Source: Elusimicrobiota bacterium
Lineage (GTDB): Bacteria > Elusimicrobiota > Elusimicrobia > UBA1565 > UBA9628
Direction: 5' to 3'
NCBI GenBank assembly: GCA_027327915.1
Contig: DAHVWT010000001.1
Span: 1 to 61,940, forward strand
DNA length: 61,940 nucleotides
The translations under genes and the position numbers were made by a program. Positions 1 through 61,940 of the stretch are shown here, one piece after another. Within the stretch, counting starts at the first letter, position 1. Each line of letters starts with the position of its first letter. The notes under the pieces were generated by a model. It made no database searches, was not told the DNA's origin, and saw nothing but the letters and a program-made list of their open reading frames with translations.

Positions 1-207
1 GAAGCCGCCGAAATCGTGGATGGTCTTGGGCTTGGGCATGTGCGTTACCATAGTCCCCTCCGTCAGCCAATGCGCCGACACGCAGACGACGGCCTTGGGC
101 CGGCCGATCTCCCGACCCAACCGACCCAAGGCGCGCGTAAAGTCGTTGTCATGCAGAGCGTGCATCGGGCTTCCGTGGCCGATGAACAGGACGGGCATTT
201 TTTTCAT
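1..207 (-). CDS. YgiD-like 4,5-DOPA dioxygenase extradiol (class III extradiol dioxygenase), N-terminal part; gene runs off the left edge
   Basis: Absent from the ORF track because there is no stop in the window. The reverse complement of 1..207 reads MKKMPVLFIGHGSPMHALHDNDFTRALGRLGREIGRPKAVVCVSAHWLTEGTMVTHMPKPKTIHDFGGF. This fits the conserved YgiD N-terminus (GHGSPMN ... SAHW ... IHDFGGF). ATG at 205..207. Confidence 0.6.
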   Translation of the reverse strand, partial: MKKMPVLFIGHGSPMHALHDNDFTRALGRLGREIGRPKAVVCVSAHWLTEGTMVTHMPKPKTIHDFGGF

Positions 208-483
208 GATTCCGCCTCCTGTGAGGAGCCTACATATTCCATATGTTCCCTTCGTGACGTTCGTATCATTACTTGCACATGCGCACGATGCCTGAGTCTC
301 GAGTCCATCGATAGACCGGTTCGCAATCCGCCGCCGGAGCAGGCACCGTATTGACAGGTTCTGGAGACGCGCTAGGGACGATCATCGCTCGATCCTCCTG
401 GCCAGCAGGCCGTCGATTGAAACCCCGCCATGATGACAAGCCATTTTACAAACTCAATATAACCCTCCACGCCCAAGATGCAC

Positions 484-527
484 GGGACACTTCGCCCCAC
501 GCTGACACGCATCGGCCCCATGCGTGT
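484..527. repeat. Copy 1 of a 44-bp direct repeat containing an 8-bp-stem hairpin (ACACGCAT-CGGCCCC-ATGCGTGT)
   Basis: gggacacttcgccccacgctgacacgcatcggccccatgcgtgt is 43/44 identical to 4996..5039 in the same orientation. Flanking sequence is unrelated. Confidence 0.8.
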
Positions 528-608
528 CGGGGAGGTGGGTAGGAGCCTGATCGGGGGCCGTTGCGGCCGGTGAGAATGCCCAAGTCCGGACACCTCCCCC
601 AACGCTCC

Positions 609-866
609 CTACCTCAAGGACTCGGGCAGGCGGCTTAGAATCTCCTCCCTGATCTTCTCCGCCGAGGCCAATGCCGCCCGAGCGTCGCCTTCGGTCGGCT
701 CCTCCGCGAAATCCGGATACCTCGAGTCGACCGCATGCTCAGAGAGCGCGCGGATGTCCGCATCCGAGAGGCCGATCCCAAACGATATGGCCGCACTTTG
801 GCCGCAGTGATTCGTGTAAACCTCAAGCTCTGAAAACCATGAGCTTGATATTCTCGGAATTTTGAT
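609..866 (-). pseudogene. HEPN-domain protein remnant (C-terminal half only, no usable start codon)
   Basis: The open frame ends ...LSDADIRALSEHAVDSRYPDFAEEPTEGDARAALASAEKIREEILSRLPESLR*. The RYPD...EPT..DA..A...AE.I pattern is typical of HEPN C-termini. There is no ATG/GTG/TTG in frame and no R-x4-6-H region upstream. Confidence 0.4.
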
Positions 867-886
867 TCATAATTCCTTAAGAGAAT
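850..886 (+). promoter_or_regulatory. Inverted repeat in an AT-rich stretch directly upstream of abiEi (candidate AbiEi autoregulatory operator)
   Basis: attctcggaatt (850..861) and aattccTTAAgagaat (871..886) are reverse complements apart from a 4-nt insert. They lie 14 nt before the abiEi ATG at 900. Confidence 0.3.
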
Positions 887-899
887 TGAGGTTTTATAC

Positions 900-1514
900 A
901 TGGGGAAATCAAGGGCCGCGTTCAATCGACTCTTTGAAATCGTCCTCGACCAGCAGGGGTACTTCACGGCCAAGCAGGCCGTTGTCGCGGGCTACGCCGA
1001 CAACGTGCACCCCTTCCACGTCAAGGCCGGAAACTGGATCCGCGAGCGGCGCGGCATCTACCGCCTCGCCAAGTTCCCCCCGACCGACCGTCCCGACCTC
1101 ATGCTATGGTCGCTGTGGTCGCGCGGCCGCGACGACAGGCCGCGGGGCGTTTTCTCCCACGAGACCGCGCTCAGCTTCTACGATCTCTCGGACGTCAATC
1201 CCGCGCGCCTCCACATGACCGTCCCGCCTGGCTTCCGCAAAGGGACGCCCCTACCCAAGGGCCTCGTCCTCCATCGCGCGAGAATTCACGAGAGCGATAC
1301 GCAGGAAGTCCTTGGCGTGAAGGTGACGACGCCCCTGCGCACCCTCGCGGACATGGTCGAGGAAGGCGTTGTCCAGAAGGACCATCAAGAGCAGGCCATC
1401 AAGGAGGCGTTTGCGCGCGGGCTTGTTACGGACACTCGGCTTCGCGACGCCGCGCGCATACCCGAAAAAATCAAGCGCGAGATCGTTCGCCTACGGGACA
1501 ATCCTCGTGGCTGA
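900..1514 (+). CDS. abiEi: Type IV toxin-antitoxin system AbiEi-family antitoxin
   Basis: 204-aa ORF. It has an N-terminal wHTH-like region (AFNRLFEIVLDQQGYFTAKQAVVAG...GIYRL) and a C-terminal AbiEi_4-like region (SHETALSFYDLSDVNP...HM). Its stop overlaps the downstream AbiEii start by 8 nt. Confidence 0.85.
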   Translation: MGKSRAAFNRLFEIVLDQQGYFTAKQAVVAGYADNVHPFHVKAGNWIRERRGIYRLAKFPPTDRPDLMLWSLWSRGRDDRPRGVFSHETALSFYDLSDVNPARLHMTVPPGFRKGTPLPKGLVLHRARIHESDTQEVLGVKVTTPLRTLADMVEEGVVQKDHQEQAIKEAFARGLVTDTRLRDAARIPEKIKREIVRLRDNPRG

Positions 1515-2170
1515 GCCGCAGCGCTACGAGAGCGCGTCGGCATTCCGTCGGGCCTTCGAGGACAGGCTCAAGACGATCTCGATCAAGGAGCGCATCCCCC
1601 TCGAACGCCTGCGACGCCAGGCCGCCTTCGACCGCCTGTTGGCCAGGCTTTTCGCCGCGCCCAACGCTCCTTGGGTGCTCAAGGGCGGCTACGCCCTCGA
1701 ACTGCGCTTGAGAGATGGGGGATTTCTTCGAGTTCCAGGTCGGCGAGCCCATGATGGACCTTGACGCAGCCCCCTACGGCGGAGCGCGCCTCCCCGTAAC
1801 GGCAATGATGGACAACCGCGTTTTCGCCAAGTTCCACCTCGACGCCGCGATCGGCGACCCCGTGATCGAGCCGCTGTCGACGACCTCGGGGCACGACTGG
1901 CTGGGCTTCGCGGACATCCCGGCCGGGAGCTTCCTCACGATCTCGCCCGAGCAGCATATGGCGGAGAAGCTCCACGCCTACACTCTCCCCCGCCTCACGC
2001 CCAATTCCCGCGTCCGCGACTTGGTCGACATGGAGCTCCTCATGCGCTCAAACGTCCTCGATCGCGGACGCGTCAAGGAGGCCCTGCGCGTCGTCTTCGC
2101 GCGGCGCAAGACGCACGAGCCGCCGGAGGCGCTGACGCCACCGGACGCGGCCCCAGGTACGTCACAGTGA
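1507..2170 (+). pseudogene. abiEii: AbiEii/AbiGii-family nucleotidyltransferase toxin, disrupted by an internal out-of-frame deletion
   Basis: From GTG 1507 the N-terminal frame reads ...FDRLLARLFAAPNAPWVLKGGYALELRLRD, then runs into nonsense and stops at 1764. The C-terminal part GDFFEFQVGEP...FHLDAAIGDP...MAEKLHAY... is in another frame (1715..2170). The segment that normally carries the catalytic (R)ATKD(I/L)D motif between them is missing. Confidence 0.75.
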
Positions 2171-2270
2171 ACAACAAGGCCGGAAGGCCGACGCCCCAGG
2201 AGATTCCCCACACCCGGAAGCCATCTCCCTCAACGACAGGGATCATCCTGGTATTCTCTTGATGTCCGCC

Positions 2271-3083
2271 TTAACGCGCATCGCGGACGAGCCTAAACCC
2301 CAGATCAACGTAGCGCCCCTTCTCCTCGACGCAGGTTCGTTGCGCGGCGCGGGCGCCAACGGACGTGCCTGTCCAACCTCCGCCGCGAACGGCCCGGCAC
2401 GAGCCCGTCGCGGCGCCCTGAGGATCGAAGACGGTTCCATGGGGATAGGGCCCGAACAGGTCCCGCGTCCACTCCCAGACGTTGCCCAGCATATCATAAA
2501 GCCCGAAGGCGTTCGGGGTGGGCGAGGCCACGGGATGGGGCTTGTTTCCCGAGTTCTCTAAAGTCCACGCGGCGGGTCGGGCGGCGTATTCCCACTCCGC
2601 CTCGGTCGGAAGGCGGTAGCGGTACTTGTCTTGAGCCGCGTTGAGCTTGTCGATGAAGATCTGCGCGTCCTCCCACGACACGTTCTCGACGGGGTTGTCG
2701 GCGCACACCTCCACGCCCATGACGACCCGATGACGGCCCGCCTCGCAGTCTCCGGAGCTTTTGAACCGCGAGGGGTTCTCCCCCATCACAAGAGCGTACT
2801 GGAGCTGCGTCACCTCGGTCGCCTGCATCTCGAAGCCCCGGGTAATGGCGACCGTATGAAGGACCTCGTTGTCGCCGCGCGGGACGGCGCCCTCGGGAGT
2901 CCCCATCTCAAACGCGCCCGGAGGCATCGCCACGAAATGCGCCGCGACGCCCGCGACCTTCTCGTCCAGCGCGGACAAGGCCGCAGATTCGTCCGGCGGT
3001 GACGTCCACGCCGTTTCCGTCAGAAGGCCCGCGAACAGGATCATCGCGTTCCGTCCAAGCAACGCGCCTCTATTCATATCCAT
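2271..3083 (-). CDS. Formylglycine-generating-enzyme-like (SUMF1/EgtB/PvdO family) domain protein, secreted
   Basis: Motifs seen: RLPTEAEWEYAAR, GLYDMLGNVWEWT, RAVRGGGW. Likely start is MDMNRGALLGRNAMILFAGLL (signal-like) at 3083, not the track start at 3155. Confidence 0.8.
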   Translation of the reverse strand: MDMNRGALLGRNAMILFAGLLTETAWTSPPDESAALSALDEKVAGVAAHFVAMPPGAFEMGTPEGAVPRGDNEVLHTVAITRGFEMQATEVTQLQYALVMGENPSRFKSSGDCEAGRHRVVMGVEVCADNPVENVSWEDAQIFIDKLNAAQDKYRYRLPTEAEWEYAARPAAWTLENSGNKPHPVASPTPNAFGLYDMLGNVWEWTRDLFGPYPHGTVFDPQGAATGSCRAVRGGGWTGTSVGARAAQRTCVEEKGRYVDLGFRLVRDAR

Positions 3084-3184
3084 CTTGTGACTCGCAAGTC
3101 CCGAGGGACGGCAGGGACCTAAGGGAATGGTCCTTGGGGCCAATGGTCCCGGCAAGGGACATCCCGCGTTGGCGGAGACTTAAG

Positions 3185-3510
3185 CTAGTGGGTCCCTGCC
3201 AAGATGTCGGCGGTCGTGCGGACGAGGCCCCTGCGCGGAAAGGCCCGCTTGAACGCATGCTCGTGCCCCCCGGCGGTCATGCCGGCCATGGCGTCGTGGG
3301 CGAAGACCTGGCGGAAACCGCGCTCGTAGGCGTCCCGCGCCGTGCCCTAGACCCCGAAGCAGGTCGCGATGCCCGCGAGAATGATCGTGTCGAGGCCCCG
3401 TCGACGCGAACGTGTCTCCTTATCCACGTGCCCCTCGCGCCCCAGGATCGTCATGTCGCGCACGTCGACGACGGCGGTCGAGTCCATGCCCGGAACGTGT
3501 CCACGCACCC
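3185..3510 (-). pseudogene. Isochorismatase-family hydrolase remnant: in-frame TAG and 5' truncation by an IS end
   Basis: Reads ...VDVRDMTILGREGHVDKETRSRRRGLDTIILAGIATCFGV*GTARDAYERGFRQVFAHDAMAGMTAGGHEHAFKRAFPRRGLVRTTADILAGTH*. The in-frame stop at 3347..3349 falls where the family has CV-E-STARDA. The upstream half of the gene is replaced by the IS terminal repeat at 3511. Confidence 0.65.
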
Positions 3511-3543
3511 CAGCATTTTCTAATCCAAGAATGAGCCTGAAAT
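3511..3543. repeat. Solo terminal inverted repeat of the IS found at 5125..6614
   Basis: cagcattttctaatccaagaatgagcctgaaat matches the reverse complement of the IS right end (6578..6610) at 29/33 positions. No transposase follows it. Confidence 0.6.
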
Positions 3544-3632
3544 GGCGACATTGAATCGGTATCGGGCCGTGGCATACTGGGGGCGCTAGGCTTGCGAACG
3601 GCTCGATTTGAACCCGAACGAAGAAGACCGGC

Positions 3633-4805
3633 CTACGGCAGTTCCCTCTCCCGGCAAAAGCGCTCGAAAGGGATGACCCGCACTCCGCTGCCGGCGTGCG
3701 TGAAGTCCTTTGACCCCAGGTGCACCTGGTAAAACGCCGGGATCGCGGTGCGCGCCTTGAAATAAGCGGCTGCCGGGGAGACGCTCCGCTCCCCGGTCTT
3801 GCACTCCACGGCGAACTCCGCGGCCCCGTCGCGCAGGACCACGAAGTCCACCTCGCGCTTGTCCGTGTCGCGCAGATAGCGCAGCTCCATGCGGCGGCCT
3901 TGCGTGTCCTCCAGCCGGTGGCAATACTTGAGCAGCTGGGAGGCGACCATGTTTTCAAAGCGGGGCCCCCCCTCGGGCGCTTGGGACCAGTCCCATAAGT
4001 AGAGCTTGCGCTCCTTCTTCACCGCTCGAATCCGGGCGCTCCCGTAGGGGGCGATGCGGAAGCAAAAATAAAGCCGCTCGAGAATCGTCAGCCAGCGCTC
4101 CGCCGTCTCCTGGGCCACCTGGAGCAGCTCGCTCAAGCTCCTGACGGACAGGGGCGAGCCGATGCAGCGCGGAAGATGGTGCACGAGAAGCTCGATCAAG
4201 GACACTTCGCGGACCTGCTCCAGGTCCCGCAAATCGTCGCGAACGACGCGATCCTGATGCTCCTTTTCCCAACGGCGATGCTCCTGGTCGCTTCCCGCGA
4301 ACAACGGCTCCGGGAAGCCTCCGAACCGCAGCAGAAGCCGGACCGTTTGGGCGTTCGCCGAGGGGTCCAATTCGCGCAGCGAGATGGGATGCAGGCGGTA
4401 GTAATGGTAGCGCCCCTGGAGGGAATCGCCGCCCTTGCGGTAGTAATCCAGCCGGGCGGAGCCCGTCACGAGAATGGAAAGTTTCGATTTCTGCGTGTCG
4501 TAAAGCCCCTTGACGAGGTTGCGCCAGCGCGCGAACTTGTGAATCTCATCGAGCAGCACGATCTCCTCGCCTGAGGGCAGTTCGCCGTTGAGCAGCCGCT
4601 TGCGGTGCTCATCCCGGTCCCAGTTCATGTAGGCCGGATGCGTCTCGTTCTTGGGCGGAGTCTGAAGCAGGCTGAGCGCGAACGTGGTCTTGCCCACCTG
4701 GCGCGGCCCGCCGATGAACACCATCTTCCGGGCCAAGTCCTCGCGCACGGGCGTCCAGAGATAGCGGCGCAGGGGCTGTTTCGGCATATGAGTAATACCA
4801 CGCAT
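3633..4805 (-). CDS. AAA-family ATPase with C-terminal DUF4143 (AAA_14/DUF4143 architecture)
   Basis: P-loop GGPRQVGKTT and Walker B IVLLDEIH are present. The C-terminal half is typical of DUF4143 (LERLYFCFRIAPYG...KLYLWD...EVDFVV). A perfect TATAAT (4810..4815, minus sense) lies 4 nt from the ATG at 4805. An alternative start is MPKQ at 4787. Confidence 0.85.
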   Translation of the reverse strand: MRGITHMPKQPLRRYLWTPVREDLARKMVFIGGPRQVGKTTFALSLLQTPPKNETHPAYMNWDRDEHRKRLLNGELPSGEEIVLLDEIHKFARWRNLVKGLYDTQKSKLSILVTGSARLDYYRKGGDSLQGRYHYYRLHPISLRELDPSANAQTVRLLLRFGGFPEPLFAGSDQEHRRWEKEHQDRVVRDDLRDLEQVREVSLIELLVHHLPRCIGSPLSVRSLSELLQVAQETAERWLTILERLYFCFRIAPYGSARIRAVKKERKLYLWDWSQAPEGGPRFENMVASQLLKYCHRLEDTQGRRMELRYLRDTDKREVDFVVLRDGAAEFAVECKTGERSVSPAAAYFKARTAIPAFYQVHLGSKDFTHAGSGVRVIPFERFCRERELP

Positions 4806-4995
4806 ATCTAATTATACTCATTAGTCTTGTCGTGTTCATACGATATTGCACGGATCAAGCCGGCAATGCGCCCGGCCTCGCTCCCTCCGCAACGTGCCTC
4901 AGACGGGGCTGCGGCCGCCGCAGCCGCGTCATGGCTCCCGCCCGCCGCCGCCGGGGCGGGCTCGGAGAGCGCTGGCGGAGATCGCCTGCACGCAA

Positions 4996-5039
4996 GGGAC
5001 ACTTCGCCCCCCGCTGACACGCATCGGCCCCATGCGTGT
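4996..5039. repeat. Copy 2 of the 44-bp hairpin-containing direct repeat
   Basis: 43/44 identical to 484..527. Followed by two more ACACGCAT motifs at 5059..5066 and 5072..5079. Confidence 0.8.
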
Positions 5040-5124
5040 AAAAAAGGGTAAAATCCCAACACGCATGGCGGACACGCATTCCCGGGTTTGGCCGCATTTT
5101 AGCCGCAATCCGTGTCATGCGGGA

Positions 5125-6614
5125 GCCCCAGTCTTTTCCAATACAGAATGAGCCCCAAATATTCCGTGATTCCAATGCAAGATGAGCCCCAAATAGGGCG
5201 TTGGAGCCGCCACAGGCCTGCCGTCATAATCGGAGGTTATGACGCTGACCATGGACGACACCAGCATGCAGACCCTCGCGGACCTGGCCCGATTCTTGAG
5301 CGGCTCGGCGCGAGTCAAACTCAAGGCCGTCTCGCGTCGAGAACGTTATGCCTGGGTCAGCGCGACCCTCGCGAAGTTCAAGTATTGGCATCTGCGCAAG
5401 AAGGACAAGAGCATCGTGAAGGGCTACGCGCTCCGCATGACCGGCTTCTCCGACGCCCAGATGACCCGTCTCATCGCCAGGCGCCTCGCCCAAGGCCGCC
5501 TCAGTCGACAACGGGGCCGTCGCCACGGCTTCCCCCGCCGCTACAACCTCTTCGACCTCGCGCTTCTCGCCGAGACGGACAACCTTCATCAACGCCTCTC
5601 GGGGCCGGCCATGAAGAAGCTCTTCCAGCGGGCCCATGCCCTCTACGGCGATCGCCGCTTCGAACGGCTCAAGGATATCTCCGTCGCGCACTTATACAAC
5701 CTGCGGGCGACGCCCCAGTACCTCCGGCGATCCGCCGTCTTTGCGAAAACGCGATCGGTGAAGGTCGCCATCGGCCTGCGCCAGAAGCCGCGGGCGCTGG
5801 GCCGGCCGGGCTTCCTGCGCGTCGATACGGTTCACCAAGGCGACCGCGACAAGGCCAAGGGGGTCTATCACATCAACATCGTCGACGAGGTAACCCAATG
5901 GGAGATCGTCGGCGCCGTCGAGGGCATCTCCGAGGCCTTTCTCATCCCGCTCATCGAGGCGATGCTGGCTCTGTTCCCCTTCGAGATCCTCGGCTTTCAC
6001 TCCGACAACGGCTCCGAATACATCAACGACAAGGTCGCCCAAATGCTCAATAAGCTCTTGGTCGAGCAAACCAAGTCCAGGGCCAACCGCACCAACGACA
6101 ATGCGCTCGTCGAGGGCAAGAACGGCAGCATCATCCGCAAGCATATGGGCTATTGGCACATCCCAAGCCGCTACGCGGCGAAGATCAATGCCTTCTACAG
6201 GGAGCATCTCAACGAGTATCTCAACTTCCATCGCCCCTGCGGCTTCCCGACCAGGATCATCGACGAGAAGGGCAAGGCCAGGAAGGTCTACAAGAGCTGG
6301 CAGACGCCTTACGAGCGCCTCACATCGCTGCCTCGGTGGTCCCAATACCTGCGTCCCGGCGTCGATGCCCAGGCGCTCAAGGCCATCGCCTCCCGACGCA
6401 GCGACAACGAGCAGGCACGCTTGATGCAGGCCGCCAAAGCGAACCTTTTCGCTTCGTTCGAATCTTCTTAAAAACGGTGAACGACTCCAACGACTACAGC
6501 TTCCGACAGCATCTTCCTTCGGTTAACGGCATCTATGTCTAGATTTCAACAACAACGGCACGGCTTACGGCTATCTCATTTGGGGCTCATCCTTGGATTG
6601 GAAAATGCTGCCCC
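5125..6614 (+). mobile_element. Insertion sequence (~1.5 kb) with a single DDE/rve transposase and imperfect ~33-bp terminal inverted repeats
   Basis: IRL is 5129..5160 (cagtcttttccaatacagaatgagccccaaat). IRR is 6578..6610, whose reverse complement is cagcattttccaatccaaggatgagccccaaat. A 25-nt subterminal copy of the IRL core lies at 5171..5195. GCCCC at 5125..5129 and 6610..6614 may be a target-site duplication, so the exact ends are ambiguous by a few nt. Confidence 0.8.
5239..6471 (+). CDS. DDE-type integrase/transposase (rve core domain)
   Basis: 410-aa ORF with an N-terminal HTH-like region. The catalytic core reads ...FLRVDTVHQGD...HINIVDEVTQW...GFHSDNGSEYIN...NDNALVEGKNGSIIRKH (D, D, E spacing typical of rve). 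The IS family cannot be assigned by eye. Confidence 0.9.
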   Translation: MTLTMDDTSMQTLADLARFLSGSARVKLKAVSRRERYAWVSATLAKFKYWHLRKKDKSIVKGYALRMTGFSDAQMTRLIARRLAQGRLSRQRGRRHGFPRRYNLFDLALLAETDNLHQRLSGPAMKKLFQRAHALYGDRRFERLKDISVAHLYNLRATPQYLRRSAVFAKTRSVKVAIGLRQKPRALGRPGFLRVDTVHQGDRDKAKGVYHINIVDEVTQWEIVGAVEGISEAFLIPLIEAMLALFPFEILGFHSDNGSEYINDKVAQMLNKLLVEQTKSRANRTNDNALVEGKNGSIIRKHMGYWHIPSRYAAKINAFYREHLNEYLNFHRPCGFPTRIIDEKGKARKVYKSWQTPYERLTSLPRWSQYLRPGVDAQALKAIASRRSDNEQARLMQAAKANLFASFESS

Positions 6615-6645
6615 GGACCACAAAAAAGTGTTGAATTTCCTTTAC

Positions 6646-6729
6646 GGGCAGGTGGCGGAACTGGCAGACGCAAGGGACTTAAAATCCCTCGGCCGCAAGG
6701 CCGTGCGGGTTCGATTCCCGCCCTGCCCA
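6646..6729 (+). tRNA. tRNA-Leu (anticodon UAA)
   Basis: Cloverleaf: acceptor GGGCAGG/CCTGCCC, anticodon arm AGGGA-CTTAAAA-TCCCT, long variable arm CGGCCGCAAGGCCGT, T arm GCGGG-TTCGATT-CCCGC, discriminator A. Confidence 0.9.
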
Positions 6730-6743
6730 GCTCGACGGGCCCC

Positions 6744-7406
6744 ATGAAAATCGCCCAGCCCGGGGAAAAACCCGTCCTGCTCGCCTTCATCGCCTCCGGC
6801 ACGATTCTCATCTTCTTCCTGGCCCTGCTCTCCATCGGGGGCGCCGCCAATTGGGCGACGGTGATGGCCGGCCTCCTCGCCCTGTTGGCCCTCGTCGCCT
6901 CGGGGCTCCTCTTCTACTTCTACCGCGACCCCGACCGGACAACCCCGGAAAACCCCGGCATGATCTACGCCCCCGGGGACGGCCGAGTCTTGAGCGTCGA
7001 GCAGGAGCGCGAAGGCGGCGGCAAGACGGTGCGCATTTTCCTCTCCGTCTTCGACGTGCACGTCCAGCGCCTGCCTTGTTCGGGTCGAGTCCAAGCGATC
7101 GAATACCATAAAGGCGCCTTCAAGGCCGCGATGGCCGCCGCCGCGCGCGAAAACGAGCGGCTTGCGCTGACGATCATCCCCGACGGCCGTTCGGAGCCGG
7201 TCGTCGTCGAGCAAATCGCGGGGCTGCTGGCGCGGCGCATCGAGTGTTGGATGAAGGAGGGCGCCGGCGGCCAGGCGGGCGATCGCTACGGCATCATCCA
7301 CTTCGGCTCCCAGGTCGCGGTCCACCTTCCTCCGTCCGCCGCGCCGACCGTCATCCCCGGCGTGCGCGTCTCGGCCGGCGTCACCCCCATCGCCCAATGG
7401 CGCTGA
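6744..7406 (+). CDS. psd: Phosphatidylserine decarboxylase family protein (short, membrane-anchored form)
   Basis: Two N-terminal TM segments, then YRDPDR...APGDGRV...IFLSVFDVHVQR.P..G and the self-cleavage-type HFGSQV motif. Its stop overlaps the pssA start. Confidence 0.85.
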   Translation: MKIAQPGEKPVLLAFIASGTILIFFLALLSIGGAANWATVMAGLLALLALVASGLLFYFYRDPDRTTPENPGMIYAPGDGRVLSVEQEREGGGKTVRIFLSVFDVHVQRLPCSGRVQAIEYHKGAFKAAMAAAARENERLALTIIPDGRSEPVVVEQIAGLLARRIECWMKEGAGGQAGDRYGIIHFGSQVAVHLPPSAAPTVIPGVRVSAGVTPIAQWR

Positions 7407-8179
7407 TCGAATTCGGGCGGGCAAGCCGGGTGCTGGCGCCCTCCTTATTTACCTTGGGCAACATGGCCTGCGGCTTTTACTCCTTGGTCGCCGTCGGACG
7501 AGACGAATACGGGCCCGCGGCCGTGGCGATCCTTCTCGGCATGGTTTTCGATTCCCTGGACGGGCGCGTGGCGCGGCTCGTGCGGGCGGAGTCCACCTTC
7601 GGCATCGAGTTCGACTCCCTCTCCGACTTCCTCAGCTTCGGCGTGGCCCCCGCGTGGATGATGTTCTCCTTCATCCTCAAGGACTACGGCGCCTGGGGCT
7701 ATCTCCTGGCCTTCCTCTACGCCCTCTGCGGAGGCCTGCGCCTGGCGCGATTCAACGCCGTCGCCCACGGCGCGGGCTCGAGCAAGACCCATTTCACGGG
7801 GCTCCCCATCCCCGCCGCGGCCGGAGTGCTGGCTTCCTTCGTTTGGCTCTACCAAATCATCGAGGAAGGGCGTCCCGCCCGGACCTGGAAGTTCCTCATG
7901 TCCGAGGTCCCCTCCCTCTATGGGCTTATCCCCTTCGCCACCTTGGCCCTCGCCTTCCTCATGATCTCGACCATCCCCTACCCGGCGTTCAAGGACCCGG
8001 GAAAGCTGCGCCCCAAGTCGCCTCTCATGATCCTCTTCTACGCGCTTTTGCTCGCGACCCTGGTGCTCTATCCCCAGAACGCGGTCTTCGCCGTCTTCGC
8101 GGCCTACGCCCTCTCCGGCCCCCTGGGCTATCTATTAAGGAAGGCGCGGCAGATCCTCAGGCCCCGCCCCGTTCTTTAA
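7397..8179 (+). CDS. pssA: CDP-diacylglycerol--serine O-phosphatidyltransferase
   Basis: CDP-alcohol phosphatidyltransferase motif D-x2-DG-x2-AR...G-x3-D-x3-D (FDSLDGRVARL...GIEFDSLSD) in a multi-TM protein. ATG at 7397, so the first 51 codons of the track ORF are not used. Confidence 0.85.
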   Translation: MALIEFGRASRVLAPSLFTLGNMACGFYSLVAVGRDEYGPAAVAILLGMVFDSLDGRVARLVRAESTFGIEFDSLSDFLSFGVAPAWMMFSFILKDYGAWGYLLAFLYALCGGLRLARFNAVAHGAGSSKTHFTGLPIPAAAGVLASFVWLYQIIEEGRPARTWKFLMSEVPSLYGLIPFATLALAFLMISTIPYPAFKDPGKLRPKSPLMILFYALLLATLVLYPQNAVFAVFAAYALSGPLGYLLRKARQILRPRPVL

Positions 8180-8194
8180 GCCGCGGCCCTTAAA
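8175..8194. terminator. Short hairpin spanning both stop codons of the convergent pssA and metG genes
   Basis: tttaag-ccgcggcc-cttaaa: 6-bp stem and GC-rich loop, with only 10 nt between the two stops. There is no U-tract, so termination is speculative. Confidence 0.25.
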
Positions 8195-9698
8195 TCTTCC
8201 TGGGAAAGAGCGGCTCTCCTTTCTTGATCGAGCCCGCCGCCACGGGGAGGGCGTCCTCGGGGGAAATCGGCCATTTCGATCTCGCCGCGCCGATCCGCTC
8301 GTGGATGCGCGCCGAGGTCTCGGGCATAAATGGGGCGATCCAACAGCCGACGGCTCTCAAGGACCACAAAAGCTCCGAGATCACGGCGGCGGCGCCCGCG
8401 GGATCGGTCTTGGCGAGCTTCCACGGCGCCTTCTCGTTAAGCCACTGATTCAGCCTCCCGACCGACGCCCAAAGTACGGTCAGAGCCATCCCAAAATCAA
8501 GCTTTTCGATTGCCGCGATGGCCGCTGCGCCGGCCGCCACATGAGTCTCGCGTTCAATCAAGGGCGTTCCAGGCAGCTTCTCGGGGATCTTCCCGTCCAA
8601 ATAGCGCGTTCCCATGTCGCTGGCGCGGTTTAATAGGTTGCCGAGATCGTTGGCCAGGTCGGCGTTGTAGCGGCGCTTTAAAGAGGCGATCGAGAAGTCC
8701 CCGTCCTGGCCGAAGGGCATCTCGCGGAAGAGAAAAAACCGGAAAGCGTCCACTCCGAACTCCTTCGTGACAGATAGCGGATCGACGAAGTTGCCCTTGG
8801 ACTTCGACATCTTCTCCCCCTCGACCGTCCACCAGCCGTGGGCGAACACCTTGCCCGGAAGCTCGCGCCCCAGGGCCATGAGCATGGCGGGCCAGACGAC
8901 GGCGTGGAAGCGGTAGATTTCCTTGCCCACGATGTGGACGTCCGCCGGCCAGAGCGCGGCGTTCTTCGAGTCCGCGGCTGCCAGGTAATTGAGCAGCGCG
9001 TCGAACCAGACATAAACCGTATGGGACTCGTCTTCCGGCACGGGGACGCCCCACTTGACCTTGGCGCGCGAGACCGAGATATCCTGCAGACCCGCTTTGA
9101 CGAAATTCCTCATTTCCGAGGCGCGCGACGCGGGCGAGAGGAACTCCGGATGGGCGTCGTAATGCTTGAGAAGCCGTGGGCCGTATTGAGAAAGCTTGAA
9201 GAAATAGCTCTCCTCCTCGACGCGCTCCAAGGGCCTTTGGCAGTCGGTGTTGGGGCATAGTTTGGCGCCGCCGGGGCCCGCGAGGGTCTCCTTCTCCGTC
9301 CAGTAGGTCTCGTCCGAGACGCAGTAGAAGCCGCTGTAGCGGCCCTTATAGATATCTCCCGACCTGAGCATCGCGGCGAAGGCGCGCCTCACCGTCTCCT
9401 CATGGCGCGGTTCGGTCGTGCGGATGAAGTCATCCGGCCGAACGTCCAAGGCGGTCCACAACGCGCGGAACTTGGAGGAAACGCCGTCGGCGTATTCCTT
9501 GGGAGAAAGCTTCGCCTCCGCCGCGGCCTTCTCGATCTTGAGCCCGTGCTCGTCGGTGCCCGTCAAGAAGTGAACGGGGCGGCCCGAGAGCCTCAGCGCC
9601 CGGGCGAGCACGTCCGCCGCGATCGTCGTGTAGGCGTGCCCGATATGCGGCGCCGCGTTGATGTAGTAGATCGGCGTCGTGACGTAGAAAGGCTTCAT
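8190..9698 (-). CDS. metG: Methionine--tRNA ligase (short form, no C-terminal tRNA-binding domain)
   Basis: HIGH motif (NAAPHIGHAYT), KMSKS (EKMSKSKGN), and an overall class I MetRS layout. Confidence 0.95.
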   Translation of the reverse strand: MKPFYVTTPIYYINAAPHIGHAYTTIAADVLARALRLSGRPVHFLTGTDEHGLKIEKAAAEAKLSPKEYADGVSSKFRALWTALDVRPDDFIRTTEPRHEETVRRAFAAMLRSGDIYKGRYSGFYCVSDETYWTEKETLAGPGGAKLCPNTDCQRPLERVEEESYFFKLSQYGPRLLKHYDAHPEFLSPASRASEMRNFVKAGLQDISVSRAKVKWGVPVPEDESHTVYVWFDALLNYLAAADSKNAALWPADVHIVGKEIYRFHAVVWPAMLMALGRELPGKVFAHGWWTVEGEKMSKSKGNFVDPLSVTKEFGVDAFRFFLFREMPFGQDGDFSIASLKRRYNADLANDLGNLLNRASDMGTRYLDGKIPEKLPGTPLIERETHVAAGAAAIAAIEKLDFGMALTVLWASVGRLNQWLNEKAPWKLAKTDPAGAAAVISELLWSLRAVGCWIAPFMPETSARIHERIGAARSKWPISPEDALPVAAGSIKKGEPLFPRKI

Positions 9699-10624
9699 GA
9701 ATCCAGGCCCTCGATGGCGATCCGAGAGAGGACCGTGGCCGCGCGGGGGTCCGCATGGGACTTGAGGGCCCGCAAGAGGCTCTGAAGTTCCAGCAGGGCG
9801 GGGCCCACACTCGAAAAGGGCACCCTCCCTTCCAGATGGGCGAGCCTCAACTTCTCGATCTCCAGCGCGATCATCCTTTCCGCCTTCTTGCGGGCAAGCG
9901 CCAATTCCCGCGGCAGGGATTCGGCGATTTCGAAAGGGGCGAGGGGATCGCCCTTCGCCGGCGCTTCGTCATCCTCCGCGGACTCCTCCCACATCTCGAC
10001 CGCCCGGCCCGCCGACCCGCCGGAGAGCCGCGCGATCTCCCGCGCTTCCCGGGCCAAGACGCCCCTCGCAACGAGAATCTCCTCGACGGCGCCGGAGCGT
10101 AAAGCGTTGAAGGGCACCCGGGCGCAGCGGGAGACGATCGTTTGCGGGAGGGACTCCGGCGACGCGGCGAGAAGGATCCAAAGAGTGCGGGGCATCGGCT
10201 CCTCCAAAATCTTGAGGAGGGCGTTCGCCGCGGCGGACTCGAGCGTCTGGGCGTCCTCTAGGATGGCGATCTTCCAGCCGCCCCACAGGGACGTCGTCTC
10301 CATCTCCCGGCGCAGGTGACGGATGGTGTCGACCTTGATCGTCCGCTGCGTCTCGGGCTCCTCCTCGAGGAGAGCCGCCTGATAGGCGGCCCCGACGAGC
10401 TTCAAGTCGGGATGGGCCCCCCGGCCCGCGGTCGAGCAGCCGCGGCAGTTCCCGCAAGCGGCGCCGGCCTTGGCGGGGCTCTCGCAGAGAAGAGCCGTCG
10501 CCCATTCGAGAGCGCGCGTCCTCTTGCCGACCCCGGAGGGGCCGTGGAAAAGGACGGCCCGTGGCAATCGGCCATCGCGGCGGAATCCCGCGATCATTTT
10601 TTGGGCCCTCTCCTGTCCTGTCAT
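9695..10624 (-). CDS. holB: DNA polymerase III subunit delta prime
   Basis: GPSGVGKRT P-loop, CGNCRGC zinc module, ILEDA Walker B-like motif, SRC motif (IVSRCARV). Lies in the conserved tmk-holB order. Confidence 0.85.
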   Translation of the reverse strand: MTGQERAQKMIAGFRRDGRLPRAVLFHGPSGVGKRTRALEWATALLCESPAKAGAACGNCRGCSTAGRGAHPDLKLVGAAYQAALLEEEPETQRTIKVDTIRHLRREMETTSLWGGWKIAILEDAQTLESAAANALLKILEEPMPRTLWILLAASPESLPQTIVSRCARVPFNALRSGAVEEILVARGVLAREAREIARLSGGSAGRAVEMWEESAEDDEAPAKGDPLAPFEIAESLPRELALARKKAERMIALEIEKLRLAHLEGRVPFSSVGPALLELQSLLRALKSHADPRAATVLSRIAIEGLDS

Positions 10625-11259
10625 GGCCGCCGTTTGAGCATGGGGTCGAGCCGGCGCATGATCTCGGCCGCGATCTCCCCGGAGTTTTTCCGGCCGTCGA
10701 TCAAAAAAGCCTCGCGGTGTCGGCGCACGTAGTCCTTGAAGCCCTCCCGGACCCGCCGCCGGAATCGCGCCCCTTCCCTTTCAAGACGGTCCTCGCGCGA
10801 GCGGCTCCCCCGCTTCTGGAATTCCGACTCCGGCAGGTCGATCACGGCGGTCAGGTCGGGTTCGACCCCTTCCGTCGCAACGCCGTCCACGAGATCGATC
10901 AATCGTCGCGGGATCCCCCGCGCGGCTCCCTGGTAGGCGTAGGTCGCGGGGCTGAAGCGATCGCAGAGCACCACCTGGTATCGGGCGAGAGCCGGGAGAA
11001 TCAGATCCCGCGAATGCTGGGACCTGGCCGCCTCGTAGAGAAGAAATTCCGTGAAGGGCGCGATGTCCCGGGTCTTGTCGAGGAGAACGCGGCGGAGCGC
11101 CTCGGCCAGGGGCACGCCGCCCGGCTCGCGCGTTCGCAGGCAGGAAACGCCCCGGCGGCGCAGTCTCTCCCACAGAAGCCCGGACAGCGTCGATTTCCCG
11201 GAGCGGTCGGGGCCGTCCAAGACGACGAAGAGCCCCCGCTTAAATCTCTGGGATGCCAA
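10621..11259 (-). CDS. tmk: dTMP (thymidylate) kinase
   Basis: LFVVLDGPDRSGKST P-loop, TREPGG, DRF and LID-region motifs. Confidence 0.9.
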   Translation of the reverse strand: MASQRFKRGLFVVLDGPDRSGKSTLSGLLWERLRRRGVSCLRTREPGGVPLAEALRRVLLDKTRDIAPFTEFLLYEAARSQHSRDLILPALARYQVVLCDRFSPATYAYQGAARGIPRRLIDLVDGVATEGVEPDLTAVIDLPESEFQKRGSRSREDRLEREGARFRRRVREGFKDYVRRHREAFLIDGRKNSGEIAAEIMRRLDPMLKRRP

Positions 11260-11425
11260 GCTGCTTGCAGATCTTGCGCGCGGCGTAGCCTTCCAGCTCC
11301 GGATGCCGCGTCACCGCGGCCTCGGCCCCGGTCGCCTCGTTGCGGTAAACGGAGTATTTGCCGCCTTCCCGCAGCAGGACGCAGCCGTTGTCGGTCAGAT
11401 GCTTGATCAACTCCCTTCGTTTCAT
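11240..11425 (-). CDS. hicA: HicA-family type II toxin homologue (orphan, no HicB nearby)
   Basis: 61 aa: MKRRELIKHLTDNGCVLLREGGKYSVYRNEATGAEAAVTRHPELEGYAARKICKQLGIPEI. This is the YcfA/HicA fold pattern (L...G....R..G.H..Y......VP.H.E.....KI.K.LGI), but Tyr sits where the family has His. It overlaps the response-regulator stop by 4 nt and the tmk start by 20 nt. Confidence 0.75.
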   Translation of the reverse strand: MKRRELIKHLTDNGCVLLREGGKYSVYRNEATGAEAAVTRHPELEGYAARKICKQLGIPEI

Positions 11426-11820
11426 GACTCTCCTTTGGCTTGGGAACGGCGGCGCTCCACGACCTGGAAGACCCTCTCGATCTTGGCCTTGAGCGTGTCC
11501 AGTTCGATGGGCTTGACGAGATAGTCGGCCGCACCGCTAATGAGGGCGTCGTTCAAGGTCGCGGCGTCCGCGAGTCCGCTCACCACGATGACGGGAATAT
11601 CGAGGGTCCGGCGGATCTCGCGCGTGAGCGCGATGCCGTCCTCGCCCGGCATCATGATATCCATCAGGATCAGGTCGGGCTTGTCCTTCTTGAGCCATTC
11701 CCTGGCCTTTTGGGCCGACGTCGCGCAGGCCGCGTCGTAGCCCAGGGCCGGAAGCCCCTCGGAGTAGAACTCGCAGATCGAGGCGTCGTCGTCGACGGCC
11801 AGGATCAATTTCCTAGCCAT
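11422..11820 (-). CDS. Stand-alone CheY-like response regulator receiver protein
   Basis: LILAVDDD...PDLILMDIMMPGEDG...PVIVVSG...DYLVKP receiver motifs and no output domain. Start MARKLIL at 11820. Confidence 0.85.
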   Translation of the reverse strand: MARKLILAVDDDASICEFYSEGLPALGYDAACATSAQKAREWLKKDKPDLILMDIMMPGEDGIALTREIRRTLDIPVIVVSGLADAATLNDALISGAADYLVKPIELDTLKAKIERVFQVVERRRSQAKGES

Positions 11821-12286
11821 GCTGCTCCCTCGCCGTGCCGCCGGCCCACCGGTCCCAGCTCCACAGCCGCTCTCCCCGGGCATACGCCGCATAGGCCAGG
11901 ATGAAGAGGGCCGCGTCCATCGCCAGGGCGTGTCCCAGGCTCGGGTGGAAGGCGGCGCCGAAACAGCCGCAATCGGGGAGTTCCATGTGCCGCATTTTCG
12001 CCGATAGGAGAGAAGCCATGAAGGAGGCCACGAGGCCGCCCGCGACGGCCGCCGCGGGCCTCGTGAAATCGCCCAACAGCAGGCAAAAACCGGTCACGAG
12101 CTCGGCCCAAGGGAGGATCGCGGCGATCGCGAGGCTCGCCGCCGGCGAGACGATCTGGTAGGCGTCGATCACGACCGCGAATTCCTGATAGGGCGCCGAA
12201 GCCTTCAGGGCTCCGGCCGCCACGAGCGCCCCCCCGACCGCCAAGCGGCCAAGAAAGCCCAGCCAGTCGCCAAGCTGGCCGCTCAC
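11813..12286 (-). CDS. MauE/DoxX-family redox-associated membrane protein
   Basis: Four predicted TM helices and a CGCFG motif (LPDCGCFGAAF). GTG start at 12286 overlaps the DsbA-like stop (GTGA). Confidence 0.7.
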   Translation of the reverse strand: MSGQLGDWLGFLGRLAVGGALVAAGALKASAPYQEFAVVIDAYQIVSPAASLAIAAILPWAELVTGFCLLLGDFTRPAAAVAGGLVASFMASLLSAKMRHMELPDCGCFGAAFHPSLGHALAMDAALFILAYAAYARGERLWSWDRWAGGTAREQHG

Positions 12287-12930
12287 GGCGAGATCCTCTT
12301 TTTCAGGATTTGGTCGATCCAATGAATCCCCAGAGAGGCGAACTGGTTGCCCCCGACGAAGCGGCGGCCGTTGATGAAAAAGGTGGGGGTACCGCTGATC
12401 CACCTGTTTCTCGCCTGCTGCATGTCCGAGCGCACGGAGGAGGCGGCGTCGGGGCTTGAGAGGCAGGCGTCAAAGGCCTTTGGCCTCAGGCCCAGCTTTT
12501 GAGCGTAGGAACGAAAAAGGGCCTTCGGGTCCTTGGAGGACACCCACTCGCCCTGTTTGTCGTAGAGCATGTCGTGATAGGGCCAAAACGTCCCCATCCG
12601 CCCGGCGCATTCCGCCGCCACGGCCGCATCGAAGGCCCACGGATGAATCCTGGTCAAGGGATCGTCCCGGAACACAAGCCTCACCTTGTCCCCATAAAGG
12701 CCCAAGGCCTCCTTGAGGGGCGTCTCGGCCGCGCGGCAGGCGGGGCATTGAAAGTCGGAATACTCGACGATTTCGATCGGCGCCGAGGTATCTCCCTTGG
12801 CGCGGAAGGCGGGCGCCGGGATCCTCAGCTCGACGCGCCCCGCGAAGCCTCGGGCCCCGTAAGCGGAGGCGAGAGACGCCGCGACAACGAGGAGAAGCCC
12901 CCCCAGCCTGCGTTTAAGAGCTCGGTTCAC
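12283..12930 (-). CDS. DsbA-family thiol:disulfide oxidoreductase (thioredoxin fold), secreted
   Basis: Signal peptide, CPAC active site (EYSDFQCPACR), and the C-terminal GTPTFFING motif. Confidence 0.85.
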   Translation of the reverse strand: MNRALKRRLGGLLLVVAASLASAYGARGFAGRVELRIPAPAFRAKGDTSAPIEIVEYSDFQCPACRAAETPLKEALGLYGDKVRLVFRDDPLTRIHPWAFDAAVAAECAGRMGTFWPYHDMLYDKQGEWVSSKDPKALFRSYAQKLGLRPKAFDACLSSPDAASSVRSDMQQARNRWISGTPTFFINGRRFVGGNQFASLGIHWIDQILKKRISP

Positions 12931-13002
12931 TGTCGTGATTTTATCAAAATGAGCCCCCTAGCTTAGCGGCGTGGCCGGGAAATTCCAGACGGGCGGCGAA
13001 GG

Positions 13003-13051
13003 ACGGAAGGCTACGGCCTACGGCAAGGCCGCAGCCTTCCGCGGCTTTCCG
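13003..13051. repeat. REP-like GC-rich hairpin element 7 nt downstream of the S8 peptidase stop; sibling of 41159..41263
   Basis: acggaaggctacgg ... agccttccg .. gctttccg. GGAAGGCT (13006..13013) pairs with AGCCTTCC (13033..13040). The motifs ACGGAAGGCTACGG, AGCCTTCCG and GCTTTCCG recur at 41159..41263. No U-tract. Confidence 0.5.
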
Positions 13052-13057
13052 CTTCGA

Positions 13058-14353
13058 TCAGTGATGCTGCGGCGCGTTGGCGCCTTGGACCAGGACTCGG
13101 GCGTCGATGACGCCGTTGCCCTGCTCGGCGCGATCCGCGCCGGCAATCGGGGTCGCGGCGGACTTCAAGGCCGCGAGCACCGCCTTGTAGCCCGAGATGC
13201 CTCGGGAGGCGATCGCGAGAGCCGCCAAGCCCGACATATGGGGCGTCGCCATGGAGGTTCCCGAAAGCTCCCGGTAGCCTCCTCCCATGTAGGTCGAAAG
13301 AACGCCGACGCCGGGCGCGATGAAGGCGACCTGGGGGCCGCGGCTTGAGAAATCGGCCGTCTTGTCCGAGCTGTCCATCGCCGCGATCGCGATCGCGCCG
13401 GGGTAGCCCGCGGGATAGCCCACGGTGCCGGCTCCGGGCCCGGAGTTGCCGGCCGCGGCGATGAGGGCCACGCCTCCCTTCGCCATCGCGGCCACGGTTT
13501 CCTTGAGAGAATCGTTGCCCTGGTCGGCGCCCAGGGACATGCTCGCGACCTGCATATGGTGCTGCACGCACCACTGCATGCCCGCGATGACGGCGTCGAA
13601 GCTCCCGGAGCCGGAGGCGTCGAGAACCTTCACGCCGTAGAGGGAGGCCTTCGGGGCGACGCCCACCACGCCGATCTTGTTGTCGACGGCCGCGATCGTG
13701 CCGGAGACGTGGGTGCCGTGGCCGTTGTCATCCTTGAAATTGTCGCTGTTGTCGATGGCGTTCCAGCCGCCCGCGACGTTGCCCTTCAGATCCGGATGAG
13801 TCATGTCGATGCCGGTGTCGACGACGCAGACCTTGACGCCCTGGCCGGCCGTCTTCGCCCACGCCTCGGGGGCATGGACGCGGCTGATGCCCCAGGGTGT
13901 CTGTTGGCCCGCGGTCTTGGCATGCGGGACCGGCTGCTGGAGCGCCTTGAGGGCCGAGGCCGCGGGACCGAGGACATCGGCCGCCGAAGGGACGGAGAAC
14001 TCCCCCATCCCCCGGTCGACGGAGACCAACCAGTTGACGACCGGGTCCGGGTCGACGCGCAGCACCTCGGAGCGCTTTGAAAGCTCCGTGGACGTGTCCA
14101 AAATTTGGGCCGAGTCTCCCTCGATGACGACCGCGTTGATGAGTGGGAGCTCACGGACGACCTGGCCTCCTTGGCCCTGGACGATCGAAAGACGCGCGCC
14201 GCGGCCGGTCCCGGGCTTGAAGACCACGATGTGCCGGACAACGCCCGGCGGGAGGGCCGCTGACGAGGCGGCGGACGCCGGAACGCCCGGAAGCCACGCG
14301 GCGAAAAACAGCGCCAGCGAGGAGATGACGGCGGCATTCAATCTTCGGATCAT
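13058..14353 (-). CDS. S8-family (subtilisin-like) serine peptidase, secreted
   Basis: Catalytic triad motifs VVDTGID, HGTHVSGTIAA, SGTSMATPHMSG. Signal peptide MIRRLNAAVISSLALFFAAWL. GGGAGG lies upstream of the ATG at 14353. Confidence 0.9.
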   Translation of the reverse strand: MIRRLNAAVISSLALFFAAWLPGVPASAASSAALPPGVVRHIVVFKPGTGRGARLSIVQGQGGQVVRELPLINAVVIEGDSAQILDTSTELSKRSEVLRVDPDPVVNWLVSVDRGMGEFSVPSAADVLGPAASALKALQQPVPHAKTAGQQTPWGISRVHAPEAWAKTAGQGVKVCVVDTGIDMTHPDLKGNVAGGWNAIDNSDNFKDDNGHGTHVSGTIAAVDNKIGVVGVAPKASLYGVKVLDASGSGSFDAVIAGMQWCVQHHMQVASMSLGADQGNDSLKETVAAMAKGGVALIAAAGNSGPGAGTVGYPAGYPGAIAIAAMDSSDKTADFSSRGPQVAFIAPGVGVLSTYMGGGYRELSGTSMATPHMSGLAALAIASRGISGYKAVLAALKSAATPIAGADRAEQGNGVIDARVLVQGANAPQHH

Positions 14354-14424
14354 GGAAAAACCTCCCTTAACAAAAGACCTGGCACGACATGCGCGAATCA
14401 TACTAAATTAACAGCGACGGATGC

Positions 14425-15732
14425 TTACTTCGGATGAATCTTGTCCGCGCCGAAGTAGGAGACGAGCGGCTCCGGGAGGCGCACGCCGCCGTCCGCTTCC
14501 TGATAATTCTCGAGAATCGCCGCGAAGAGCCGCCCGACCGCGACCCCGCTGCCGTTCAAGGTGTGAACCCATTCGAGAGGCTGCTTCGGAGCCCTTCGAA
14601 AGCGCGCGTTCATCCTGCGGGCCTGGAAATCGCCGCAGTCGGAACAAGAGGATATCTCTCGGAACTTCCCCTCCCCCGGCATCCAGACCTCGAGATCGTA
14701 GGTCTTGCGCGAGGCGAAGCCCAGGTCACCGGCGCAGAGCTCGATCACCCGATAGCGCAGGCCCAGGCTCTTTAAAACTCCCTCCGCGTCCGCCGTCAGC
14801 GCTTCCAGGGCGGCAAGGGAGTCCTCTGGCTTCGTCACCCACACAAGCTCCACCTTGTCGAACTGATGGTTGCGGATAAGGCCGCGGACATCCTTGCCGT
14901 AGGAGCCCGCTTCCTGGCGGAAACACGGCGTGTAGGCGCACCACTTGCGGGGGAGATCCGCCGCTTCCAGGACGCTTTCCCTCGCCAGATTCGTGAGAGG
15001 CGCCTCGGCCGTGGGGATGAGATAGAGCGTCCCTCCTTCTTGCGCCGAAGTCGAGCCGGTCTTATACAGATCCGCCTCGAACTTGGGCAGCTGCCCCGTC
15101 CCCTCCAAAATCTCCGGGCGCACGAGCGCCGGGGGCCATATCTCCTCGTAGCCCGCGGCGACATGGCGTTCGAGCTGATAGCGGATGATCGCGCGGACAA
15201 GCTTGGCGCCGTCGCCCCGCCAGAGGCAGAACCGGGAGCCGGCGAGCTTCGCCGCCGAGGCGAAATCAAGGAGGCCGAGCCGCTCGCCGATCTCCTGGTG
15301 GTCGCGCTGCTTGAATCCCGCCGCGGGAGACACGCCCGCGGATTCCCGCACGACCTTGTTGTCCTCGGGGGTCAGACCCGGCGGCACGGACTCGTGAGGC
15401 GGGTTGGGCAGGCCCAGGGCCGATTCCTTGAGCTCCCGCTCCAGGCCCGCCAGCTCTTCTTCTTTCCGGGCGAGCGCCGCCTTGTCGAAGCCGGCCGTCT
15501 CCGCCGCGCCCGCCGGAGCGGCGGCCGATCCGCCCTTGAATTTAAGTTCGGCCATGCGCTTGGAGTAGGCGTTTCTCGCCGCGCGCATCTCATCCACTGC
15601 CGCGCGGACGGCCTTCTCGCGCGCGGAAAGCTCCAGAAGGCCCTCGAACGGCTCGACATAGCGCCCGCCGCGCGACTTGAAGGCCGTTCTCAGAACGTCC
15701 GGGTTCTTCCTCGCCAAAGCCAGGTCGATCAT
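14425..15732 (-). CDS. serS: Serine--tRNA ligase
   Basis: N-terminal coiled-coil arm and class II motifs (FRQEAGSYG, GSGVAVGR). ATG at 15732 overlaps the upstream stop (ATGA). Confidence 0.95.
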   Translation of the reverse strand: MIDLALARKNPDVLRTAFKSRGGRYVEPFEGLLELSAREKAVRAAVDEMRAARNAYSKRMAELKFKGGSAAAPAGAAETAGFDKAALARKEEELAGLERELKESALGLPNPPHESVPPGLTPEDNKVVRESAGVSPAAGFKQRDHQEIGERLGLLDFASAAKLAGSRFCLWRGDGAKLVRAIIRYQLERHVAAGYEEIWPPALVRPEILEGTGQLPKFEADLYKTGSTSAQEGGTLYLIPTAEAPLTNLARESVLEAADLPRKWCAYTPCFRQEAGSYGKDVRGLIRNHQFDKVELVWVTKPEDSLAALEALTADAEGVLKSLGLRYRVIELCAGDLGFASRKTYDLEVWMPGEGKFREISSCSDCGDFQARRMNARFRRAPKQPLEWVHTLNGSGVAVGRLFAAILENYQEADGGVRLPEPLVSYFGADKIHPK

Positions 15733-16280
15733 CGGTCCCAATAGCGAAGGCGCAGGTCCCCGGAGACCGCCTGCAGCTTCTCGACGAGGTCTCCGCGCGG
15801 CTTGAGAACGACCTTGATGCGGACGGAAAGCGGACGCGGGAGATTCGATCCCAGGGACTCCCTGAGATTGGAGCCCAGGTTGGGAACCTCCAGGGAAAGG
15901 CGCAGCGACTCCCCGGCTTGGACCATGGGAACGCGCCGCTCATCCAGGAAAAAGGGAATGCTTTCGGATTTTCCATCCGGCGAGTCGTACCGCATGGAGA
16001 CGACGTAGCGCAGGACCAAGCCGAGCATGGCGCGGGAAGAGGCGTTGTCGAGCGTCGCCACGGCCCGAAGGCGTCCCGGAAGCTTCGACCCCCGTACGAC
16101 GACGCTTGGGGCGTCTTCCCAGACTCCCTTGCGGCTTGAAGAGCTGATAAAGAGCTGCCACGAGACCGCTTCGAGCCCGACCCCGCGCGACGGCTCGGGG
16201 TCCCGGGCCAAGGCGGCGCTCGGAGTGGAGGCCGCGGCAACGAGGCAAAAAACGGCGGTCGCCGCCTTCATCCCTTCCAT
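15729..16280 (-). CDS. Hypothetical secreted protein
   Basis: 183-aa ORF with a signal-like N-terminus (MKAATAVFCLVAAASTPSAALA). It sits between gyrA and serS with an ATGA overlap. No recognisable domain. Confidence 0.55.
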   Translation of the reverse strand: MEGMKAATAVFCLVAAASTPSAALARDPEPSRGVGLEAVSWQLFISSSSRKGVWEDAPSVVVRGSKLPGRLRAVATLDNASSRAMLGLVLRYVVSMRYDSPDGKSESIPFFLDERRVPMVQAGESLRLSLEVPNLGSNLRESLGSNLPRPLSVRIKVVLKPRGDLVEKLQAVSGDLRLRYWDR

Positions 16281-16293
16281 CGCGCGGACGCCG

Positions 16294-18810
<2,517 letters not shown>

Positions 18811-18834
18811 GTTCTTTTTCCTCGATCTCCTCTG

Positions 18835-21679
<2,845 letters not shown>

Positions 21680-21680
<1 letters not shown>

Positions 21681-22807
21681 TAAATCCTCATGGGCATGAT
21701 GATAAAGCGGTAATCCGCGCCTCCCGCGGGCTCGATAAGAGCGGGATTCATCGAACTCGTGAGAGTGAAGGACGTCTCCGGCGCGTCCACTCGCTTCAAG
21801 GCGTCGATCATGAACTGGGGATTGAAGGCGACGACCATCTCCTCGCCCTGGTAGAGCGCCTTGATCTCGTCCTCAAACTCGATATAGGGGCTCGACGCCG
21901 AGACCTGGAGGCTCCCCGCCTTGAGAACGAATTTCACAGAGCCTCCTCTCTCCGCCGCGCACAGGGCGGCGCGCCTGGTCACCGCCAGGAAATCCGCCGT
22001 CTTCAGGACGGCCGACTGTTCCTTCTTGGCCTTGGACGGAATAAGCTGGTCGTAGCGCGGGTAGGGCCCCCCCACCAGCCGCGACAATAAAGTCGTTTCC
22101 CTGATCTGGAAGGCGATCTGGTTCTCCGAGACCGCGACCCAGGCGCTTTCCTTGGAGTCCGCGGGAAGGTCCCAAGATCCCAAAAGCCTCATCAACTCGT
22201 TTAAAATTTTAGTCGGAACGATGATCTGGAATTCCTTGTCCTTGGGGAGGACGTTTCGGCTCGACACGGCGAGGCGGCGGCCGTCGGTGGCCGCGAGCTC
22301 AAGACACCCCCCCTTCGCCGTCCAGCAGACCCCGTTTAAAGCGTGCCTCGTCTCGTCGCTGGCCGCGGAAAAGATCGTCCGGCCGATCATCTCGCCCACG
22401 GCGGCCGCCGAAATCGTGAAGGCCGCGTCGCGGCTGAACTCCGGCAGCAGAGGGTATTCGGACTTCGGCGCCCCCAAAATGTCGAATCGAGTGCGCCCGC
22501 ACTTCAGCTGGATCTTGCCGGCCGCGTCGGCGGCGATCTCGATATCCTGGTTTTCCGGAAGGCTATGAAGAATGTCGGCGAATTTCTTGGCCGGGATCGT
22601 GATGCTTCCCTCGGACTCGATTTCGACGGGGATATAGTGCTTGACGCCCATCTCAAGGTCCGTCGAGACCACCTTCAGTTTCGATTTCTCCGTTTCCATC
22701 ATAAAGTTGAGCAGGATCGGAAGCGTCGTGCGGGCGGACAACCCCGACTGCACGGTTTGAACTCCATCCACAAGCTCCGATTTCTGACAATGAATTTTCA
22801 TGATCAT
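21680..22807 (-). CDS. dnaN: DNA polymerase III subunit beta (sliding clamp)
   Basis: 375 aa with three-domain clamp architecture. MKIHCQKSEL... LPILLNFM...; C-terminal IMPMRI. Confidence 0.95.
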
Positions 22808-22834
22808 CCTAGTCTCTATTCATGCTGGGGATTG

Positions 22835-22946
22835 TGTGGAGAAGCCCGAAACATGGAGGAAAAACCCATGGGGACAAAAGGAGGAGAACATGCGCCGAAT
22901 TATCCACGCCGTCCACGGGGAAGGTTGAAAACGCCGTTCATCCACA
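22835..22946. promoter_or_regulatory. DnaA-box cluster in the dnaA-dnaN intergenic region
   Basis: TGTGGAGAA (22835..22843, reverse complement TTCTCCACA), TTATCCACG (22900..22908) and TCATCCACA (22938..22946). Each has 1 mismatch to TTATCCACA. Confidence 0.5.
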
Positions 22947-22951
22947 GTTTG

Positions 22952-24301
22952 TCAACCGGTTTCCACGGCCGTTCGGATGTCGGACTGGAGCCTGTTGACC
23001 AGCTCCAAGAAAAAGGGATCCGAGAGTTTTTCCTTGATTTTATCGCGGGCGTGGAGGACCGTCGAATGGTCGCGGCCGCCGAAGAATTCCCCGATCTCCT
23101 TCAGGGACAGTTCCGTCATTTCGCAGGCCAAATACATCGCGAGTTGTCGCGGCATCGAAACCGAGGAAGTGCGCTTCTGTCCCTTGAGATCCTTGGCATC
23201 GATCGAATACTTCTGGGCGACCATGCGCTGGATGGTGTCGACGCGCACGGGGCCCAAGTCCTCCGGGGACACGCTGTCCTTGAGAATTTCCTTGGCTTCG
23301 TCGACGGTCAGGGCGCTGCCGGTCATGGAAGTGAAGGCCTTGAGGCGAATGAGCGCGCCTTCGAGGGTGCGGATGCTGTTTTTGATCGATGAGGCGACAT
23401 AGACGAGCACATCGTCCGGAACGTAGAAGCGTTCGACGTCCGCTTTCTTCCTGAGGATGGCGATGCGGGTCTCCAGATCCGGGCTCTTGATATCCGCCAC
23501 GACCCCCCACTCGAGCCGCGAAAGAAGCCTTTTCTCGATCTGGGACATGTCTTGAGGGGAACGGTCGGAGGCGATGACGACTTGGCGACGCGCTCCATGG
23601 AGGGCGTTGAAGGTGTGAAAAAACTCCTCCTCGCTTTTTTCCTTGGAGATGAGGAACTGGATGTCGTCGATGAGGAGGCAATCGAGGCTCCGGTATTTGG
23701 AGCGGAAGGCGTCGGTCGTGCCGAGCCGGATGGCGTTGATGTAGTCGTTGACGAACTGTTCCGCCGTCGTGTAGAGAAGCCCCGCGCGCGGAGAAGAGCG
23801 CCGGATGTGGTTGCCGATCGCGTGGAGGAGATGGGTCTTTCCGAGACCGACGCCGCCGTAGAGGAAGAAGGGGTTGTACTGGGTTCCCGGCTTTTTCGCG
23901 ATGGCCTCGGCCGTCGCGTGAGCGAGACGATTGGAGTCGCCGACCACGAAAGACTCGAAGGTGTAGCGCGGGTTGAACTCGGTCGAGGCGAAATCCGATT
24001 GCGGAGTCGGCGTGGGAATGGGGTCGGCCGCCGTCGGCAACGAGGCCAGGCTTTGGGATATCTGATAGTCGATGAGGATGGGCTCGCCGGCCAGATCTTT
24101 AAGGATCGCCTCAAGACGTTTTTGATAGCCGTCGCGGATGCCGTTGAGGAAAAATTTATTCGGGACCTTCAGAGTCAAAATGTGGTTTTCGAGCTTGAAG
24201 GCCTCGACCGGATGGAGCCATAAATCGACGGACTCGGCGCCTATCTCCCGCTGAAGCTTTTCAAGGGCTCCGCCCCAGAGTTCGGCGTGGGGGTTATTCA
24301 C
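22952..24301 (-). CDS. dnaA: Chromosomal replication initiator protein DnaA
   Basis: FESFVVGDSNRLAHA, GGVGLGKTHLLHAIG, LLIDDIQF, and the domain IV signature (RDHSTVLHARDKI). Confidence 0.97.
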   Translation of the reverse strand: MNNPHAELWGGALEKLQREIGAESVDLWLHPVEAFKLENHILTLKVPNKFFLNGIRDGYQKRLEAILKDLAGEPILIDYQISQSLASLPTAADPIPTPTPQSDFASTEFNPRYTFESFVVGDSNRLAHATAEAIAKKPGTQYNPFFLYGGVGLGKTHLLHAIGNHIRRSSPRAGLLYTTAEQFVNDYINAIRLGTTDAFRSKYRSLDCLLIDDIQFLISKEKSEEEFFHTFNALHGARRQVVIASDRSPQDMSQIEKRLLSRLEWGVVADIKSPDLETRIAILRKKADVERFYVPDDVLVYVASSIKNSIRTLEGALIRLKAFTSMTGSALTVDEAKEILKDSVSPEDLGPVRVDTIQRMVAQKYSIDAKDLKGQKRTSSVSMPRQLAMYLACEMTELSLKEIGEFFGGRDHSTVLHARDKIKEKLSDPFFLELVNRLQSDIRTAVETG

Positions 24302-24368
24302 AGCTTATCAACAGGTGTGGACAGCGGCTCAAAATACAAATAATCAAGAAAATTAAAAGAAATATTTG
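24294..24368. promoter_or_regulatory. Candidate oriC segment: three DnaA-box-like 9-mers followed by a 38-nt AT-rich unwinding-element-like tract
   Basis: TTATTCACA (24294..24302, overlapping the dnaA start), TTATCAACA (24305..24313), TGTGGACAG (24317..24325), then aaaatacaaataatcaagaaaattaaaagaaatatttg (24331..24368). This AT-rich tract stands out in an otherwise GC-rich genome. Confidence 0.45.
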
Positions 24369-24439
24369 GATGCTTCCATCGCCCACAAAGCACCTTGCAA
24401 CTCGAAGAGAATCCCTCTTGGAACCAGAACGATTCTAGC

Positions 24440-25375
24440 TTATTTCTCATCCATCGTCAAACCGTCGCCGCTGTAATATCGGGTTTGGCGCAGGCAATGG
24501 ATTCTCGCCGATGACGAGAGCATCGCGTCGCCGCAAACCTCCCCGGAAAGACGTACGCGGACGAGCACGCCGCGGCTGACCGCCTCGACCGCCTCGACGG
24601 CGGCTTCGATGGGAGAGGGGACGCCGTCGCGGACAGCGCCCAGGAGCCTCGCGAGGTACTGGGCGACGTCGCGATGGTCCGTGATGGAGATCCAAACGAT
24701 GTCGCCCGATCTCAGTTCTCGCGCCGGCACGCCCTGGGAACCCTCCGTCATGCGGACGTCAAGAACGAGGAGTTCCGACTCCCGCGCCGCGGCGGAGGAA
24801 GAGCGACGCCGGGCGGCCGGGGTTTTGGAGGTCTTGAGTTCCCGATAATGGCTGAGGCTGATGAGCTTGCGCGTGAGAAGGACGGAAGCGTCAGGGGCGG
24901 CGAGGAGGGAACGCAGGAGACCGGCCGCCTCTCTTGAAGCGGCCTCCAAGGACCCCTCCTCAAGCACTCTTTTCTGCCGGCGCGGCAGGACGCGCAGCCG
25001 CTCGAGCAAGCCGTGCTCGAGAGAGAGGCTTTCCTCGAGCAGGCTTCCCTCCCCCAGGCGCAGGCCGTAGAGCTGGCGCTCGAAATCGAACCAGTCTCGC
25101 GAGGGGTCCGCCGCGTGGACGGCGGGGTCGAGGGAAAGGAGCGCCCGGGTCCGCAGCGGAGACGCCGTCTTGACGTCGAGAACGGCAAGGAAAAGCCCGT
25201 AAACGCCCCGCGCCCGGTCCCGGAATTTTCCGGAGAGGACCAGGATGTTCTTGAGCATGCGCTCCAAGAGGCGCACGGCCCGCGGGACGTCGAAACCCGA
25301 GAGGCTGAGCGCGAGCTCGGCCTCTCTCGGCTCGCAGCCCGTCTCCTCGATGAGAAGCGCGATCTTATCGTTCAT
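24440..25375 (-). CDS. Hypothetical protein with an N-terminal UBA-like three-helix segment
   Basis: 311 aa from MNDKIALLIEETGCEPREAELALSLSGFDVPRAVRLLE. The start overlaps the xerC stop by 11 nt. The remainder has no recognisable motif. Confidence 0.6.
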   Translation of the reverse strand: MNDKIALLIEETGCEPREAELALSLSGFDVPRAVRLLERMLKNILVLSGKFRDRARGVYGLFLAVLDVKTASPLRTRALLSLDPAVHAADPSRDWFDFERQLYGLRLGEGSLLEESLSLEHGLLERLRVLPRRQKRVLEEGSLEAASREAAGLLRSLLAAPDASVLLTRKLISLSHYRELKTSKTPAARRRSSSAAARESELLVLDVRMTEGSQGVPARELRSGDIVWISITDHRDVAQYLARLLGAVRDGVPSPIEAAVEAVEAVSRGVLVRVRLSGEVCGDAMLSSSARIHCLRQTRYYSGDGLTMDEK

Positions 25376-26285
25376 CAGGCGGCGTCTTTGCGTCCCGCCG
25401 CGGCGAGCGATTCTTCGCCAGCGGGTGGGCCTCCCCATAGGCTTTTCGAAGCCTTTCGAGGGAGACGTGGGTATAGATCTGGGTCGTGTCGAGGTTCTTG
25501 TGCCCCAGCATCTCCTGGACCGAGCGCAGGTCGCAGCCGTTGTCGATGAGGTGGGTCGCGAAGCTGTGGCGCAGGGCGTGGGGGGAGACCGGCTTGGCGA
25601 TAGGCGAGGCCAGCGCCCGGCGCTTGATCAGCCATGCCGCGGTCTCGGCCGAGATTCGAAGCCCTCGCGAGCTGAGAAAGAGCGGTTGGGCGGCGTCGAG
25701 ATGAGGTCTCGTGTCCAGGTAGTCCCGCAAACGCCCCAGGGCCCTTTTCCCGACGGGGACGACGCGCTCGCGCCGGCCCTTCCCCCAGACGCGCAGGACG
25801 CCGGAGATCCAGTCCACGTCTCCCACGTTGAGGGCGCAGAGTTCCGCGCGGCGCAAACCGCTCGAATAGAGAATCTCCGCGATGGCGTTGTTGCGCGCCA
25901 CGAGCTCCTTGGAGCGCTCCGGCGCCGATCCCAGGAAATCGTTCGTTTCCTTGGCCGTGAGGAAACGCGGCAGGCGTCTTTCCTTTTTGGGGAGAGGAAG
26001 TCCCACGAAGGGATCCTCCCGCAGGGCGCCTTCCTGGCGCAGGAAACGCAGAAAGGAGCGAAGGGCCGAGACACGCCTGAGGATGGTGTTGGGGCTCGAT
26101 CCCTTCGCCGCGCCCAGACGAGCCAAATAGCTCCTCAGCAGAGGACGCCGGATGGCGTCCGGGCCGGACGGGTTTTCCGTGCGGAGGAAGTCCCGCAGAT
26201 CCTTTTCGTAGGCGCGCAGGGTATGCTCCGAGCAGCGCCGAGACCATTTCATGTGCCGCAGGAAGCGGTCGAGCCAGGAATTCAC
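25365..26285 (-). CDS. xerC: Tyrosine recombinase XerC/XerD family
   Basis: R...H-x-x-R...Y catalytic set (GLRRAEL, HALRHSFATHL, LGHKNLDTTQIYTHV). GTG at 26285 overlaps the topA stop. The track ORF extended to 26750 runs into topA and is not used. Confidence 0.9.
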   Translation of the reverse strand: MNSWLDRFLRHMKWSRRCSEHTLRAYEKDLRDFLRTENPSGPDAIRRPLLRSYLARLGAAKGSSPNTILRRVSALRSFLRFLRQEGALREDPFVGLPLPKKERRLPRFLTAKETNDFLGSAPERSKELVARNNAIAEILYSSGLRRAELCALNVGDVDWISGVLRVWGKGRRERVVPVGKRALGRLRDYLDTRPHLDAAQPLFLSSRGLRISAETAAWLIKRRALASPIAKPVSPHALRHSFATHLIDNGCDLRSVQEMLGHKNLDTTQIYTHVSLERLRKAYGEAHPLAKNRSPRRDAKTPPDER

Positions 26286-28645
26286 GAGACCGGCGTGGTC
26301 TTGTGGCGGTTCGCTTCGAACTCGGCTTTCAGGGCTTCGCCCTCCTCCCGGCCGAGGCGCTTGAGGTTGCGGCACTTGGGATAGCCCGAGCAGGCGATGA
26401 AATAGCCGCGCTTGCCCAGGCGCAGCAAGAAGGGACTCTGGCATTTTTCGCAGCGCCGGCTGGTCGGGATGGGGCGCGAGGAATCGATCTTCTTGCCCTC
26501 GGCGTCCAAGGTGTAGGAATTCTTGCAGGCGGGATAGCCCGAGCAGGCGATGAAGCGTCCGCGCCGGCCGGTGCGGTAGACGAGGGGCTTGCCGCAGAGA
26601 TCGCAGATGTCCCCGGTCTCCTCGGCCACGATCTTCTTGCCTTGGGCGTCGAGGGAGATTTTCCCCTTGCATTTGGGGAAATCGGAGCAGCCCAAGTATT
26701 TGCCGAAGCGGCTTTGCCGCAGGAGCATGGGCTTGCCGCAGATGGGACATTTCTCGTCGGTGGGCGCGGGCTTGACGCGCTCGTCGCGCATGACGCGCGC
26801 CGCCTCGGCAAGAGCTCGGGAAAAGGGATCATAAAAATCCCTCACGACCCGCGTCCAGGGCTCCTTCCCCTCGGCGATCGAGTCGAGCCGATCCTCCATC
26901 TTGGCGGTGTAGGCGAGGCTCGTGACGTCGGGGAAATGCTCCTTGAGCTTGTCGATGACGAGCCCCCCCAGATCCGTCGGAAGGATGCGCCGGTCCTTGG
27001 GCTGGCGTTCGGCGTAATGGCGTTCGAACAAGGTCGAGATCGTCGGGGCGTAGGTCGACGGACGGCCGATGCCGTGCTTCTCCATCGTCTTGATGAGGCT
27101 TGCCTCGTTGTAATGGGGAGGGGGGCTCGTCGAGATCTCCTGGGCCTTAAGCTCGTTGAGATGAAGCCGTTCGCCGTCGGCCAGCGGCGGGATCGGCGCC
27201 TCGGCGGCGGAGGCCGGCTCGGCGTCGAGATCGGCGTCCCCCTCCTGGGAGGCCTCGGCGGCCTTGAGGAAGCCGTCGAATTTGAGGGTCCTTCCCGAGG
27301 CGCGGAAAACGGCGTCGCCGCAGGAGATTTCAACAGACAGGGAATCGTAGACCGCCGGAGTCATTTGGCTCGCGGCGAAGCGGTTCCAAATAAGCCCGTA
27401 GAGCCGCGCTTGGTCGGGCGTCAGATGCCGCTTGACCTGGCCGGGCTCGCGCAGGATGCTGGTCGGTCGTATGGCCTCGTGGGCCTCCTGGGCTAGGGAG
27501 GATTTCTGCTGATAGACGGGCGGCTTGTGGGGGACGTAGTCGGGCCCGAAGCGCCGCGCGATATACTGGGCCGCCTCCTGCGCCGCGCTCGCGGCGACGG
27601 AGAAGGAATCCGTGCGCATGTAGGTGATGAGGCCGACCGCCCCTTCCTCGCCCAGATCGACGCCCTCGTAGAGCGACTGCGCGACCATCATCGTCCTCTT
27701 GGCGGTGAAACCCAGATTGTGCGAGGCGGCCTGCTGGAGCCCGCTCGTCGCGAAGGGAGGCGACGGGAAACGGCGCGTCTCCTTGCGCTCGGTCGCCGCG
27801 ACCCGGATGTCCTTGCCCGCGATCTCCTTCTTGAGCTCCGAGACGCTCTCGGCGGTCCTCAGGATGGTGATCCGGACGCGGTAGGGCTCCGCGAAAAGCT
27901 CGAAGGTCTTCGACGACTCCACCTTCTCCCCTTTCCAGCGAACGAGCTCGGCCTCGAAGGGGGGATGTCCCGTCTTTTCAAGGATGGCCTTGACGGCCCA
28001 GTAGTTGTCTGGTTTGAAATCCTTGATCTCTCTTTCGCGCTCGACGAGGAGAGCGAGCGCCGCCGACTGGACGCGCCCCGCGGAGAGGCCGCGGCTGATC
28101 TTCTTCCATAGGAGCGGGGACAGCTTGTAGCCGACCAGGCGGTCGAGAACGCGACGGGCCTGCTGGGCTTGAACGAGCCTCTCGTCGATGGAACGCGGGT
28201 GCTGGAGGGCTTCGGCGATGGCCTGGGGCGTGATCTCGTGGAAGGTGATGCGGGCGGCTTTTTCCGGCGGGATGTCCAGGGCCTCGACAAGATGCCAGGC
28301 GATGGATTCCCCTTCCCGGTCTTGGTCGGTCGCGAGGTAGACGCGCGAGGACTTGCCGACCCAAGTCTCGATCTCGGCGAGAATCTTCTTCGCCTTCGGC
28401 AGGATCACATAGTCGGGCGCGAAGTCATTTTTTTCATCGACTCCCAGGCGCCTCTCCGGGAGGTCCCGGATGTGGCCGTAGGAGCTGCGCACGACGTAGC
28501 CCTTGGAGCCGAGGTAGCGGGCGATGGTCTTTTCCTTGGCGGGAGACTCGACGATGAGAAGCGCCTTGGCGGAGTCCTGGGAGGGCTTCTTGGCCGCGGC
28601 CTCCCTCGGCTTGGGCGCCGGTTTCGTTTTAGGTTTTGCGGGCAT
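26282..28645 (-). CDS. topA: DNA topoisomerase I
   Basis: Toprim LIVESPAKEKTI, ATDQDREGE, active-site region ITYMRTDS, and three C-terminal C4 zinc-ribbon repeats. Confidence 0.97.
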   Translation of the reverse strand: MPAKPKTKPAPKPREAAAKKPSQDSAKALLIVESPAKEKTIARYLGSKGYVVRSSYGHIRDLPERRLGVDEKNDFAPDYVILPKAKKILAEIETWVGKSSRVYLATDQDREGESIAWHLVEALDIPPEKAARITFHEITPQAIAEALQHPRSIDERLVQAQQARRVLDRLVGYKLSPLLWKKISRGLSAGRVQSAALALLVEREREIKDFKPDNYWAVKAILEKTGHPPFEAELVRWKGEKVESSKTFELFAEPYRVRITILRTAESVSELKKEIAGKDIRVAATERKETRRFPSPPFATSGLQQAASHNLGFTAKRTMMVAQSLYEGVDLGEEGAVGLITYMRTDSFSVAASAAQEAAQYIARRFGPDYVPHKPPVYQQKSSLAQEAHEAIRPTSILREPGQVKRHLTPDQARLYGLIWNRFAASQMTPAVYDSLSVEISCGDAVFRASGRTLKFDGFLKAAEASQEGDADLDAEPASAAEAPIPPLADGERLHLNELKAQEISTSPPPHYNEASLIKTMEKHGIGRPSTYAPTISTLFERHYAERQPKDRRILPTDLGGLVIDKLKEHFPDVTSLAYTAKMEDRLDSIAEGKEPWTRVVRDFYDPFSRALAEAARVMRDERVKPAPTDEKCPICGKPMLLRQSRFGKYLGCSDFPKCKGKISLDAQGKKIVAEETGDICDLCGKPLVYRTGRRGRFIACSGYPACKNSYTLDAEGKKIDSSRPIPTSRRCEKCQSPFLLRLGKRGYFIACSGYPKCRNLKRLGREEGEALKAEFEANRHKTTPVS

Positions 28646-29528
28646 AGCGTCGTCCGGGAAGGGCGATGATGAGATCGGAGAGTTCCATGTCGACTAGATG
28701 TTGAATCAAGGGCTGCGCGTCGGAGTCCACGGCCTCTCGAAGCTCGTCGAGCGTCAGGGTCTCGGAGCCCAGGGATTCTAGAATTTTGGACCAACCTTGG
28801 GAAACCCGCCGAGCGGCGGGAAGCGCCGTCGGCGCCGCCGCGGCCGGGCGCGAGCGCGCCGCGAGCTTGTCCTCGAGCCCCGGGATTTTCCAAAGGACCT
28901 CCTCGGCGCTCGTCAAAAGGGAGGCGCCGTTTTCGAGGAGCCAGTGGGGGGCTTGGCTCAAGGGCGACGAGGCGGGGCCCGGCACGGCGAAGACTTCGCG
29001 TCCCTGCTCGGCGGCGAGCTTCGCGGTGATGAGAGAGCCCGACTTGAGACGGCCTTCGACCACCACGCAGCCCATGCTCAGGCCGGAGATGATCCGGTTG
29101 CGGCGAGGGAAGTGGGCCGCCAGCGGCGCGGCGTCCGGGGGCAGTTCGCTGATCAGGCAGCCGCCCGAGGCGACGATCCGTTCGGCGAGATCCCGGTGCT
29201 CCGGAGGATAGACCTGCCCCAGGCCGCATCCCAGAACCGCCCACGTGGCGCCTCCCGCGTCGAGCGCCGCTTGATGGGCCATGCCGTCGATGCCGCGCGC
29301 CAGGCCGCTGACGACGGCGATCCCCTTCGCGGCCATGCCGCGCGCGAGCGCCGCGGCGGTGCGAATCCCGTAGGGGCTCGGGCGCCTCGAACCGACGATC
29401 GCGACGGCGGGGATCTCTGGATCGAGCCGCCCCCGGATGTAAAGGGCGCCGGGGGCGTCGGGGATTTCCTCGAGGAGGCGAGGGAATCCCGGCTCCCCTC
29501 GCCGCAGGACGCAAAGGCCATCGGTCAT
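28629..29528 (-). CDS. dprA: DNA-processing protein DprA (Rossmann-like core plus C-terminal wHTH, no N-terminal SAM domain)
   Basis: VAIVGSRRPSPYG, VVSGLARGID..AH, FP.RNRIISGLS, GSLITA..A.EQGREVFAVPG. Start MTDGLCV at 29528 overlaps the upstream stop (ATGA). Confidence 0.85.
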   Translation of the reverse strand: MTDGLCVLRRGEPGFPRLLEEIPDAPGALYIRGRLDPEIPAVAIVGSRRPSPYGIRTAAALARGMAAKGIAVVSGLARGIDGMAHQAALDAGGATWAVLGCGLGQVYPPEHRDLAERIVASGGCLISELPPDAAPLAAHFPRRNRIISGLSMGCVVVEGRLKSGSLITAKLAAEQGREVFAVPGPASSPLSQAPHWLLENGASLLTSAEEVLWKIPGLEDKLAARSRPAAAAPTALPAARRVSQGWSKILESLGSETLTLDELREAVDSDAQPLIQHLVDMELSDLIIALPGRRYARKT

Positions 29529-30004
29529 AAAAGTTCCTCGGAGAGGGAGCTTCCAGCCCGAAATCGTTGCGGTGCCGGGAGACCGGGAGCTTTGAGTCCC
29601 GAGGCCGCCGCGCGAGCCGGGGGCCTGGCTCGGGCCTCCTGGAGCCGCGGGGGCGGCGACTGGGTCGGCTGATTTCCCGCGACGACGCTCGCGACGCGGC
29701 TGAAGACGAGCTTGTCGCGGCTCATGCTCTCCCATTCCGAGGGGATGCGTCCGGCGCAGACGATGAGCCAGCGCGCGTCGAGGGAAAGGACCCGGGCGAG
29801 GCGGCGCAGGGCGTCCTCGTCGGAGGGAGGGTTTCTCTTGCCGCCCAGGACCTTCGAGAAAAACGACGGGTCCAGGCCGGAGAGCCGGCAGAGTTCCCTT
29901 AAGGAAATCCCCTGTCGGCGCATGCTATCGAGGATCTCGAAGGCGAAGGGATGGGCGGCGTAGGAGCTCCTTCGACCGGCGCCCAGCGGGCGTTCTTCCT
30001 TCAT
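29525..30004 (-). CDS. XRE-family helix-turn-helix protein
   Basis: MRRQGISLRELCRLSGLDPSFFSKVLGGKRNP is a Cro/C1-type HTH. The C-terminal half is low-complexity and Pro/Ala-rich. Confidence 0.65.
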   Translation of the reverse strand: MKEERPLGAGRRSSYAAHPFAFEILDSMRRQGISLRELCRLSGLDPSFFSKVLGGKRNPPSDEDALRRLARVLSLDARWLIVCAGRIPSEWESMSRDKLVFSRVASVVAGNQPTQSPPPRLQEARARPPARAAASGLKAPGLPAPQRFRAGSSLSEELL

Positions 30005-30651
30005 GGAGAGGGCTCCTTTTCCAGGAGGTCCCCATCCGTCGCGGCGTCCACGGCCTTAACAAGGGTCATCTCGTATCGTCGCGGGCCGACTTTTTTCTTG
30101 ACGACGGCGGTCGCGAACCACATGACGTGGCGCGAACCTGGAGCGTCGCCGGATTTCACGCTGTCCAGGCGCAAAAGCCGGAATCGTTGGCCCGCGGCCG
30201 GCCTGAGGCCTCGCCTCAGGATGGCAACGAAATCACCGCCCTTCTCGACCAGAGCCGGCGATTCCTCCGTCATGGGGGAGCCGACCTTGCCGTCCGGCTT
30301 CCAAGAACGGCCGACCCGCAGGCGCACCTCCGAGGGAGCATATCCCGGCTGCGACTTGGGAGCCGTCTCGGAAAGCCCCTCCCGAGGAGGGGGCGGGAGC
30401 TTGGGAGGCGCCGCCGTCGGGATGGAGAGGATATCGAGGGTTTGCCCGGGGTAGATCCAGTGCGGGTCGCGGATGACGGCATGGTTGGCGGCGTAGATGC
30501 GCTCCCACAGCCAGGGATCTCCGTAATAGCGCCGGGACAGATCCCAGAGGTCCTCTCCCCGTTCGACATGATGCTTGATCACTCCGGACGCCGACACGGC
30601 TGGCAGGAGAACGAAAGGGAGGAGATAAAACGCCTTTTTGAGAGTCATCAT
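30001..30651 (-). CDS. LysM peptidoglycan-binding domain protein, secreted
   Basis: Signal peptide followed by a LysM motif (HHVERGEDLWDLSRRYYGDPWLWERIYAANHAVIRDPHWIYPGQTLDI). Confidence 0.75.
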   Translation of the reverse strand: MMTLKKAFYLLPFVLLPAVSASGVIKHHVERGEDLWDLSRRYYGDPWLWERIYAANHAVIRDPHWIYPGQTLDILSIPTAAPPKLPPPPREGLSETAPKSQPGYAPSEVRLRVGRSWKPDGKVGSPMTEESPALVEKGGDFVAILRRGLRPAAGQRFRLLRLDSVKSGDAPGSRHVMWFATAVVKKKVGPRRYEMTLVKAVDAATDGDLLEKEPSP

Positions 30652-30671
30652 GGTCTGGGCCTACGGCATCG

Positions 30672-32255
30672 TCATAGCGGCGCCGCCAACGCCGCGGGAT
30701 CGGCCCAGAGCCGCTCCAGGCGATTGAGATCGAGGGCCTCGGCCACGTGTTCGCTCCGGATCTCGGGGCTTTGTCCCAAATCCGCGATCGTCCTCGACAG
30801 CCTGAGCGTGCGGTCAAGGGTTCTCGCGGAGACGGACCATCTCCGGGAGGCGGCCTCGAGGAGCTTGAGTCCGTCGCCGTCCAAGCGGCAGAAACGGCGC
30901 AGCTCCCTCGCAGGGATGCGGGCGTTGACGGCGAAATCCATTCCCCGGAAGCGTTCTTCCTGTATCTTCCGGGCCCCGAGAACGGCCTGCCGCGTGGTCG
31001 CGGAAGAGGGCGCGGCCGTCTCCCGCGCCTTTCCGGACCATTCGTCGAAGGCGATGGGGTTCATCTCGGCTAGGATGTCGATGCGGTCGAGGAGCGGGCC
31101 CGAAAGCCGCTGAGCGTAGCGCCCCAGCATCAATGGAGTGCAGAGACATTCGCGTCGAGGATGCCCCCGGAAGCCGCAAGGGCAGGAGTTCGTCGCCGCG
31201 ACGAGCATGAAGCGGGCTTGGTATTCGACGGCTTCCCGTGCGCGGGCGACCGTGATGCGCCCCTCCTCGAGAGGTTCCCGGAGCGCCTCGAGCGCCTGGC
31301 GGGAAAACTCGGCTAGTTCGTCGAGAAACAGGACGCCGTGGTGCGCCAGCGCGACCTCCCCGGGCTTGGCCCAGGGCCCCCCGCCCACGAGCGCGACGGC
31401 GGAGGCTGAATGATGGGGGGCGCGGAAGGGGCGTTGCCGGACGAGACCCGAGCGCGCCGCCCCGCTCCTCCCCGAGAGGGAGTGGACGCGCGTGATTTCG
31501 ATCATCTCTTGGGTTTTGAGCGGAGGGAGGAGGCCCGGCAGGCGCCTGGCGAGAAGGGATTTCCCCGTGCCGGGAGGGCCGATGAGGAGGATGTTGTGCG
31601 CTCCGGCCGCGGCGACGGTCATGGCGCGCTTGGCGAAGGCCTGCCCCTTGATGTCGGATAGGTCCTCGGCGTCTCCGGCCTCCGGCTCGCCGCCCGCGGC
31701 GCCGTCGCCGCCGGGACCGGCGTAGGGCCGCGGCTTTTCGCCGTCGGGCGCCCCGAGGAGAGCGACCGCCTCGCGAAGGGAATTGACGGGATGGACGGGA
31801 AGGCCCGCCGCCGCGGCTTCCTCGGCGTTCGCCGCGGGGACCGCCAGCGCCGTGAAGCCGAGCCTCTTGGCCTCCAAGGCCAGAGACAGCGTCGATTCGA
31901 TTTTCACGACGGTCCCGTCCAAAGCGAGCTCCCCCAGCAGGCAGAGGCGGGCTCCGGCGATGCTTTTCGGGATCTGCCCCGTGGCCTCGAGGAGGGCGAA
32001 GGCGATCGCCAGGTCGAAATGAGTTCCTTCCTTGCGGGCCCGGGCGGGCGACAGGTTGACGGTGATCCGTTTGGGAGCGAGGAAAAAGCCCGAGTTGCGC
32101 AGGGCGCCCATGAGCCTCTCCTTGGACTCCCGGACGGCCGCGTCGGGGAGCCCGACCACCGCGTAGGCCGGGAGGCCGTTGGCGACGTACGCCTCGACGG
32201 CGACGCAGTAACCCTCCAATCCCCGCAGCGCGAGGGAGTGCGCCCTGGCGATCAT
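30672..32255 (-). CDS. comM: YifB/ComM-family Mg-chelatase-like AAA+ ATPase
   Basis: N-terminal Lon-protease-like domain (GLPDAAVRESKERL), Walker A GPPGTGKS, Walker B VLFLDEL, and a C-terminal Mg_chelatase_C region. Confidence 0.9.
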   Translation of the reverse strand: MIARAHSLALRGLEGYCVAVEAYVANGLPAYAVVGLPDAAVRESKERLMGALRNSGFFLAPKRITVNLSPARARKEGTHFDLAIAFALLEATGQIPKSIAGARLCLLGELALDGTVVKIESTLSLALEAKRLGFTALAVPAANAEEAAAAGLPVHPVNSLREAVALLGAPDGEKPRPYAGPGGDGAAGGEPEAGDAEDLSDIKGQAFAKRAMTVAAAGAHNILLIGPPGTGKSLLARRLPGLLPPLKTQEMIEITRVHSLSGRSGAARSGLVRQRPFRAPHHSASAVALVGGGPWAKPGEVALAHHGVLFLDELAEFSRQALEALREPLEEGRITVARAREAVEYQARFMLVAATNSCPCGFRGHPRRECLCTPLMLGRYAQRLSGPLLDRIDILAEMNPIAFDEWSGKARETAAPSSATTRQAVLGARKIQEERFRGMDFAVNARIPARELRRFCRLDGDGLKLLEAASRRWSVSARTLDRTLRLSRTIADLGQSPEIRSEHVAEALDLNRLERLWADPAALAAPL

Positions 32256-33670
32256 CGAGGCGTCCCTTCCCCGTCGGCGCCCGCGGATTCCCTCTGCCGG
32301 GCGAGCAGGAAGTGGAAGGTCGTCCCCAGGCCCGGCTGGGATTCGAACCAGATCCGCCCGCCGTGCTTGGAGATGACCTCCCGGCAGAGCGCCAGCCCCA
32401 GTCCCGTCCCCGGGGCCTTGACCTCGGCATGGTTGGAGGCGCGGAAGAACTTCTCGAAGATGCGGTTATGCTCCGAGGCGGGGATGCCGATGCCGTTATC
32501 CTGGACGGAGACGACGATGAATTCTCCCTTGTCGCGGGCCGCAATCCTCACCTGCCCGCCCGGCCGCGTGAATTTCAAGGCATTCGACAGGATATTGTCC
32601 ACGACGAGGGAGAGCCATTTCGGGTCCCCCATGACAAGGGGGAGATCGCCCGGAATGTCCGTGGAGACGATCTTCTGGGCGCTTACGGCCTGTGGGGCGA
32701 GCGAGTCGACGCTCGATTCGACGATCTCCGCGATCCGGAGAGGGCGCATCTCCATGGAGACTCCCCCCTCGAGCCTCGTGAGATCCAAGAGCTCCAAAAC
32801 GATCGCCTCGAGGCGCCTCACCGATTTCAAGGCCATGTTCAAAAATCCCGTCTGTTTGTCGGTCAACGGCCCCGCCTCGCCCTCCATGAGGATGGTCAAA
32901 AACCCTCCCAGCGTCGTCAATGGAGTGCGGAACTCATGGCTTGCCGTCGACACGAACTCATCTTTAATACGGTTGAGGGCCTCCAATTGTTCCGTGGCCC
33001 AGGACAATTTTCTGTTGAGCATGGCCGTTTCGACGAGGATGGCGACCTCGTCGGCGATGAGGCGGGCGAAGCGCAGGTCGTCCGGCGTGAAGGAATCGGG
33101 CTGGACGCTTCCCACCCTCAGGACGCCCAGGGAGTGGGACTTCGTCTTCAAGGGAACCACCATCAGGGATCGGATGTTCCAGAGCTTGGCGTATCCGGCG
33201 GTGACGGAGGGGTCGCTTTGGGCGTCTCCGGTCATGAACGGCTCTCCGGACTTAAAGACCCGGACCGACGAGGAATTCTCCGCGGAAATGGGGATGCGGT
33301 AGAACTGGTCCTCGCTGTCCAGGCCGAAGGCTCCGGGCTGGGTGACAAGCTCCATCGTCGCCTCGTCGAGCGCCATGAGCGCCGCGAGGTCCGCCTTGAG
33401 GTATCTGGCGACGATTGTGACCACCGCGCTGAAGGCCGGTCTGGCCTGTTCGGCTTCCGCGGTGAGCGCCGCGGCCACCACCCGTAGGGTCTTGACCTCC
33501 CGGCGGCGGTGGTGTATCTTGCCGCGCGCCTCGGTCAGGGCTTCCTGGGATTTGGATCGGGAGTCCGTGAGCTCGCGGCGCAGCCTCCGGTTGACGGCGA
33601 GCGCCCAGGCGGCGAGAGCCAGAGCCGAGAGCGTCGCGACGCCCCACAAGAGATCAGAAGGCGGCATCAT
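32252..33670 (-). CDS. Membrane-anchored GAF-domain sensor histidine kinase
   Basis: N-terminal TM segment, coiled coil, GAF-like region, H-box FVSTASHEFRTPLT, N/G boxes (NALKFT, DNGIGIP, GTGLGLA). No cognate response regulator is adjacent. Confidence 0.9.
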   Translation of the reverse strand: MMPPSDLLWGVATLSALALAAWALAVNRRLRRELTDSRSKSQEALTEARGKIHHRRREVKTLRVVAAALTAEAEQARPAFSAVVTIVARYLKADLAALMALDEATMELVTQPGAFGLDSEDQFYRIPISAENSSSVRVFKSGEPFMTGDAQSDPSVTAGYAKLWNIRSLMVVPLKTKSHSLGVLRVGSVQPDSFTPDDLRFARLIADEVAILVETAMLNRKLSWATEQLEALNRIKDEFVSTASHEFRTPLTTLGGFLTILMEGEAGPLTDKQTGFLNMALKSVRRLEAIVLELLDLTRLEGGVSMEMRPLRIAEIVESSVDSLAPQAVSAQKIVSTDIPGDLPLVMGDPKWLSLVVDNILSNALKFTRPGGQVRIAARDKGEFIVVSVQDNGIGIPASEHNRIFEKFFRASNHAEVKAPGTGLGLALCREVISKHGGRIWFESQPGLGTTFHFLLARQRESAGADGEGTPR

Positions 33671-35105
33671 GAAAAAAGGCGTGGAGAAGATCCGCGTGAG
33701 CCGCGAGATAGGCGTCCGATTCCGACTCCTGGTTTGCCGGGAGCGCCGCGCCGGCCAGGCCCAGGCCGGCGATGGCCGCGAGGAGACGGCGCGCGCGGGG
33801 GCTCCCGGACGCCGCGACCCAATCGTCGGCGTCGCCGTCCGCGACGACGACGGCGTCGCAGGAGGCGTGAGCGCGGCCGGCTGCGTCCGGAAAAACGTCC
33901 TCCTCGGATCCGTCCTTCTCGGGATACGGGCGCGCCGAAACCGGCTGATAGCGGGGGAGCTGGGGCCAGCGGCGGCCCTCGGTCAGGAACCGGTCCAAGG
34001 ATGCCCGGGCATCGGCCTCCAAGCTTTCGGGATAGAAGAACGCGAGACGCCTCGGCCTTCCGCCGTCACGCGCGGCTCCCGCGTCGAGAAGGCCCGCCGC
34101 CTTGAGCGGTTCCAGGGACAAATCGAAGGCGCTTGAGAAGCCGGCCTGCCGCAAGGCCCCGAGCCTTCTGAGCCAGGGATAAAGGACGGGGAATCCCCCG
34201 TTGTCCGGAAGCTCCGCGAGCAGGGCCTCAAGCGCCTCGGGCTCGACGATGAGTCCGTTGCGGCTGAAAAAACGGTCCGCGGCGGCGAAGAGGATCTTTC
34301 CCGAGGGCGGGGCGGTCTCGACCTCCCGCGCGAGTTCTCCGGAGGGCGTCGTCAACTCGTTGGCTTGACGGCCCATGAGATCCGAATTCGCCGCGATCGC
34401 GACCTGGAGGCCGCGGCGGCAGTAGTCCGCGGCGATTCTCGCCGCCAGCCTCGCGCCCGCTCCCGGCCCCAGGAGATGGGCGTCGTCGATGAGGAGAGCG
34501 CGCCGCGAACGGAAGGCCGCGCCGTAGGCCTCGGCGCGGCCCGCGCGAAGGGCCGCCGCCGCCCCGAGATCGAGATCGAGGGCGCCGACGAGCATGGCGC
34601 TTCCAGGACCCCAGCGCCGCTCGAGTTCCCCCATGATGGCGTTGAGAAGATGGGTCTTGCCGGAGGAGGACGGGCCCCGGATGACGAGGGGATTGTGCAG
34701 AATTCCCGGAGAGGCGGCCGCCTCGCGAGCCGCGGCGAAAGCCAAGCGGTTGGCGGGGCCCACGCAAAAGGCGTCGAAGGTCTGGCCCGAGTCGTGGCGC
34801 CTGGGTCGCGGCCCAGCCGGAATGTCCGGCCCGGCGGGAGCGGGCCGAGGGCTTTTTCGAGGCGTCGGGAAGAGGCCCTCCAGGGCCTCGAGGAACGCCT
34901 GGCGCGCGCGTTCGTCAAGTTGATGGAGATAGAGCTTGTAATTGAAGCCCTCCGGGCATGACGAGGCGTCGGGCCTGCCGCAGAGGGCGCCCATCTTCGC
35001 CACGAGGGCCGATATTTCTCCGAGGTTCCCCTTGATGAAAAGCTGATGGCGGAGAGGATCGCGGCTTGACGGCGCGGGCTTGAGAAGCCAGCGTGGCGAA
35101 GTCAC
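33654..35105 (-). CDS. Divergent DnaA/Hda-like AAA+ ATPase lacking DnaA domain IV, with an extra C-terminal domain
   Basis: QTFDAFCVGPANRLAFAAAREAAASPGILHNPLVIRGPSSSGKTHLLNAI resembles the DnaA domain III entry and Walker A. ALLIDDAHLL is a Walker B. A lid-like segment LFAAADRFFSRNGLIVEPEALEALLAEL follows. There is no DnaA signature HTH. The start is uncertain: GTG at 35105 was chosen because the upstream gene stops at 35135, and the next in-frame ATG is at 34994. Confidence 0.7.
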   Translation of the reverse strand: MTSPRWLLKPAPSSRDPLRHQLFIKGNLGEISALVAKMGALCGRPDASSCPEGFNYKLYLHQLDERARQAFLEALEGLFPTPRKSPRPAPAGPDIPAGPRPRRHDSGQTFDAFCVGPANRLAFAAAREAAASPGILHNPLVIRGPSSSGKTHLLNAIMGELERRWGPGSAMLVGALDLDLGAAAALRAGRAEAYGAAFRSRRALLIDDAHLLGPGAGARLAARIAADYCRRGLQVAIAANSDLMGRQANELTTPSGELAREVETAPPSGKILFAAADRFFSRNGLIVEPEALEALLAELPDNGGFPVLYPWLRRLGALRQAGFSSAFDLSLEPLKAAGLLDAGAARDGGRPRRLAFFYPESLEADARASLDRFLTEGRRWPQLPRYQPVSARPYPEKDGSEEDVFPDAAGRAHASCDAVVVADGDADDWVAASGSPRARRLLAAIAGLGLAGAALPANQESESDAYLAAHADLLHAFFHDAAF

Positions 35106-35134
35106 GGGAGCGCTCGACTTTGGGCTTGGCAAAG

Positions 35135-35710
35135 TTAGAATTGCAGCTTGAAGATGATTTCGATGACGGAGGCCTTGCGTCCCGCGGAGAAGGCGTCGAT
35201 CTGGCGTCGGGCGATGCCCGCGGAGCGCAAGGCCTCCGCGAGAGCCTTGAGCCAATCGGCGCCGAGGCCGTCTGGAACGACGACGGCGAGATCCGCGCCG
35301 GCCGCCTTCGCCTCCGCCGCGACGGCGGAGGGGTCCTCGCTCCCCGAAACCGCCCGATCGAGACATTCTTCGATCGCGAGGGGGCTCTTTGTCGCACCGG
35401 AGGCGAGGGTCTTGAGAAGAGAAGTCAGCCGCTCTTTGGCGGCCGCGCTCTTGGCGGTGCGAATAAAAGCAATCAGTCGTGTCCCCGGGCTTTTGGCGGC
35501 GGGGTTCGTGGCGGGGGGCGGCGACGCGAAGACGGGAACGGCCGCCGCGGAGACGGAGGCGGCCGCCTCGGGAATCGACGGTTCAGTCTCGGGCGCGGTT
35601 GGGCGATGCGGGCGTTCGGCAGGCTTGAGGGCCGAATCCGGGACAGCGCGGAAAACGGCTTCGAGGTCGGTCCAGACGCCCAGGGCTTTCTTGGGCGGCA
35701 AGGGACTCAT
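35135..35710 (-). CDS. Hypothetical protein (Pro/Ala-rich linker plus C-terminal alpha/beta-like domain)
   Basis: 191-aa ORF, ATGA-coupled to the upstream small gene. Its C-terminal ~100 aa resemble, by eye, the C-terminal domain of the DnaA-like ATPase (RLIAF.../RLAFF...; DLAVVVPDGLGADWL / DAVVVADGDADDWV). Confidence 0.55.
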   Translation of the reverse strand: MSPLPPKKALGVWTDLEAVFRAVPDSALKPAERPHRPTAPETEPSIPEAAASVSAAAVPVFASPPPATNPAAKSPGTRLIAFIRTAKSAAAKERLTSLLKTLASGATKSPLAIEECLDRAVSGSEDPSAVAAEAKAAGADLAVVVPDGLGADWLKALAEALRSAGIARRQIDAFSAGRKASVIEIIFKLQF

Positions 35711-35982
35711 GCGCGCACGATGCGAACGCCCTGGAGGGTCAGCCAGTCCGCGGCCAGGGGGCTCACGATGGCCCCGGCGGGCAGTTGAAGCTCCTTGGCG
35801 CCCGGTTTGAGCATCTTCTTGATCTCATATTCCGACACAAAGATCCTCCCGGCGGGGCCGTCGGAGCCCTTTCCCGCTTTTGGCCGGTGGACGGGAGTGG
35901 ACGGGTCGGGCGCGGGAATTTCGGCCTTGACCGGCTTGAGCTGGGAGACGATCAAATCGATGAGATCGTCGCGGGTCAGCAT
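35707..35982 (-). CDS. Small protein with an N-terminal encapsulation-peptide-like amphipathic helix
   Basis: MLTRDDLIDLIVSQLKP, then a Pro-rich linker, then a 45-aa C-terminal module (FVSEYEIKKMLKPGAKELQLPAGAIVSPLAADWLTLQGVRIV). It lies 37 nt downstream of a BMC-H gene. Confidence 0.6.
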   Translation of the reverse strand: MLTRDDLIDLIVSQLKPVKAEIPAPDPSTPVHRPKAGKGSDGPAGRIFVSEYEIKKMLKPGAKELQLPAGAIVSPLAADWLTLQGVRIVRA

Positions 35983-36019
35983 CGCGATTTATCGGCAACG
36001 CCCGCGCTCAACGACCCGC

Positions 36020-36325
36020 TCAGCGCGCGATCTTGATCGAGATCTGGTCAAGATACTTTTCCAAATCGTCGTGAGGGCGAGGGATCACGTGGACGCTGAC
36101 AAGCTCGCCCACTTTCTGGGCCGCGGCCGCGGCCGCGTCGACGGCGGCGCGCACCGCGCCGACTTCTCCGCGGCACAAGGTGGTGACAAGCCCCGAGCCG
36201 ATCTTCTCGTATCCCAGAAGGCGGACCTTGGCCGCCTTGGCCATCGCGTCCGACGCCTCGATCATCCCGACGAAGCCCTTGGTCTCGACAAGTCCCAGGG
36301 CCTCACGAACCGAAACCTCCGCCAT
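36020..36325 (-). CDS. BMC-H shell protein (PduA/EutM-type single BMC domain)
   Basis: [58 protein letters not shown]...VHVIPRPH is the canonical PF00936 pattern. Confidence 0.92.
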
Positions 36326-36361
36326 AAGAGCCTCCTTTCACGTCGACATTCATCTCGCTTA

Positions 36362-36676
36362 TTACGCCTCGCTCCAATCGTCCTCGTCCGCCTTCTTTTC
36401 CAGCTCGAGGATCGCCCCGCACGAGCCGCAGCGCTTGGCGGGGCTGTAGGTTCGCACGCATTCGTCGTCCTCCGGCCACCATTCCTCGAAAAACATGTCC
36501 GCCTTCTTGCGGCAGGCGAGGCAGAAGCGCTCCATGCCCGCCCCGCATCGCGGACAGAATTTGGGGGCGACCGCTTTTTCCGGCGAGGTTCCCGGCGCCT
36601 GGTGAATGAGGGCGCCGCAGGAGCCGCATTGATAGTCGATCGTGAGCTTGAATTTGGCGGGCTTATTTTTGGACAT
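36362..36676 (-). CDS. Double zinc-ribbon protein with an acidic C-terminal tail, function unknown
   Basis: 104 aa with four CxxC pairs (CGSCG, CPRCG, CLACR, CGSCG) and the tail EKKADEDDWSEA. Embedded between deoC and BMC-H. Confidence 0.7.
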   Translation of the reverse strand: MSKNKPAKFKLTIDYQCGSCGALIHQAPGTSPEKAVAPKFCPRCGAGMERFCLACRKKADMFFEEWWPEDDECVRTYSPAKRCGSCGAILELEKKADEDDWSEA

Positions 36677-36699
36677 GGTGGTGATCGTTCTAATCCGCT

Positions 36700-37746
36700 C
36701 TAGTATTTTCCCGGGGCCGGCTCCGATCCCGTGACGATGGCGACGCTTGCCGAGGTTCCGAGCCTTGTCGCCCCGGCGCGCACCATGGCTTGGGCGGCGT
36801 CGGCCGACCGGATGCCGCCCGAGGCCTTGACCCCCATCAAGGGGCCGACGGTCTCCCGCATGAGCTGGATGTCCTCGACGGTCGCTCCGCCCCCGCCAAA
36901 GCCCGTCGAGGTCTTGACGAAGTCGGCGCCCGCCTTCTTCGAGAGGAGGCAGGCGCGGATCTTTTCTTCCCGGGACAAAAGCGACGTTTCAAGAATCACC
37001 TTGAGCACGCGCCCGCGTGTTGCCTCCCGCACGGCCTGGATGTCGGAGAGGACCAAGGCGTCGTTGCCGGACTTCAGGGCGCCGATATTGAGCACCATGT
37101 CGATTTCCTCGGCGCCTCCCGCGATCGCGTCGCGCGCCTCGACGGCCTTGACGGTCGAGGTGGTGGAGCCGAGCGGAAAGCCGATCACCGTGCAGACCTT
37201 GACGCCGCTGCCCGCCAGGAGCCTTGAGGACAGCGGGACATAGCTCGGAGGAATGCAGACGGAGGCGAAGCAGTAGGCTTTGGCCTCCTCGCAGAGCTTC
37301 GCGATCTCCTCCTGGGTCGCGTTGGGCTTCAAGAGGGTGTGGTCGACGAGCCGGGCGATGGGGGAGCAGTTTTTCGCCGGCTTGCAGACGGCGACGCGGT
37401 CGAGGCCCAATTCCTTCAAATCCTTTTCGCTCAAGCTCGAAACGTTGTCGCAGTGGGGGCAGGCGGCGCCGGATCCGGAATGGTCCTCATCGCCGGAAGA
37501 TGCGGAGACCGCGGAAGAGCCGGGGCTCGCCGGAGCCTCCGGGGTCTTGCGCCAATCGCTCGAGAAGACCTTGCCGGCGGTCCCGATCGTGGTCCGGGCG
37601 CCGTTTTGCAGCGGTTTGAGCGACCCCTCGCCGTCTCGCCAATCGGTCCTCGAGGAGGGCGTCGAATCCGAGCCGCCGAGATAGCCCCTCTTGTGGAGGA
37701 CGCCCACGATCTCCTCGACGATCTTCCTGATATCAGGCTCACTCAT
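36700..37746 (-). CDS. deoC: Deoxyribose-phosphate aldolase (DERA) with a ~120-aa N-terminal extension carrying an encapsulation-peptide-like helix
   Basis: The DERA core starts at [24 protein letters not shown]....FASVCI, with the Schiff-base region [11 protein letters not shown]. The N-terminus is [23 protein letters not shown] followed by a long low-complexity linker. Confidence 0.9.
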
Positions 37747-38035
37747 AGCTTTTGGCCTTCCTCCCCGACACCACTTTTTCGACGATGCCGCAGACGACGG
37801 CGCGGACCGGAGCGTTCCGGTCGCCTAAAATCTGGCGCGCGCCGTTGCCCTCGTCCACGACCAAGACGACGCTGCCGGGGCCCGAGTCGACGCCGCCGTC
37901 GATCGCCATGACGGCGTCTCCCAGGGGCCTTTCCGTCAAGGGGTCGATCGGTTGGACGAGGAGCAGCCGGCGCTTTTCCATCGAAGGATGCTTGCGCGTC
38001 CCCCAGACGTTTCCCACGACGCTCGCGATGAACAT
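37739..38035 (-). CDS. BMC-P pentameric vertex protein (EutN/CcmL family)
   Basis: [31 protein letters not shown]...[21 protein letters not shown] is the PF03319 pattern. ATG at 38033..38035 shares 1 nt with the upstream stop. Confidence 0.88.
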
Positions 38036-38334
38036 TACCGGCGGCCCCCCCCTGCGGGCGCCCTGAAATTCCTGGCCTGATGCCCGTCCACGATCCCGAC
38101 GACGGCCGCGTCGACGGGCGGGACGTCCTCGAAGGCGACGGCCGCCTCGCGCGCGGCGACCCAGAAGACCTTCTCTCCCGCCCCCGCGCCGACGGCGTCC
38201 GCGGCGACGATGGAGGGCCCCTGCGCGGACTCGTCCTCCCACCGCAACGGCTGGATGAGAAGGAGTTTTTTGCCCTCGATGGCTTGGTCCTGCCGCGCGC
38301 AGAAGACCCGCCCCACGACCCGCGCGAGACGCAC
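38035..38334 (-). CDS. BMC-P pentameric vertex protein (EutN/CcmL family), second copy
   Basis: From GTG 38334: VRLARVVGRVFCARQDQAIEGKKLLLIQPL...AADAVGAGAGEKVFWV....A. Confidence 0.8.
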   Translation of the reverse strand: MRLARVVGRVFCARQDQAIEGKKLLLIQPLRWEDESAQGPSIVAADAVGAGAGEKVFWVAAREAAVAFEDVPPVDAAVVGIVDGHQARNFRAPAGGGRR

Positions 38335-38335
38335 G

Positions 38336-38818
38336 TTATTGGCCTCCCCGGCAGCCGCAGGCGGCCGAGAGCGGCGAATACTTATGCTCGATCTGGGAGA
38401 TCTTGGCGAGCCGGCGCTCATGACGGCCGCCTTCAAACGGTGTCTTGAAAAAGACGTCCAGCATTTCGGCCCAGGCCGCCTCGCCGTGGGTCTTTCCGCC
38501 GAGACAGAGGATATTCGCGTTGTCGTGGGCCGCCGCGAAGCGGGCGGAGACGGAGTTGTAGGCCGCGACGGCCCGGACGCCGGGGATCTTGTTGGCCGCA
38601 AGGGCCACCGCGCCGCCAAAGCCGTCCAAGAGAACGCCCTTCTCGAACTCTCCCGAGGCGACGGCCTCGCCGACCAGAAGCGCCACGTCGGGGAAGTCCA
38701 CGGCCTCCGGAGAGTGGCATCCGAAATCCGCCACCTCGTGCCCCGCGGCCTGGAGTCTCTTCTTGACGAACTCCTTGGCGGCGAAGCCGCCGTGGTCCGA
38801 CCCGACGACGATTCTCAT
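38336..38818 (-). CDS. rpiB: Ribose-5-phosphate isomerase B (RpiB/LacA/LacB family)
   Basis: MRIVVGSDHGGFAAKEFVKKRL...GVLLDGFGGAVALAANKIPGVRAA...HDNANILCLGG. The start overlaps the BMC-T stop (ATGA). Confidence 0.9.
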   Translation of the reverse strand: MRIVVGSDHGGFAAKEFVKKRLQAAGHEVADFGCHSPEAVDFPDVALLVGEAVASGEFEKGVLLDGFGGAVALAANKIPGVRAVAAYNSVSARFAAAHDNANILCLGGKTHGEAAWAEMLDVFFKTPFEGGRHERRLAKISQIEHKYSPLSAACGCRGGQ

Positions 38819-39366
38819 TTTCCGATCGTCTTCAAGAGCTGTTCGTGGGCCTGCGGGATGACGACGTGGGAGACGAGCATCCCCTCGGGCAGGATCGAAA
38901 CCCCGGCCGCGACGGCGGACTTGACGGCGCCCACGTCGGCGGTCATCGTGACGTAGCCCTTGCCGCCGCCCACGACGGTCTTGACCTCCAAGAGGTGGAC
39001 GCGCGCGGCCTTCGCGGCGGCGTCCGCGGCCATCACGGTTGAAATCGCTTCCTTCGTCTCGATGATGCCGACGGCGTCGAGGCTCTCGACGGGCCGGCGC
39101 TTCTCGAGCGCCTCCAGGACCTGGGAGTGGACGTTGCGGATGATGACCTCGTCGATCCTCGTCTTCCCCGCGATCTCGCGCCCGGCGCGAAGAGAGCTTT
39201 CGACCTCCCCCACGGGGCCCGAGACGAGGATCGTGTATTTCCCGCGGGCGATGACGGCGGTCTTGACCAAGGACACCGAGGCCATCTTGCACATGGCGTC
39301 CGAGGCCTCGATCCCCTTGGCGATCGAGGAGGTTTCCAGAAGTCCGACGGCGAGGTGAGCTTGCAT
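38815..39366 (-). CDS. BMC-T shell protein (tandem BMC domains, PduT-like size)
   Basis: 183 aa with two PF00936-like halves (AVGLLETSSIAKGIEASDAMCK... and AVGIIETKEAISTVMAADAAAKAARV...). Confidence 0.88.
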   Translation of the reverse strand: MQAHLAVGLLETSSIAKGIEASDAMCKMASVSLVKTAVIARGKYTILVSGPVGEVESSLRAGREIAGKTRIDEVIIRNVHSQVLEALEKRRPVESLDAVGIIETKEAISTVMAADAAAKAARVHLLEVKTVVGGGKGYVTMTADVGAVKSAVAAGVSILPEGMLVSHVVIPQAHEQLLKTIGK

Positions 39367-39384
39367 GGGGGATTCCTTTTTAGG

Positions 39385-40824
39385 TTAGGCGATCCTGAAG
39401 TAGCCGACCAGGCTGCAATGCAGCGGCCGGGCGAAGTGCATGGTTTTGGTGAGCCCGTCTCCCGTCGGGGTCCCGATCGACATGGAGGCGTAGCCCTCCC
39501 CCATGCCGAGCCCGAAGAGGTTCGGCGCGTTTTTGACGTAAATCGAGCACTGCATGCGCCGGCCCATCCGGGTGAGGTTGCCGACGTGGGTCGAGTGCAT
39601 GGAGGCCGTGTGGTGGTTCTCCCCCTCGGCCGCGTAGGCGAGCTCGATCGCGGCATCGACGTCGGGAACCTGGGTCACGGGCATGACGGGCATCAGCTGC
39701 TCGGTCCAGACGAAGGGATGATCGTTGGGGACCGCGGCCCACAGGAGGCGCGTCGTCGGCGGCACCGAAAGGCCGATGCCTTTCGCGATGTAGGCGGCGT
39801 CCTTGCCGACGTACTGTCGGTTGAGCCGGGGGTCCTTGCAGCCGCGGCCTCCCTCGACGATGACGAGCTTCGTCAGGGCGTCGAGTTGGGCGGGCGAGAG
39901 CTCGCAGGCGCGGGTGTCCCGGCGCAGGCATTCCAGAAATCGGCTCCAGGCGGCCTCGACGACGATCGTTTCCTTTTCCGCGGTGCACAGGACGTTGTTA
40001 TCAAAGGAGGCGCCGAAGACGATGTCCGAGGCGCATTGCGGGAAATTCGCGGTTTCATCCACCACCGCCGGCGGATTACCGGGCCCCGCCGCGATCGTCT
40101 TGCAGGTCTTGCCGACCGTCATCGCGACCTTGACGATGGCGGGGCCGCCGGTCACGAGGTTGACCCGCACGTCCGGATGGGCCAAGAGCGCCTTGGTCGT
40201 CTCCTGGGACGCGGGGGAGACCGTGACCATGAGATGGGGCGGCGCGCCGGCCTGGACGGCGGCCGCGCTCAGCACCCGCATCGCCTCGGCCGAGCATTGC
40301 GCCGCGGCCGGATGCGGCGAGAAGACGACGGCGTTTCCCGCCGAGAGGATCGAAATCGAGTTGTTGATGACGGTCGCGCCGGGGTTCGTCGAGGGGGTGA
40401 CGGCCGCGACGACTCCGAAAGGCGCGTACTCGACCAAGGTGAGGCCCTTGTCGCCCGTGTAGGCGCGGGACTCCAGGTCCTCGACGCCGGGGGTCCTGAG
40501 GGCGCAGATGAGGTTTTTCTGGACCTTGTCCTCCGCGCGGCCCATTCCCGTCTCCTCGGCGGCCATGCGCGCCAGCCGCTCGGCGTTGGCGACCGCGGCC
40601 TTGCGCATCGCCTCGATGATCTTGCGCCGCGCCTCGAGGCCCAGGCGCTGGAACTCCTCCTGGGCGGCGCGGGCGGCCTTGACGGCGTCGTCGACGCTTG
40701 AGAAGACGACGCCGGAGTCGCGAGCGGAGCCCCCCGACGCGCCCCAGGCGGCGTTCATCGTGCCCTGGGCCTTGAGGCGATCAAGGACCTGCGCGACGAC
40801 GCTCGCCAGTTCCTCCGGGGCCAT
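39385..40824 (-). CDS. CoA-acylating aldehyde dehydrogenase (PduP/EutE-type) with an N-terminal encapsulation-peptide-like helix
   Basis: ATG at 40824. The N-terminus MAPEELASVVAQVLDRLKAQG plus a linker precedes the ALDH core (PFGVVAAVTPSTNP, catalytic Cys region FDNNVLCTAEK, GEG..S). Confidence 0.92.
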   Translation of the reverse strand: MAPEELASVVAQVLDRLKAQGTMNAAWGASGGSARDSGVVFSSVDDAVKAARAAQEEFQRLGLEARRKIIEAMRKAAVANAERLARMAAEETGMGRAEDKVQKNLICALRTPGVEDLESRAYTGDKGLTLVEYAPFGVVAAVTPSTNPGATVINNSISILSAGNAVVFSPHPAAAQCSAEAMRVLSAAAVQAGAPPHLMVTVSPASQETTKALLAHPDVRVNLVTGGPAIVKVAMTVGKTCKTIAAGPGNPPAVVDETANFPQCASDIVFGASFDNNVLCTAEKETIVVEAAWSRFLECLRRDTRACELSPAQLDALTKLVIVEGGRGCKDPRLNRQYVGKDAAYIAKGIGLSVPPTTRLLWAAVPNDHPFVWTEQLMPVMPVTQVPDVDAAIELAYAAEGENHHTASMHSTHVGNLTRMGRRMQCSIYVKNAPNLFGLGMGEGYASMSIGTPTGDGLTKTMHFARPLHCSLVGYFRIA

Positions 40825-40826
40825 GC

Positions 40827-41147
40827 TCAACGGGGACTCCTCGCCGGCTGGGCGTCGGAGGCCTTCTCGAAGACCCTGCGTCCTCCCTCCTCGACCGAGT
40901 CGACGATGGCGAAGATGGAGGCGTCCACGGGGCGCTCCTGCGTCCGGGCGGTCTGGCGCGCGGAGGAACCCTGGACGACGAGGACGAGCTCCCCCTCCCC
41001 CGCGCCCACCGTGTCGACCGCCACCAAGGGGTTGCCCCGGGGCTCGTTTTTGAGGTCGACCGGCTGGATGAGAAGGAGCTTGAAGCCCACGAGCTTCTCG
41101 TCTTTCAGGGTGCAGACGACGGTTCCCGTCACACGCGCGAAGATCAT
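40827..41147 (-). CDS. BMC-P pentameric vertex protein (EutN/CcmL family), third copy
   Basis: MIFARVTGTVVCTLKDEKLVGFKLLLIQPVD...AVDTVGAGEGELVLVVQGSSAR. Confidence 0.88.
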   Translation of the reverse strand: MIFARVTGTVVCTLKDEKLVGFKLLLIQPVDLKNEPRGNPLVAVDTVGAGEGELVLVVQGSSARQTARTQERPVDASIFAIVDSVEEGGRRVFEKASDAQPARSPR

Positions 41148-41158
41148 CGGTGGCCGCC

Positions 41159-41263
41159 ACGGAAGGCTACGGAAGGCCACGGAAAGCCGCGGCGAGTCTC
41201 CGGCATGGCGGACTCATGCTTTCGAGCCTTCCGTCGCATCTGTGGCCTTCTTTTGCTTTCCGT
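41159..41263. repeat. Structured repeat element in the BMC-H / BMC-P intergenic region
   Basis: Three tandem 10-mers, ACGGAAGGCT ACGGAAGGCC ACGGAAAGCC (41159..41188). Their reverse complements follow in the same (not nested) order: AGCCTTCCGT (41225..41234), GGCCTTC (41244..41250), GCTTTCCGT (41255..41263). Shares motifs with 13003..13051. Confidence 0.55.
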
Positions 41264-41272
41264 TGCTTGGAC

Positions 41273-41572
41273 CTAGCGCTTGCCGCGGCCCAGGGTCTCG
41301 GGGAGGGAAATGGGCATCTTCCCCTCGAGGTCCGGGTGGGGCTGCGGGATCACGTGGACGGCGATAAGCTCGCCCACTTTCTGCGCGGCGGCGGCGCCGG
41401 CGTCGCAGGAGGCCTTGCAGGCCGCGACCTCTCCGCGGAAGAGGATGGTGACGAGGCCCGTGCCGACCTTCTCGTAGCCGACGAGCTTCACGTCCGCGGC
41501 CTTGACGGCGGCGTCCGCGGCCTCGACGCAGGCGACGAGGCCTCTTGTTTCGATCATACCGAGTGCGTACAT
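41273..41572 (-). CDS. BMC-H shell protein (PduA/EutM-type), second copy
   Basis: [59 protein letters not shown]...VHVIPQPH. Confidence 0.92.
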
Positions 41573-41609
41573 GGTTATCTCCTTGGCTTAGCTTGATGCG
41601 GCATGGAAA

Positions 41610-42248
41610 TCAGACGATGCGGACCTCGTCGCCGCCGCGGAGCCAGGCGGCGTTGGCCTCGTCGGTGTCGACGTGAAACTCGAGGCTGAACTTGTCGGAG
41701 ACTCGGCAGAGCACCTGCTCGAAGACGAGCTCGCGCGGCCCGTTGGTTCCGGCGCGCACGCGCACGACCTCGCCGTCCTCGATCCCCAGGGCCTTGGCCT
41801 CGAGGGGATGGAAATGGATGTGGCGCCGCGCGACGATGAGTCCCTCCTTGATCTCAAGCGAGCCCTTGGGGCCGATGACGCGCACGCGCGACGACCCGGC
41901 GAGATCGCCCGAATCGCGGATGGGGGGCCTCAGGCCCAGGGCCTGGGCGTCGGTCTGCGAAATTTCAATTTGGGTCTTGGAGCGGTGGGGCGCCACGAGG
42001 CGGACGTTTTTGATGGCGCCCTTGGGACCCTCGATGTCCACGGTCTCGTAGCAGGCGTAGAAGCCGGGCTGCTTGACCTGCTTGAATTTGCGCACCGCCG
42101 CGCCCTTGCCGAAGAGGACGTCGAAGTCCTCCTGCTTGAAATGGACGTGTCGGTTGGAGACCCCGACGGGGATCGCGGTCTTCGAGCGCTCCATGCGCGA
42201 GACGATCTCCGCCGTGATGCGCCGGGCGAGCTCGGGGTCCTGGTCCAT
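41610..42248 (-). CDS. pduL: PduL-type phosphate acyltransferase with an N-terminal encapsulation-peptide-like helix
   Basis: Two PduL repeats (IPVGVSNRHVHF and IVARRHIHF) and the N-terminus MDQDPELARRITAEIVSRMERS. Confidence 0.92.
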   Translation of the reverse strand: MDQDPELARRITAEIVSRMERSKTAIPVGVSNRHVHFKQEDFDVLFGKGAAVRKFKQVKQPGFYACYETVDIEGPKGAIKNVRLVAPHRSKTQIEISQTDAQALGLRPPIRDSGDLAGSSRVRVIGPKGSLEIKEGLIVARRHIHFHPLEAKALGIEDGEVVRVRAGTNGPRELVFEQVLCRVSDKFSLEFHVDTDEANAAWLRGGDEVRIV

Positions 42249-43036
42249 TAGGGTCTCCGGGTCCCGGCGGCCGCGAGGGTCTTATAGTGGATAATGCGGA
42301 GGAAAGAGATCGGCTTGAGGCTTTCCCCGCCGACCAGGGCGCCGTCGACATCCGGCTGGGCCATGAGGGCGTCGATGTTTTCGGCCTTGACCGAGCCCCC
42401 GTAAAGGATGCGCAGGGCCGAGGCGAAACCCTCGCCGTGGGCCTGGGATGCGAGCTTGCGGATGAAAGCGTGGGCTTCCTCGGCCTGGGCCGGGGAGGCG
42501 GTCTTGCCGGTTCCGATCGCCCAGACGGGCTCGTAGGCGAGGGTGATCTTGGCCGCCTCGACAGGCGGCAGGCCCGTGAGGGCGGCGCGGAATTGCTCGG
42601 TGAGCGCCCCCCACGTCTTCTGGCTCTCGCGCTCCTCGAGGGTTTCTCCCACGCAGAGGATCGGCAGAAGGCCCGCGGCAAGCGCCGCGGCGAGCTTTTT
42701 CGCGACGATAGCGCTCGTTTCGCCGAAAAGCCGGCGCCGCTCGCTATGCCCCACGATCGCGTAACGGCATCCCGCGTCGGCCAACTGGAAGGCCGAAATT
42801 TCCCCCGTGAAGGCTCCCTGGGGCTCCCAATGAAGATTTTGCGCCCCGAGCTTGACGGGGCTTCCCTTGAGAATTTCGGCCACGACGGCCAGGGCCGTGA
42901 AGGGAACCAAGAGAGCGACCTCGGCATCTCCGGCCCCCACGCCCTCCCTGATCTCTCGCGCGAGCTTGGCCGCGTCGGCCAAGCCCAGATGCATCTTCCA
43001 GTTGCCGGCGATGAGGGGGATGCGTTTGGGGTTCAT
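42248..43036 (-). CDS. tpiA: Triose-phosphate isomerase
   Basis: MNPKRIPLIAGNWKMH, AIVGHSERR, YEPVWAIGTG, YGGSV. Start taken at ATG 43036 (family-typical N-terminus) rather than GTG 43060. The stop overlaps the pduL start by 1 nt. Confidence 0.9.
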   Translation of the reverse strand: MNPKRIPLIAGNWKMHLGLADAAKLAREIREGVGAGDAEVALLVPFTALAVVAEILKGSPVKLGAQNLHWEPQGAFTGEISAFQLADAGCRYAIVGHSERRRLFGETSAIVAKKLAAALAAGLLPILCVGETLEERESQKTWGALTEQFRAALTGLPPVEAAKITLAYEPVWAIGTGKTASPAQAEEAHAFIRKLASQAHGEGFASALRILYGGSVKAENIDALMAQPDVDGALVGGESLKPISFLRIIHYKTLAAAGTRRP

Positions 43037-43043
43037 TCTAGTA

Positions 43044-43060
43044 GTGGCCAAATTGGCCAC
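43044..43060. promoter_or_regulatory. Perfect 8-1-8 palindrome in the tpiA 5' leader (candidate operator or RNA hairpin)
   Basis: GTGGCCAA-A-TTGGCCAC lies 7 nt upstream of the tpiA ATG. It contains two TGGCCA hexamers, and a third TGGCCA lies at about 43088. Confidence 0.35.
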
Positions 43061-43112
43061 ACGCTCTCGTTCCGGCGGCCGGGCGCCTTCTTAAGCGTGG
43101 CCATGGCAACCG

Positions 43113-43142
43113 ATTTTAGCGAATGGCGGGGAAACGGGTCAA
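43113..43142 (-). promoter_or_regulatory. Sigma70-type promoter for the BMC operon
   Basis: Minus-strand reading: TTGACC (43137..43142), 18-nt spacer, TAAAAT (43113..43118), about 75 nt upstream of the tpiA start. Confidence 0.5.
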
Positions 43143-43711
43143 TATTGCGACAAGGGAATCCACAAGGTCCCGGCCGTGATGCTCGGCTCCGGGCCGGGAC
43201 CTTCGGGGCATGGCGCGGCGCCGCCGTCTCGAAGAATGCGCAGGGGGCGCACGCCGGCTTCCCGGGCGGCGCTCAATTCCCGCGCCGAGCTGGAAAAGAA
43301 AAGGACGAAGCGCCCCGTTTTAAGCTTATCGAGAAGGCCCTCGAGGGATCCGGCCAGGACAAAGCGCCCCGGGGGAAGCAGGTAGCGCCAGTCCTTGACG
43401 AGATGCTCCGAATCCTGTTCCGGGCGGGCGCTGACGACCTCGACGCGAAAACCCAAGAGCCGGAAAAGCCAAGCCAGGGCGTAGGGAACTATTTTCACGC
43501 GCTCCAGATCGTAGGAGCGATTGACCTCGGCCCAGAAGCCGCTCGAGCACGCGGGAGCGGCCATGGCGGCGGCTTTGGAGAAGGCCGCCCGGGATTGGAC
43601 GAGGGTCCCGTCGAAGCCGAAGCCCACCGAGAGCCTGGCCAGCGTCGCGAAGCTGAAAAGCGCCGCCCAGGCGGCGAGGAGAACGAAGGACTTCTTGATT
43701 CGTCCTGTCAT
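43139..43711 (-). CDS. Signal-anchored HAD-like fold protein with degenerate catalytic motifs
   Basis: From MTGRIKKSFVLLAAWAALF. GFGFDGTLV resembles HAD motif I but lacks the first Asp. The FFSSSAREL region lacks the motif IV acidic residues. Confidence 0.5.
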   Translation of the reverse strand: MTGRIKKSFVLLAAWAALFSFATLARLSVGFGFDGTLVQSRAAFSKAAAMAAPACSSGFWAEVNRSYDLERVKIVPYALAWLFRLLGFRVEVVSARPEQDSEHLVKDWRYLLPPGRFVLAGSLEGLLDKLKTGRFVLFFSSSARELSAAREAGVRPLRILRDGGAAPCPEGPGPEPSITAGTLWIPLSQY

Positions 43712-43734
43712 TTTGCCGATGAATCCCTTGGAGC

Positions 43735-44334
43735 TCACCGCAACCCCTCCGATTCGAGGAGAAAGCCCTCGATGGCCTCGTCGAGGGCCGCCGCCGCCTC
43801 GAGAAGCAGGCGCAGCACTTCGCCCCGCTCGAGACCCTGGATGAAAGGAGCATCCCCTTTCCAAAGCTTTTCCTGCCCCTCCCGCAGAATGCGCGCCAGG
43901 GCCCGGGTCGAGCGGCGGGAGTCAAGGAGCAGGGGCTCGCGCTTGGCGGCCGAGCTTGCCGCGAGAGCCCGGCGCAGCCCTCCCAGAGCGTCCTCGAGAT
44001 AGGCTGACGCGCGCCCCGCCGAGCGGTCGCGGGGCAGTCGCCAGTAGGCGTTCTCCTTGACCGCCCAGCGCAGGGAGGCGAAGGCGGAGCGGAGGCGCTC
44101 AAGGGCGAGAAAGCCCGAAGGGCCGACGGCGCCCCCGGCCGATTTCGAGGCGCTTTCAAGGCGCCTTTGAGCCGTCTCCAGACGGCCGGCCGCCTTCAGG
44201 GCCGAATCGGGGGAGGAGTGGGCGAAATGGGAGCGCAGCTCCTCGGCGGCGCCGCCCAGTTCCTCCTCGACAACGCGCAGCACGGCGGCGGAGCGCCTTG
44301 CGGGTTTTTGTTTCGAGAAAAAAAGGTCTTTCAA
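43735..44334 (-). CDS. Hypothetical alpha-helical protein
   Basis: 199-aa ORF, ATGA-coupled to the upstream small membrane gene. No recognisable motif. Confidence 0.5.
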   Translation of the reverse strand: MKDLFFSKQKPARRSAAVLRVVEEELGGAAEELRSHFAHSSPDSALKAAGRLETAQRRLESASKSAGGAVGPSGFLALERLRSAFASLRWAVKENAYWRLPRDRSAGRASAYLEDALGGLRRALAASSAAKREPLLLDSRRSTRALARILREGQEKLWKGDAPFIQGLERGEVLRLLLEAAAALDEAIEGFLLESEGLR

Positions 44335-44633
44335 CGGAAGAAATCGGGCGCCTGGGGCTTGCGCCGCTCGATCGTTTCAGGAAGAAAGCGGGAATAGCGG
44401 CGGCAGGCCGCGCCCAGCCCCAGGCAGGCAAGGGCGTAGGCGAGCTCGAAGCCCCCGTAGCGCATCCATTGCTCGCGCGTGACGAAGGTCCAGGGCTTGA
44501 CCGAATAGGCGTTCGCCTCCGGCTCCCCGACGAAGAGGTCGTAGAGCGACTTGGCCCCGACGAGGACGCCCCAGGCGATAAAGAGGTTCGCCAGGAGAAG
44601 AGCCAAGCCCCGGATTTTGATCTTTTCCGTCAC
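44331..44633 (-). CDS. Small membrane protein (two predicted TM helices)
   Basis: From GTG 44633: VTEKIKIRGLALLLANLFIAWGVLVGA...GGFELAYALACLGLGAA. The longer track ORF (to 44960) overlaps rpsI in another frame and is not used. Confidence 0.45.
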   Translation of the reverse strand: MTEKIKIRGLALLLANLFIAWGVLVGAKSLYDLFVGEPEANAYSVKPWTFVTREQWMRYGGFELAYALACLGLGAACRRYSRFLPETIERRKPQAPDFFR

Positions 44634-44667
44634 AACAGGGGCCAGGGTTCGGGACTCGGGGGCGCCG

Positions 44668-45072
44668 TTAGCGCTTCGAGTATTGGAAGCGCTTGCGCGC
44701 CTTGGGCTGGCCGCTCTTTTTGCGCTCGACCGCGCGCGGGTCGCGGGTGAGAAAACCGTGCGCCCGCATGAGCTTGCGGTTTTTGGAGTCGAGCTTGACC
44801 ATGGCCTTGGCGATGGCGAGACGCGCGGCCTCGGCTTGGCCGGTGATCCCGCCGCCGACGATCTTGAGGACGAAATCGAATTTCTGCGAGCCCTCGACGA
44901 GCTTGAGGGGCTCGGTGACCGACGTCTTCTGGCGGTCCTGGCCGCCGAAGAACTCATCAAGAGACTTCTTGTTGACCGTGACCTGGCCCTTGCCGCCGGG
45001 CACGAGACGCACCTGGGCGATCGAGGTCTTGCGCCGTCCGGTGGCCATCAAATGATTGAAAACCTGGGGCAT
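44668..45072 (-). CDS. rpsI: 30S ribosomal protein S9
   Basis: GRRKTSIAQVRL.PG.G...VN... and the C-terminal RAVERKKSGQPKARKRFQYSKR. Confidence 0.97.
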   Translation of the reverse strand: MPQVFNHLMATGRRKTSIAQVRLVPGGKGQVTVNKKSLDEFFGGQDRQKTSVTEPLKLVEGSQKFDFVLKIVGGGITGQAEAARLAIAKAMVKLDSKNRKLMRAHGFLTRDPRAVERKKSGQPKARKRFQYSKR

Positions 45073-45085
45073 GGTATTCCTTTTA

Positions 45086-45520
45086 TTAGAGGCGTTCCGC
45101 TCCCGGATAGATCCGCAGCCGCTTCAGTTGGCGGCTGCGCAGGCGGTTCGACGGGATCATGCGCTTGACGCTCAAGAAGACGACCTTGGCCGGGTTTTTC
45201 TCCATGACCCGGGCGAGGGGCGTGGTCTTGGCGCCCGAGGCGTACCCCGAGTGGCTGAAATAGAACTTTTGCTCCATCTTGTGTCCGGTGATCTTGACGT
45301 CCTTCGCGTTCGTGATGACCACGAAATCGCCGCAGTCGAGGGACGGGGTGTAGAGGGTCTTGTGCTTGCCGCGCAGCAGCGTCGCGGCGCGGGTGGAGAG
45401 GCGGCCCAAGACCTGGCCCGCGGCGTCGATGTGGTGCCGGCGCCTTTGGTTGGGAAGGCTCGCGGCCTCGGGAAGAGGAGTCTTCTGAAACGATCGCTTC
45501 GGCGTTGAAGTGGTTGTCAT
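45086..45520 (-). CDS. rplM: 50S ribosomal protein L13
   Basis: IDAAGQVLGRLSTRAATLLRGKHK..YTP..D.GDFVVI.NA, with rplM-rpsI synteny. Confidence 0.97.
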   Translation of the reverse strand: MTTTSTPKRSFQKTPLPEAASLPNQRRRHHIDAAGQVLGRLSTRAATLLRGKHKTLYTPSLDCGDFVVITNAKDVKITGHKMEQKFYFSHSGYASGAKTTPLARVMEKNPAKVVFLSVKRMIPSNRLRSRQLKRLRIYPGAERL

Positions 45521-45577
45521 GCCTTGTCAGTCGCCGCGGACCGACGCCCGCAACGAGCGATTACGATAGCAAATCCG

Positions 45578-45751
45578 TTAAGAATTCTTCAACTCGACCA
45601 GGCAGTCGCGGCAGAGGCAGTCCTCCTCGGTCGGCGGGTCGGGCGCGGGGAGCGCGGCGCACCAGCAAAGTTTTTCGCCTTTCTCCGGCCCGCAGACGAA
45701 TTCCTTCCCGCAGCGGGGGCATCGGGTCCGTCGGCGCGGCGGCTGATCCAT
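45578..45751 (-). CDS. Cysteine-rich CWC-family small protein
   Basis: CPRCGKEFVCGPEKGEKLCWCAALP...CLCRDC. Start taken at MDQPP (45751), just after the upstream stop. Confidence 0.6.
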   Translation of the reverse strand: MDQPPRRRTRCPRCGKEFVCGPEKGEKLCWCAALPAPDPPTEEDCLCRDCLVELKNS

Positions 45752-45755
45752 GAGA

Positions 45756-46220
45756 TTAGAATCCGGCGTATTTTCGGATCGAGACAAGCCTCTCGACGTA
45801 ATAAGGATCCCGGATCGACTGGATGTGGACGCCCTCGCTTACCGAGGCGTGGATGAAATAGCCCTTTCCTAGATAGACCCCCACATGATCGACGATTCGT
45901 TTTCTCGGATGGTGCATCGAGAAAAAGACGAGGTCGCCCGGCAGGACCCGCCGGGGTGCGAGGTAGCGCGTGGCGGCGAACTGCTGGCGCGAAACCCGCG
46001 GGAGATCAAACCCCGCTTTCCGGTAGACGAGTTGGACGAAAGCCGAACAGTCGAGCCCCGTGCGGGGGCTCATGCCCCCCCAGAGATAGGGGACGTTGAG
46101 ATAGGGCATCGTCAGGGCGACGATGCGGTCGCGCGCCTGGGCGATCGTCATGGCGCGGCCGCTCGCGGGAAACGCCGCCAGCGCCAACGCTGCCAGGGTC
46201 AGCCGTGCCGTCGGGAACAT
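45756..46220 (-). CDS. NlpC/P60 (C40) family cell-wall peptidase, secreted
   Basis: Signal peptide MFPTARLTLAALALAAFPASG, YLWGG, catalytic Cys GLDCSAFV, His HVGVYLG. Confidence 0.85.
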   Translation of the reverse strand: MFPTARLTLAALALAAFPASGRAMTIAQARDRIVALTMPYLNVPYLWGGMSPRTGLDCSAFVQLVYRKAGFDLPRVSRQQFAATRYLAPRRVLPGDLVFFSMHHPRKRIVDHVGVYLGKGYFIHASVSEGVHIQSIRDPYYVERLVSIRKYAGF

Positions 46221-46244
46221 CGGGAAAGGTATAATGCATCCTCC

Positions 46245-46970
46245 GTGCGATTTCAAGGCTGCTTCCTTTTATGGGCCGGCCTTGCCGCGCTTCCCGCCGC
46301 GCGGGTCGCCGCGCAGCAGATCCCGCCCCTCAACGACCAGAAGGACTGGACCGATCAGGACAAGCGGGAGTTCTTGGAGTACCTTCAGTCGAATCAACCC
46401 ATGCCGAAAGGGAAGGCTCGCAACATCGCTCTTCCTCCGGGGGCCCTGGGGACGGAGAGTCCGGCCTGGGCTTTGGAATTGGCGCCGGAGACCGTGACGC
46501 TTTACCCTTATGATCAGAACGGCTACGGGCCCACGGCCGAGGGGCTCTTGGGCGCGCGGGCGCTTTACGAGAGGCATTTTTTCACGTGGATGAGGGGGTA
46601 CGCGGGTTTTGAAGGAGTTCCCATGGACGAGAAAGAAAATTCCGGCGCCACGGCGGAGCTCGTCCGCTGGGCGATTCCCGTGGGCCTTGAGTTCGCCCTC
46701 GTCCCGCTGGGGACGTCCCAGACCCGCTACGTCATCCTTCGCGCGGGCGTCGAGGCCGCGGACATGACGGGCGCTCCGGCCGGCGCCTTCGCGGCGCCCC
46801 TCGCGGGGCCGTCGGCCGCCTGGGACGTCGCCTTGGGCTGGGAACGGCAGTTTCCAGACACCCATTGGCGCATGAACATCGCCTTGGACGGGCTCCACTC
46901 CATCACCAATCCCGGAGGGGTGGGCTACGTCGGCTTCGGCGCGACGGCCGAGTTCGCGTATACGTTTTAA
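46245..46970 (+). CDS. Putative outer-membrane beta-barrel protein
   Basis: From GTG 46245: signal peptide (RFQGCFLLWAGLAALPAARVAAQ), alternating beta-strand-like C-terminal half, and a terminal aromatic residue (AEFAYTF). TATAAT at 46230..46235. Confidence 0.6.
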   Translation: MRFQGCFLLWAGLAALPAARVAAQQIPPLNDQKDWTDQDKREFLEYLQSNQPMPKGKARNIALPPGALGTESPAWALELAPETVTLYPYDQNGYGPTAEGLLGARALYERHFFTWMRGYAGFEGVPMDEKENSGATAELVRWAIPVGLEFALVPLGTSQTRYVILRAGVEAADMTGAPAGAFAAPLAGPSAAWDVALGWERQFPDTHWRMNIALDGLHSITNPGGVGYVGFGATAEFAYTF

Positions 46971-47005
46971 AAAAGCTCCTACGGGCGACTTGCTACAATA
47001 AACGG

Positions 47006-48871
47006 ATGCCAGAAGAGGCCGCGGCGCCATCGACGCCCCACTCCCGCCGCGAGGATATCCGCAACGTCGCGATCATCGCGCACGTCGACCATGGCAAGAC
47101 CACCCTCATCGATTCGCTGCTCAAGGCGACGCACACCTTCACCGTGAAGGCCGACGAGGCCCAGGAGCAGGTCCTGGACGCCAATCCCCTGGAGCGCGAG
47201 CGCGGGATCACCATCCTCGCCAAGAACACGGCCGTTCCCTATAAGGGCGTCGTCGTCAACATCGTCGACACCCCCGGGCACGCGGATTTTGGAAGCGAGG
47301 TGGAGCGGGTCCTCAAAATGGTGGACGGGGCGCTCCTTTTGGTCGACGCGGTCGAGGGGCCGATGCCGCAGACGCGCTTTGTCCTGCGCAAGGCTCTCGC
47401 CCTGGGCCTGCGCCCCATTGTGGTCGTCAACAAGATGGACCGGCCCAACGCCCACCCCCACGACGCCCTCTCGAAGGTCTTCGATTTGTTCGTCGATTTG
47501 GGAGCGACGGACCCGCAGCTCGAGTTCCCGATCGTCTACGCCGCGGGCAAGGAAGGATGGGCGAGCCTCGAGGCCGAGCATCCCGGGCGCGACATGTCGC
47601 CGCTTCTCGACACCATCCTCTCCCACGTGCCCGGCCCGGCGGCCGATCCGGGAAGGCCCTTCCAGATGCTGGTCACCATGCTCGACTACTCGAGCTATTT
47701 GGGGACGATCGGCATCGGCCGCATCCAGAACGGGCGCATCGCGAAGTCATCCCCCGCCGCGCTCGTCAAGCCAGGAGGGACCGTTCTTCCGGGCAAGATC
47801 ACCCTCCTTCAGAAACATTTCGGCCTCTCGCGCCAGGACGTCGAGGAGGCCCGGGCGGGAGACATCGTGTGCTTGGCGGGGCTCGACGGCTTGAACGTCG
47901 GCGACACCGTGGCCTCGGCCGAGAACCCGCAGGCGCTTCCGCCGCTCGAGATCGACGAGCCCACGCTTTCAATCGAGTTCACCGTCAACGCCAGCCCCTT
48001 CGCGGGCCGCGAGGGCCGCTTCGTCACGGCGCGTCACTTAAAGGAACGGCTTCTCAAGGAGCGCATGACGAACGTGGGACTGCGCATCGAGCAGCTGGCG
48101 GGCGAGGGGCATTTCAAGGTTTCCGGGCGCGGGGAGCTTCATTTGTCGGTTCTCATCGAGACCATGCGCCGCGAGGGCTTCGAGCTGGCCCTCTCGAGGC
48201 CCGAGGTCGTTTATAAGGAAGAGAACGGAAAGACGCTCGAGCCCATGGAGCATCTCGTGGTTGACGCGCCCACGCAATTCCAGGGCGCCGTGATCGAGAA
48301 CCTGGGCCGTCGCGCCGCCCAGATGACGGGGATGACTCCCGAGGGCTCGACGCGCGTCCGGCTCGAGTACGTCGTGAGCTCGCGCGGTCTCATGGGATTC
48401 AAGACCGAGCTCATGGCCTTGACGAAGGGCCAGGGCCTCATGCATCACAGTTTTCACGGCTACGGGCCCAAGGGACCCGACCTCGCCAAGCGCCCGCAGG
48501 GAGTCATGATCGCCAAGGAAGCCGGCGAAACAACGGGCTACGCCCTCGACAATCTCCAAAACCGCGGCCGGCTCTTCCTGGGGCCGGGCATCCCGGTCTA
48601 CGAGGGTATGATCATCGGCTCCAACTCCCGCGTCGGGGACATGGTCGTCAATCCCTGCAAGGCGAAGGCGCTCACCAACATGCGCTCCAAGGCCTCCGAC
48701 GAGGCGATCCAGCTCGAGCCCCCGATCGAGATGACGCTCGAGCAGGCGCTGGAGTTCCTTGCCGACGACGAACTCCTGGAGGTCACGCCGAAGTCCCTCC
48801 GCCTGCGCAAGAAAATCCTGAAGGCCAGCTCCAGGAAGCGCGAAAAGGGAGACGAGGAAGAGTCGGAGTAG
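47006..48871 (+). CDS. typA: Translational GTPase TypA/BipA
   Basis: [29 protein letters not shown], and the BipA-specific C-terminal domain. ATG at 47006. Confidence 0.95.
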
Positions 48872-48884
48872 CTCGTCTCCCCCT

Positions 48885-48900
48885 CCCGGCCTTCGCCGGG
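48885..48900. terminator. Small GC hairpin between the convergent typA and glpK genes
   Basis: cccggc-cttc-gccggg (6-bp stem, 4-nt loop). No U-tract on either strand. Confidence 0.25.
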
Positions 48901-48908
48901 ATGACGGA

Positions 48909-50396
48909 TTATAATTCCGCGCGCCGGGCGGCGTGTTTCCAGCTCTCAAGACGCCTCTCGCGCCGTTTTTGGGATAGGTTCGGCCGAAACTCCCTGTCCT
49001 TGCGCCATAACGCCCGGACTTCATCGAGGTTTTTCCACGCGCCGACGCCGAGACCGGCCATGAAAGCGGCGCCCAGGGCCGTGGTTTCGACGATGCGCGG
49101 CCTGACGCAGCGCGCGCCCGAGTAGTCCGCCTGGAGAGACATGAAAAGATCGTTCGCCGAAGCGCCTCCATCAACCTTGATGACCGCGACCCGCCGTCCC
49201 AGGTCGCGCTCCATGGCTCTCAGGAGTTCGACGTTCTGGAGCGCCAGGCCCTCGAGGACGGATCGGGCGATATGGGCCTTGGCGGCGCCTCGCGTCAGTC
49301 CGCAAAGAAGTCCTCGCGCGAGCGGCTTCCAGCGCGGCGCGCCCATTCCCGTTAAAGCCGGGACGAACTCGACTCCGGCCGAATCATGAACGGATCGGGC
49401 GAGGGATTCGACGTCGGAGGAGCGGCGGATGATCCCGAGGCCGTCGCGCAGCCATTGGACCGCCGCCCCGCAGACGAAGGCCGAGCCTTCGAGGGCGTAG
49501 CGGACGCCTCCCTTCCAGCTCCAAGCGACCGTCGGGAGGCAGCCGGAGCGGCTTGGGAGCGGGCGGCTGCCCGTGTTGATCAGGAGAAAACTTCCCGTTC
49601 CGAACGTGCATTTGGCCTCTCCCGGCCTGAAGCACGCCTGGCCGAAAAGCGCCGCCTGCTGGTCCCCGGCCATGGCCGCTATCGGGACGCCGTCCGGGAT
49701 CAACGAGGCGCCGCGCGTGCGGCCGAAAATCCCGATCGTCGGACGGATCTCGGGAAGCATCGCCGCGGGGACGCCGAGGGCGCGGCAGAGCATGGGATCC
49801 CAACGAAGGCCGCGAAGGTTCATGAGGAGGGTCCGGGAGGCGTTCGTCGGGTCGGTCGCGTGGACGGCGCCTCCCGTCAGGCGGTGGAGGAGGGCGCCGT
49901 CCACGGTCCCGAAGGCGATATCCCCCGACTCGGCGCGTCGCCGCAGGTTTTTCGATTGGTCGAGGAGCCAGCGGATCTTGGTTCCCGAGAAATAGGGGTC
50001 GAGCCGCAGGCCCGATCGGGCCCTCACGACGGACTCCAATCCTCGGCGTTTGAGCGCGCCGCAGAGCCCGGCCGTCCGGCGATCCTGCCACACGATGGCG
50101 TTGCCGAGCGGCTTTCCCGTGCGGCGTTCCCAGAGGAGAGTCGTCTCCCTTTGATTGGCGATGCCGATCGCGGCGATGCCGCCGCCGCGTAGCCCCGCGG
50201 AGTTGAGCGCCTCGCGGGCGGCGACGAGGACGGAGCTCCAAATGTCGTCGGGGCGATGCTCCACCCAGCCGGGCTCCGGGAATATCTGGGGGAATTCCCT
50301 TGTCGCTTTTCCGAGGACGTCGCCCCGCGAACCGACGACCAGGACGGTCGTCCCGGTCGTTCCCTGATCGATCGCGAGGAGGTGTTTGGAGGGCAA
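48909..50396 (-). CDS. glpK: Glycerol kinase
   Basis: LLAIDQGTTGT, EFPQIFPEPGWVEH.PDDIW, IANQRETT, GDQQAALFGQ. Start set at TTG 50396 (MPSKHLLAIDQG). This gives a family-typical length and lies just downstream of a strong promoter that sits inside the longer track ORF. Confidence 0.9.
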   Translation of the reverse strand: MPSKHLLAIDQGTTGTTVLVVGSRGDVLGKATREFPQIFPEPGWVEHRPDDIWSSVLVAAREALNSAGLRGGGIAAIGIANQRETTLLWERRTGKPLGNAIVWQDRRTAGLCGALKRRGLESVVRARSGLRLDPYFSGTKIRWLLDQSKNLRRRAESGDIAFGTVDGALLHRLTGGAVHATDPTNASRTLLMNLRGLRWDPMLCRALGVPAAMLPEIRPTIGIFGRTRGASLIPDGVPIAAMAGDQQAALFGQACFRPGEAKCTFGTGSFLLINTGSRPLPSRSGCLPTVAWSWKGGVRYALEGSAFVCGAAVQWLRDGLGIIRRSSDVESLARSVHDSAGVEFVPALTGMGAPRWKPLARGLLCGLTRGAAKAHIARSVLEGLALQNVELLRAMERDLGRRVAVIKVDGGASANDLFMSLQADYSGARCVRPRIVETTALGAAFMAGLGVGAWKNLDEVRALWRKDREFRPNLSQKRRERRLESWKHAARRAEL

Positions 50397-50409
50397 GAAC
50401 TTGTCGAGG

Positions 50410-50437
50410 ATTATAGCACCCCATGGCCGAAGGTCAA
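50410..50437 (-). promoter_or_regulatory. Sigma70-type promoter for glpK with an extended -10
   Basis: Minus-strand reading: TTGACC (50432..50437), 16-nt spacer ending in TGC, TATAAT (50410..50415), 13 nt before the TTG start. Confidence 0.5.
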
Positions 50438-50451
50438 GGGGGTGAGAAACC

Positions 50452-50525
50452 GGTGACACCATACTCATTGTCCCTTCGGCCCGCGCCGGCCGGCGGCGGC
50501 CCTTGGAAATAGGGATGGTGTCACC
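50452..50525. promoter_or_regulatory. 11-bp perfect inverted repeat pair upstream of the glpK promoter
   Basis: GGTGACACCAT (50452..50462) and ATGGTGTCACC (50515..50525), 52 nt apart. The proximal arm lies 14 nt upstream of the -35. A 13-nt-period tandem AATGAACGGGTC x2 follows at 50534..50558. Confidence 0.5.
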
Positions 50526-50587
50526 AGATTTCAAATGAACGGGTCCAATGAACGGGTCAAATCTCGAAATAAACGGGGTGGTAGAGT

Positions 50588-50752
50588 TTGGCCGTGGCGG
50601 AAACGGGACATGGAGGAGGGGCCCGGGCGGCCGTCTGGGACTACCTCAAAGCCCACGGCCGCGCCAGCCGCAAGGAGATCGAACAGGCGACCGACCTCCC
50701 GGAAAGCACCGTGAGATCGACGCTCACGATAGCGGCCGCCAAGCTTGCATAA
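50588..50752 (+). CDS. Possible small winged-helix DNA-binding protein (54 codons, below the ORF-track cutoff)
   Basis: In-frame TTG 50588 or GTG 50594 to TAA 50750..50752. Reads ...AVWDYLKAHGRASRKEIEQATDLPESTVRSTLTIAAAKLA, which is wHTH-like. It is divergent from glpK across the repeat-containing intergenic region. Weakly supported. Confidence 0.25.
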   Translation: MAVAETGHGGGARAAVWDYLKAHGRASRKEIEQATDLPESTVRSTLTIAAAKLA

Positions 50753-50794
50753 GCCTTCTTTTTGCGGGCCAACTGAAGATCAGGCTAGCGCCGT

Positions 50795-51723
50795 CTAAAG
50801 TTTTGGAAGGATATCGATAAGGAACTGGTCCAAGCCGATGACCTCCACCCCCGAACCCAACGGGTAGCGTTCGCCGCCGTTATAAATAACCCAGGCCTTG
50901 GGCAATCCCAAATCTTTTCTGGCTTCGTAAAATCCGCGGCTTAGCGACGGCTTAAGTCCCATCTTGACCTCGACCAGCGCCAGGATTTTCCGCCCCCGAT
51001 GGATGACGAGATCAATCTCGGCCCCGGCATGCGTTCGAAAATAGGAGGCCTCAAGGCGCCCGCGCGCGGTTTCTAGAAGCTGCTCCAAGACAAATCCCTC
51101 CCACGACTTGCCTGCGACCGGATGGGCCAGGAGGGCGTCGAGGCTGGAAAGGCCTAGAAGGGAATGCAGGATGCCGCTGTCGCGGATGTAAACCCGGGGC
51201 GATTTCACCAGCCTCTTTTTCAAGTTGGCATGCCAGGCCGGAAGAGCCCTGACCAAAAACATCTGCTCCAGAATGGAGCGGTAATGCGTGGCGGTCGGCG
51301 GCGTCACGCCGAAACTAGACGCCAGCTCATGGGCGTTCCAGCTCTGGCCGTGGTGATGGGCCAGCATGGTCCAAAATCTTCTAAGCTCGGGAGCGGCGAC
51401 CCGAAACCCCAACTGAGGAAGGTCTCTTTCCAGGTAGCTCCGTATCAGCGCTTCCCGCCATCGCGCGGAGGCTTCGTCCGAGCGCGGCGCAAGGGCATCG
51501 GGATAGCCGCCCCGGAGCCAATGCCGCCTGAGCGGAACTTTCGGTCCGGTTTCCGTTCTGGAAAAAGGGCCGAGCTCCAAGAACTGGATGCGCCCGGCCA
51601 GGCTTTCCGAAATTTGTCTTAAGGCGAGGAGGTTCGCCCTTGCCGCGGCCCGATCAAAGCCGTGACCGGGAATTCAGCGACCGCCCGGAAAAGGTCGCGG
51701 GAAAGAAGGCGCTTAATCATCAT
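50795..51723 (-). pseudogene. Degraded AAA_14/DUF4143 ATPase (P-loop frameshift plus internal deletion)
   Basis: The N-terminal frame MMIKRLLSRDLFRAVAEFPVTALIGPRQGRTSSP* breaks inside the P-loop (compare GGPRQVGKTT in 3633..4805). Another frame continues LRQISESLAGRIQFLELGPFS into the 261-aa DUF4143 ORF (50795..51580). Most of the ATPase domain is missing. Confidence 0.7.
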
Positions 51724-51824
51724 TGAAAATACAGTATGTAGACTTTTGATTTTCAAGGATCGCTCTTTGGACGTGCGCCCTCATTTTGACGCCGGGGGAG
51801 TCAACGCCAAGCCCCGATGAAACC

Positions 51825-52835
51825 TCAGCGGTCGTCGAAGCGCAGGAGCCGGCCGCGGCGGGGATCGCAGACCCAGAACCGGCGGCCGTGGGCGACGACG
51901 CAATGAGCCCCCGGGGCCGTCTGGAACATACGGAGCGGAGTCAGATTTCCCCGACGGCCCACGGACGCGACCGCCAACGTGGAGTCTTCGGCGCCCGGCA
52001 CGTAGAGATGGCGTAAACCGGGATCGTAGGCGATGATGTCGACTCCCCGGCCCGAGCCCATGCTTGAAAGCGGCTTGCCGCCGTGCAAGACATCCAGGGT
52101 AGTCGCCTTGCCCTCGCCGCAGCCGACGAAGAGGAAGCCGTCGGCCTCGTCCAACGCGAGGCCCCTCGATTTCGCGCAGCCGTTCCTCCAGCGGGCGATG
52201 ATTCGGCGGCCGCTTAAAGAAATCTCGAAGCTCGTTTCCTTCCAGGAATTCGTGAAGGCGATCCCTCTCTCGGGGTCAATGACCAAAGACTCGGGCCCTC
52301 CGGGGACCTGGACGGCGCCCGAGCGCATGAGGCTGAGGGCTTTTCCCAGGCGCACGATCGAGAAAATCTCGATTTGCCGCGACTTCGGCTCCGTGACCCA
52401 GATTTCATGGGTCGGATCGACAAAACGGACGTAGTCGGGCTTTCCGTTGAGCGCGACGGCGGCCTCGACCCGCCCGCTGCGGGGATCAAGGGCCTTGAGG
52501 GACCGGGTGTTCCGGTCGGAGGCGAAGACGAGTCCCATCCCAGAATCCGCGGAGGTCACTCCCGTATCGTGCCCCTGCCCGCGGCCGGAGACGGATGGGA
52601 AAGCCCGAAGCGGCGCGTTTTCGCCGGTCTCGGGGTCTAACAGATAGACGGCGCCCGTGCGGCCGCACGGGACGAGAAGCTTGCCGAGGGAGGCGTCAAC
52701 GCCCAAGTCGTCGAAGCCGATCTCTTCGCCGCTGATCCCGGCCAAGGGAACCGCTGTTCCCACGGGCAAGCCGGCGCAGCCGGAGACGGCAAGGGCCGCC
52801 AGCGCGGCCGTCACAAGGCAGGGGGCGTTCTTCAA
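51825..52835 (-). CDS. Lipoprotein, probable beta-propeller fold
   Basis: Lipobox LAVSGC. Repeated ~40-aa strand-rich units with recurring G..V.D/...L.V motifs (YncE/YVTN-like by eye). Confidence 0.6.
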   Translation of the reverse strand: MKNAPCLVTAALAALAVSGCAGLPVGTAVPLAGISGEEIGFDDLGVDASLGKLLVPCGRTGAVYLLDPETGENAPLRAFPSVSGRGQGHDTGVTSADSGMGLVFASDRNTRSLKALDPRSGRVEAAVALNGKPDYVRFVDPTHEIWVTEPKSRQIEIFSIVRLGKALSLMRSGAVQVPGGPESLVIDPERGIAFTNSWKETSFEISLSGRRIIARWRNGCAKSRGLALDEADGFLFVGCGEGKATTLDVLHGGKPLSSMGSGRGVDIIAYDPGLRHLYVPGAEDSTLAVASVGRRGNLTPLRMFQTAPGAHCVVAHGRRFWVCDPRRGRLLRFDDR

Positions 52836-53716
52836 AACCCCCCCTCGTTCTTGAGGGCTTGGCCGTCGAAATAGACCGCCATGTCGTCGATGGCCTTGTT
52901 CGCGACGACTTTCAGGCGGACCTGCTTGAGCTTTCTTTGCTCCAGGGGATATTTGTCGAACGTCTTATCGTGGCCGAAAATCTCGAAATTCATCTCCGTT
53001 TCCATGTTGGACGCCAAGCCGCGGCCGTCGGCGCCGCTGACGAGTTCTCCCTTGAGGATCACGGGGACGAAAAGACGGTTCGTGAACCACAAGGCGCCTA
53101 TCCATTTGACGGTGTCCAACACCGTCTCCAGCGCCCCCGTTCCAATCCCGGCCCAGGGGTTCCCCGAGGCCGCGGCCACCGCGAAGCCCGTCACGCCGTT
53201 CTCCGCGTAGTCCGCGGCCATGACGCCGGCCAGCCAAACAGACTTGAGCTTGCCGTAGCCGCCCAGACGACTTTTCAGAATCACGTCCACCTTCATCCTT
53301 TGGGCCAGGCTTTTCATCTTCGCGGGCTTGAGACCCCAAAGATCGCTTTCCGGCGAGAGGCCCTCCTGCCGGAGGCCCTCCAGCACTTCCGAGTCCGGGA
53401 CCACTTCGTAAGCATAGGTGCGGGAAAACCTTTCGTCGAGACTTTGGCGAATCCAGACAAGATCGGCGGCCATGGCCTTCTCCGTCATCTTTTTTTGCTC
53501 CGCCGGGGGCATGTGGCTCAGGTCGAGCCCCTGGGGTATCGTCTCGATGCTCGATAGTTTCGACAACTTGAAGTCCTGGGTGACGGGCAGGATGGCGACG
53601 CGCAGCTTCCTTGGCGGACGGACCGACACTCCGTGCGCGCTCCACGTCGCGCAGCCCGAAAGCGCCGCGGCGGAAATCAGGAGGATAAGGAGCGCTCTTC
53701 TGACGCGCGCGCTCAT
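52832..53716 (-). CDS. Lipoprotein of unknown function, paralogue B (glycine-zipper segment)
   Basis: Lipobox AALSGC. Shares these motifs with 56412..57245: SGCA(S/T)W..(GVSV)PP.K(I/L)R(L/V)A(V/I)LP, GYGK(I/L)K..WL, N.WAG, PV(V/I)L.G.L.SG and K.KQVRL. Confidence 0.7.
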   Translation of the reverse strand: MSARVRRALLILLISAAALSGCATWSAHGVSVRPPRKLRVAILPVTQDFKLSKLSSIETIPQGLDLSHMPPAEQKKMTEKAMAADLVWIRQSLDERFSRTYAYEVVPDSEVLEGLRQEGLSPESDLWGLKPAKMKSLAQRMKVDVILKSRLGGYGKLKSVWLAGVMAADYAENGVTGFAVAAASGNPWAGIGTGALETVLDTVKWIGALWFTNRLFVPVILKGELVSGADGRGLASNMETEMNFEIFGHDKTFDKYPLEQRKLKQVRLKVVANKAIDDMAVYFDGQALKNEGGF

Positions 53717-55017
53717 TGATTCTTGCCATCGATTTTGATCTTCGCGGATTCAAGCCCCTTTGCCGGCGGGGGAATCAACGCCAAGTCCCGAAGATAAAGC
53801 CCGAGGGCCTTGCCGTCGCAGCGATTATTGAGGCAGCACTCGGCCCTCGCCCGGTTGTCCCAGAAGTCGGGGAAGTTTTTTTTCACGCGCTCGAAATCCT
53901 CTCGGGCCAGGCTCGAAAGGCCCAGGACCTCTTCGGCGTAGCCGCGATAAAGATGAAGAGTGGAGAGCCAGGCCAGATGCTTGCGTCCGTCCCAGTTCGG
54001 CGGGAAGCGGCCGGGGCCGAGCGCGCTCTCGTCCGCGATCGCTTCGCCGAACCACTCGAGGGAATCCTCGGCCAGGGCGGGATCGGGGCAGGCCTTGTCG
54101 GAGAAGGAGCAGAGGAGGGTGAGGAGCTTGGGTTGAGAGGCCGCCTGGTCGCGGGAAAATCCGGCGAAGAAATCGCGGGCGGCGGCGAAGGATCCGGCCG
54201 GGTCTCCGGTTTTAAAGAGAAGAGCGACATCGACGAATTGAAAGTAGGGGCTGTCGGGATAGTCCCCACGCAACGCCTGGATGATCGGGAGAGCCTTCGC
54301 GTCGTCGCGCTTGAATCCGATGTAGAAGGAGGCCAGGACGATCGCCGCCTGGCGCCGGACGTAGACGGCGCGCCGGGAGGCCTCCGTGAGGAGCGCGATT
54401 CCCTCCGCCTCGTTGCCGCTGACGCCCATCAAGTGGCGGGCCAAAAAGCCCAGGAAGCCGGAATAGCGCGCGAGATCGCATTCAAACCAGCCCAGGCCGA
54501 ACTTGGCGTCGATATAATCGGGGTCGATGTCGAGACATCGGTGGAGTTCGTCGACGACGTTTTTGCCCGCCCGGTAGGCCTGGAACCAATGCCTCGCAAG
54601 GAGGTCCGACTGGGCGCGGGCGCCGTAGGACAGGCCCAGGATGAAGCGGCCGTCCGCCTGGGCGCGGGGATCGGCCGAGGAGAGCAGCGCGGAGGCTTTC
54701 TTAATAGCCTGGCGAACGTCGTTTTTGAAGCGCCGGCGCAGCTCGGGGCGGATTTTGAAGAGCCCTCTTTCGTTGGAAGCCTGCCACCAAAGGGCCCCCG
54801 CGTCGAAGAGATAGCTGAAGGCCCGGTCTGGCTCGGCGCTCTCGAGCAAGGCGAAGGTCTTCTGGGCCTGGGCGTAGTCCAGGGAATAAAGCTCGCGGAA
54901 ACCCTCGTCGGATAGGCTCCGGGCCACGGCATCGAAATTCGCGCCCGTCCCGGACGAGACGGCGGCATGCGCCGAAAGTCCCCCCAGGGCCAGCAGGAGC
55001 AAGACCGAAGCATTCAC
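53713..55017 (-). CDS. Secreted all-helical (TPR-like) repeat protein
   Basis: GTG start overlapping the upstream stop, signal peptide NASVLLLLALGGLSAHA, helical-repeat character, and a Cys-containing C-terminus (ARAECCLNNRCDG). Confidence 0.6.
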   Translation of the reverse strand: MNASVLLLLALGGLSAHAAVSSGTGANFDAVARSLSDEGFRELYSLDYAQAQKTFALLESAEPDRAFSYLFDAGALWWQASNERGLFKIRPELRRRFKNDVRQAIKKASALLSSADPRAQADGRFILGLSYGARAQSDLLARHWFQAYRAGKNVVDELHRCLDIDPDYIDAKFGLGWFECDLARYSGFLGFLARHLMGVSGNEAEGIALLTEASRRAVYVRRQAAIVLASFYIGFKRDDAKALPIIQALRGDYPDSPYFQFVDVALLFKTGDPAGSFAAARDFFAGFSRDQAASQPKLLTLLCSFSDKACPDPALAEDSLEWFGEAIADESALGPGRFPPNWDGRKHLAWLSTLHLYRGYAEEVLGLSSLAREDFERVKKNFPDFWDNRARAECCLNNRCDGKALGLYLRDLALIPPPAKGLESAKIKIDGKNQ

Positions 55018-56375
55018 GGGCGCGCCACCCGGAATCCGAGGGTGTTTTCATGGTATCCCGGATCAAAGCTCGCGCGGTTCGCCGCTCGGGCGGCGTCGGC
55101 GCCGGAGTTCCACGAGCCGCCGCGGAACACCCGGGCGGAGCCCGCCGGATCGATCCACGCGCCGCCGTCGAGGGGCGCTCCCTTGTAGGAATCATGGAAC
55201 CAATCCGCCAACCATTCCCAGGCGTTTCCCGCCATGTCGCAGAGTCCTTGCGCGGTGTTTCCCGCTGGCTTTGAGCATACGGGCGCCGTTGCGTTCCAAC
55301 CGCAGCCCGCGATCACCGCGTCGCCGCAGTTCGCGTCGCCGTCGCCCCACGGGTATTTCCAATCCTTGCCCCCGCTCCGTGCCGCGTACTCCCACTCCGC
55401 CTCGCTGGGAAGCCGTCCCCCCGCCCATGCCGCGAACGCCTCCGCCTGGTCCCAATTGACTCCCACCACGGGTTGATCGTCGCCGTTAAAGCCCTTCATG
55501 TTGGGCGCCGTCGAGCAGGCCCCCGCGTTCACGCAGGCCCGGTATTGGCGGTTCGTCACCAAGGTCCTCGACATGTAAAAGCCCGCCAGCGTCACCCGAT
55601 GCACGGGCTTGGCGTCGCCGAAATCCGGCTTGGGATCATTCGTTCCCATCAGGAACGTCCCGCCCGGAATTTTCACCCAGTCGATCAGCCGCCGGTCCTT
55701 GGCCGCCGCGGCCCGTTGGAGGATCGCCTCGATATCGCGCCGGCCCAGCCGCCGCGCGATCGTCATGGCGGTCGTGTCCTTGTCCGAGGTGGTGGCTTCG
55801 ACGTCGGCTCCGGCGGCGACGAGAGCCTTGACGGCGTCCGTGCGGGCGTGGCTCACGGCGTACATCAGGGGCCGCCATCCGTCCGGCCCCGGGGCGTTCA
55901 CGTCGGCCCCCGCCGAGAGGAGCATCTTGATCGTCGGGACGGACCCGGTCGATGCCGCCAGATCGAGGGCGGTCTCTCCGATGTTGCTCTTGGCGCGAAA
56001 GTCGGCGCCGGCCGCCAGGAGAATCTTCGCGACGTCCGCATGGCCCTCGTCGCAGGCGTCGAGAAGGGCCGTCCTTCCGAACACGTCGCTTTGGTTGACG
56101 TTCGCGTGCGCCGCGATGAGCAGTTGGGCCGCGTCCGGGTAGCCCCTGGACGCGGCCAGCATCAACGCCCCGCGCCCGGTCCGCGTCACGACGGCGTTGA
56201 CGTCGGCGCCCGCCTTGAGGGCGTCCTCCATCCCCGGGAGGTAGTCATGCGACGTGTCGACGATCAATTGTTGGCCCAACTGCCTGGGGGATGTGAACAA
56301 ACTATTCAGGCTGGCGCAACCCGAGAGCCCCCCCAGCGCGAGGAGGAGCGGCCATGCCGGCGCTTTCAAGGACAT
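55014..56375 (-). CDS. Lipoprotein fusing ankyrin repeats to an FGE-like (SUMF1/EgtB/PvdO) domain
   Basis: Lipobox LGGLSGC. About five ANK repeats (G.TALM.AA..G....V..LL.AGADVN). Then the FGE-like motifs RLPSEAEWEYAARSGG, GLCDMAGNAWEW, RVFRGGSW. Confidence 0.85.
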   Translation of the reverse strand: MSLKAPAWPLLLALGGLSGCASLNSLFTSPRQLGQQLIVDTSHDYLPGMEDALKAGADVNAVVTRTGRGALMLAASRGYPDAAQLLIAAHANVNQSDVFGRTALLDACDEGHADVAKILLAAGADFRAKSNIGETALDLAASTGSVPTIKMLLSAGADVNAPGPDGWRPLMYAVSHARTDAVKALVAAGADVEATTSDKDTTAMTIARRLGRRDIEAILQRAAAAKDRRLIDWVKIPGGTFLMGTNDPKPDFGDAKPVHRVTLAGFYMSRTLVTNRQYRACVNAGACSTAPNMKGFNGDDQPVVGVNWDQAEAFAAWAGGRLPSEAEWEYAARSGGKDWKYPWGDGDANCGDAVIAGCGWNATAPVCSKPAGNTAQGLCDMAGNAWEWLADWFHDSYKGAPLDGGAWIDPAGSARVFRGGSWNSGADAARAANRASFDPGYHENTLGFRVARP

Positions 56376-56411
56376 GATAGGAACCCCCTGATTTCCGCGA
56401 CCCATCCCGAA

Positions 56412-57245
56412 TTATTCCTCGTTTTTGAACGCGACCTTCTCGAGCCTTTGCATCATGTCGTCACGAGCCTTTTCGAACGTCAACAGGAGCCGGACCTGCT
56501 TTTTCTTTTGATCGGCCTTGGGAAGCTTCTTGACCGCCTCCTTGTTATCCGTGTCGATGAACCACCACCCCCAGATATTCTTGCCGGTCTTGCCGCTATA
56601 GAGATCGCCCTCCAAGACCACGGGGGCGTAGAAGCGGTCGAACAAGTATCCTCCTCCAAACCATTCAAGCCCTTCCTGCAGCACCTCCTCCGCCGCGACG
56701 GCGGCGCCCGCCCAGGCATTCGCCGCGGCTGCGGCGATGACCACGCCCTGGGCGGCCCCTTCCCCGAAGCTGCCGGCCCATAAAAGCATCAGCCAGGAGG
56801 TCTTGATCTTCCCATAGCCGTGGACCCGGACCCTCAACAGAGCATCGGCCTTGAGGCGTCGGGCGAGTTCTCGATACTGCCGGGGAGAAGGATCGGCGGC
56901 CGTGCTGAGGCTCAGAGAGGCCATGGCCTTGTCGATGTCGGAGGATGGGATGGGGCTGAAGACATAGCTCGACGACACCCGCAGCTCGAAATCCTTGTCG
57001 AGCGCCTCGTTGAGGGGGGCCTTCAAGGCCTGGGCCAGTTTCTTGCGTTCGGCCGCGGTCGCGGTGGACTTGGCGACCGTCGCGATGTCGGCCGGGTTGC
57101 TGATGCTGAAATCCAACTCCAACGGCAAAACCGCGAGCCGGATCTTCTCCGGAGGGGTGACGGAGACGCCTTGCTTTTTCCAGGAGGCGCAGCCCGAGAG
57201 CAGGAGGAGCAGGGCGACGGGAAGACGGCGGAGCGGCGGGCTCAC
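56412..57245 (-). CDS. Lipoprotein of unknown function, paralogue A (glycine-zipper segment)
   Basis: GTG 57245 overlaps the acyltransferase stop (GTGA). Signal and lipobox VSPPLRRLPVALLLLLSGC. Paralogous to 52832..53716. Confidence 0.7.
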   Translation of the reverse strand: MSPPLRRLPVALLLLLSGCASWKKQGVSVTPPEKIRLAVLPLELDFSISNPADIATVAKSTATAAERKKLAQALKAPLNEALDKDFELRVSSSYVFSPIPSSDIDKAMASLSLSTAADPSPRQYRELARRLKADALLRVRVHGYGKIKTSWLMLLWAGSFGEGAAQGVVIAAAAANAWAGAAVAAEEVLQEGLEWFGGGYLFDRFYAPVVLEGDLYSGKTGKNIWGWWFIDTDNKEAVKKLPKADQKKKQVRLLLTFEKARDDMMQRLEKVAFKNEE

Positions 57246-58153
57246 GGGGATTTCCTCTCGGAGGGCCATTCGGCGTGCTTGAATCGGCGGTGGACCCAGA
57301 GCCACTGCTCGGGCCGCTCGCGGACGCTCTTCTCGACCACGGCCGCCAGGGCCTGGGTGGCCTTGAGCGGGTCGTCAAGGTCCGCGCCGAGATCGAGCTC
57401 CGCCCCGAGGAAGACCCGGGTGACGCCGTCCTCGTCGCGGTACGAGGTGGCCGGGATGATGGGGGCCCCGGTGCGCCGGGCCAAGAGCCCCACGGCGGAG
57501 AGCGTGTCCACGGCGGCGCCCAAGAAGCGCACCCGCAGACCCATCGGAGCGGGCGCGTACTGGTCGTTCATGAAGGCCACGGCCTCGCCCCGGCGCAGGG
57601 CCTTGAGCACGGTCGGGACCGAGCCCGGATGGAAGGCCGCGCGCACGCCGGTCTCGAGGCGCCGGGCCGTGAAGAGCTCGTGGAGCCAGGCGGGCTTGAG
57701 CACCGTCGTGACGACGGTGAGCGGCATGCCGGCCAGCCCGCCCGAGGCGGCTTGCATCTCCCACCAGCCGAGATGCAGGGAGACGATGAGAACGCCGCGG
57801 CCCTTGGCGCGGGCCTTCTCCCAGTTCTCGATTCCGTACAAGCGCGAGTTGGACGCCGCGTAGCGCCGGTAGTGGCCGGGTACGGGCGAAAAGAAATGCG
57901 CGTACTCGAAAAAAAGCCGGCCCATGTGCTCGAAGTTGCGCGCCAGGATCCTCTCTTGATCGGCGGCGGAGAGCTCGGGAAGGGCGCGGCGGATATTATC
58001 CGCGGCGATTTCGCGCTTGAAGAGGCCCAGGGCCAGCGCGGCGCTCCCGAGAAGGCCCCCCAGCGCCAACTCCATGCGTCGGGGCAAGACGGTGACGGCG
58101 AGGCCCAGCCCCCGGAGAAGCAGGCGCAGCGGAGCGGACTGCCAGAGAGGCAT
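57242..58153 (-). CDS. LpxL/HtrB-family lysophospholipid / lipid A late acyltransferase
   Basis: N-terminal TM segment, HLGWWE (HX4D/E-type motif), and the layout of the lauroyl/myristoyl acyltransferase family. C-terminal WLWVHRRFK. Confidence 0.8.
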   Translation of the reverse strand: MPLWQSAPLRLLLRGLGLAVTVLPRRMELALGGLLGSAALALGLFKREIAADNIRRALPELSAADQERILARNFEHMGRLFFEYAHFFSPVPGHYRRYAASNSRLYGIENWEKARAKGRGVLIVSLHLGWWEMQAASGGLAGMPLTVVTTVLKPAWLHELFTARRLETGVRAAFHPGSVPTVLKALRRGEAVAFMNDQYAPAPMGLRVRFLGAAVDTLSAVGLLARRTGAPIIPATSYRDEDGVTRVFLGAELDLGADLDDPLKATQALAAVVEKSVRERPEQWLWVHRRFKHAEWPSERKSP

Positions 58154-59028
58154 TAGGCGCCCCCGCCGGCCGCTGGGCGCATGATCCGCAGGTCCAGCGT
58201 CTCGATAAGATCGGCCAAGGACCGCGAGCGCGACTTCGTGCGCGCGTCGGCGAAGCCGCCGAGAGCCTGTCGGATGAGGACGAAGGCGCCGCGGTAGTCG
58301 TAGCCCGGAGCGGATCGCATCATGGTGATGGATCGGCGCTTGTAGTCTTCGAGGATGTCGTAGAGCGGCATCTTGAAGGCCGCGACCGCCTCCTTGACCC
58401 TTGTGAAGTCCGCCGTTGAGGGTTCGGCCATGTAGGCGCGCAGGAGGTCCGCGAAGAAGCCGCAGTGATGCGCCTCGTCGCGGCTCAAGGCCCGCATGAT
58501 TCGCTTGAGAACGGGTTCCTCGCAGGCGGCGCCCAGGCAGGAGTAGAAGACTTGAGTGGCCTTCTCCTGGATGACGGTGTAGACCGCCATCTGCATGGGG
58601 TTTTCATGGGGGACCCGATAGGGCTTGACCGCCGCGCGGCGCATTTCGGCCGACAGCGACGCCTCGTCCACGCGCCCGCAGGCGCGCAGGTAGTTCTCCA
58701 GCGTGTGGGCGTGGCGATCCTCGTCCGCGGTCCACTTGAAGACGAAGTGGAGCATCTGGCGCCGCAGGTCAAGTTCGGCGTCGGGACGCCCCGGATCAAG
58801 CGCGAAGAGGCCGTGGTAGGCTTTCGCGTAATCGGGGATGTGGTCCTCGACGAGCATCGCGGTGCGCAGTGAATCGATCTGGCCTTCGGTCAGGGCTTCG
58901 GCCCGGATTTCGCCATAGGGGAAATCCAAGAAACGGTTCCAGCCCGAGGTCTCGAATCGCGTCAGGTACCGTTCGACGCAGGCATGGACGCCCTTTATCG
59001 GTTTCACGGGCGTTTTTTCATCGTCCAA
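58153..59028 (-). CDS. Soluble di-iron acyl-ACP desaturase family protein
   Basis: WTADEDRHAHTLENYL and LSRDEAHHCGFF are two E-x-x-H di-iron motifs in a ferritin-like helical protein. TTG start. The stop shares 1 nt with the acyltransferase start. Confidence 0.8.
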   Translation of the reverse strand: MDDEKTPVKPIKGVHACVERYLTRFETSGWNRFLDFPYGEIRAEALTEGQIDSLRTAMLVEDHIPDYAKAYHGLFALDPGRPDAELDLRRQMLHFVFKWTADEDRHAHTLENYLRACGRVDEASLSAEMRRAAVKPYRVPHENPMQMAVYTVIQEKATQVFYSCLGAACEEPVLKRIMRALSRDEAHHCGFFADLLRAYMAEPSTADFTRVKEAVAAFKMPLYDILEDYKRRSITMMRSAPGYDYRGAFVLIRQALGGFADARTKSRSRSLADLIETLDLRIMRPAAGGGA

Positions 59029-59161
59029 CCGGCGAATCCGAAACAGATCGCGGCGGCGATCACGGCCAGCAAGGCCAACTCGTGTTTAGACGGTCGCATC
59101 AATGTATTCTCCCCTGAAATAGCCCTAAAAATGGCACGGCTGCGGCTTTGGGCGCGGCGGG

Positions 59162-59578
59162 TTAGGCGGCGGGAGGGGCGAGGCTGAAGACGGCTGACGC
59201 CGCGAGGATGGAGACGAGGTGGGACTTTTCGATAAGAAGCGGAGGGCCGCTCCCTGGCGGGGAACGGCTCGCTTGCGCGACAACGATATCCCGCGAAGGC
59301 CCGGCGGTCGATAGGGAAGGCGCTAGGCTTGTTTGGAAATCGGTTTTTTCAACGCCCACCGGGGCGGGCAACAGCGTTTGGCCCAGCGTCAACGGAACCC
59401 AGTCATCGTCATCTTTGTCGCCGGGATGGGAGAAGGCGAGCGGAGATGTCTGCTCGGAATACGAGACGCCCAACGCGAGCGCCCGGGAAGTGTCGCCGTA
59501 GAGATCGCCGATCTGATAGAACGTCTGCCACGAGCACAGAAGCGCCAAGAGGAGGGCCGCCAGTCTGGCGATTCGCAT
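59162..59578 (-). CDS. Hypothetical secreted protein
   Basis: 138-aa ORF with signal peptide MRIARLAALLLALLCSW. No recognisable domain. Confidence 0.45.
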   Translation of the reverse strand: MRIARLAALLLALLCSWQTFYQIGDLYGDTSRALALGVSYSEQTSPLAFSHPGDKDDDDWVPLTLGQTLLPAPVGVEKTDFQTSLAPSLSTAGPSRDIVVAQASRSPPGSGPPLLIEKSHLVSILAASAVFSLAPPAA

Positions 59579-59713
59579 TGATTCAAGTATGCCCCTAGTG
59601 CTCGGGCATTGTCAATAGCGCCGAGCGCCGAGCGCAGCTGAGCGCAGCGCTGAGGCGCTCCCTTCACGCCAGACGTTCAAAAGAAGTAATATTCGTCGAC
59701 GGAACGGCTTCCC

Positions 59714-59797
59714 GGTTGGGTGGCTGAGCGGTCAAAAGCAACGGTCTGTAAAACCGTCGGGCTTTGCCCTACGCAGGTTCGAATCCTGCCCCAACCA
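59714..59797 (+). tRNA. tRNA-Tyr (anticodon GUA)
   Basis: Acceptor GGTTGGG/CCCAACC, anticodon arm ACGGT-CTGTAAA-ACCGT, long variable arm, T arm GCAGG-TTCGAAT-CCTGC, discriminator A. Confidence 0.9.
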
Positions 59798-59840
59798 CCG
59801 GCCGGCGGGCCGCGCCGTCGCCAAAGAGGACAATAGCGCC

Positions 59841-60641
59841 ATGGCTCTCAACATCGTCGTCTGCGTCAAGAACACTCCCGCCACGACCGCGCTCGCGGTC
59901 GATCCCTCGACCGGAAAGGCGAAATTGGACGGCATTCAATTCGCCCTCAATCCCTTCGATGAATATGCCGTCGAGGAAGCCGTCCGGATCAAGGAACGAT
60001 TCCCCGGCGCCAAGACGACGGCCCTCGCGCTGGGCCCCGAAAGGGCCGAGGGGGCGGTTCGCGAGGCGATCGCCCGAGGCGTGGACGCCGGCGCCGTGGC
60101 GGTCCTTCCCGGCTGGGAAGAGAGCCCCTACGCGGCGGCGATCGGGCTCGCGAAAGCGATCCTCAAGCTGCACGCCGAGTCCCCCGTCCATCTCGTTTTG
60201 TTCGGCAAAAGCACCAACGACGTCGCCTCGGGGCTCGTGGGGGCCCTCGTCGCGGCCCGGCTCGACTGGCCGGCCGTCATCTCCGTCAAGAAAATCGACG
60301 CCGTGGATGAGAAGGAGGCGACGGTTCACCGCATGATGGAGGACGGCGTCGACCTCGTCAAGACCCCGCTCCCGGCGGTGATCGGTACGGTCAAGGAGAT
60401 CAACGACCCGAGGCTCCCCTCTCTTAAAGGAAAGATGGCGGCCAAGAAGGCGGAACTCAAGATTTATAGGGATGCGGATTTGGGTGTCGGCGCCGAGGCC
60501 GACGCGGCCTTGAAGGCCGTGAGCCTCGCGAAGCTATCGCCCTTTCCCCCGCGTCCCGCGGGGGTGCGCGTGGACGGCGTCTCGCCGCAAGACAAGGCCC
60601 AGAAGCTCGTCGCGATTCTCGCCGAAAGGAGAGTCATCTGA
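59841..60641 (+). CDS. etfB: Electron transfer flavoprotein subunit beta
   Basis: MALNIVVCVKNTP...NPFDEYAVEEAVR is a typical EtfB N-terminus. The stop overlaps the etfA ATG. Confidence 0.93.
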   Translation: MALNIVVCVKNTPATTALAVDPSTGKAKLDGIQFALNPFDEYAVEEAVRIKERFPGAKTTALALGPERAEGAVREAIARGVDAGAVAVLPGWEESPYAAAIGLAKAILKLHAESPVHLVLFGKSTNDVASGLVGALVAARLDWPAVISVKKIDAVDEKEATVHRMMEDGVDLVKTPLPAVIGTVKEINDPRLPSLKGKMAAKKAELKIYRDADLGVGAEADAALKAVSLAKLSPFPPRPAGVRVDGVSPQDKAQKLVAILAERRVI

Positions 60642-61621
60642 TGGCGAAGGGAACGCTCGCCGTCGTCCTCCCGATCCGGGGATCTCTGCAGCCGTCCGCT
60701 TACGAGGCGCTCACGGCGGGCAAGGCTTTGGCGGGTTTCCTGGGCGAATCTTTCGATGCCGTGGTCGTCTCGGGATCGAGGGGCGCCGAGTTCGCCAAGG
60801 ACTTGGCCGCGCGCGGGCCGGGCCGGGTCCATCTGATTGAAAATCCCGCTTTCGAGAATTTCTCCGACGAGGCTTGCGCGGCGCCTCTGAAGCGCCTCAT
60901 CGAGAAGGAAGGCTATGCCCGCGTTGTCGTCGTTTCCACGATCAACGGCCGCCTGCTCGCGGCGAGGCTGTCCGCAGCCTTGAACGCCGGGATCGCCGCC
61001 GACGTCTGGGGGCTCTCGGCCGAGGGCGGGCGCGTCACGGCGAAGCGCAGCCTCTACGGCGGCAACCTCATCGGCGACTTCGCGTTCGCAAGCGAGCGCC
61101 AGGTGATTCTCATCCAGCCTCTTTCCTTCGAGAGAGCCCAGCCTCAGGCAAGTCCGGGTCAGGTCGTCCCCGCGGACTCGGCTCCCGGGTCCGCTCGCGC
61201 CCAATTCGTCTCCTTCGAGCCCCAGCCGGCCGGGGAGATCGACCTGGGAAGCGCCGAGCGCGTGGTGTCCGGCGGACGCGGGCTCGGGAACGCCGACGGC
61301 TTCAAGATGATCCGGGAGCTGGCGCGGGTCCTTGGAGCGGCCGTGGGCGCCTCCAGGGCGGTCGTCGATTCCGGATGGATTCCCTACCGGCACCAAGTCG
61401 GGTTGACGGGGAGGACGGTGCGGCCCAAGCTCTACGTCGCCTGCGGCATTTCAGGGCAGATCCAGCACTTGGCCGGGATGTCCTCCGCGGCCAACATCGT
61501 CGCGATCAACACGGACCCGGACTGCCCCATGATGAAGCTGGCCTCGATCGCGGTTCCGGGCGACGTCAACGAGATCGTCCCCCAGCTCATCGCCGAGCTC
61601 AAGAAGAGAAAAGGCGCTTAG
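60641..61621 (+). CDS. etfA: Electron transfer flavoprotein subunit alpha
   Basis: C-terminal FAD-binding motifs: VVSGGRG, GASRA.VD.GW, Q.GLTG..V.P.LY.A.GISG.IQH..GM. Confidence 0.93.
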   Translation: MAKGTLAVVLPIRGSLQPSAYEALTAGKALAGFLGESFDAVVVSGSRGAEFAKDLAARGPGRVHLIENPAFENFSDEACAAPLKRLIEKEGYARVVVVSTINGRLLAARLSAALNAGIAADVWGLSAEGGRVTAKRSLYGGNLIGDFAFASERQVILIQPLSFERAQPQASPGQVVPADSAPGSARAQFVSFEPQPAGEIDLGSAERVVSGGRGLGNADGFKMIRELARVLGAAVGASRAVVDSGWIPYRHQVGLTGRTVRPKLYVACGISGQIQHLAGMSSAANIVAINTDPDCPMMKLASIAVPGDVNEIVPQLIAELKKRKGA

Positions 61622-61679
61622 CGCCTCAAAACCTCCGCTTGACAGGGTCTGCGGCGCGGCATTTTTGCTATAAAATTTT

Positions 61680-61940
61680 ATGGCGATAAAAAAATTAGTC
61701 TTGGGACCGATGATGGCGGCGATCCTCGCAAGTCTGCCAGGCGCGGCATTCGCCTCCTCCTCCCTCGATAAACTGAAAGCCGCCCTCCATAAGTGTCAGG
61801 AGGCGGAGAAGCTTCTCCAGCAGATTCCGCCGCGCTTTCAGTCCAAGATCAAGGCCCAGATGTTTCTTCACCAAGCCATCGAGCAGCTTCGCCTGTCCGT
61901 TGAAGCCGCTGATCATTGGCACAACCCGATCCATTTCATT
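61680..61940 (+). CDS. Hypothetical secreted protein, N-terminal part (runs off the right edge)
   Basis: The ATG at 61680 opens an uninterrupted 87-codon frame to the window end. Signal peptide MAIKKLVLGPMMAAILASLPGAAFA. TATAAA (61669..61674) lies 5 nt upstream, suggesting a leaderless or very short leader. Preferred over the antisense track ORF 61695..61934. Confidence 0.5.
   Translation, partial: MAIKKLVLGPMMAAILASLPGAAFASSSLDKLKAALHKCQEAEKLLQQIPPRFQSKIKAQMFLHQAIEQLRLSVEAADHWHNPIHFI

Follow-up and report, generated by a model that had tools for sequence, protein, structure and literature searches.

A DnaA-type AAA+ protein without the DNA-binding domain, encoded next to an SPU-type microcompartment operon in Elusimicrobia

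The window, i.e., the whole analyzed stretch of 61,940 nucleotides, encodes a second, divergent protein of the DnaA type in addition to its bona fide DnaA. Judged by sequence, the gene is a lineage-specific descendant of DnaA domain III in Elusimicrobia that has lost domain IV and gained new domains at both ends. Its open reading frame starts with GTG and encodes 483 amino acids; the first-pass annotation had called the same, real frame, and its length of 484 corresponds to 483 residues plus the stop codon (33654–33656). Together with its orthologs (84, 87, and 58% identity) it belongs to a family of approximately 20 distinct sequences of 474–677 aa, with intact frames in all clades. The sole public name found was “hypothetical protein” (Elusimicrobia MAG); the family had no earlier name and, among the sequences found, is restricted to Elusimicrobia. 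Its members share a novel N-terminal domain of ~80 aa, a variable Pro-rich linker, a DnaA-type AAA+ module, and an alpha/beta C-terminal domain of ~130 aa. The window copy appears to be a reduced, fast-evolved form, with shorter linkers, an AAA+ module that is degenerate in its second half, and the adjacent PilT gene gone.

Table 1. Coordinates of the DnaA-like gene, its domains, and neighboring genes in the window
Feature	Position	Strand	Basis
DnaA-like AAA+ gene	33654..35105	-	ORF and translation; Pfam Bac_DnaA, E 1.1e-15; orthologs; dN/dS
Novel N-terminal domain, residues 1–83	34857..35105	-	conservation in all family members
Pro-rich linker, residues 84–105	34791..34856	-	family alignment
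DnaA-type AAA+ alpha/beta core, residues ~106–262	34320..34790	-	Pfam; NCBIfam; alignment with bona fide DnaA
Lid-like helical region, residues ~263–345	34071..34319	-	aligned to the DnaA lid via relatives
C-terminal alpha/beta domain, residues ~350–483	33657..34058	-	family alignments; AF2
Small partner gene (191 aa)	35135..35710	-	ORF; homologs upstream of every family member; dN/dS 0.22–0.38
p91 (91 aa)	35707..35982	-	TIGR02536 eut_hyp-like C-terminus (E 6.4e-5); follows the last BMC-H gene in every locus
GAF-HisKA-HATPase histidine kinase, membrane-anchored	32252..33670	-	Pfam
ComM/YifB Mg-chelatase-like AAA+ ATPase	30672..32255	-	Pfam; NCBIfam YifB, 499 bits; synteny
SPU-type microcompartment operon	36020..44960	-	window ORFs; L001 synteny; phmmer mapping
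BMC-H	36020–36325	-	window ORF
Zn-ribbon	36362–36676	-	window ORF
DeoC	36700–37746	-	window ORF
BMC-T	38815–39366	-	window ORF
PTAC	41610–42248	-	window ORF
TIM	ending at 43060	-	window ORF
Three hypothetical ORFs, upstream in the SPU operon		-	window ORFs
EutN x2, RpiB, AldDH, third EutN, second BMC-H		-	assigned by synteny with L001
Bona fide dnaA (449 aa; domains I, III, IV)	22952..24301	-	alignment; L001 Pfam DnaA_N, Bac_DnaA, Bac_DnaA_C

DnaA is the best sequence match for the AAA+ core. The Pfam Bac_DnaA model matches residues 108–212 of the window protein (profile positions 5–109 of 162) with 58.6 bits, above the gathering cut-off of 23 bits, and the protein is hence a member of the Bac_DnaA/initiator AAA+ clade. 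Less-derived relatives reach 100–105 bits over profile positions 1–161 of 162. The NCBIfam DnaA model yields 59.9 bits (E 2.4e-16) for the window protein and 128–142 bits for relatives, in one of which (P0005) the match extends to profile position 324; neither reaches the trusted equivalog cut-off of 343.9 bits (rounded, 60–142 against 344 bits). In the relatives, this model outscores those of Hda (44–48 bits), IstB (37–40 bits), and DnaI (24 bits). Solved DnaA chains match the window protein with E about 1e-12, and the window's own DnaA shares 37% identity with it, over residues 86–212 only. Thus, the reported likeness to DnaA domain III holds up to Walker B, whereas the second half of the core and the lid, where W311, R313, and R314 are invariant in the family, align only through less-derived relatives. 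DnaC, DnaI, and IstB belong to the same initiator/loader clade, but they score far lower than DnaA and have other end domains, and no IS21 or primosome context is present here.

The family layout mirrors domains I to IV of DnaA, i.e., a small N-domain, a variable low-complexity linker, AAA+, and a C-domain, but both end domains differ. DnaA has domain IV, an HTH that binds DnaA boxes; its Pfam model (Bac_DnaA_C) had no match in the window protein or relatives, in line with the first-pass description of a DnaA-type ATPase without this domain. The DnaA_N model (domain I) was likewise without a match in these proteins, and hhalign gave a probability of 0.15% for the family N-domain against DnaA domain I or DnaA N-termini; the two are unrelated. 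Walker A (GxxGxGK[ST]) and Walker B (hhhhDD) are retained in all 15 aligned members (GPSSSGKTH, 34650–34676, and LLIDD, 34482–34496, in the window copy), and the protein should therefore bind ATP. The arginine finger and the sensor-II arginine of DnaA are absent. In the alignment with bona fide DnaA, the positions of the box VII arginine finger (R285 in E. coli DnaA) are occupied by T, S, or A without conservation, and the region bears a four-residue deletion in the window clade; the residue aligned to the box VIII sensor-II arginine (R334 in E. coli) is Y, S, P, or F.

These features bear on the replication-regulatory option raised in the first-pass annotation, namely, an Hda-like factor. Such a protein would bind both the sliding clamp and DnaA-ATP and stimulate hydrolysis of the ATP, or would titrate DnaA in some other way. 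DnaA proteins are indeed the closest sequence relatives, dnaA lies 9.4 kb away (“about 10 kb” had been stated), and Hda too is a DnaA-domain-III paralog without a DNA-binding domain. Yet Hda is a protein of about 230–250 aa consisting of the AAA+ module only, with a clamp-binding motif at its N-terminus and an arginine finger that it cannot do without, whereas the family under study carries two extra domains and a long Pro-rich linker and is confined to one lineage. The NCBIfam Hda model (TIGR03420) gives 22.5–47.8 bits for the window copy and relatives against a cut-off of 194.8 bits, and a regular-expression scan of 15 members for a beta-clamp-binding motif (QL[SP]LPL-like) gave no N-terminal match. 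Together with the missing arginines, these results largely refute an Hda identity and make an Hda-like role highly improbable.

Invariant residues of the N-terminal domain are W6, P12, D16–P17, R19–H20, G39–A40, C42–G43–R44–P45, and H61; it has no match in PDB. This domain was not mentioned in the first-pass annotation. The adjoining disordered linker is short in the window copy and spans 100–250 aa in relatives. At the other end, a non-DnaA domain does replace the DNA-binding domain as previously described, its size being about 130 aa rather than ~170. It has neither PDB nor Pfam match and ends with a conserved motif (Y/F)xxxHxD(L/F). AF2 modeling gave pLDDT values of 38–39; the predicted secondary structure of the C-domain is beta-alpha-beta-alpha-beta-alpha, with pLDDT up to about 70 at residues ~350–400 and lower beyond.

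The proposal that this C-domain is shared with the upstream 191-aa ORF (the partner) is suggestive only. BLASTP between the two found only a 15-aa match (AVVVADGDADDWVAA / AVVVPDGLGADWLKA, E 0.037), and hhalign probabilities were 2.9, 20.6, 5.5, and 6.8% (E 0.001–0.015), the last with 13-sequence profiles. HMMER profiles did not link them: the best non-self match of the C-domain profile was the partner from L001, a syntenic locus with precomputed Pfam annotation on which several of the BMC gene assignments are based, with E 0.092 among 2,849 ORFs. What may speak for a common domain is that hhalign scores of 25.6 and 22.1 exceeded all 200 column shuffles (means 10.2 and 10.9, maxima 16.1 and 16.6; z about 6–9), with a consistent alignment register; in single-sequence tests, a random ORF scored equally high.

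The partner itself is a real and conserved gene. Its product starts with an N-terminal helix ALGVWTDLEAVFRAV (about 35639–35689) followed by a Pro/Ala linker and an alpha/beta domain (residues 76–191, 35138–35485); in relatives, long PK/PA repeats separate the N-terminus MADEPKKDHPEDIESILSDLDAILTDMGG from the alpha/beta domain. This N-terminus resembles those of DeoC, AldDH (MAPEELASVVAQVLDRLK), PTAC (DPELARRITAEIVSRM), and p91 (MLTRDDLIDLIVSQLK) at the same locus. Encapsulation peptides are defined as a terminal amphipathic helix with a poorly conserved flexible linker before the folded domain (PMC11585597). In the partner and p91 this helix–linker pattern is present, conserved, and consistent with the definition, while the hydrophobic-moment score is non-discriminating; by sequence pattern, the two N-termini look like encapsulation peptides. 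The pattern is common to SPU cargo proteins (DeoC, AldDH, PduL/PTAC), from which the partner and p91 differ in that their domains are not those of known enzymes; their encapsulation is putative. No obvious extension of this kind is present on the DnaA-like protein.

Across about 20 distinct sequences, gene order is conserved in all loci of sufficient length. The SPU microcompartment genes come first; p91, a PilT ATPase, and the partner precede the DnaA-like gene, which is followed by an orphan GAF histidine kinase, by ComM, and by DprA. The small partner ORF precedes the DnaA-like gene in 18/18 distinct loci, the kinase follows it in 13/13 loci, and SPU BMC genes are located upstream in 10/10 loci with enough sequence. 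As the first-pass annotation stated, spacing is tight: a gap of 29 nt separates the pair, the kinase gene begins inside the end of the DnaA-like gene with an overlap of 17 nt, and stop/start overlaps join neighboring genes. The earlier reading of a repurposed AAA+ machine tied to the compartment or to the kinase survives, linkage to both being conserved. The PilT-family ATPase (408 bits) is encoded just upstream of the partner in most relatives and has been lost in the window clade; neither this gene nor the wider family was mentioned in the first-pass annotation.

The position of the kinase, directly downstream with an overlapping or abutting stop/start, agrees with a signaling role, in which the ATPase and its partner would be an accessory or output of this membrane-anchored kinase, as an ATP-dependent switch modulating it or as a non-canonical phosphorylation target, and the BMC position would be incidental or regulatory. 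No receiver domain was found within 10 kb in any locus; the only one in the whole window, retrieved by a phmmer search with CheY, is an unrelated ORF about 20 kb away. The C-domain and the partner domain resemble receivers in size and beta-alpha order. Nevertheless, neither has a conserved acidic pocket or, where beta3 ends, a conserved phospho-acceptor Asp; a precedent was looked for without success; and the constraints on kinase and pair look decoupled: identity of the kinase is steady at 52–55%, while the pair is accelerated in the window clade. We regard a signaling role as unlikely.

Both the DnaA-like gene (dN/dS 0.30–0.31) and the partner are under purifying selection, and the pair evolves faster than its neighbors. 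In the PilT-less window clade, at equal divergence of the kinase and ComM, identity is 28% vs. 44% for the AAA+ region and 31% vs. 39% for the partner, and this faster divergence suggests that the constraints on the pair are tied to PilT. This link between the loss of PilT and the rate acceleration comes from a single evolutionary event.

The loci all come from one lineage, and synteny extends over the whole 25-kb array with its housekeeping genes comM, dprA, and topA; hence, adjacency of the pair may reflect inertia rather than function. Everything between rpsI and dnaA is encoded in one direction and in syntenic order in this lineage, and no locus examined breaks the linkage so as to show which neighbor matters. 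In the corresponding scenario, the protein is functional and unrelated to any neighbor, its place stems from regional synteny, and the window-clade gene may be drifting toward loss, as the fast evolution of the pair and the degenerate AAA+ second half of the window copy could indicate. Against this, dN/dS is about 0.3 rather than about 1 in both comparisons, frames are intact in all clades, the Walker and end-domain motifs are invariant, the genes are translationally coupled with their neighbors, and the partner is always retained alongside, which leaves an unrelated role quite unlikely.

Downstream of the kinase, the conserved array consists of ComM, LysM or TPR, HTH, DprA, and TopA. DnaA domain III binds single-stranded DNA, and the AAA+ protein might handle incoming single-stranded DNA with PilT, ComM, and DprA, all encoded in one co-directional array, possibly feeding deoxyribose to the SPU BMC. 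The region matching the initiator-specific helical insert of DnaA also retains its length in the family. However, comM, dprA, and topA are often adjacent in bacteria, competent or not, and the window clade keeps the pair despite the loss of PilT. The residue aligned to R245 of E. coli DnaA, which is needed for single-stranded DNA binding, is Q or G in the family, and Pfam detected no DNA-binding domain in the window protein or relatives. Even given the proposal that SPU BMCs catabolize DNA-derived deoxyribose (PMC8217296), a role in DNA uptake or processing seems very unlikely.

We tentatively favor, at somewhat less than an even chance, a DnaA-derived, ATP-dependent adaptor or scaffold that acts with its partner as an accessory of the microcompartment/PilT module; the SPU microcompartment literature makes no mention of such genes. 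A functional analogy is provided by McdA/McdB, which position carboxysomes: there, too, an NTPase is paired with a small, largely disordered adaptor, and both genes lie next to those of the microcompartment. The partner in the present family combines long PK/PA repeats with a helix that resembles organelle-targeting ones. McdA differs in being a ParA-type rather than an AAA+ ATPase, with no sequence relationship; positioning is an analogy only. The DnaA-like protein would hydrolyze ATP slowly and serve as an ATP-dependent assembly or adaptor protein, not as an initiator, and would interact with other proteins through its end domains and the motifs in its linker. The amphipathic helix of the partner would anchor both proteins at the microcompartment, and by virtue of this tethering the module may be an accessory of the organelle in its assembly, organization, or turnover, in most lineages together with PilT.

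The protein encoded 9.4 kb from the bona fide dnaA (22952–24301) carries a core of the DnaA type. Residues 108–212 match the Pfam domain Bac_DnaA with 58.6 bits (E = 1.1e-15; cut-off 23), though only over profile positions 5–109 of 162, i.e., from Walker A to Walker B. NCBIfam models rank in the order DnaA (E = 2.4e-16), Hda (6.7e-5), and IstB (0.078), each scoring far under its own cut-off. The only solved structures matched in profile searches are DnaA chains (residues 106–213), and identity to the window's own DnaA is 37% over residues 86–212, with no alignment beyond. Pfam models of domains IV and I found no match in the protein. Therefore, a DnaA-type core lacking the DNA-binding domain, as proposed in the first-pass annotation, is real. 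To our knowledge, DnaA paralogues without this domain are hardly known apart from Hda, and a literature search on DnaA paralogues, or on DnaA-like proteins in microcompartments, yielded nothing.

Word-indexed searches returned 6, 2, and 6 proteins, including only three close relatives (84%, 87%, and 58% identity). An HMM search with the C-terminal, post-Walker-B region against 1.84 billion representative proteins recovered only the family itself and P0009 (E = 9.6e-4), annotated as “hypothetical protein” (OGR87928.1) of Elusimicrobia bacterium RIFCSPHIGHO2_02_FULL_57_9. P0009 and P0005 are full-length, less-derived relatives with 28% identity and the same three non-linker parts. Scanning metagenomes with the alignment of the N-domain added 19 loci, and a scan of species-representative genomes two MAGs. 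The window organism itself is present in mine-drainage, tailings, and sediment metagenomes.

The family architecture, as read from a 15-sequence alignment, comprises an N-domain of ~80 aa (invariant W, P.P, DP.RH, GA.CGRP, and LH), a Pro/Ala-rich linker with conserved short motifs, the AAA+ module with its lid, and a C-domain of ~130 aa ending in (Y/F)xxxHxD(L/F). The linker is ~25 aa long in the window clade (the window, L001/L003, and L002/L004) and 100–250 aa elsewhere. The relatives cover the complete Bac_DnaA domain (positions 1–161 of 162, 100–105 bits), and their NCBIfam scores are 128–142 bits for the DnaA equivalog, 44–48 for Hda, and 37–40 for IstB. The family is therefore descended from DnaA domain III, the window copy being a derived member. 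The N-domain has no similarity to DnaA domain I, and profile searches of the N-domain, the C-domain, and the partner domain against PDB gave nothing below E = 0.05. AlphaFold2 models, with mean pLDDT of 39 for the DnaA-like protein (4-sequence alignment) and 38 for the partner (3 sequences), were too poor for a fold search. In one locus (L025:60–845), the N-domain ORF passes into unrelated sequence after ~50 residues, suggesting that the contig is chimeric or the gene disrupted.

The dN/dS ratio of the DnaA-like gene is 0.31 and 0.30 against the 84% and 57% orthologues, respectively (0.13–0.48 for single domains), and that of the partner 0.38 and 0.22, compared with 0.16–0.17 for the GAF kinase, 0.23 for ComM, and 0.01 for BMC-H. 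Purifying selection acts on both genes, though less strictly than on their neighbours. Promoter and terminator scans between the genes produced nothing convincing, metatranscriptomes of the same mine-drainage study gave no coverage, just spurious 20–35-nt matches, and PADLOC defence models detected P-loop noise only. The family is genuine and has not been described before: it descends from DnaA domain III, has a novel architecture, and is accompanied by a conserved partner. The public records found call the gene “hypothetical protein”, an annotation corrected here; it could be misidentified as a second dnaA because it matches the Bac_DnaA domain.

We aligned the active sites of the family and of the window's bona fide DnaA, using E. 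coli DnaA domain III as a numbering guide only. Walker A and the DD pair of Walker B are conserved in the family, and the sensor-I residue is polar. The position of the box VII arginine finger is occupied by T, S, or A, with a 4-residue deletion there in the window clade; in place of the sensor-II arginine, all aligned members have Y, S, P, or F; and a clamp-binding motif was found in none of the 15 family members. The DnaA-like protein probably binds ATP, and hydrolysis and oligomer-dependent activation presumably cannot run as in DnaA or Hda. The missing motifs, the additional domains, and the sub-threshold Hda scores jointly exclude membership of both Hda and DnaA proper, and the earlier suggestion of an Hda-like factor is abandoned. 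They also make a replication regulator, which the ancestry of the core might suggest, extremely improbable. In this family, an initiator ATPase core appears to have acquired two new domains and been put to use outside replication.

Mapping of the window and L005 proteins by phmmer onto all 27 loci, with precomputed annotations in agreement, revealed one consistent gene order: SPU genes (ending with DeoC, Zn-ribbon, and BMC-H), p91, a PilT/PilU-family ATPase, the partner, the DnaA-like gene, the GAF kinase, a 334-aa lipoprotein-like gene, ComM/YifB, TPR, HTH, and DprA. All 18 distinct loci with sufficient sequence have the partner upstream of the DnaA-like gene; the kinase follows that gene in 13 of 13; and BMC genes precede it in all ten loci whose upstream sequence reaches 3 kb or more. 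The linkage of the pair with its neighbours, which the first-pass annotation proposed to check, holds in related loci. The PilT and 334-aa genes are cleanly lost in the window clade, where LysM replaces TPR. The first gene of L005, at the contig edge, is a p91 homologue. ComM is represented by two ORFs in L004 (4790–6594) and L026, and in the latter the kinase is split too (L026:11171–13320, 14390–15927); frameshifts or errors of assembly could account for these splits.

Coordinates of features in the window and related loci
Feature	Location	Strand	Remarks
DnaA-like ORF	GTG at 35105, stop 33654–33656	minus	483 aa
Partner ORF	35135–35710	minus	191 aa; 29 nt separate its end from the DnaA-like start
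GAF-HisKA-HATPase kinase	32252–33670	minus	starts 17 nt ahead of the DnaA-like stop
PilT/PilU-family type IV pilus ATPase	L005:413–1498; L018:7781–8869; 9 other loci		NCBIfam, 408 bits; between p91 and partner in 11 distinct relatives; missing between window 35710 and 35707
334-aa protein	L005:5211–6215; homologues in L014–L026		lipoprotein-type signal sequence; between GAF kinase and ComM; no family match
LysM protein	30001–30651		at the place of the relatives' TPR protein
Receiver-domain ORF	~11400–12100	minus	phmmer with CheY, E = 4e-8; only one in the 62-kb window
p91	35707–35982	minus	91 aa; encapsulation-peptide-like N-terminus, Pro-rich linker, 45-aa C-terminus like that of TIGR02536 “eut_hyp” (E = 6.4e-5)
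Zinc-ribbon protein	36362–36676	minus	104 aa, multi-CxxC; between DeoC and BMC-H
Three consecutive ORFs	~43139–44960; L001:628–2116	minus	about 99, 199, and 198 aa; no family match

Because all loci come from a single lineage in which a 25-kb array is syntenic, adjacency by itself does not single out the functional partner among the neighbours. A role in DNA uptake or DNA processing, to which ComM/YifB and DprA in the array might point, is very unlikely; a role unrelated to any neighbour, compatible with the shared synteny and at variance with the invariable pairing with the partner, seems quite unlikely. No locus encodes a receiver domain, the sole one in the window being ~20 kb away; therefore, the GAF kinase is an orphan.

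Rates were compared at matched divergence of the kinase and ComM (52–59% identity). Identities between L005 and L018, both retaining PilT, are 44% (AAA+/lid), 52% (N-domain), 36% (C-domain), and 39% (partner domain), vs. only 28, 35, 24, and 31%, respectively, between the window and L018. Therefore, the loss of PilT in the window clade coincides with faster divergence and shorter linkers of the DnaA-like protein and its partner, while the rate of the GAF kinase is unchanged. As far as a single evolutionary event can indicate, the function of the pair may be linked to PilT and not to the kinase. A kinase-coupled switch, consistent with the constant position of the kinase gene and less so with its steady rate, is unlikely.

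In relatives, partner homologues are 260–380 aa long and consist of a conserved N-terminal helix (MADEPKKDHPEDIESILSDLDAILTDMGG), long PK/PA repeats with conserved short motifs, and an alpha/beta domain of ~115 aa; the window partner is a shortened version with the helix ALGVWTDLEAVFRAV. The layout of helix and linker is the same as at the N-termini of DeoC, AldDH, PTAC, and p91 of the same locus and agrees with the way encapsulation peptides are defined in the literature (PMC11585597). Our reading of the partner N-terminus as a putative encapsulation peptide is pattern-based, because a hydrophobic-moment score for such peptides did not discriminate. Long tandem low-complexity repeats of variable length, of the PKPVE(A/P) or PPMP type, occur in the linkers of the partner (L018:8872–9992, L020, L026) and in those of the DnaA-like family. 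They contain short conserved motifs, IELAPREGMIKPPEKKPEPPKP, KEPLISLGPE, and PPTEVRMATP, and the pattern suggests disordered regions with docking motifs.

The C-domain had been thought to be shared with the partner. BLASTP aligned a 15-residue motif only (E = 0.037), and hhalign probabilities were 2.9% (4 vs. 5 sequences), 20.6% (6 vs. 4), 5.5%, and 6.8% (13 vs. 13). The HMMER profile of the partner domain did not find DnaA-like proteins, and the best non-self match of the C-domain profile among 2,849 ORFs was the partner of L001, at E = 0.092. On the other hand, hhalign scores of 25.6 and 22.1 lay above every one of the 200 column shuffles (shuffle means of 10.2 and 10.9, with maxima at 16.1 and 16.6) and above a reversed control (9.9), and the alignment register was identical across all tests. 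In a single-sequence ranking, DnaA-like proteins took places 2, 4, 5, 7, 11, and 13 of 422, but a random ORF scored equally high. AlphaFold2 gave the C-domain a beta-alpha-beta-alpha-beta-alpha order (best local pLDDT up to ~70, residues ~350–400); the partner-domain alignment, by eye, suggests the same beta-alpha order and a similar length, but the low-confidence model of the partner is all-helical. Common ancestry is possible but unproven, the evidence being weak. A receiver domain was rejected as the identity of either alpha/beta domain, based on the 15-sequence alignment and the CheY search.

SPU microcompartments, a BMC type that is very widespread yet among the least understood, are proposed to catabolise DNA-derived deoxyribose (PMC8217296). 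The SPU papers examined do not mention genes for DnaA-like proteins, PilT, or the kinase. In every related locus, p91 directly follows the last BMC-H gene, its stop overlapping the next start, and the 104-aa zinc-ribbon protein is kept in all of them (53–95% identity). The co-directional array starts with the three family-less ORFs, which lie between rpsI and the SPU operon's TIM gene. DeoC (36700–37746) is 98% identical to that of L004:3–695 (dS 0.135), with dS of 0.6–1.1 for neighbouring genes and just 57% identity for the DnaA-like protein; part of the BMC segment may have been recently recombined or transferred between the two lineages.

We tentatively favour, as the most likely role of the DnaA-like protein, an ATP-dependent adaptor or scaffold in a microcompartment-associated module that would include the partner with its encapsulation-peptide-like helix and, in most lineages, PilT. 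A more elaborate scheme, to which we give little credence, is recruitment of the DnaA-derived AAA+ protein into a hitherto unrecognised ATP-driven BMC accessory machine, consisting of the hexameric PilT-family ATPase, a disordered adaptor bearing the encapsulation peptide, and the DnaA-like ATPase. The folded domain of the adaptor would be a paralogue of the C-domain, so the two proteins would dock by heterodimerisation; the GAF sensor kinase would control the whole machine, which might couple DNA uptake or handling to DNA catabolism in the SPU organelle. If the SPU connection holds, this would be the first case in which a DnaA-type or PilT-type ATPase is implicated in the biology of microcompartments, and it would offer a handle on the assembly, organisation, or regulation of the SPU organelle in uncultivated Elusimicrobia.

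Follow-up and report, generated by a model that had tools for sequence, protein, structure and literature searches.

We found that a 13-gene operon in a 62-kb stretch of DNA (hereafter the window, meaning the whole stretch analysed) from an uncultured Elusimicrobia bacterium very probably constitutes the main locus for a bacterial microcompartment (BMC) of type SPU1, a metabolosome cleaving deoxyribose-5-phosphate (Dr5P), with its own promoter upstream of tpiA. The original prediction had named eleven genes of an SPU-type compartment. All eleven are present on the minus strand at positions that were exact or off by a few codons, and we corrected the starts of the genes for the RpiB-like protein (RPI), the CoA-acylating aldehyde dehydrogenase (AldDH) and triosephosphate isomerase (TPI). 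Two conserved small genes, encoding proteins of 104 and 91 residues, complete the set. The shell and enzyme genes score above Pfam/NCBIfam cut-offs.

Gene content and class of the operon

The features of the interval are collected in the table. Concerning the shell, all six ORFs lie above the PF00936 and PF03319 thresholds (78.9–130.6 bits; cut-offs 24.5 and 25). The predicted shell set is full, with two BMC-H, one PduT-like BMC-T lacking the pore cysteine (ARGK vs CPGK, in alignment to 3NWG and to PduT 3PAC and 3N79) and a BMC-P triplet. By sequence, the two BMC-H paralogues are charge-complementary.

Features of the operon and its upstream region
Feature	Position	Strand	Details
Operon interval	35707–43142	−	13 tightly packed genes: 6 shell, 5 enzyme, 2 small
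Sigma-70-like promoter before tpiA	43113–43142	−	TTGACC-18 nt-TAAAAT, 10/12 positions
17-bp palindrome	43044–43060		GTGGCCAA(T/A)TTGGCCAC; between -10 hexamer and tpiA ATG
TPI (tpiA), 262 aa	42248–43036	−	PF00121 (TIM) 302.6 bits
PduL-type PTAC	41610–42248	−	PF06130 235.3 bits
BMC-H paralogue 2	41273–41572	−	PF00936 96.5 bits; KAAD / PQPH
BMC-P, third, solitary gene	40827–41147	−	PF03319 113.6 bits
AldDH (EutE/PduP-like), 479 aa	39385–40824	−	PF00171 (Aldedh) 120.2 bits
BMC-T(s), tandem-domain, PduT-related	38815–39366	−	two PF00936 domains, 130.6 bits
RPI, 160 aa	38336–38818	−	PF02502 (LacAB_rpiB) 149.8 bits
BMC-P, of adjacent pair	38035–38334	−	PF03319 78.9 bits; GTG start confirmed
BMC-P, of adjacent pair	37739–38035	−	PF03319 79.2 bits
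DERA, signature enzyme	36700–37746	−	DeoC 67.5 bits; TIGR00126 290.7
104-aa Cys-rich protein	36362–36676	−	double zinc-ribbon-like knuckles; SPU1-restricted
BMC-H paralogue 1	36020–36325	−	PF00936 97.4 bits; KAAK / PRPH
91-aa protein	35707–35982	−	EP-like N-terminal helix, Pro-rich linker, C-terminal ~45-aa domain

The proposed SPU-type reading held and could be sharpened to subtype SPU1 (Sutter 2021), which the locus matches in its genes, in their order and in the sequence signatures of its shell proteins. SPU1 was described from 62 loci, found in Elusimicrobia only (PMC8217296 Suppl. Data 2), and was later re-curated by Dwyer et al. 2024 (PMC11585597). The catalogued loci and the present one share the taxon and the enzymes DERA, RPI, AldDH, PTAC and TPI. 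In both, two BMC-P genes adjoin those of DERA and RPI with the third apart, and the SPU1 BMC-H pair, KAAK/PRPH and KAA(N/D)/PQPH, is matched here. Both also possess a PduT-related BMC-T without the pore Cys, and lack BMC-T(dp) and an alcohol dehydrogenase (ADH); in SPU1, PduS/T occurs only as a rare satellite. The core displays no differences; lineage-specific ones are confined to the periphery.

Enzyme and shell genes are linked in relatives as well: the gene order is the same in loci L001–L008 and L084–L086, with DERA identities of 53–98%. The nearest homologues are Elusimicrobia metagenome-assembled genomes (MAGs) with this order, and the DERA and Cys-rich protein homologues also stem from Elusimicrobia MAGs. 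The 3' end of the operon was not set by terminator scans; genes run on co-directionally with tiny gaps.

Enzymes and predicted chemistry

DERA scored far above the cut-off of the deoC equivalog TIGR00126 (290.7 vs 117.3). Solved DERAs match only residues 129–341 (280 bits), and the N-terminal extension of about 125 residues contains an amphipathic helix (3–24), GTAGKVF (55–61), CPHC (96–99) and Cys121. In 24 homologues these motifs were invariant, and so were D216, K278 and K307, the catalytic residues. AldDH reached 567.9 bits against the EutE-like family NCBIfam NF011927 (cut-off 403), with its catalytic Cys in the context NNVLCTAEKE. Its N-terminal helix resembles an encapsulation peptide (EP; residues 3–18, EELASVVAQVLDRL, hydrophobic moment 0.58), and PTAC carries an N-terminal amphipathic helix at residues 5–20 (ARRITAEIVSRMER, hydrophobic moment 0.61). 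At the sequence level, amphipathic helices resembling encapsulation peptides are present at the N-termini of DERA, the EutE-like AldDH and the PduL PTAC, and the 91-aa protein has an EP-like helix there as well. TPI, whose N-terminus leads directly into the IAGNWKMH core, and RPI, which has no terminal extension, carry none, as had been predicted. This feature, like the lack of ADH, is already recognised for the SPU type (PMC8217296 Suppl. Data 2; PMC11626177).

In RPI, annotated as RpiB, the catalytic Cys is replaced by Asp and the neighbouring Thr by Phe (LLDGFGG vs VICGTGL), a variant kept in seven of the seven SPU1 copies compared. The score lies below the rpiB equivalog cut-off (123 vs 138.65) and above that of the broader RpiB/LacA/LacB family. 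The two replacements and the score below the equivalog cut-off make it improbable that the protein is a ribose-5-P isomerase; more probably, it serves as a DERA partner or scaffold. The sole SPU enzymes characterised biochemically are those of SPU6, from the BMC of Chloroflexi bacterium GWB2_54_36 (Dwyer, Sutter and Kerfeld 2024, PMC11585597). There, DERA cleaves Dr5P in vitro and binds its RPI partner, which lacks the catalytic Cys, has negligible R5P isomerase activity and leaves DERA kinetics unchanged. The earlier statement that no SPU compartment had been isolated or had its substrate proven therefore stands for a native compartment and an in vivo substrate, which are still missing, but not for activity in vitro. 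In addition, SPU-type shells from Hodarchaeales are reported to self-assemble (2025 preprint, PMC12747264).

We considered the possibility that the Asp variant is a true isomerase acting on a different sugar phosphate, with DERA using its product and Dr5P being an in vitro surrogate. An RPI-like gene is kept in most SPU types, the Asp/Phe variant is strictly conserved and not degraded, its score falls between the equivalog and the broader family, and a mycobacterial RpiB is functional with Glu replacing Cys (discussed in Dwyer 2024, PMC11585597). Taking into account the DERA score, the retention of all its catalytic residues and the behaviour of the SPU6 RPI, together with a gene content that yields no candidate substrate, we regard this as quite improbable.

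Returning to Dr5P cleavage, we infer the mechanism, and with it encapsulation, flux direction and physiological substrate for SPU1, from the family model and the SPU6 experiments. Dr5P from degraded DNA or deoxynucleosides would enter the shell and be split by DERA into glyceraldehyde-3-P (GAP) and acetaldehyde. AldDH would trap the volatile, toxic acetaldehyde as acetyl-CoA, reducing NAD+ to NADH, and PduL would convert acetyl-CoA to acetyl-phosphate, regenerating CoA within the shell. Acetyl-P and GAP would then exit, and TPI, having no targeting peptide, most likely interconverts GAP and DHAP outside. RPI most likely enters bound stoichiometrically to DERA, by analogy with the SPU6 DERA–RPI complex, and has a role in core packing, not in catalysis; such a complex offers a ready answer to how RPI could enter without a targeting peptide of its own. 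The chemistry from DERA through acetaldehyde to AldDH/PduL, as originally predicted, is the published model for this locus type.

Promoter, palindrome and small proteins

The tpiA promoter, whose edge coincides with the 5' limit of the interval (43142), is the top sigma-70-like match in 15 kb (32–47 kb), a region with four sites against 0.8 expected. Its -35 and -10 hexamers are kept in L001, L005, L003 and L086, with diverging flanks. The downstream palindrome is a candidate operator. It is single in the window (0.11 expected) and occurs as one copy, with at most two mismatches and at the same position, in all seven SPU1 loci covering the region; elsewhere in those loci it is absent. In 1.34 Mb of unrelated loci, four matches were found at up to three mismatches. 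Substitutions across SPU1 loci are one-sided, without compensation.

The Cys-rich protein, represented by just 11 clusters among 1.84 billion representatives, is encoded at a constant position between DERA and BMC-H. Its invariant residues are C17, C20, H25, C41, C44, C52, C55, C73, C83 and C86 (nine Cys), and it carries the near-invariant motif FFEEWWPE..EC.RTY. A fold search with its AF2 model (pLDDT 70) gave no match. The 91-aa gene lies 3' of BMC-H1 in eight of the ten listed SPU1 loci (L001–L004, L006, L008, L084–L086); in L007 and L012 the region is at a contig end or without a match. The helix of the protein is invariant (MLTRDDLID...), and its C-terminal domain resembles, below threshold, the end of TIGR02536 'eut_hyp' (E 6.4e-5). 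No solved relative was found.

Cofactor recycling, neighbourhood and related systems

As predicted, ADH is absent from the locus, and it is also absent from the whole window, as are PduS/MNdh and MNdh/BMC-T(SE). NAD+ would thus have to be regenerated by a satellite locus at another place in the genome, by exchange via the Cys-less BMC-T pore or by an unrecognised component. Enzymes that could supply the pathway, namely deoxynucleoside phosphorylase, phosphopentomutase and deoxyribokinase, are absent from the window as well.

The reactions of AldDH, PduL, DERA and TPI are all reversible, and the same compartment might run backwards as an electron or aldehyde sink. PduL would make acetyl-CoA from acetyl-P, AldDH would reduce it to acetaldehyde with consumption of NADH, and DERA would join this to GAP, supplied by TPI from DHAP, giving Dr5P. 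Net NADH consumption would need no internal recycling partner of the ADH kind, and the operon starts with tpiA. On the other hand, PduL and AldDH form the standard core of catabolic metabolosomes, and the NAD(H) exchange problem is equal both ways. The reversed scheme corresponds to the 'aldehyde condensation and storage' model for Atribacteria BMCs, which, as summarised in PMC6281690, covers loci with the same DERA/RPI/AldDH core (Nobu et al. 2016). For DERA, however, both the equilibrium and the activity measured in SPU6 were established for cleavage, and 5'-nucleotidase and AphA-like (acid-phosphatase-like) genes flank the locus in L003 and L084–L086, pointing to nucleotide breakdown. We consider reversal unlikely.

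In the present lineage, the locus directly follows rplM-rpsI near dnaA, and a 191-aa gene takes the place of the T2SSE-ATPase gene that follows it in other lineages. The upstream 5'-nucleotidase is missing and the AphA-like neighbour lacks the catalytic Asp motifs. These losses, and a window without a recycling enzyme, would suit an inactive or partly functional remnant, or a housekeeping TPI co-transcribed by chance, with no working organelle. This is scarcely credible, as all 13 ORFs are intact with the high third-position GC of the remaining genome, a related population displays 80–99% identity without frameshifts, and catalytic and interface motifs, promoter and palindrome are conserved.

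Compared with SPU6, the cleaving metabolosome proposed here shares a signature DERA whose N-terminal extension contains a helix, an RPI-like partner in which Asp takes the place of Cys, an acylating AldDH and a BMC-P triplet. SPU6 differs in its BMC-T(dp), single BMC-H, C-terminal EP on AldDH and N-terminal EP on RPI, and usually lacks PTAC. The present locus has PTAC and TPI, BMC-T(s) only, an N-terminal AldDH EP and an RPI without EP, and an operator-like palindrome where SPU6 has an adjacent GntR/UTRA regulator gene. As in EUT/PDU (EutE/PduP, PduL, EutG/PduQ), an aldehyde-generating enzyme would be enclosed with acylating AldDH and PduL, the volatile aldehyde trapped and CoA recycled, with N-terminal encapsulation peptides on cargo. 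Unlike EUT/PDU, the locus has as its signature enzyme a class I aldolase that works without a cofactor, in place of a B12 enzyme; phosphorylated sugars are both the substrate and one of the products, and no ADH is available for internal NAD+ recycling.

Judged by sequence, the locus is a complete copy of the catalogued SPU1 BMC operon of Elusimicrobia, already known and as such of modest interest. Our analysis adds the promoter and palindrome, the SPU1-restricted Cys-rich protein and, in relatives, the 5'-nucleotidase/AphA-like neighbourhood, which is compatible with a nucleotide-scavenging context.

Gene content and subtype of the microcompartment locus

Thirteen back-to-back ORFs with high third-position GC occupy positions 35707-43142 on the minus strand of the window, whose G+C content is ~65%, with intergenic gaps of -4 to ~125 nt. 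The original prediction had described these genes as an SPU-type metabolosome and had named eleven of them. All eleven clear the Pfam gathering scores by wide margins, which confirms the positions and domain assignments given originally. Three start codons are slightly shifted, and two conserved small genes, encoding a 104-aa Cys-rich protein and a 91-aa protein (p91), had been omitted. The 3' end of the operon was not set by a terminator scan, which returned 15 sites against 14.4 expected.

Features of the locus and its surroundings (window positions unless a related locus from another genome, L-numbered, is given; order refers to transcription)
Feature	Position	Strand	Order	Remarks
TPI	42248-43036	-	1	PF00121 (TIM) 302.6 bits
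PduL-type PTAC	41610-42248	-	2	PF06130 235.3 bits
BMC-H	41273-41572	-	3	VKAADV...IPQPHP
BMC-P	40827-41147	-	4	PF03319; apart from the other two BMC-P
AldDH	39385-40824	-	5	PF00171 120.2 bits; NF011927 567.9, cut-off 403
Tandem BMC-T	38815-39366	-	6	183 aa, PduT-like T(s)
RpiB-like protein (RPI)	38336-38818	-	7	PF02502 149.8 bits
BMC-P	38035-38334	-	8	PF03319; abuts next BMC-P
BMC-P	37739-38035	-	9	PF03319
DERA	36700-37746	-	10	PF01791 67.5 bits; TIGR00126 290.7 bits, cut-off 117.3
Cys-rich protein	36362-36676	-	11	104 aa
BMC-H	36020-36325	-	12	AKAAKV...IPRPHD
p91	35707-35982	-	13	91 aa
Sigma-70-like promoter	43142-43113			TTGACC-18-TAAAAT
Palindrome	43044-43060			17 bp, GTGGCCAATTTGGCCAC
AphA/HAD-IIIB acid phosphatase relative	43139-43735	-		~198 aa, membrane-anchored
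GlpK (glycerol kinase)	48909-50534	-		TIGR01311 616.8 vs 590.35
191-aa ORF	35135-35710			No family match
DnaA-like AAA+ protein	33654-35111	-		485 aa
GAF histidine kinase	32252-33670	-
ComM to topoisomerase I block	26282-32255	-		Co-directional
dnaA, dnaN, gyrB, gyrA	16294-24301	-		dnaA 22952-24301
Mobile/defence-like patch	900-6471
FGE-sulfatase domain proteins	55014-56405; 2271-3155	-
5'-nucleotidase	L003 2455-3972; L084 1-1383; L085 1-1277; L086 2643-4154			Metallophos + 5_nucleotid_C
PilT/T2SSE-family ATPase	L084 12977-14047; L085 12032-13108; L086 11963-13051			After p91

Sutter et al. 2021 (PMC8217296, Suppl. Data 2) catalogued subtype SPU1, whose 62 loci occur 'exclusively in Elusimicrobia'. 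Its definition comprises DERA and RPI adjoining two BMC-P of a BMC-P triplet; the presence of AldDH, PTAC and TPI; two BMC-H with the interface motifs KAAK/PRPH and KAA(N/D)/PQPH; and a PduT-related BMC-T(s) without the pore cysteine (PMC8217296). The enzyme set of the window is identical, with PTAC and TPI both encoded in the main locus. The three BMC-P required of an SPU locus are present, and the BMC-H pair carries the SPU1 signature motifs. When aligned to 3NWG and PduT, the BMC-T has ARGK in place of CPGK and lacks the pore Cys. It is the sole tandem BMC protein of the locus, which has no BMC-T(dp), again in agreement with SPU1. Pfam scans of ~50 ORFs across the 62-kb window found no second shell cluster.

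The order TPI-PTAC-H-P-AldDH-T-RPI-P-P-DERA-CysRich-H-p91 is common to ten related loci (L001-L008, L084-L086), across which DERA identity ranges from 53 to 98%. The p91 gene follows BMC-H1 in 8 of 10 related loci; in L007 and L012 there is a contig end or no match. The closest DERA homologues (at least 120, with 56-90% identity) derive from Elusimicrobia MAGs wherever the source is named, as do all 53 homologues of the Cys-rich protein; the window itself is assigned to Elusimicrobia on the basis of these homologues. Among species representatives, MAG DBS1-2.bin105 (JAJYFI01) is the closest genome, and 90% identity is seen in contigs ERZ27237019 k141_422415 and IMG 3300039716 Ga0438459_0000476. 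With each testable class feature found, the SPU-type reading is supported and can be narrowed: judging from sequence, the genes form a main locus of the canonical SPU1 kind. That the locus has decayed is unlikely, as the ORFs are intact and the motifs conserved.

Enzymes and their predicted targeting

The DERA gene is enclosed by shell genes, with BMC-P and BMC-H on its flanks, and its product passes the NCBIfam deoC equivalog. An N-terminal extension of ~125 aa is found in no solved DERA, as these align to residues 129-341 only. The extension includes an amphipathic helix at residues 3-24 with a hydrophobic moment of 0.67. This helix is retained in 24 homologues, together with the motifs GTAGKVF and CPHC and with Cys121, and none of them departs from the catalytic D216, K278 and K307. 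The public gene call of the window DERA (P0002, 100% identity, 68% coverage) is 236 aa long compared with the 348-aa ORF, and the encapsulation extension is thus missing from the public entry. All SPU DERAs bear an N-terminal extension that is often cut off by automated annotation (Dwyer, Sutter, Kerfeld 2024, PMC11585597); the short P0002 is the annotation artefact that these authors reported.

The original prediction stated that no SPU compartment had been isolated and no SPU substrate proven. The first part holds: we found in the literature no native SPU compartment isolated, no experimental work on SPU1 and no SPU1 shell made. The second part has been partly overtaken, since activity of purified SPU6 DERA on deoxyribose-5-phosphate has been measured in vitro (PMC11585597). 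The case for deoxyribose-5-phosphate as the physiological SPU substrate would derive solely from this activity. SPU-type shells of Hodarchaeales are reported to self-assemble (2025 preprint, PMC12747264).

The RPI scores under the NCBIfam rpiB equivalog cut-off. Where active RpiB (3HE8) has VICGTGL, RPI has LLDGFGG, with Cys replaced by Asp, Thr by Phe, and His retained; the variant is invariant across the seven SPU1 RPIs compared. Every SPU RPI has Asp for the catalytic Cys, the SPU6 RPI displays negligible ribose-5-phosphate isomerase activity, and SPU6 DERA and its RPI partner form a roughly 1:1 complex (PMC11585597). The Asp-variant RPI might instead act on some other sugar phosphate, which would then be the substrate of the compartment, but we regard this as highly improbable.

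AldDH belongs to the EutE-like acylating family (NF011927). AldDH and PTAC each carry an N-terminal amphipathic helix ahead of the catalytic domain (EELASVVAQVLDRL and ARRITAEIVSRMER, respectively), both predicted from sequence to be EPs, in line with the SPU1 description of an EP on AldDH and often on PTAC. A similar helix, DDLIDLIVSQL, is found at the N terminus of p91 and is also a predicted EP. TPI and RPI, as had been noted originally, have no targeting peptide: both begin directly with the catalytic fold, and the same is true of all seven SPU1 RPIs compared. In the most economical reading, DERA, AldDH, PduL and p91 would each be targeted into the shell by their own peptide, and TPI would act outside on exported GAP. 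Taking the SPU6 complex as a guide, RPI would enter bound to DERA; as SPU1 RPI, like SPU1 TPI, bears no targeting peptide, this is a testable prediction.

Small conserved proteins and cofactor recycling

In the Cys-rich protein, nine Cys and one His are invariant; it also has rubredoxin-like CxxCG/CPxCG knuckles and a near-invariant FFEEWWPE..EC.RTY stretch. A profile search of 1.84 billion representative proteins gave 11 matching clusters, restricted to SPU1, and no relatives outside the family. The lone apparent fusion, the homologue entry P0180, proved to be a DERA read-through artefact. Searches against Pfam and NCBIfam gave zinc-ribbon matches below threshold only, and a Foldseek search of the PDB with the AF2 model (pLDDT 69.9) gave nothing below an E value of 0.9. 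As for p91, the last 45 residues show similarity, below threshold (E 6e-5), to the terminal part of TIGR02536, an EUT-associated family, and the p91 family profile had no match among PDB sequences. The Cys-rich protein and the EP-bearing p91 are not discussed in those portions of the published SPU descriptions that we consulted.

The original prediction had pointed to the absence of an alcohol dehydrogenase (ADH) for NAD+ recycling. Pfam scans of ~50 ORFs confirmed this in the locus and extended it to the whole 62-kb window, where neither ADH nor PduS/MNdh with a Cys-pore BMC-T (BMC-T(SE)) was found; deoB/deoA/deoD and GpsA were not found either. The missing recycling is a gap already recognised for this locus type. 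Sutter et al. 2024 (PMC11626177) showed MNdh-T(SE) to be a module of general use in regenerating NAD+; where a locus has neither recycling system, how this is achieved 'has yet to be determined' according to the same authors. In SPU1, PduS/PduT occur only as satellites, in five genomes (PMC8217296). A satellite outside the window may serve NAD+ recycling in the present genome as well.

As an alternative, a compartment run in reverse, as an NADH-consuming 'aldehyde condensation', has been put forward for Atribacteria (cited in PMC6281690). It needs the same enzymes as the cleavage model; we consider it unlikely here. We also considered that the Cys-rich protein and the DERA CPHC...C cysteines might form an SPU1-specific redox/assembly module, with the operon under sensor control via the palindrome. 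Such a metal/redox module would replace ADH or MNdh/BMC-T(SE), and could carry electrons to the outside of the shell or, alternatively, gate core assembly by redox state. This proposal is drawn entirely from conservation, and we judge it very unlikely.

Predicted promoter, palindrome and genomic neighbourhood

The sigma-70-like promoter upstream of tpiA is the top match in 15 kb, and relatives share its hexamers but differ in the sequence on either side. The palindrome GTGGCCAATTTGGCCAC, located between the promoter and the tpiA ATG, is unique in the window, and all 7 of the 7 SPU1 loci covering the region have one copy in the equivalent position, with at most two mismatches. Variants in five loci alter one arm only, without compensatory pairs. 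An RNA hairpin, which could have a loop of no more than 3 nt, was rejected on these grounds; the one-sided variation favours a candidate protein operator over an RNA stem. Neighbouring candidates for a protein that would bind the site are the HTH_31 protein at 29525-30004 and the DnaA-like protein with the GAF kinase.

Directly upstream of the promoter lies a conserved gene for a relative of AphA/HAD-IIIB acid phosphatases. Its catalytic Asp residues are lost in the window and L001 (GFDGT and SSSARE vs DYDDT and GDSDSD of L003). In L003, L085 and L086, tpiA is preceded by genes for both an AphA-like HAD-IIIB protein and a 5'-nucleotidase of the secreted type, and in L084 by the 5'-nucleotidase gene only. 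The window has no 5'-nucleotidase gene; rplM-rpsI and two unknown ORFs are found at the corresponding position. The flanking phosphatases fit nucleotide scavenging for SPU1 in general, and are not evidence for this genome. The only related enzyme nearby is GlpK, 6 kb upstream of the operon, with BipA, NlpC/P60, ribosomal protein and divergently oriented genes between.

Downstream of p91, L084, L085 and L086 have a gene for a PilT/T2SSE-family ATPase, and the window has a 191-aa ORF instead. Beyond it is a fast-evolving protein whose DnaA-type AAA+ domain is confined to the Walker A/B part; a GAF histidine kinase comes next. This pair is found immediately downstream of SPU1 in L001, L004, L012, L084 and L086. 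Despite this synteny, we rejected the DnaA-like protein as a BMC component: distant ~650-aa relatives in Gemmatimonadota occur in Che/Roadblock/PatA_N/TPR clusters without shell genes, and it was taken as a neighbouring signalling gene. The pair is possibly the operon sensor.

Further downstream, genes with overlapping stops and starts encode a ComM/YifB-like Mg-chelatase ATPase, a LysM protein, an XRE-type HTH protein, DprA and topoisomerase I. This block also comes after SPU1 in L001, L003, L004 and L086; in L084 it does not follow the DnaA-like/GAF kinase pair. DNA-uptake genes lie beside the locus of a predicted DNA-sugar catabolic organelle. The genes dnaA, dnaN, gyrB and gyrA are ~11 kb away, which places the BMC locus close to the origin; the window's cumulative GC skew reaches its minimum near 10-12 kb. 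Elsewhere, a mobile/defence-like patch contains an AbiEi/AbiEii toxin-antitoxin pair, an AAA_14/DUF4143 ATPase and an rve-type integrase (under the Pfam cut-off). Two proteins have an FGE-sulfatase (formylglycine-generating enzyme-like) domain, and in one of them it is joined to several ankyrin repeats, a combination unusual for a bacterium.

The locus type is already catalogued, and earlier publications have raised the questions that it leaves open. The locus is no new kind of system, but an orthologue, from an uncultured organism, of at least 62 catalogued Elusimicrobia loci. Native compartments of SPU, which is among the most widespread BMC types, have yet to be isolated; every locus that is clean and complete, the present one included, is therefore a possible construct for SPU reconstitution. 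The conservation of promoter and palindrome offers a handle on SPU1 regulation, and a conserved SPU1 core of 13 genes rather than 11 could help SPU1 reconstitution.
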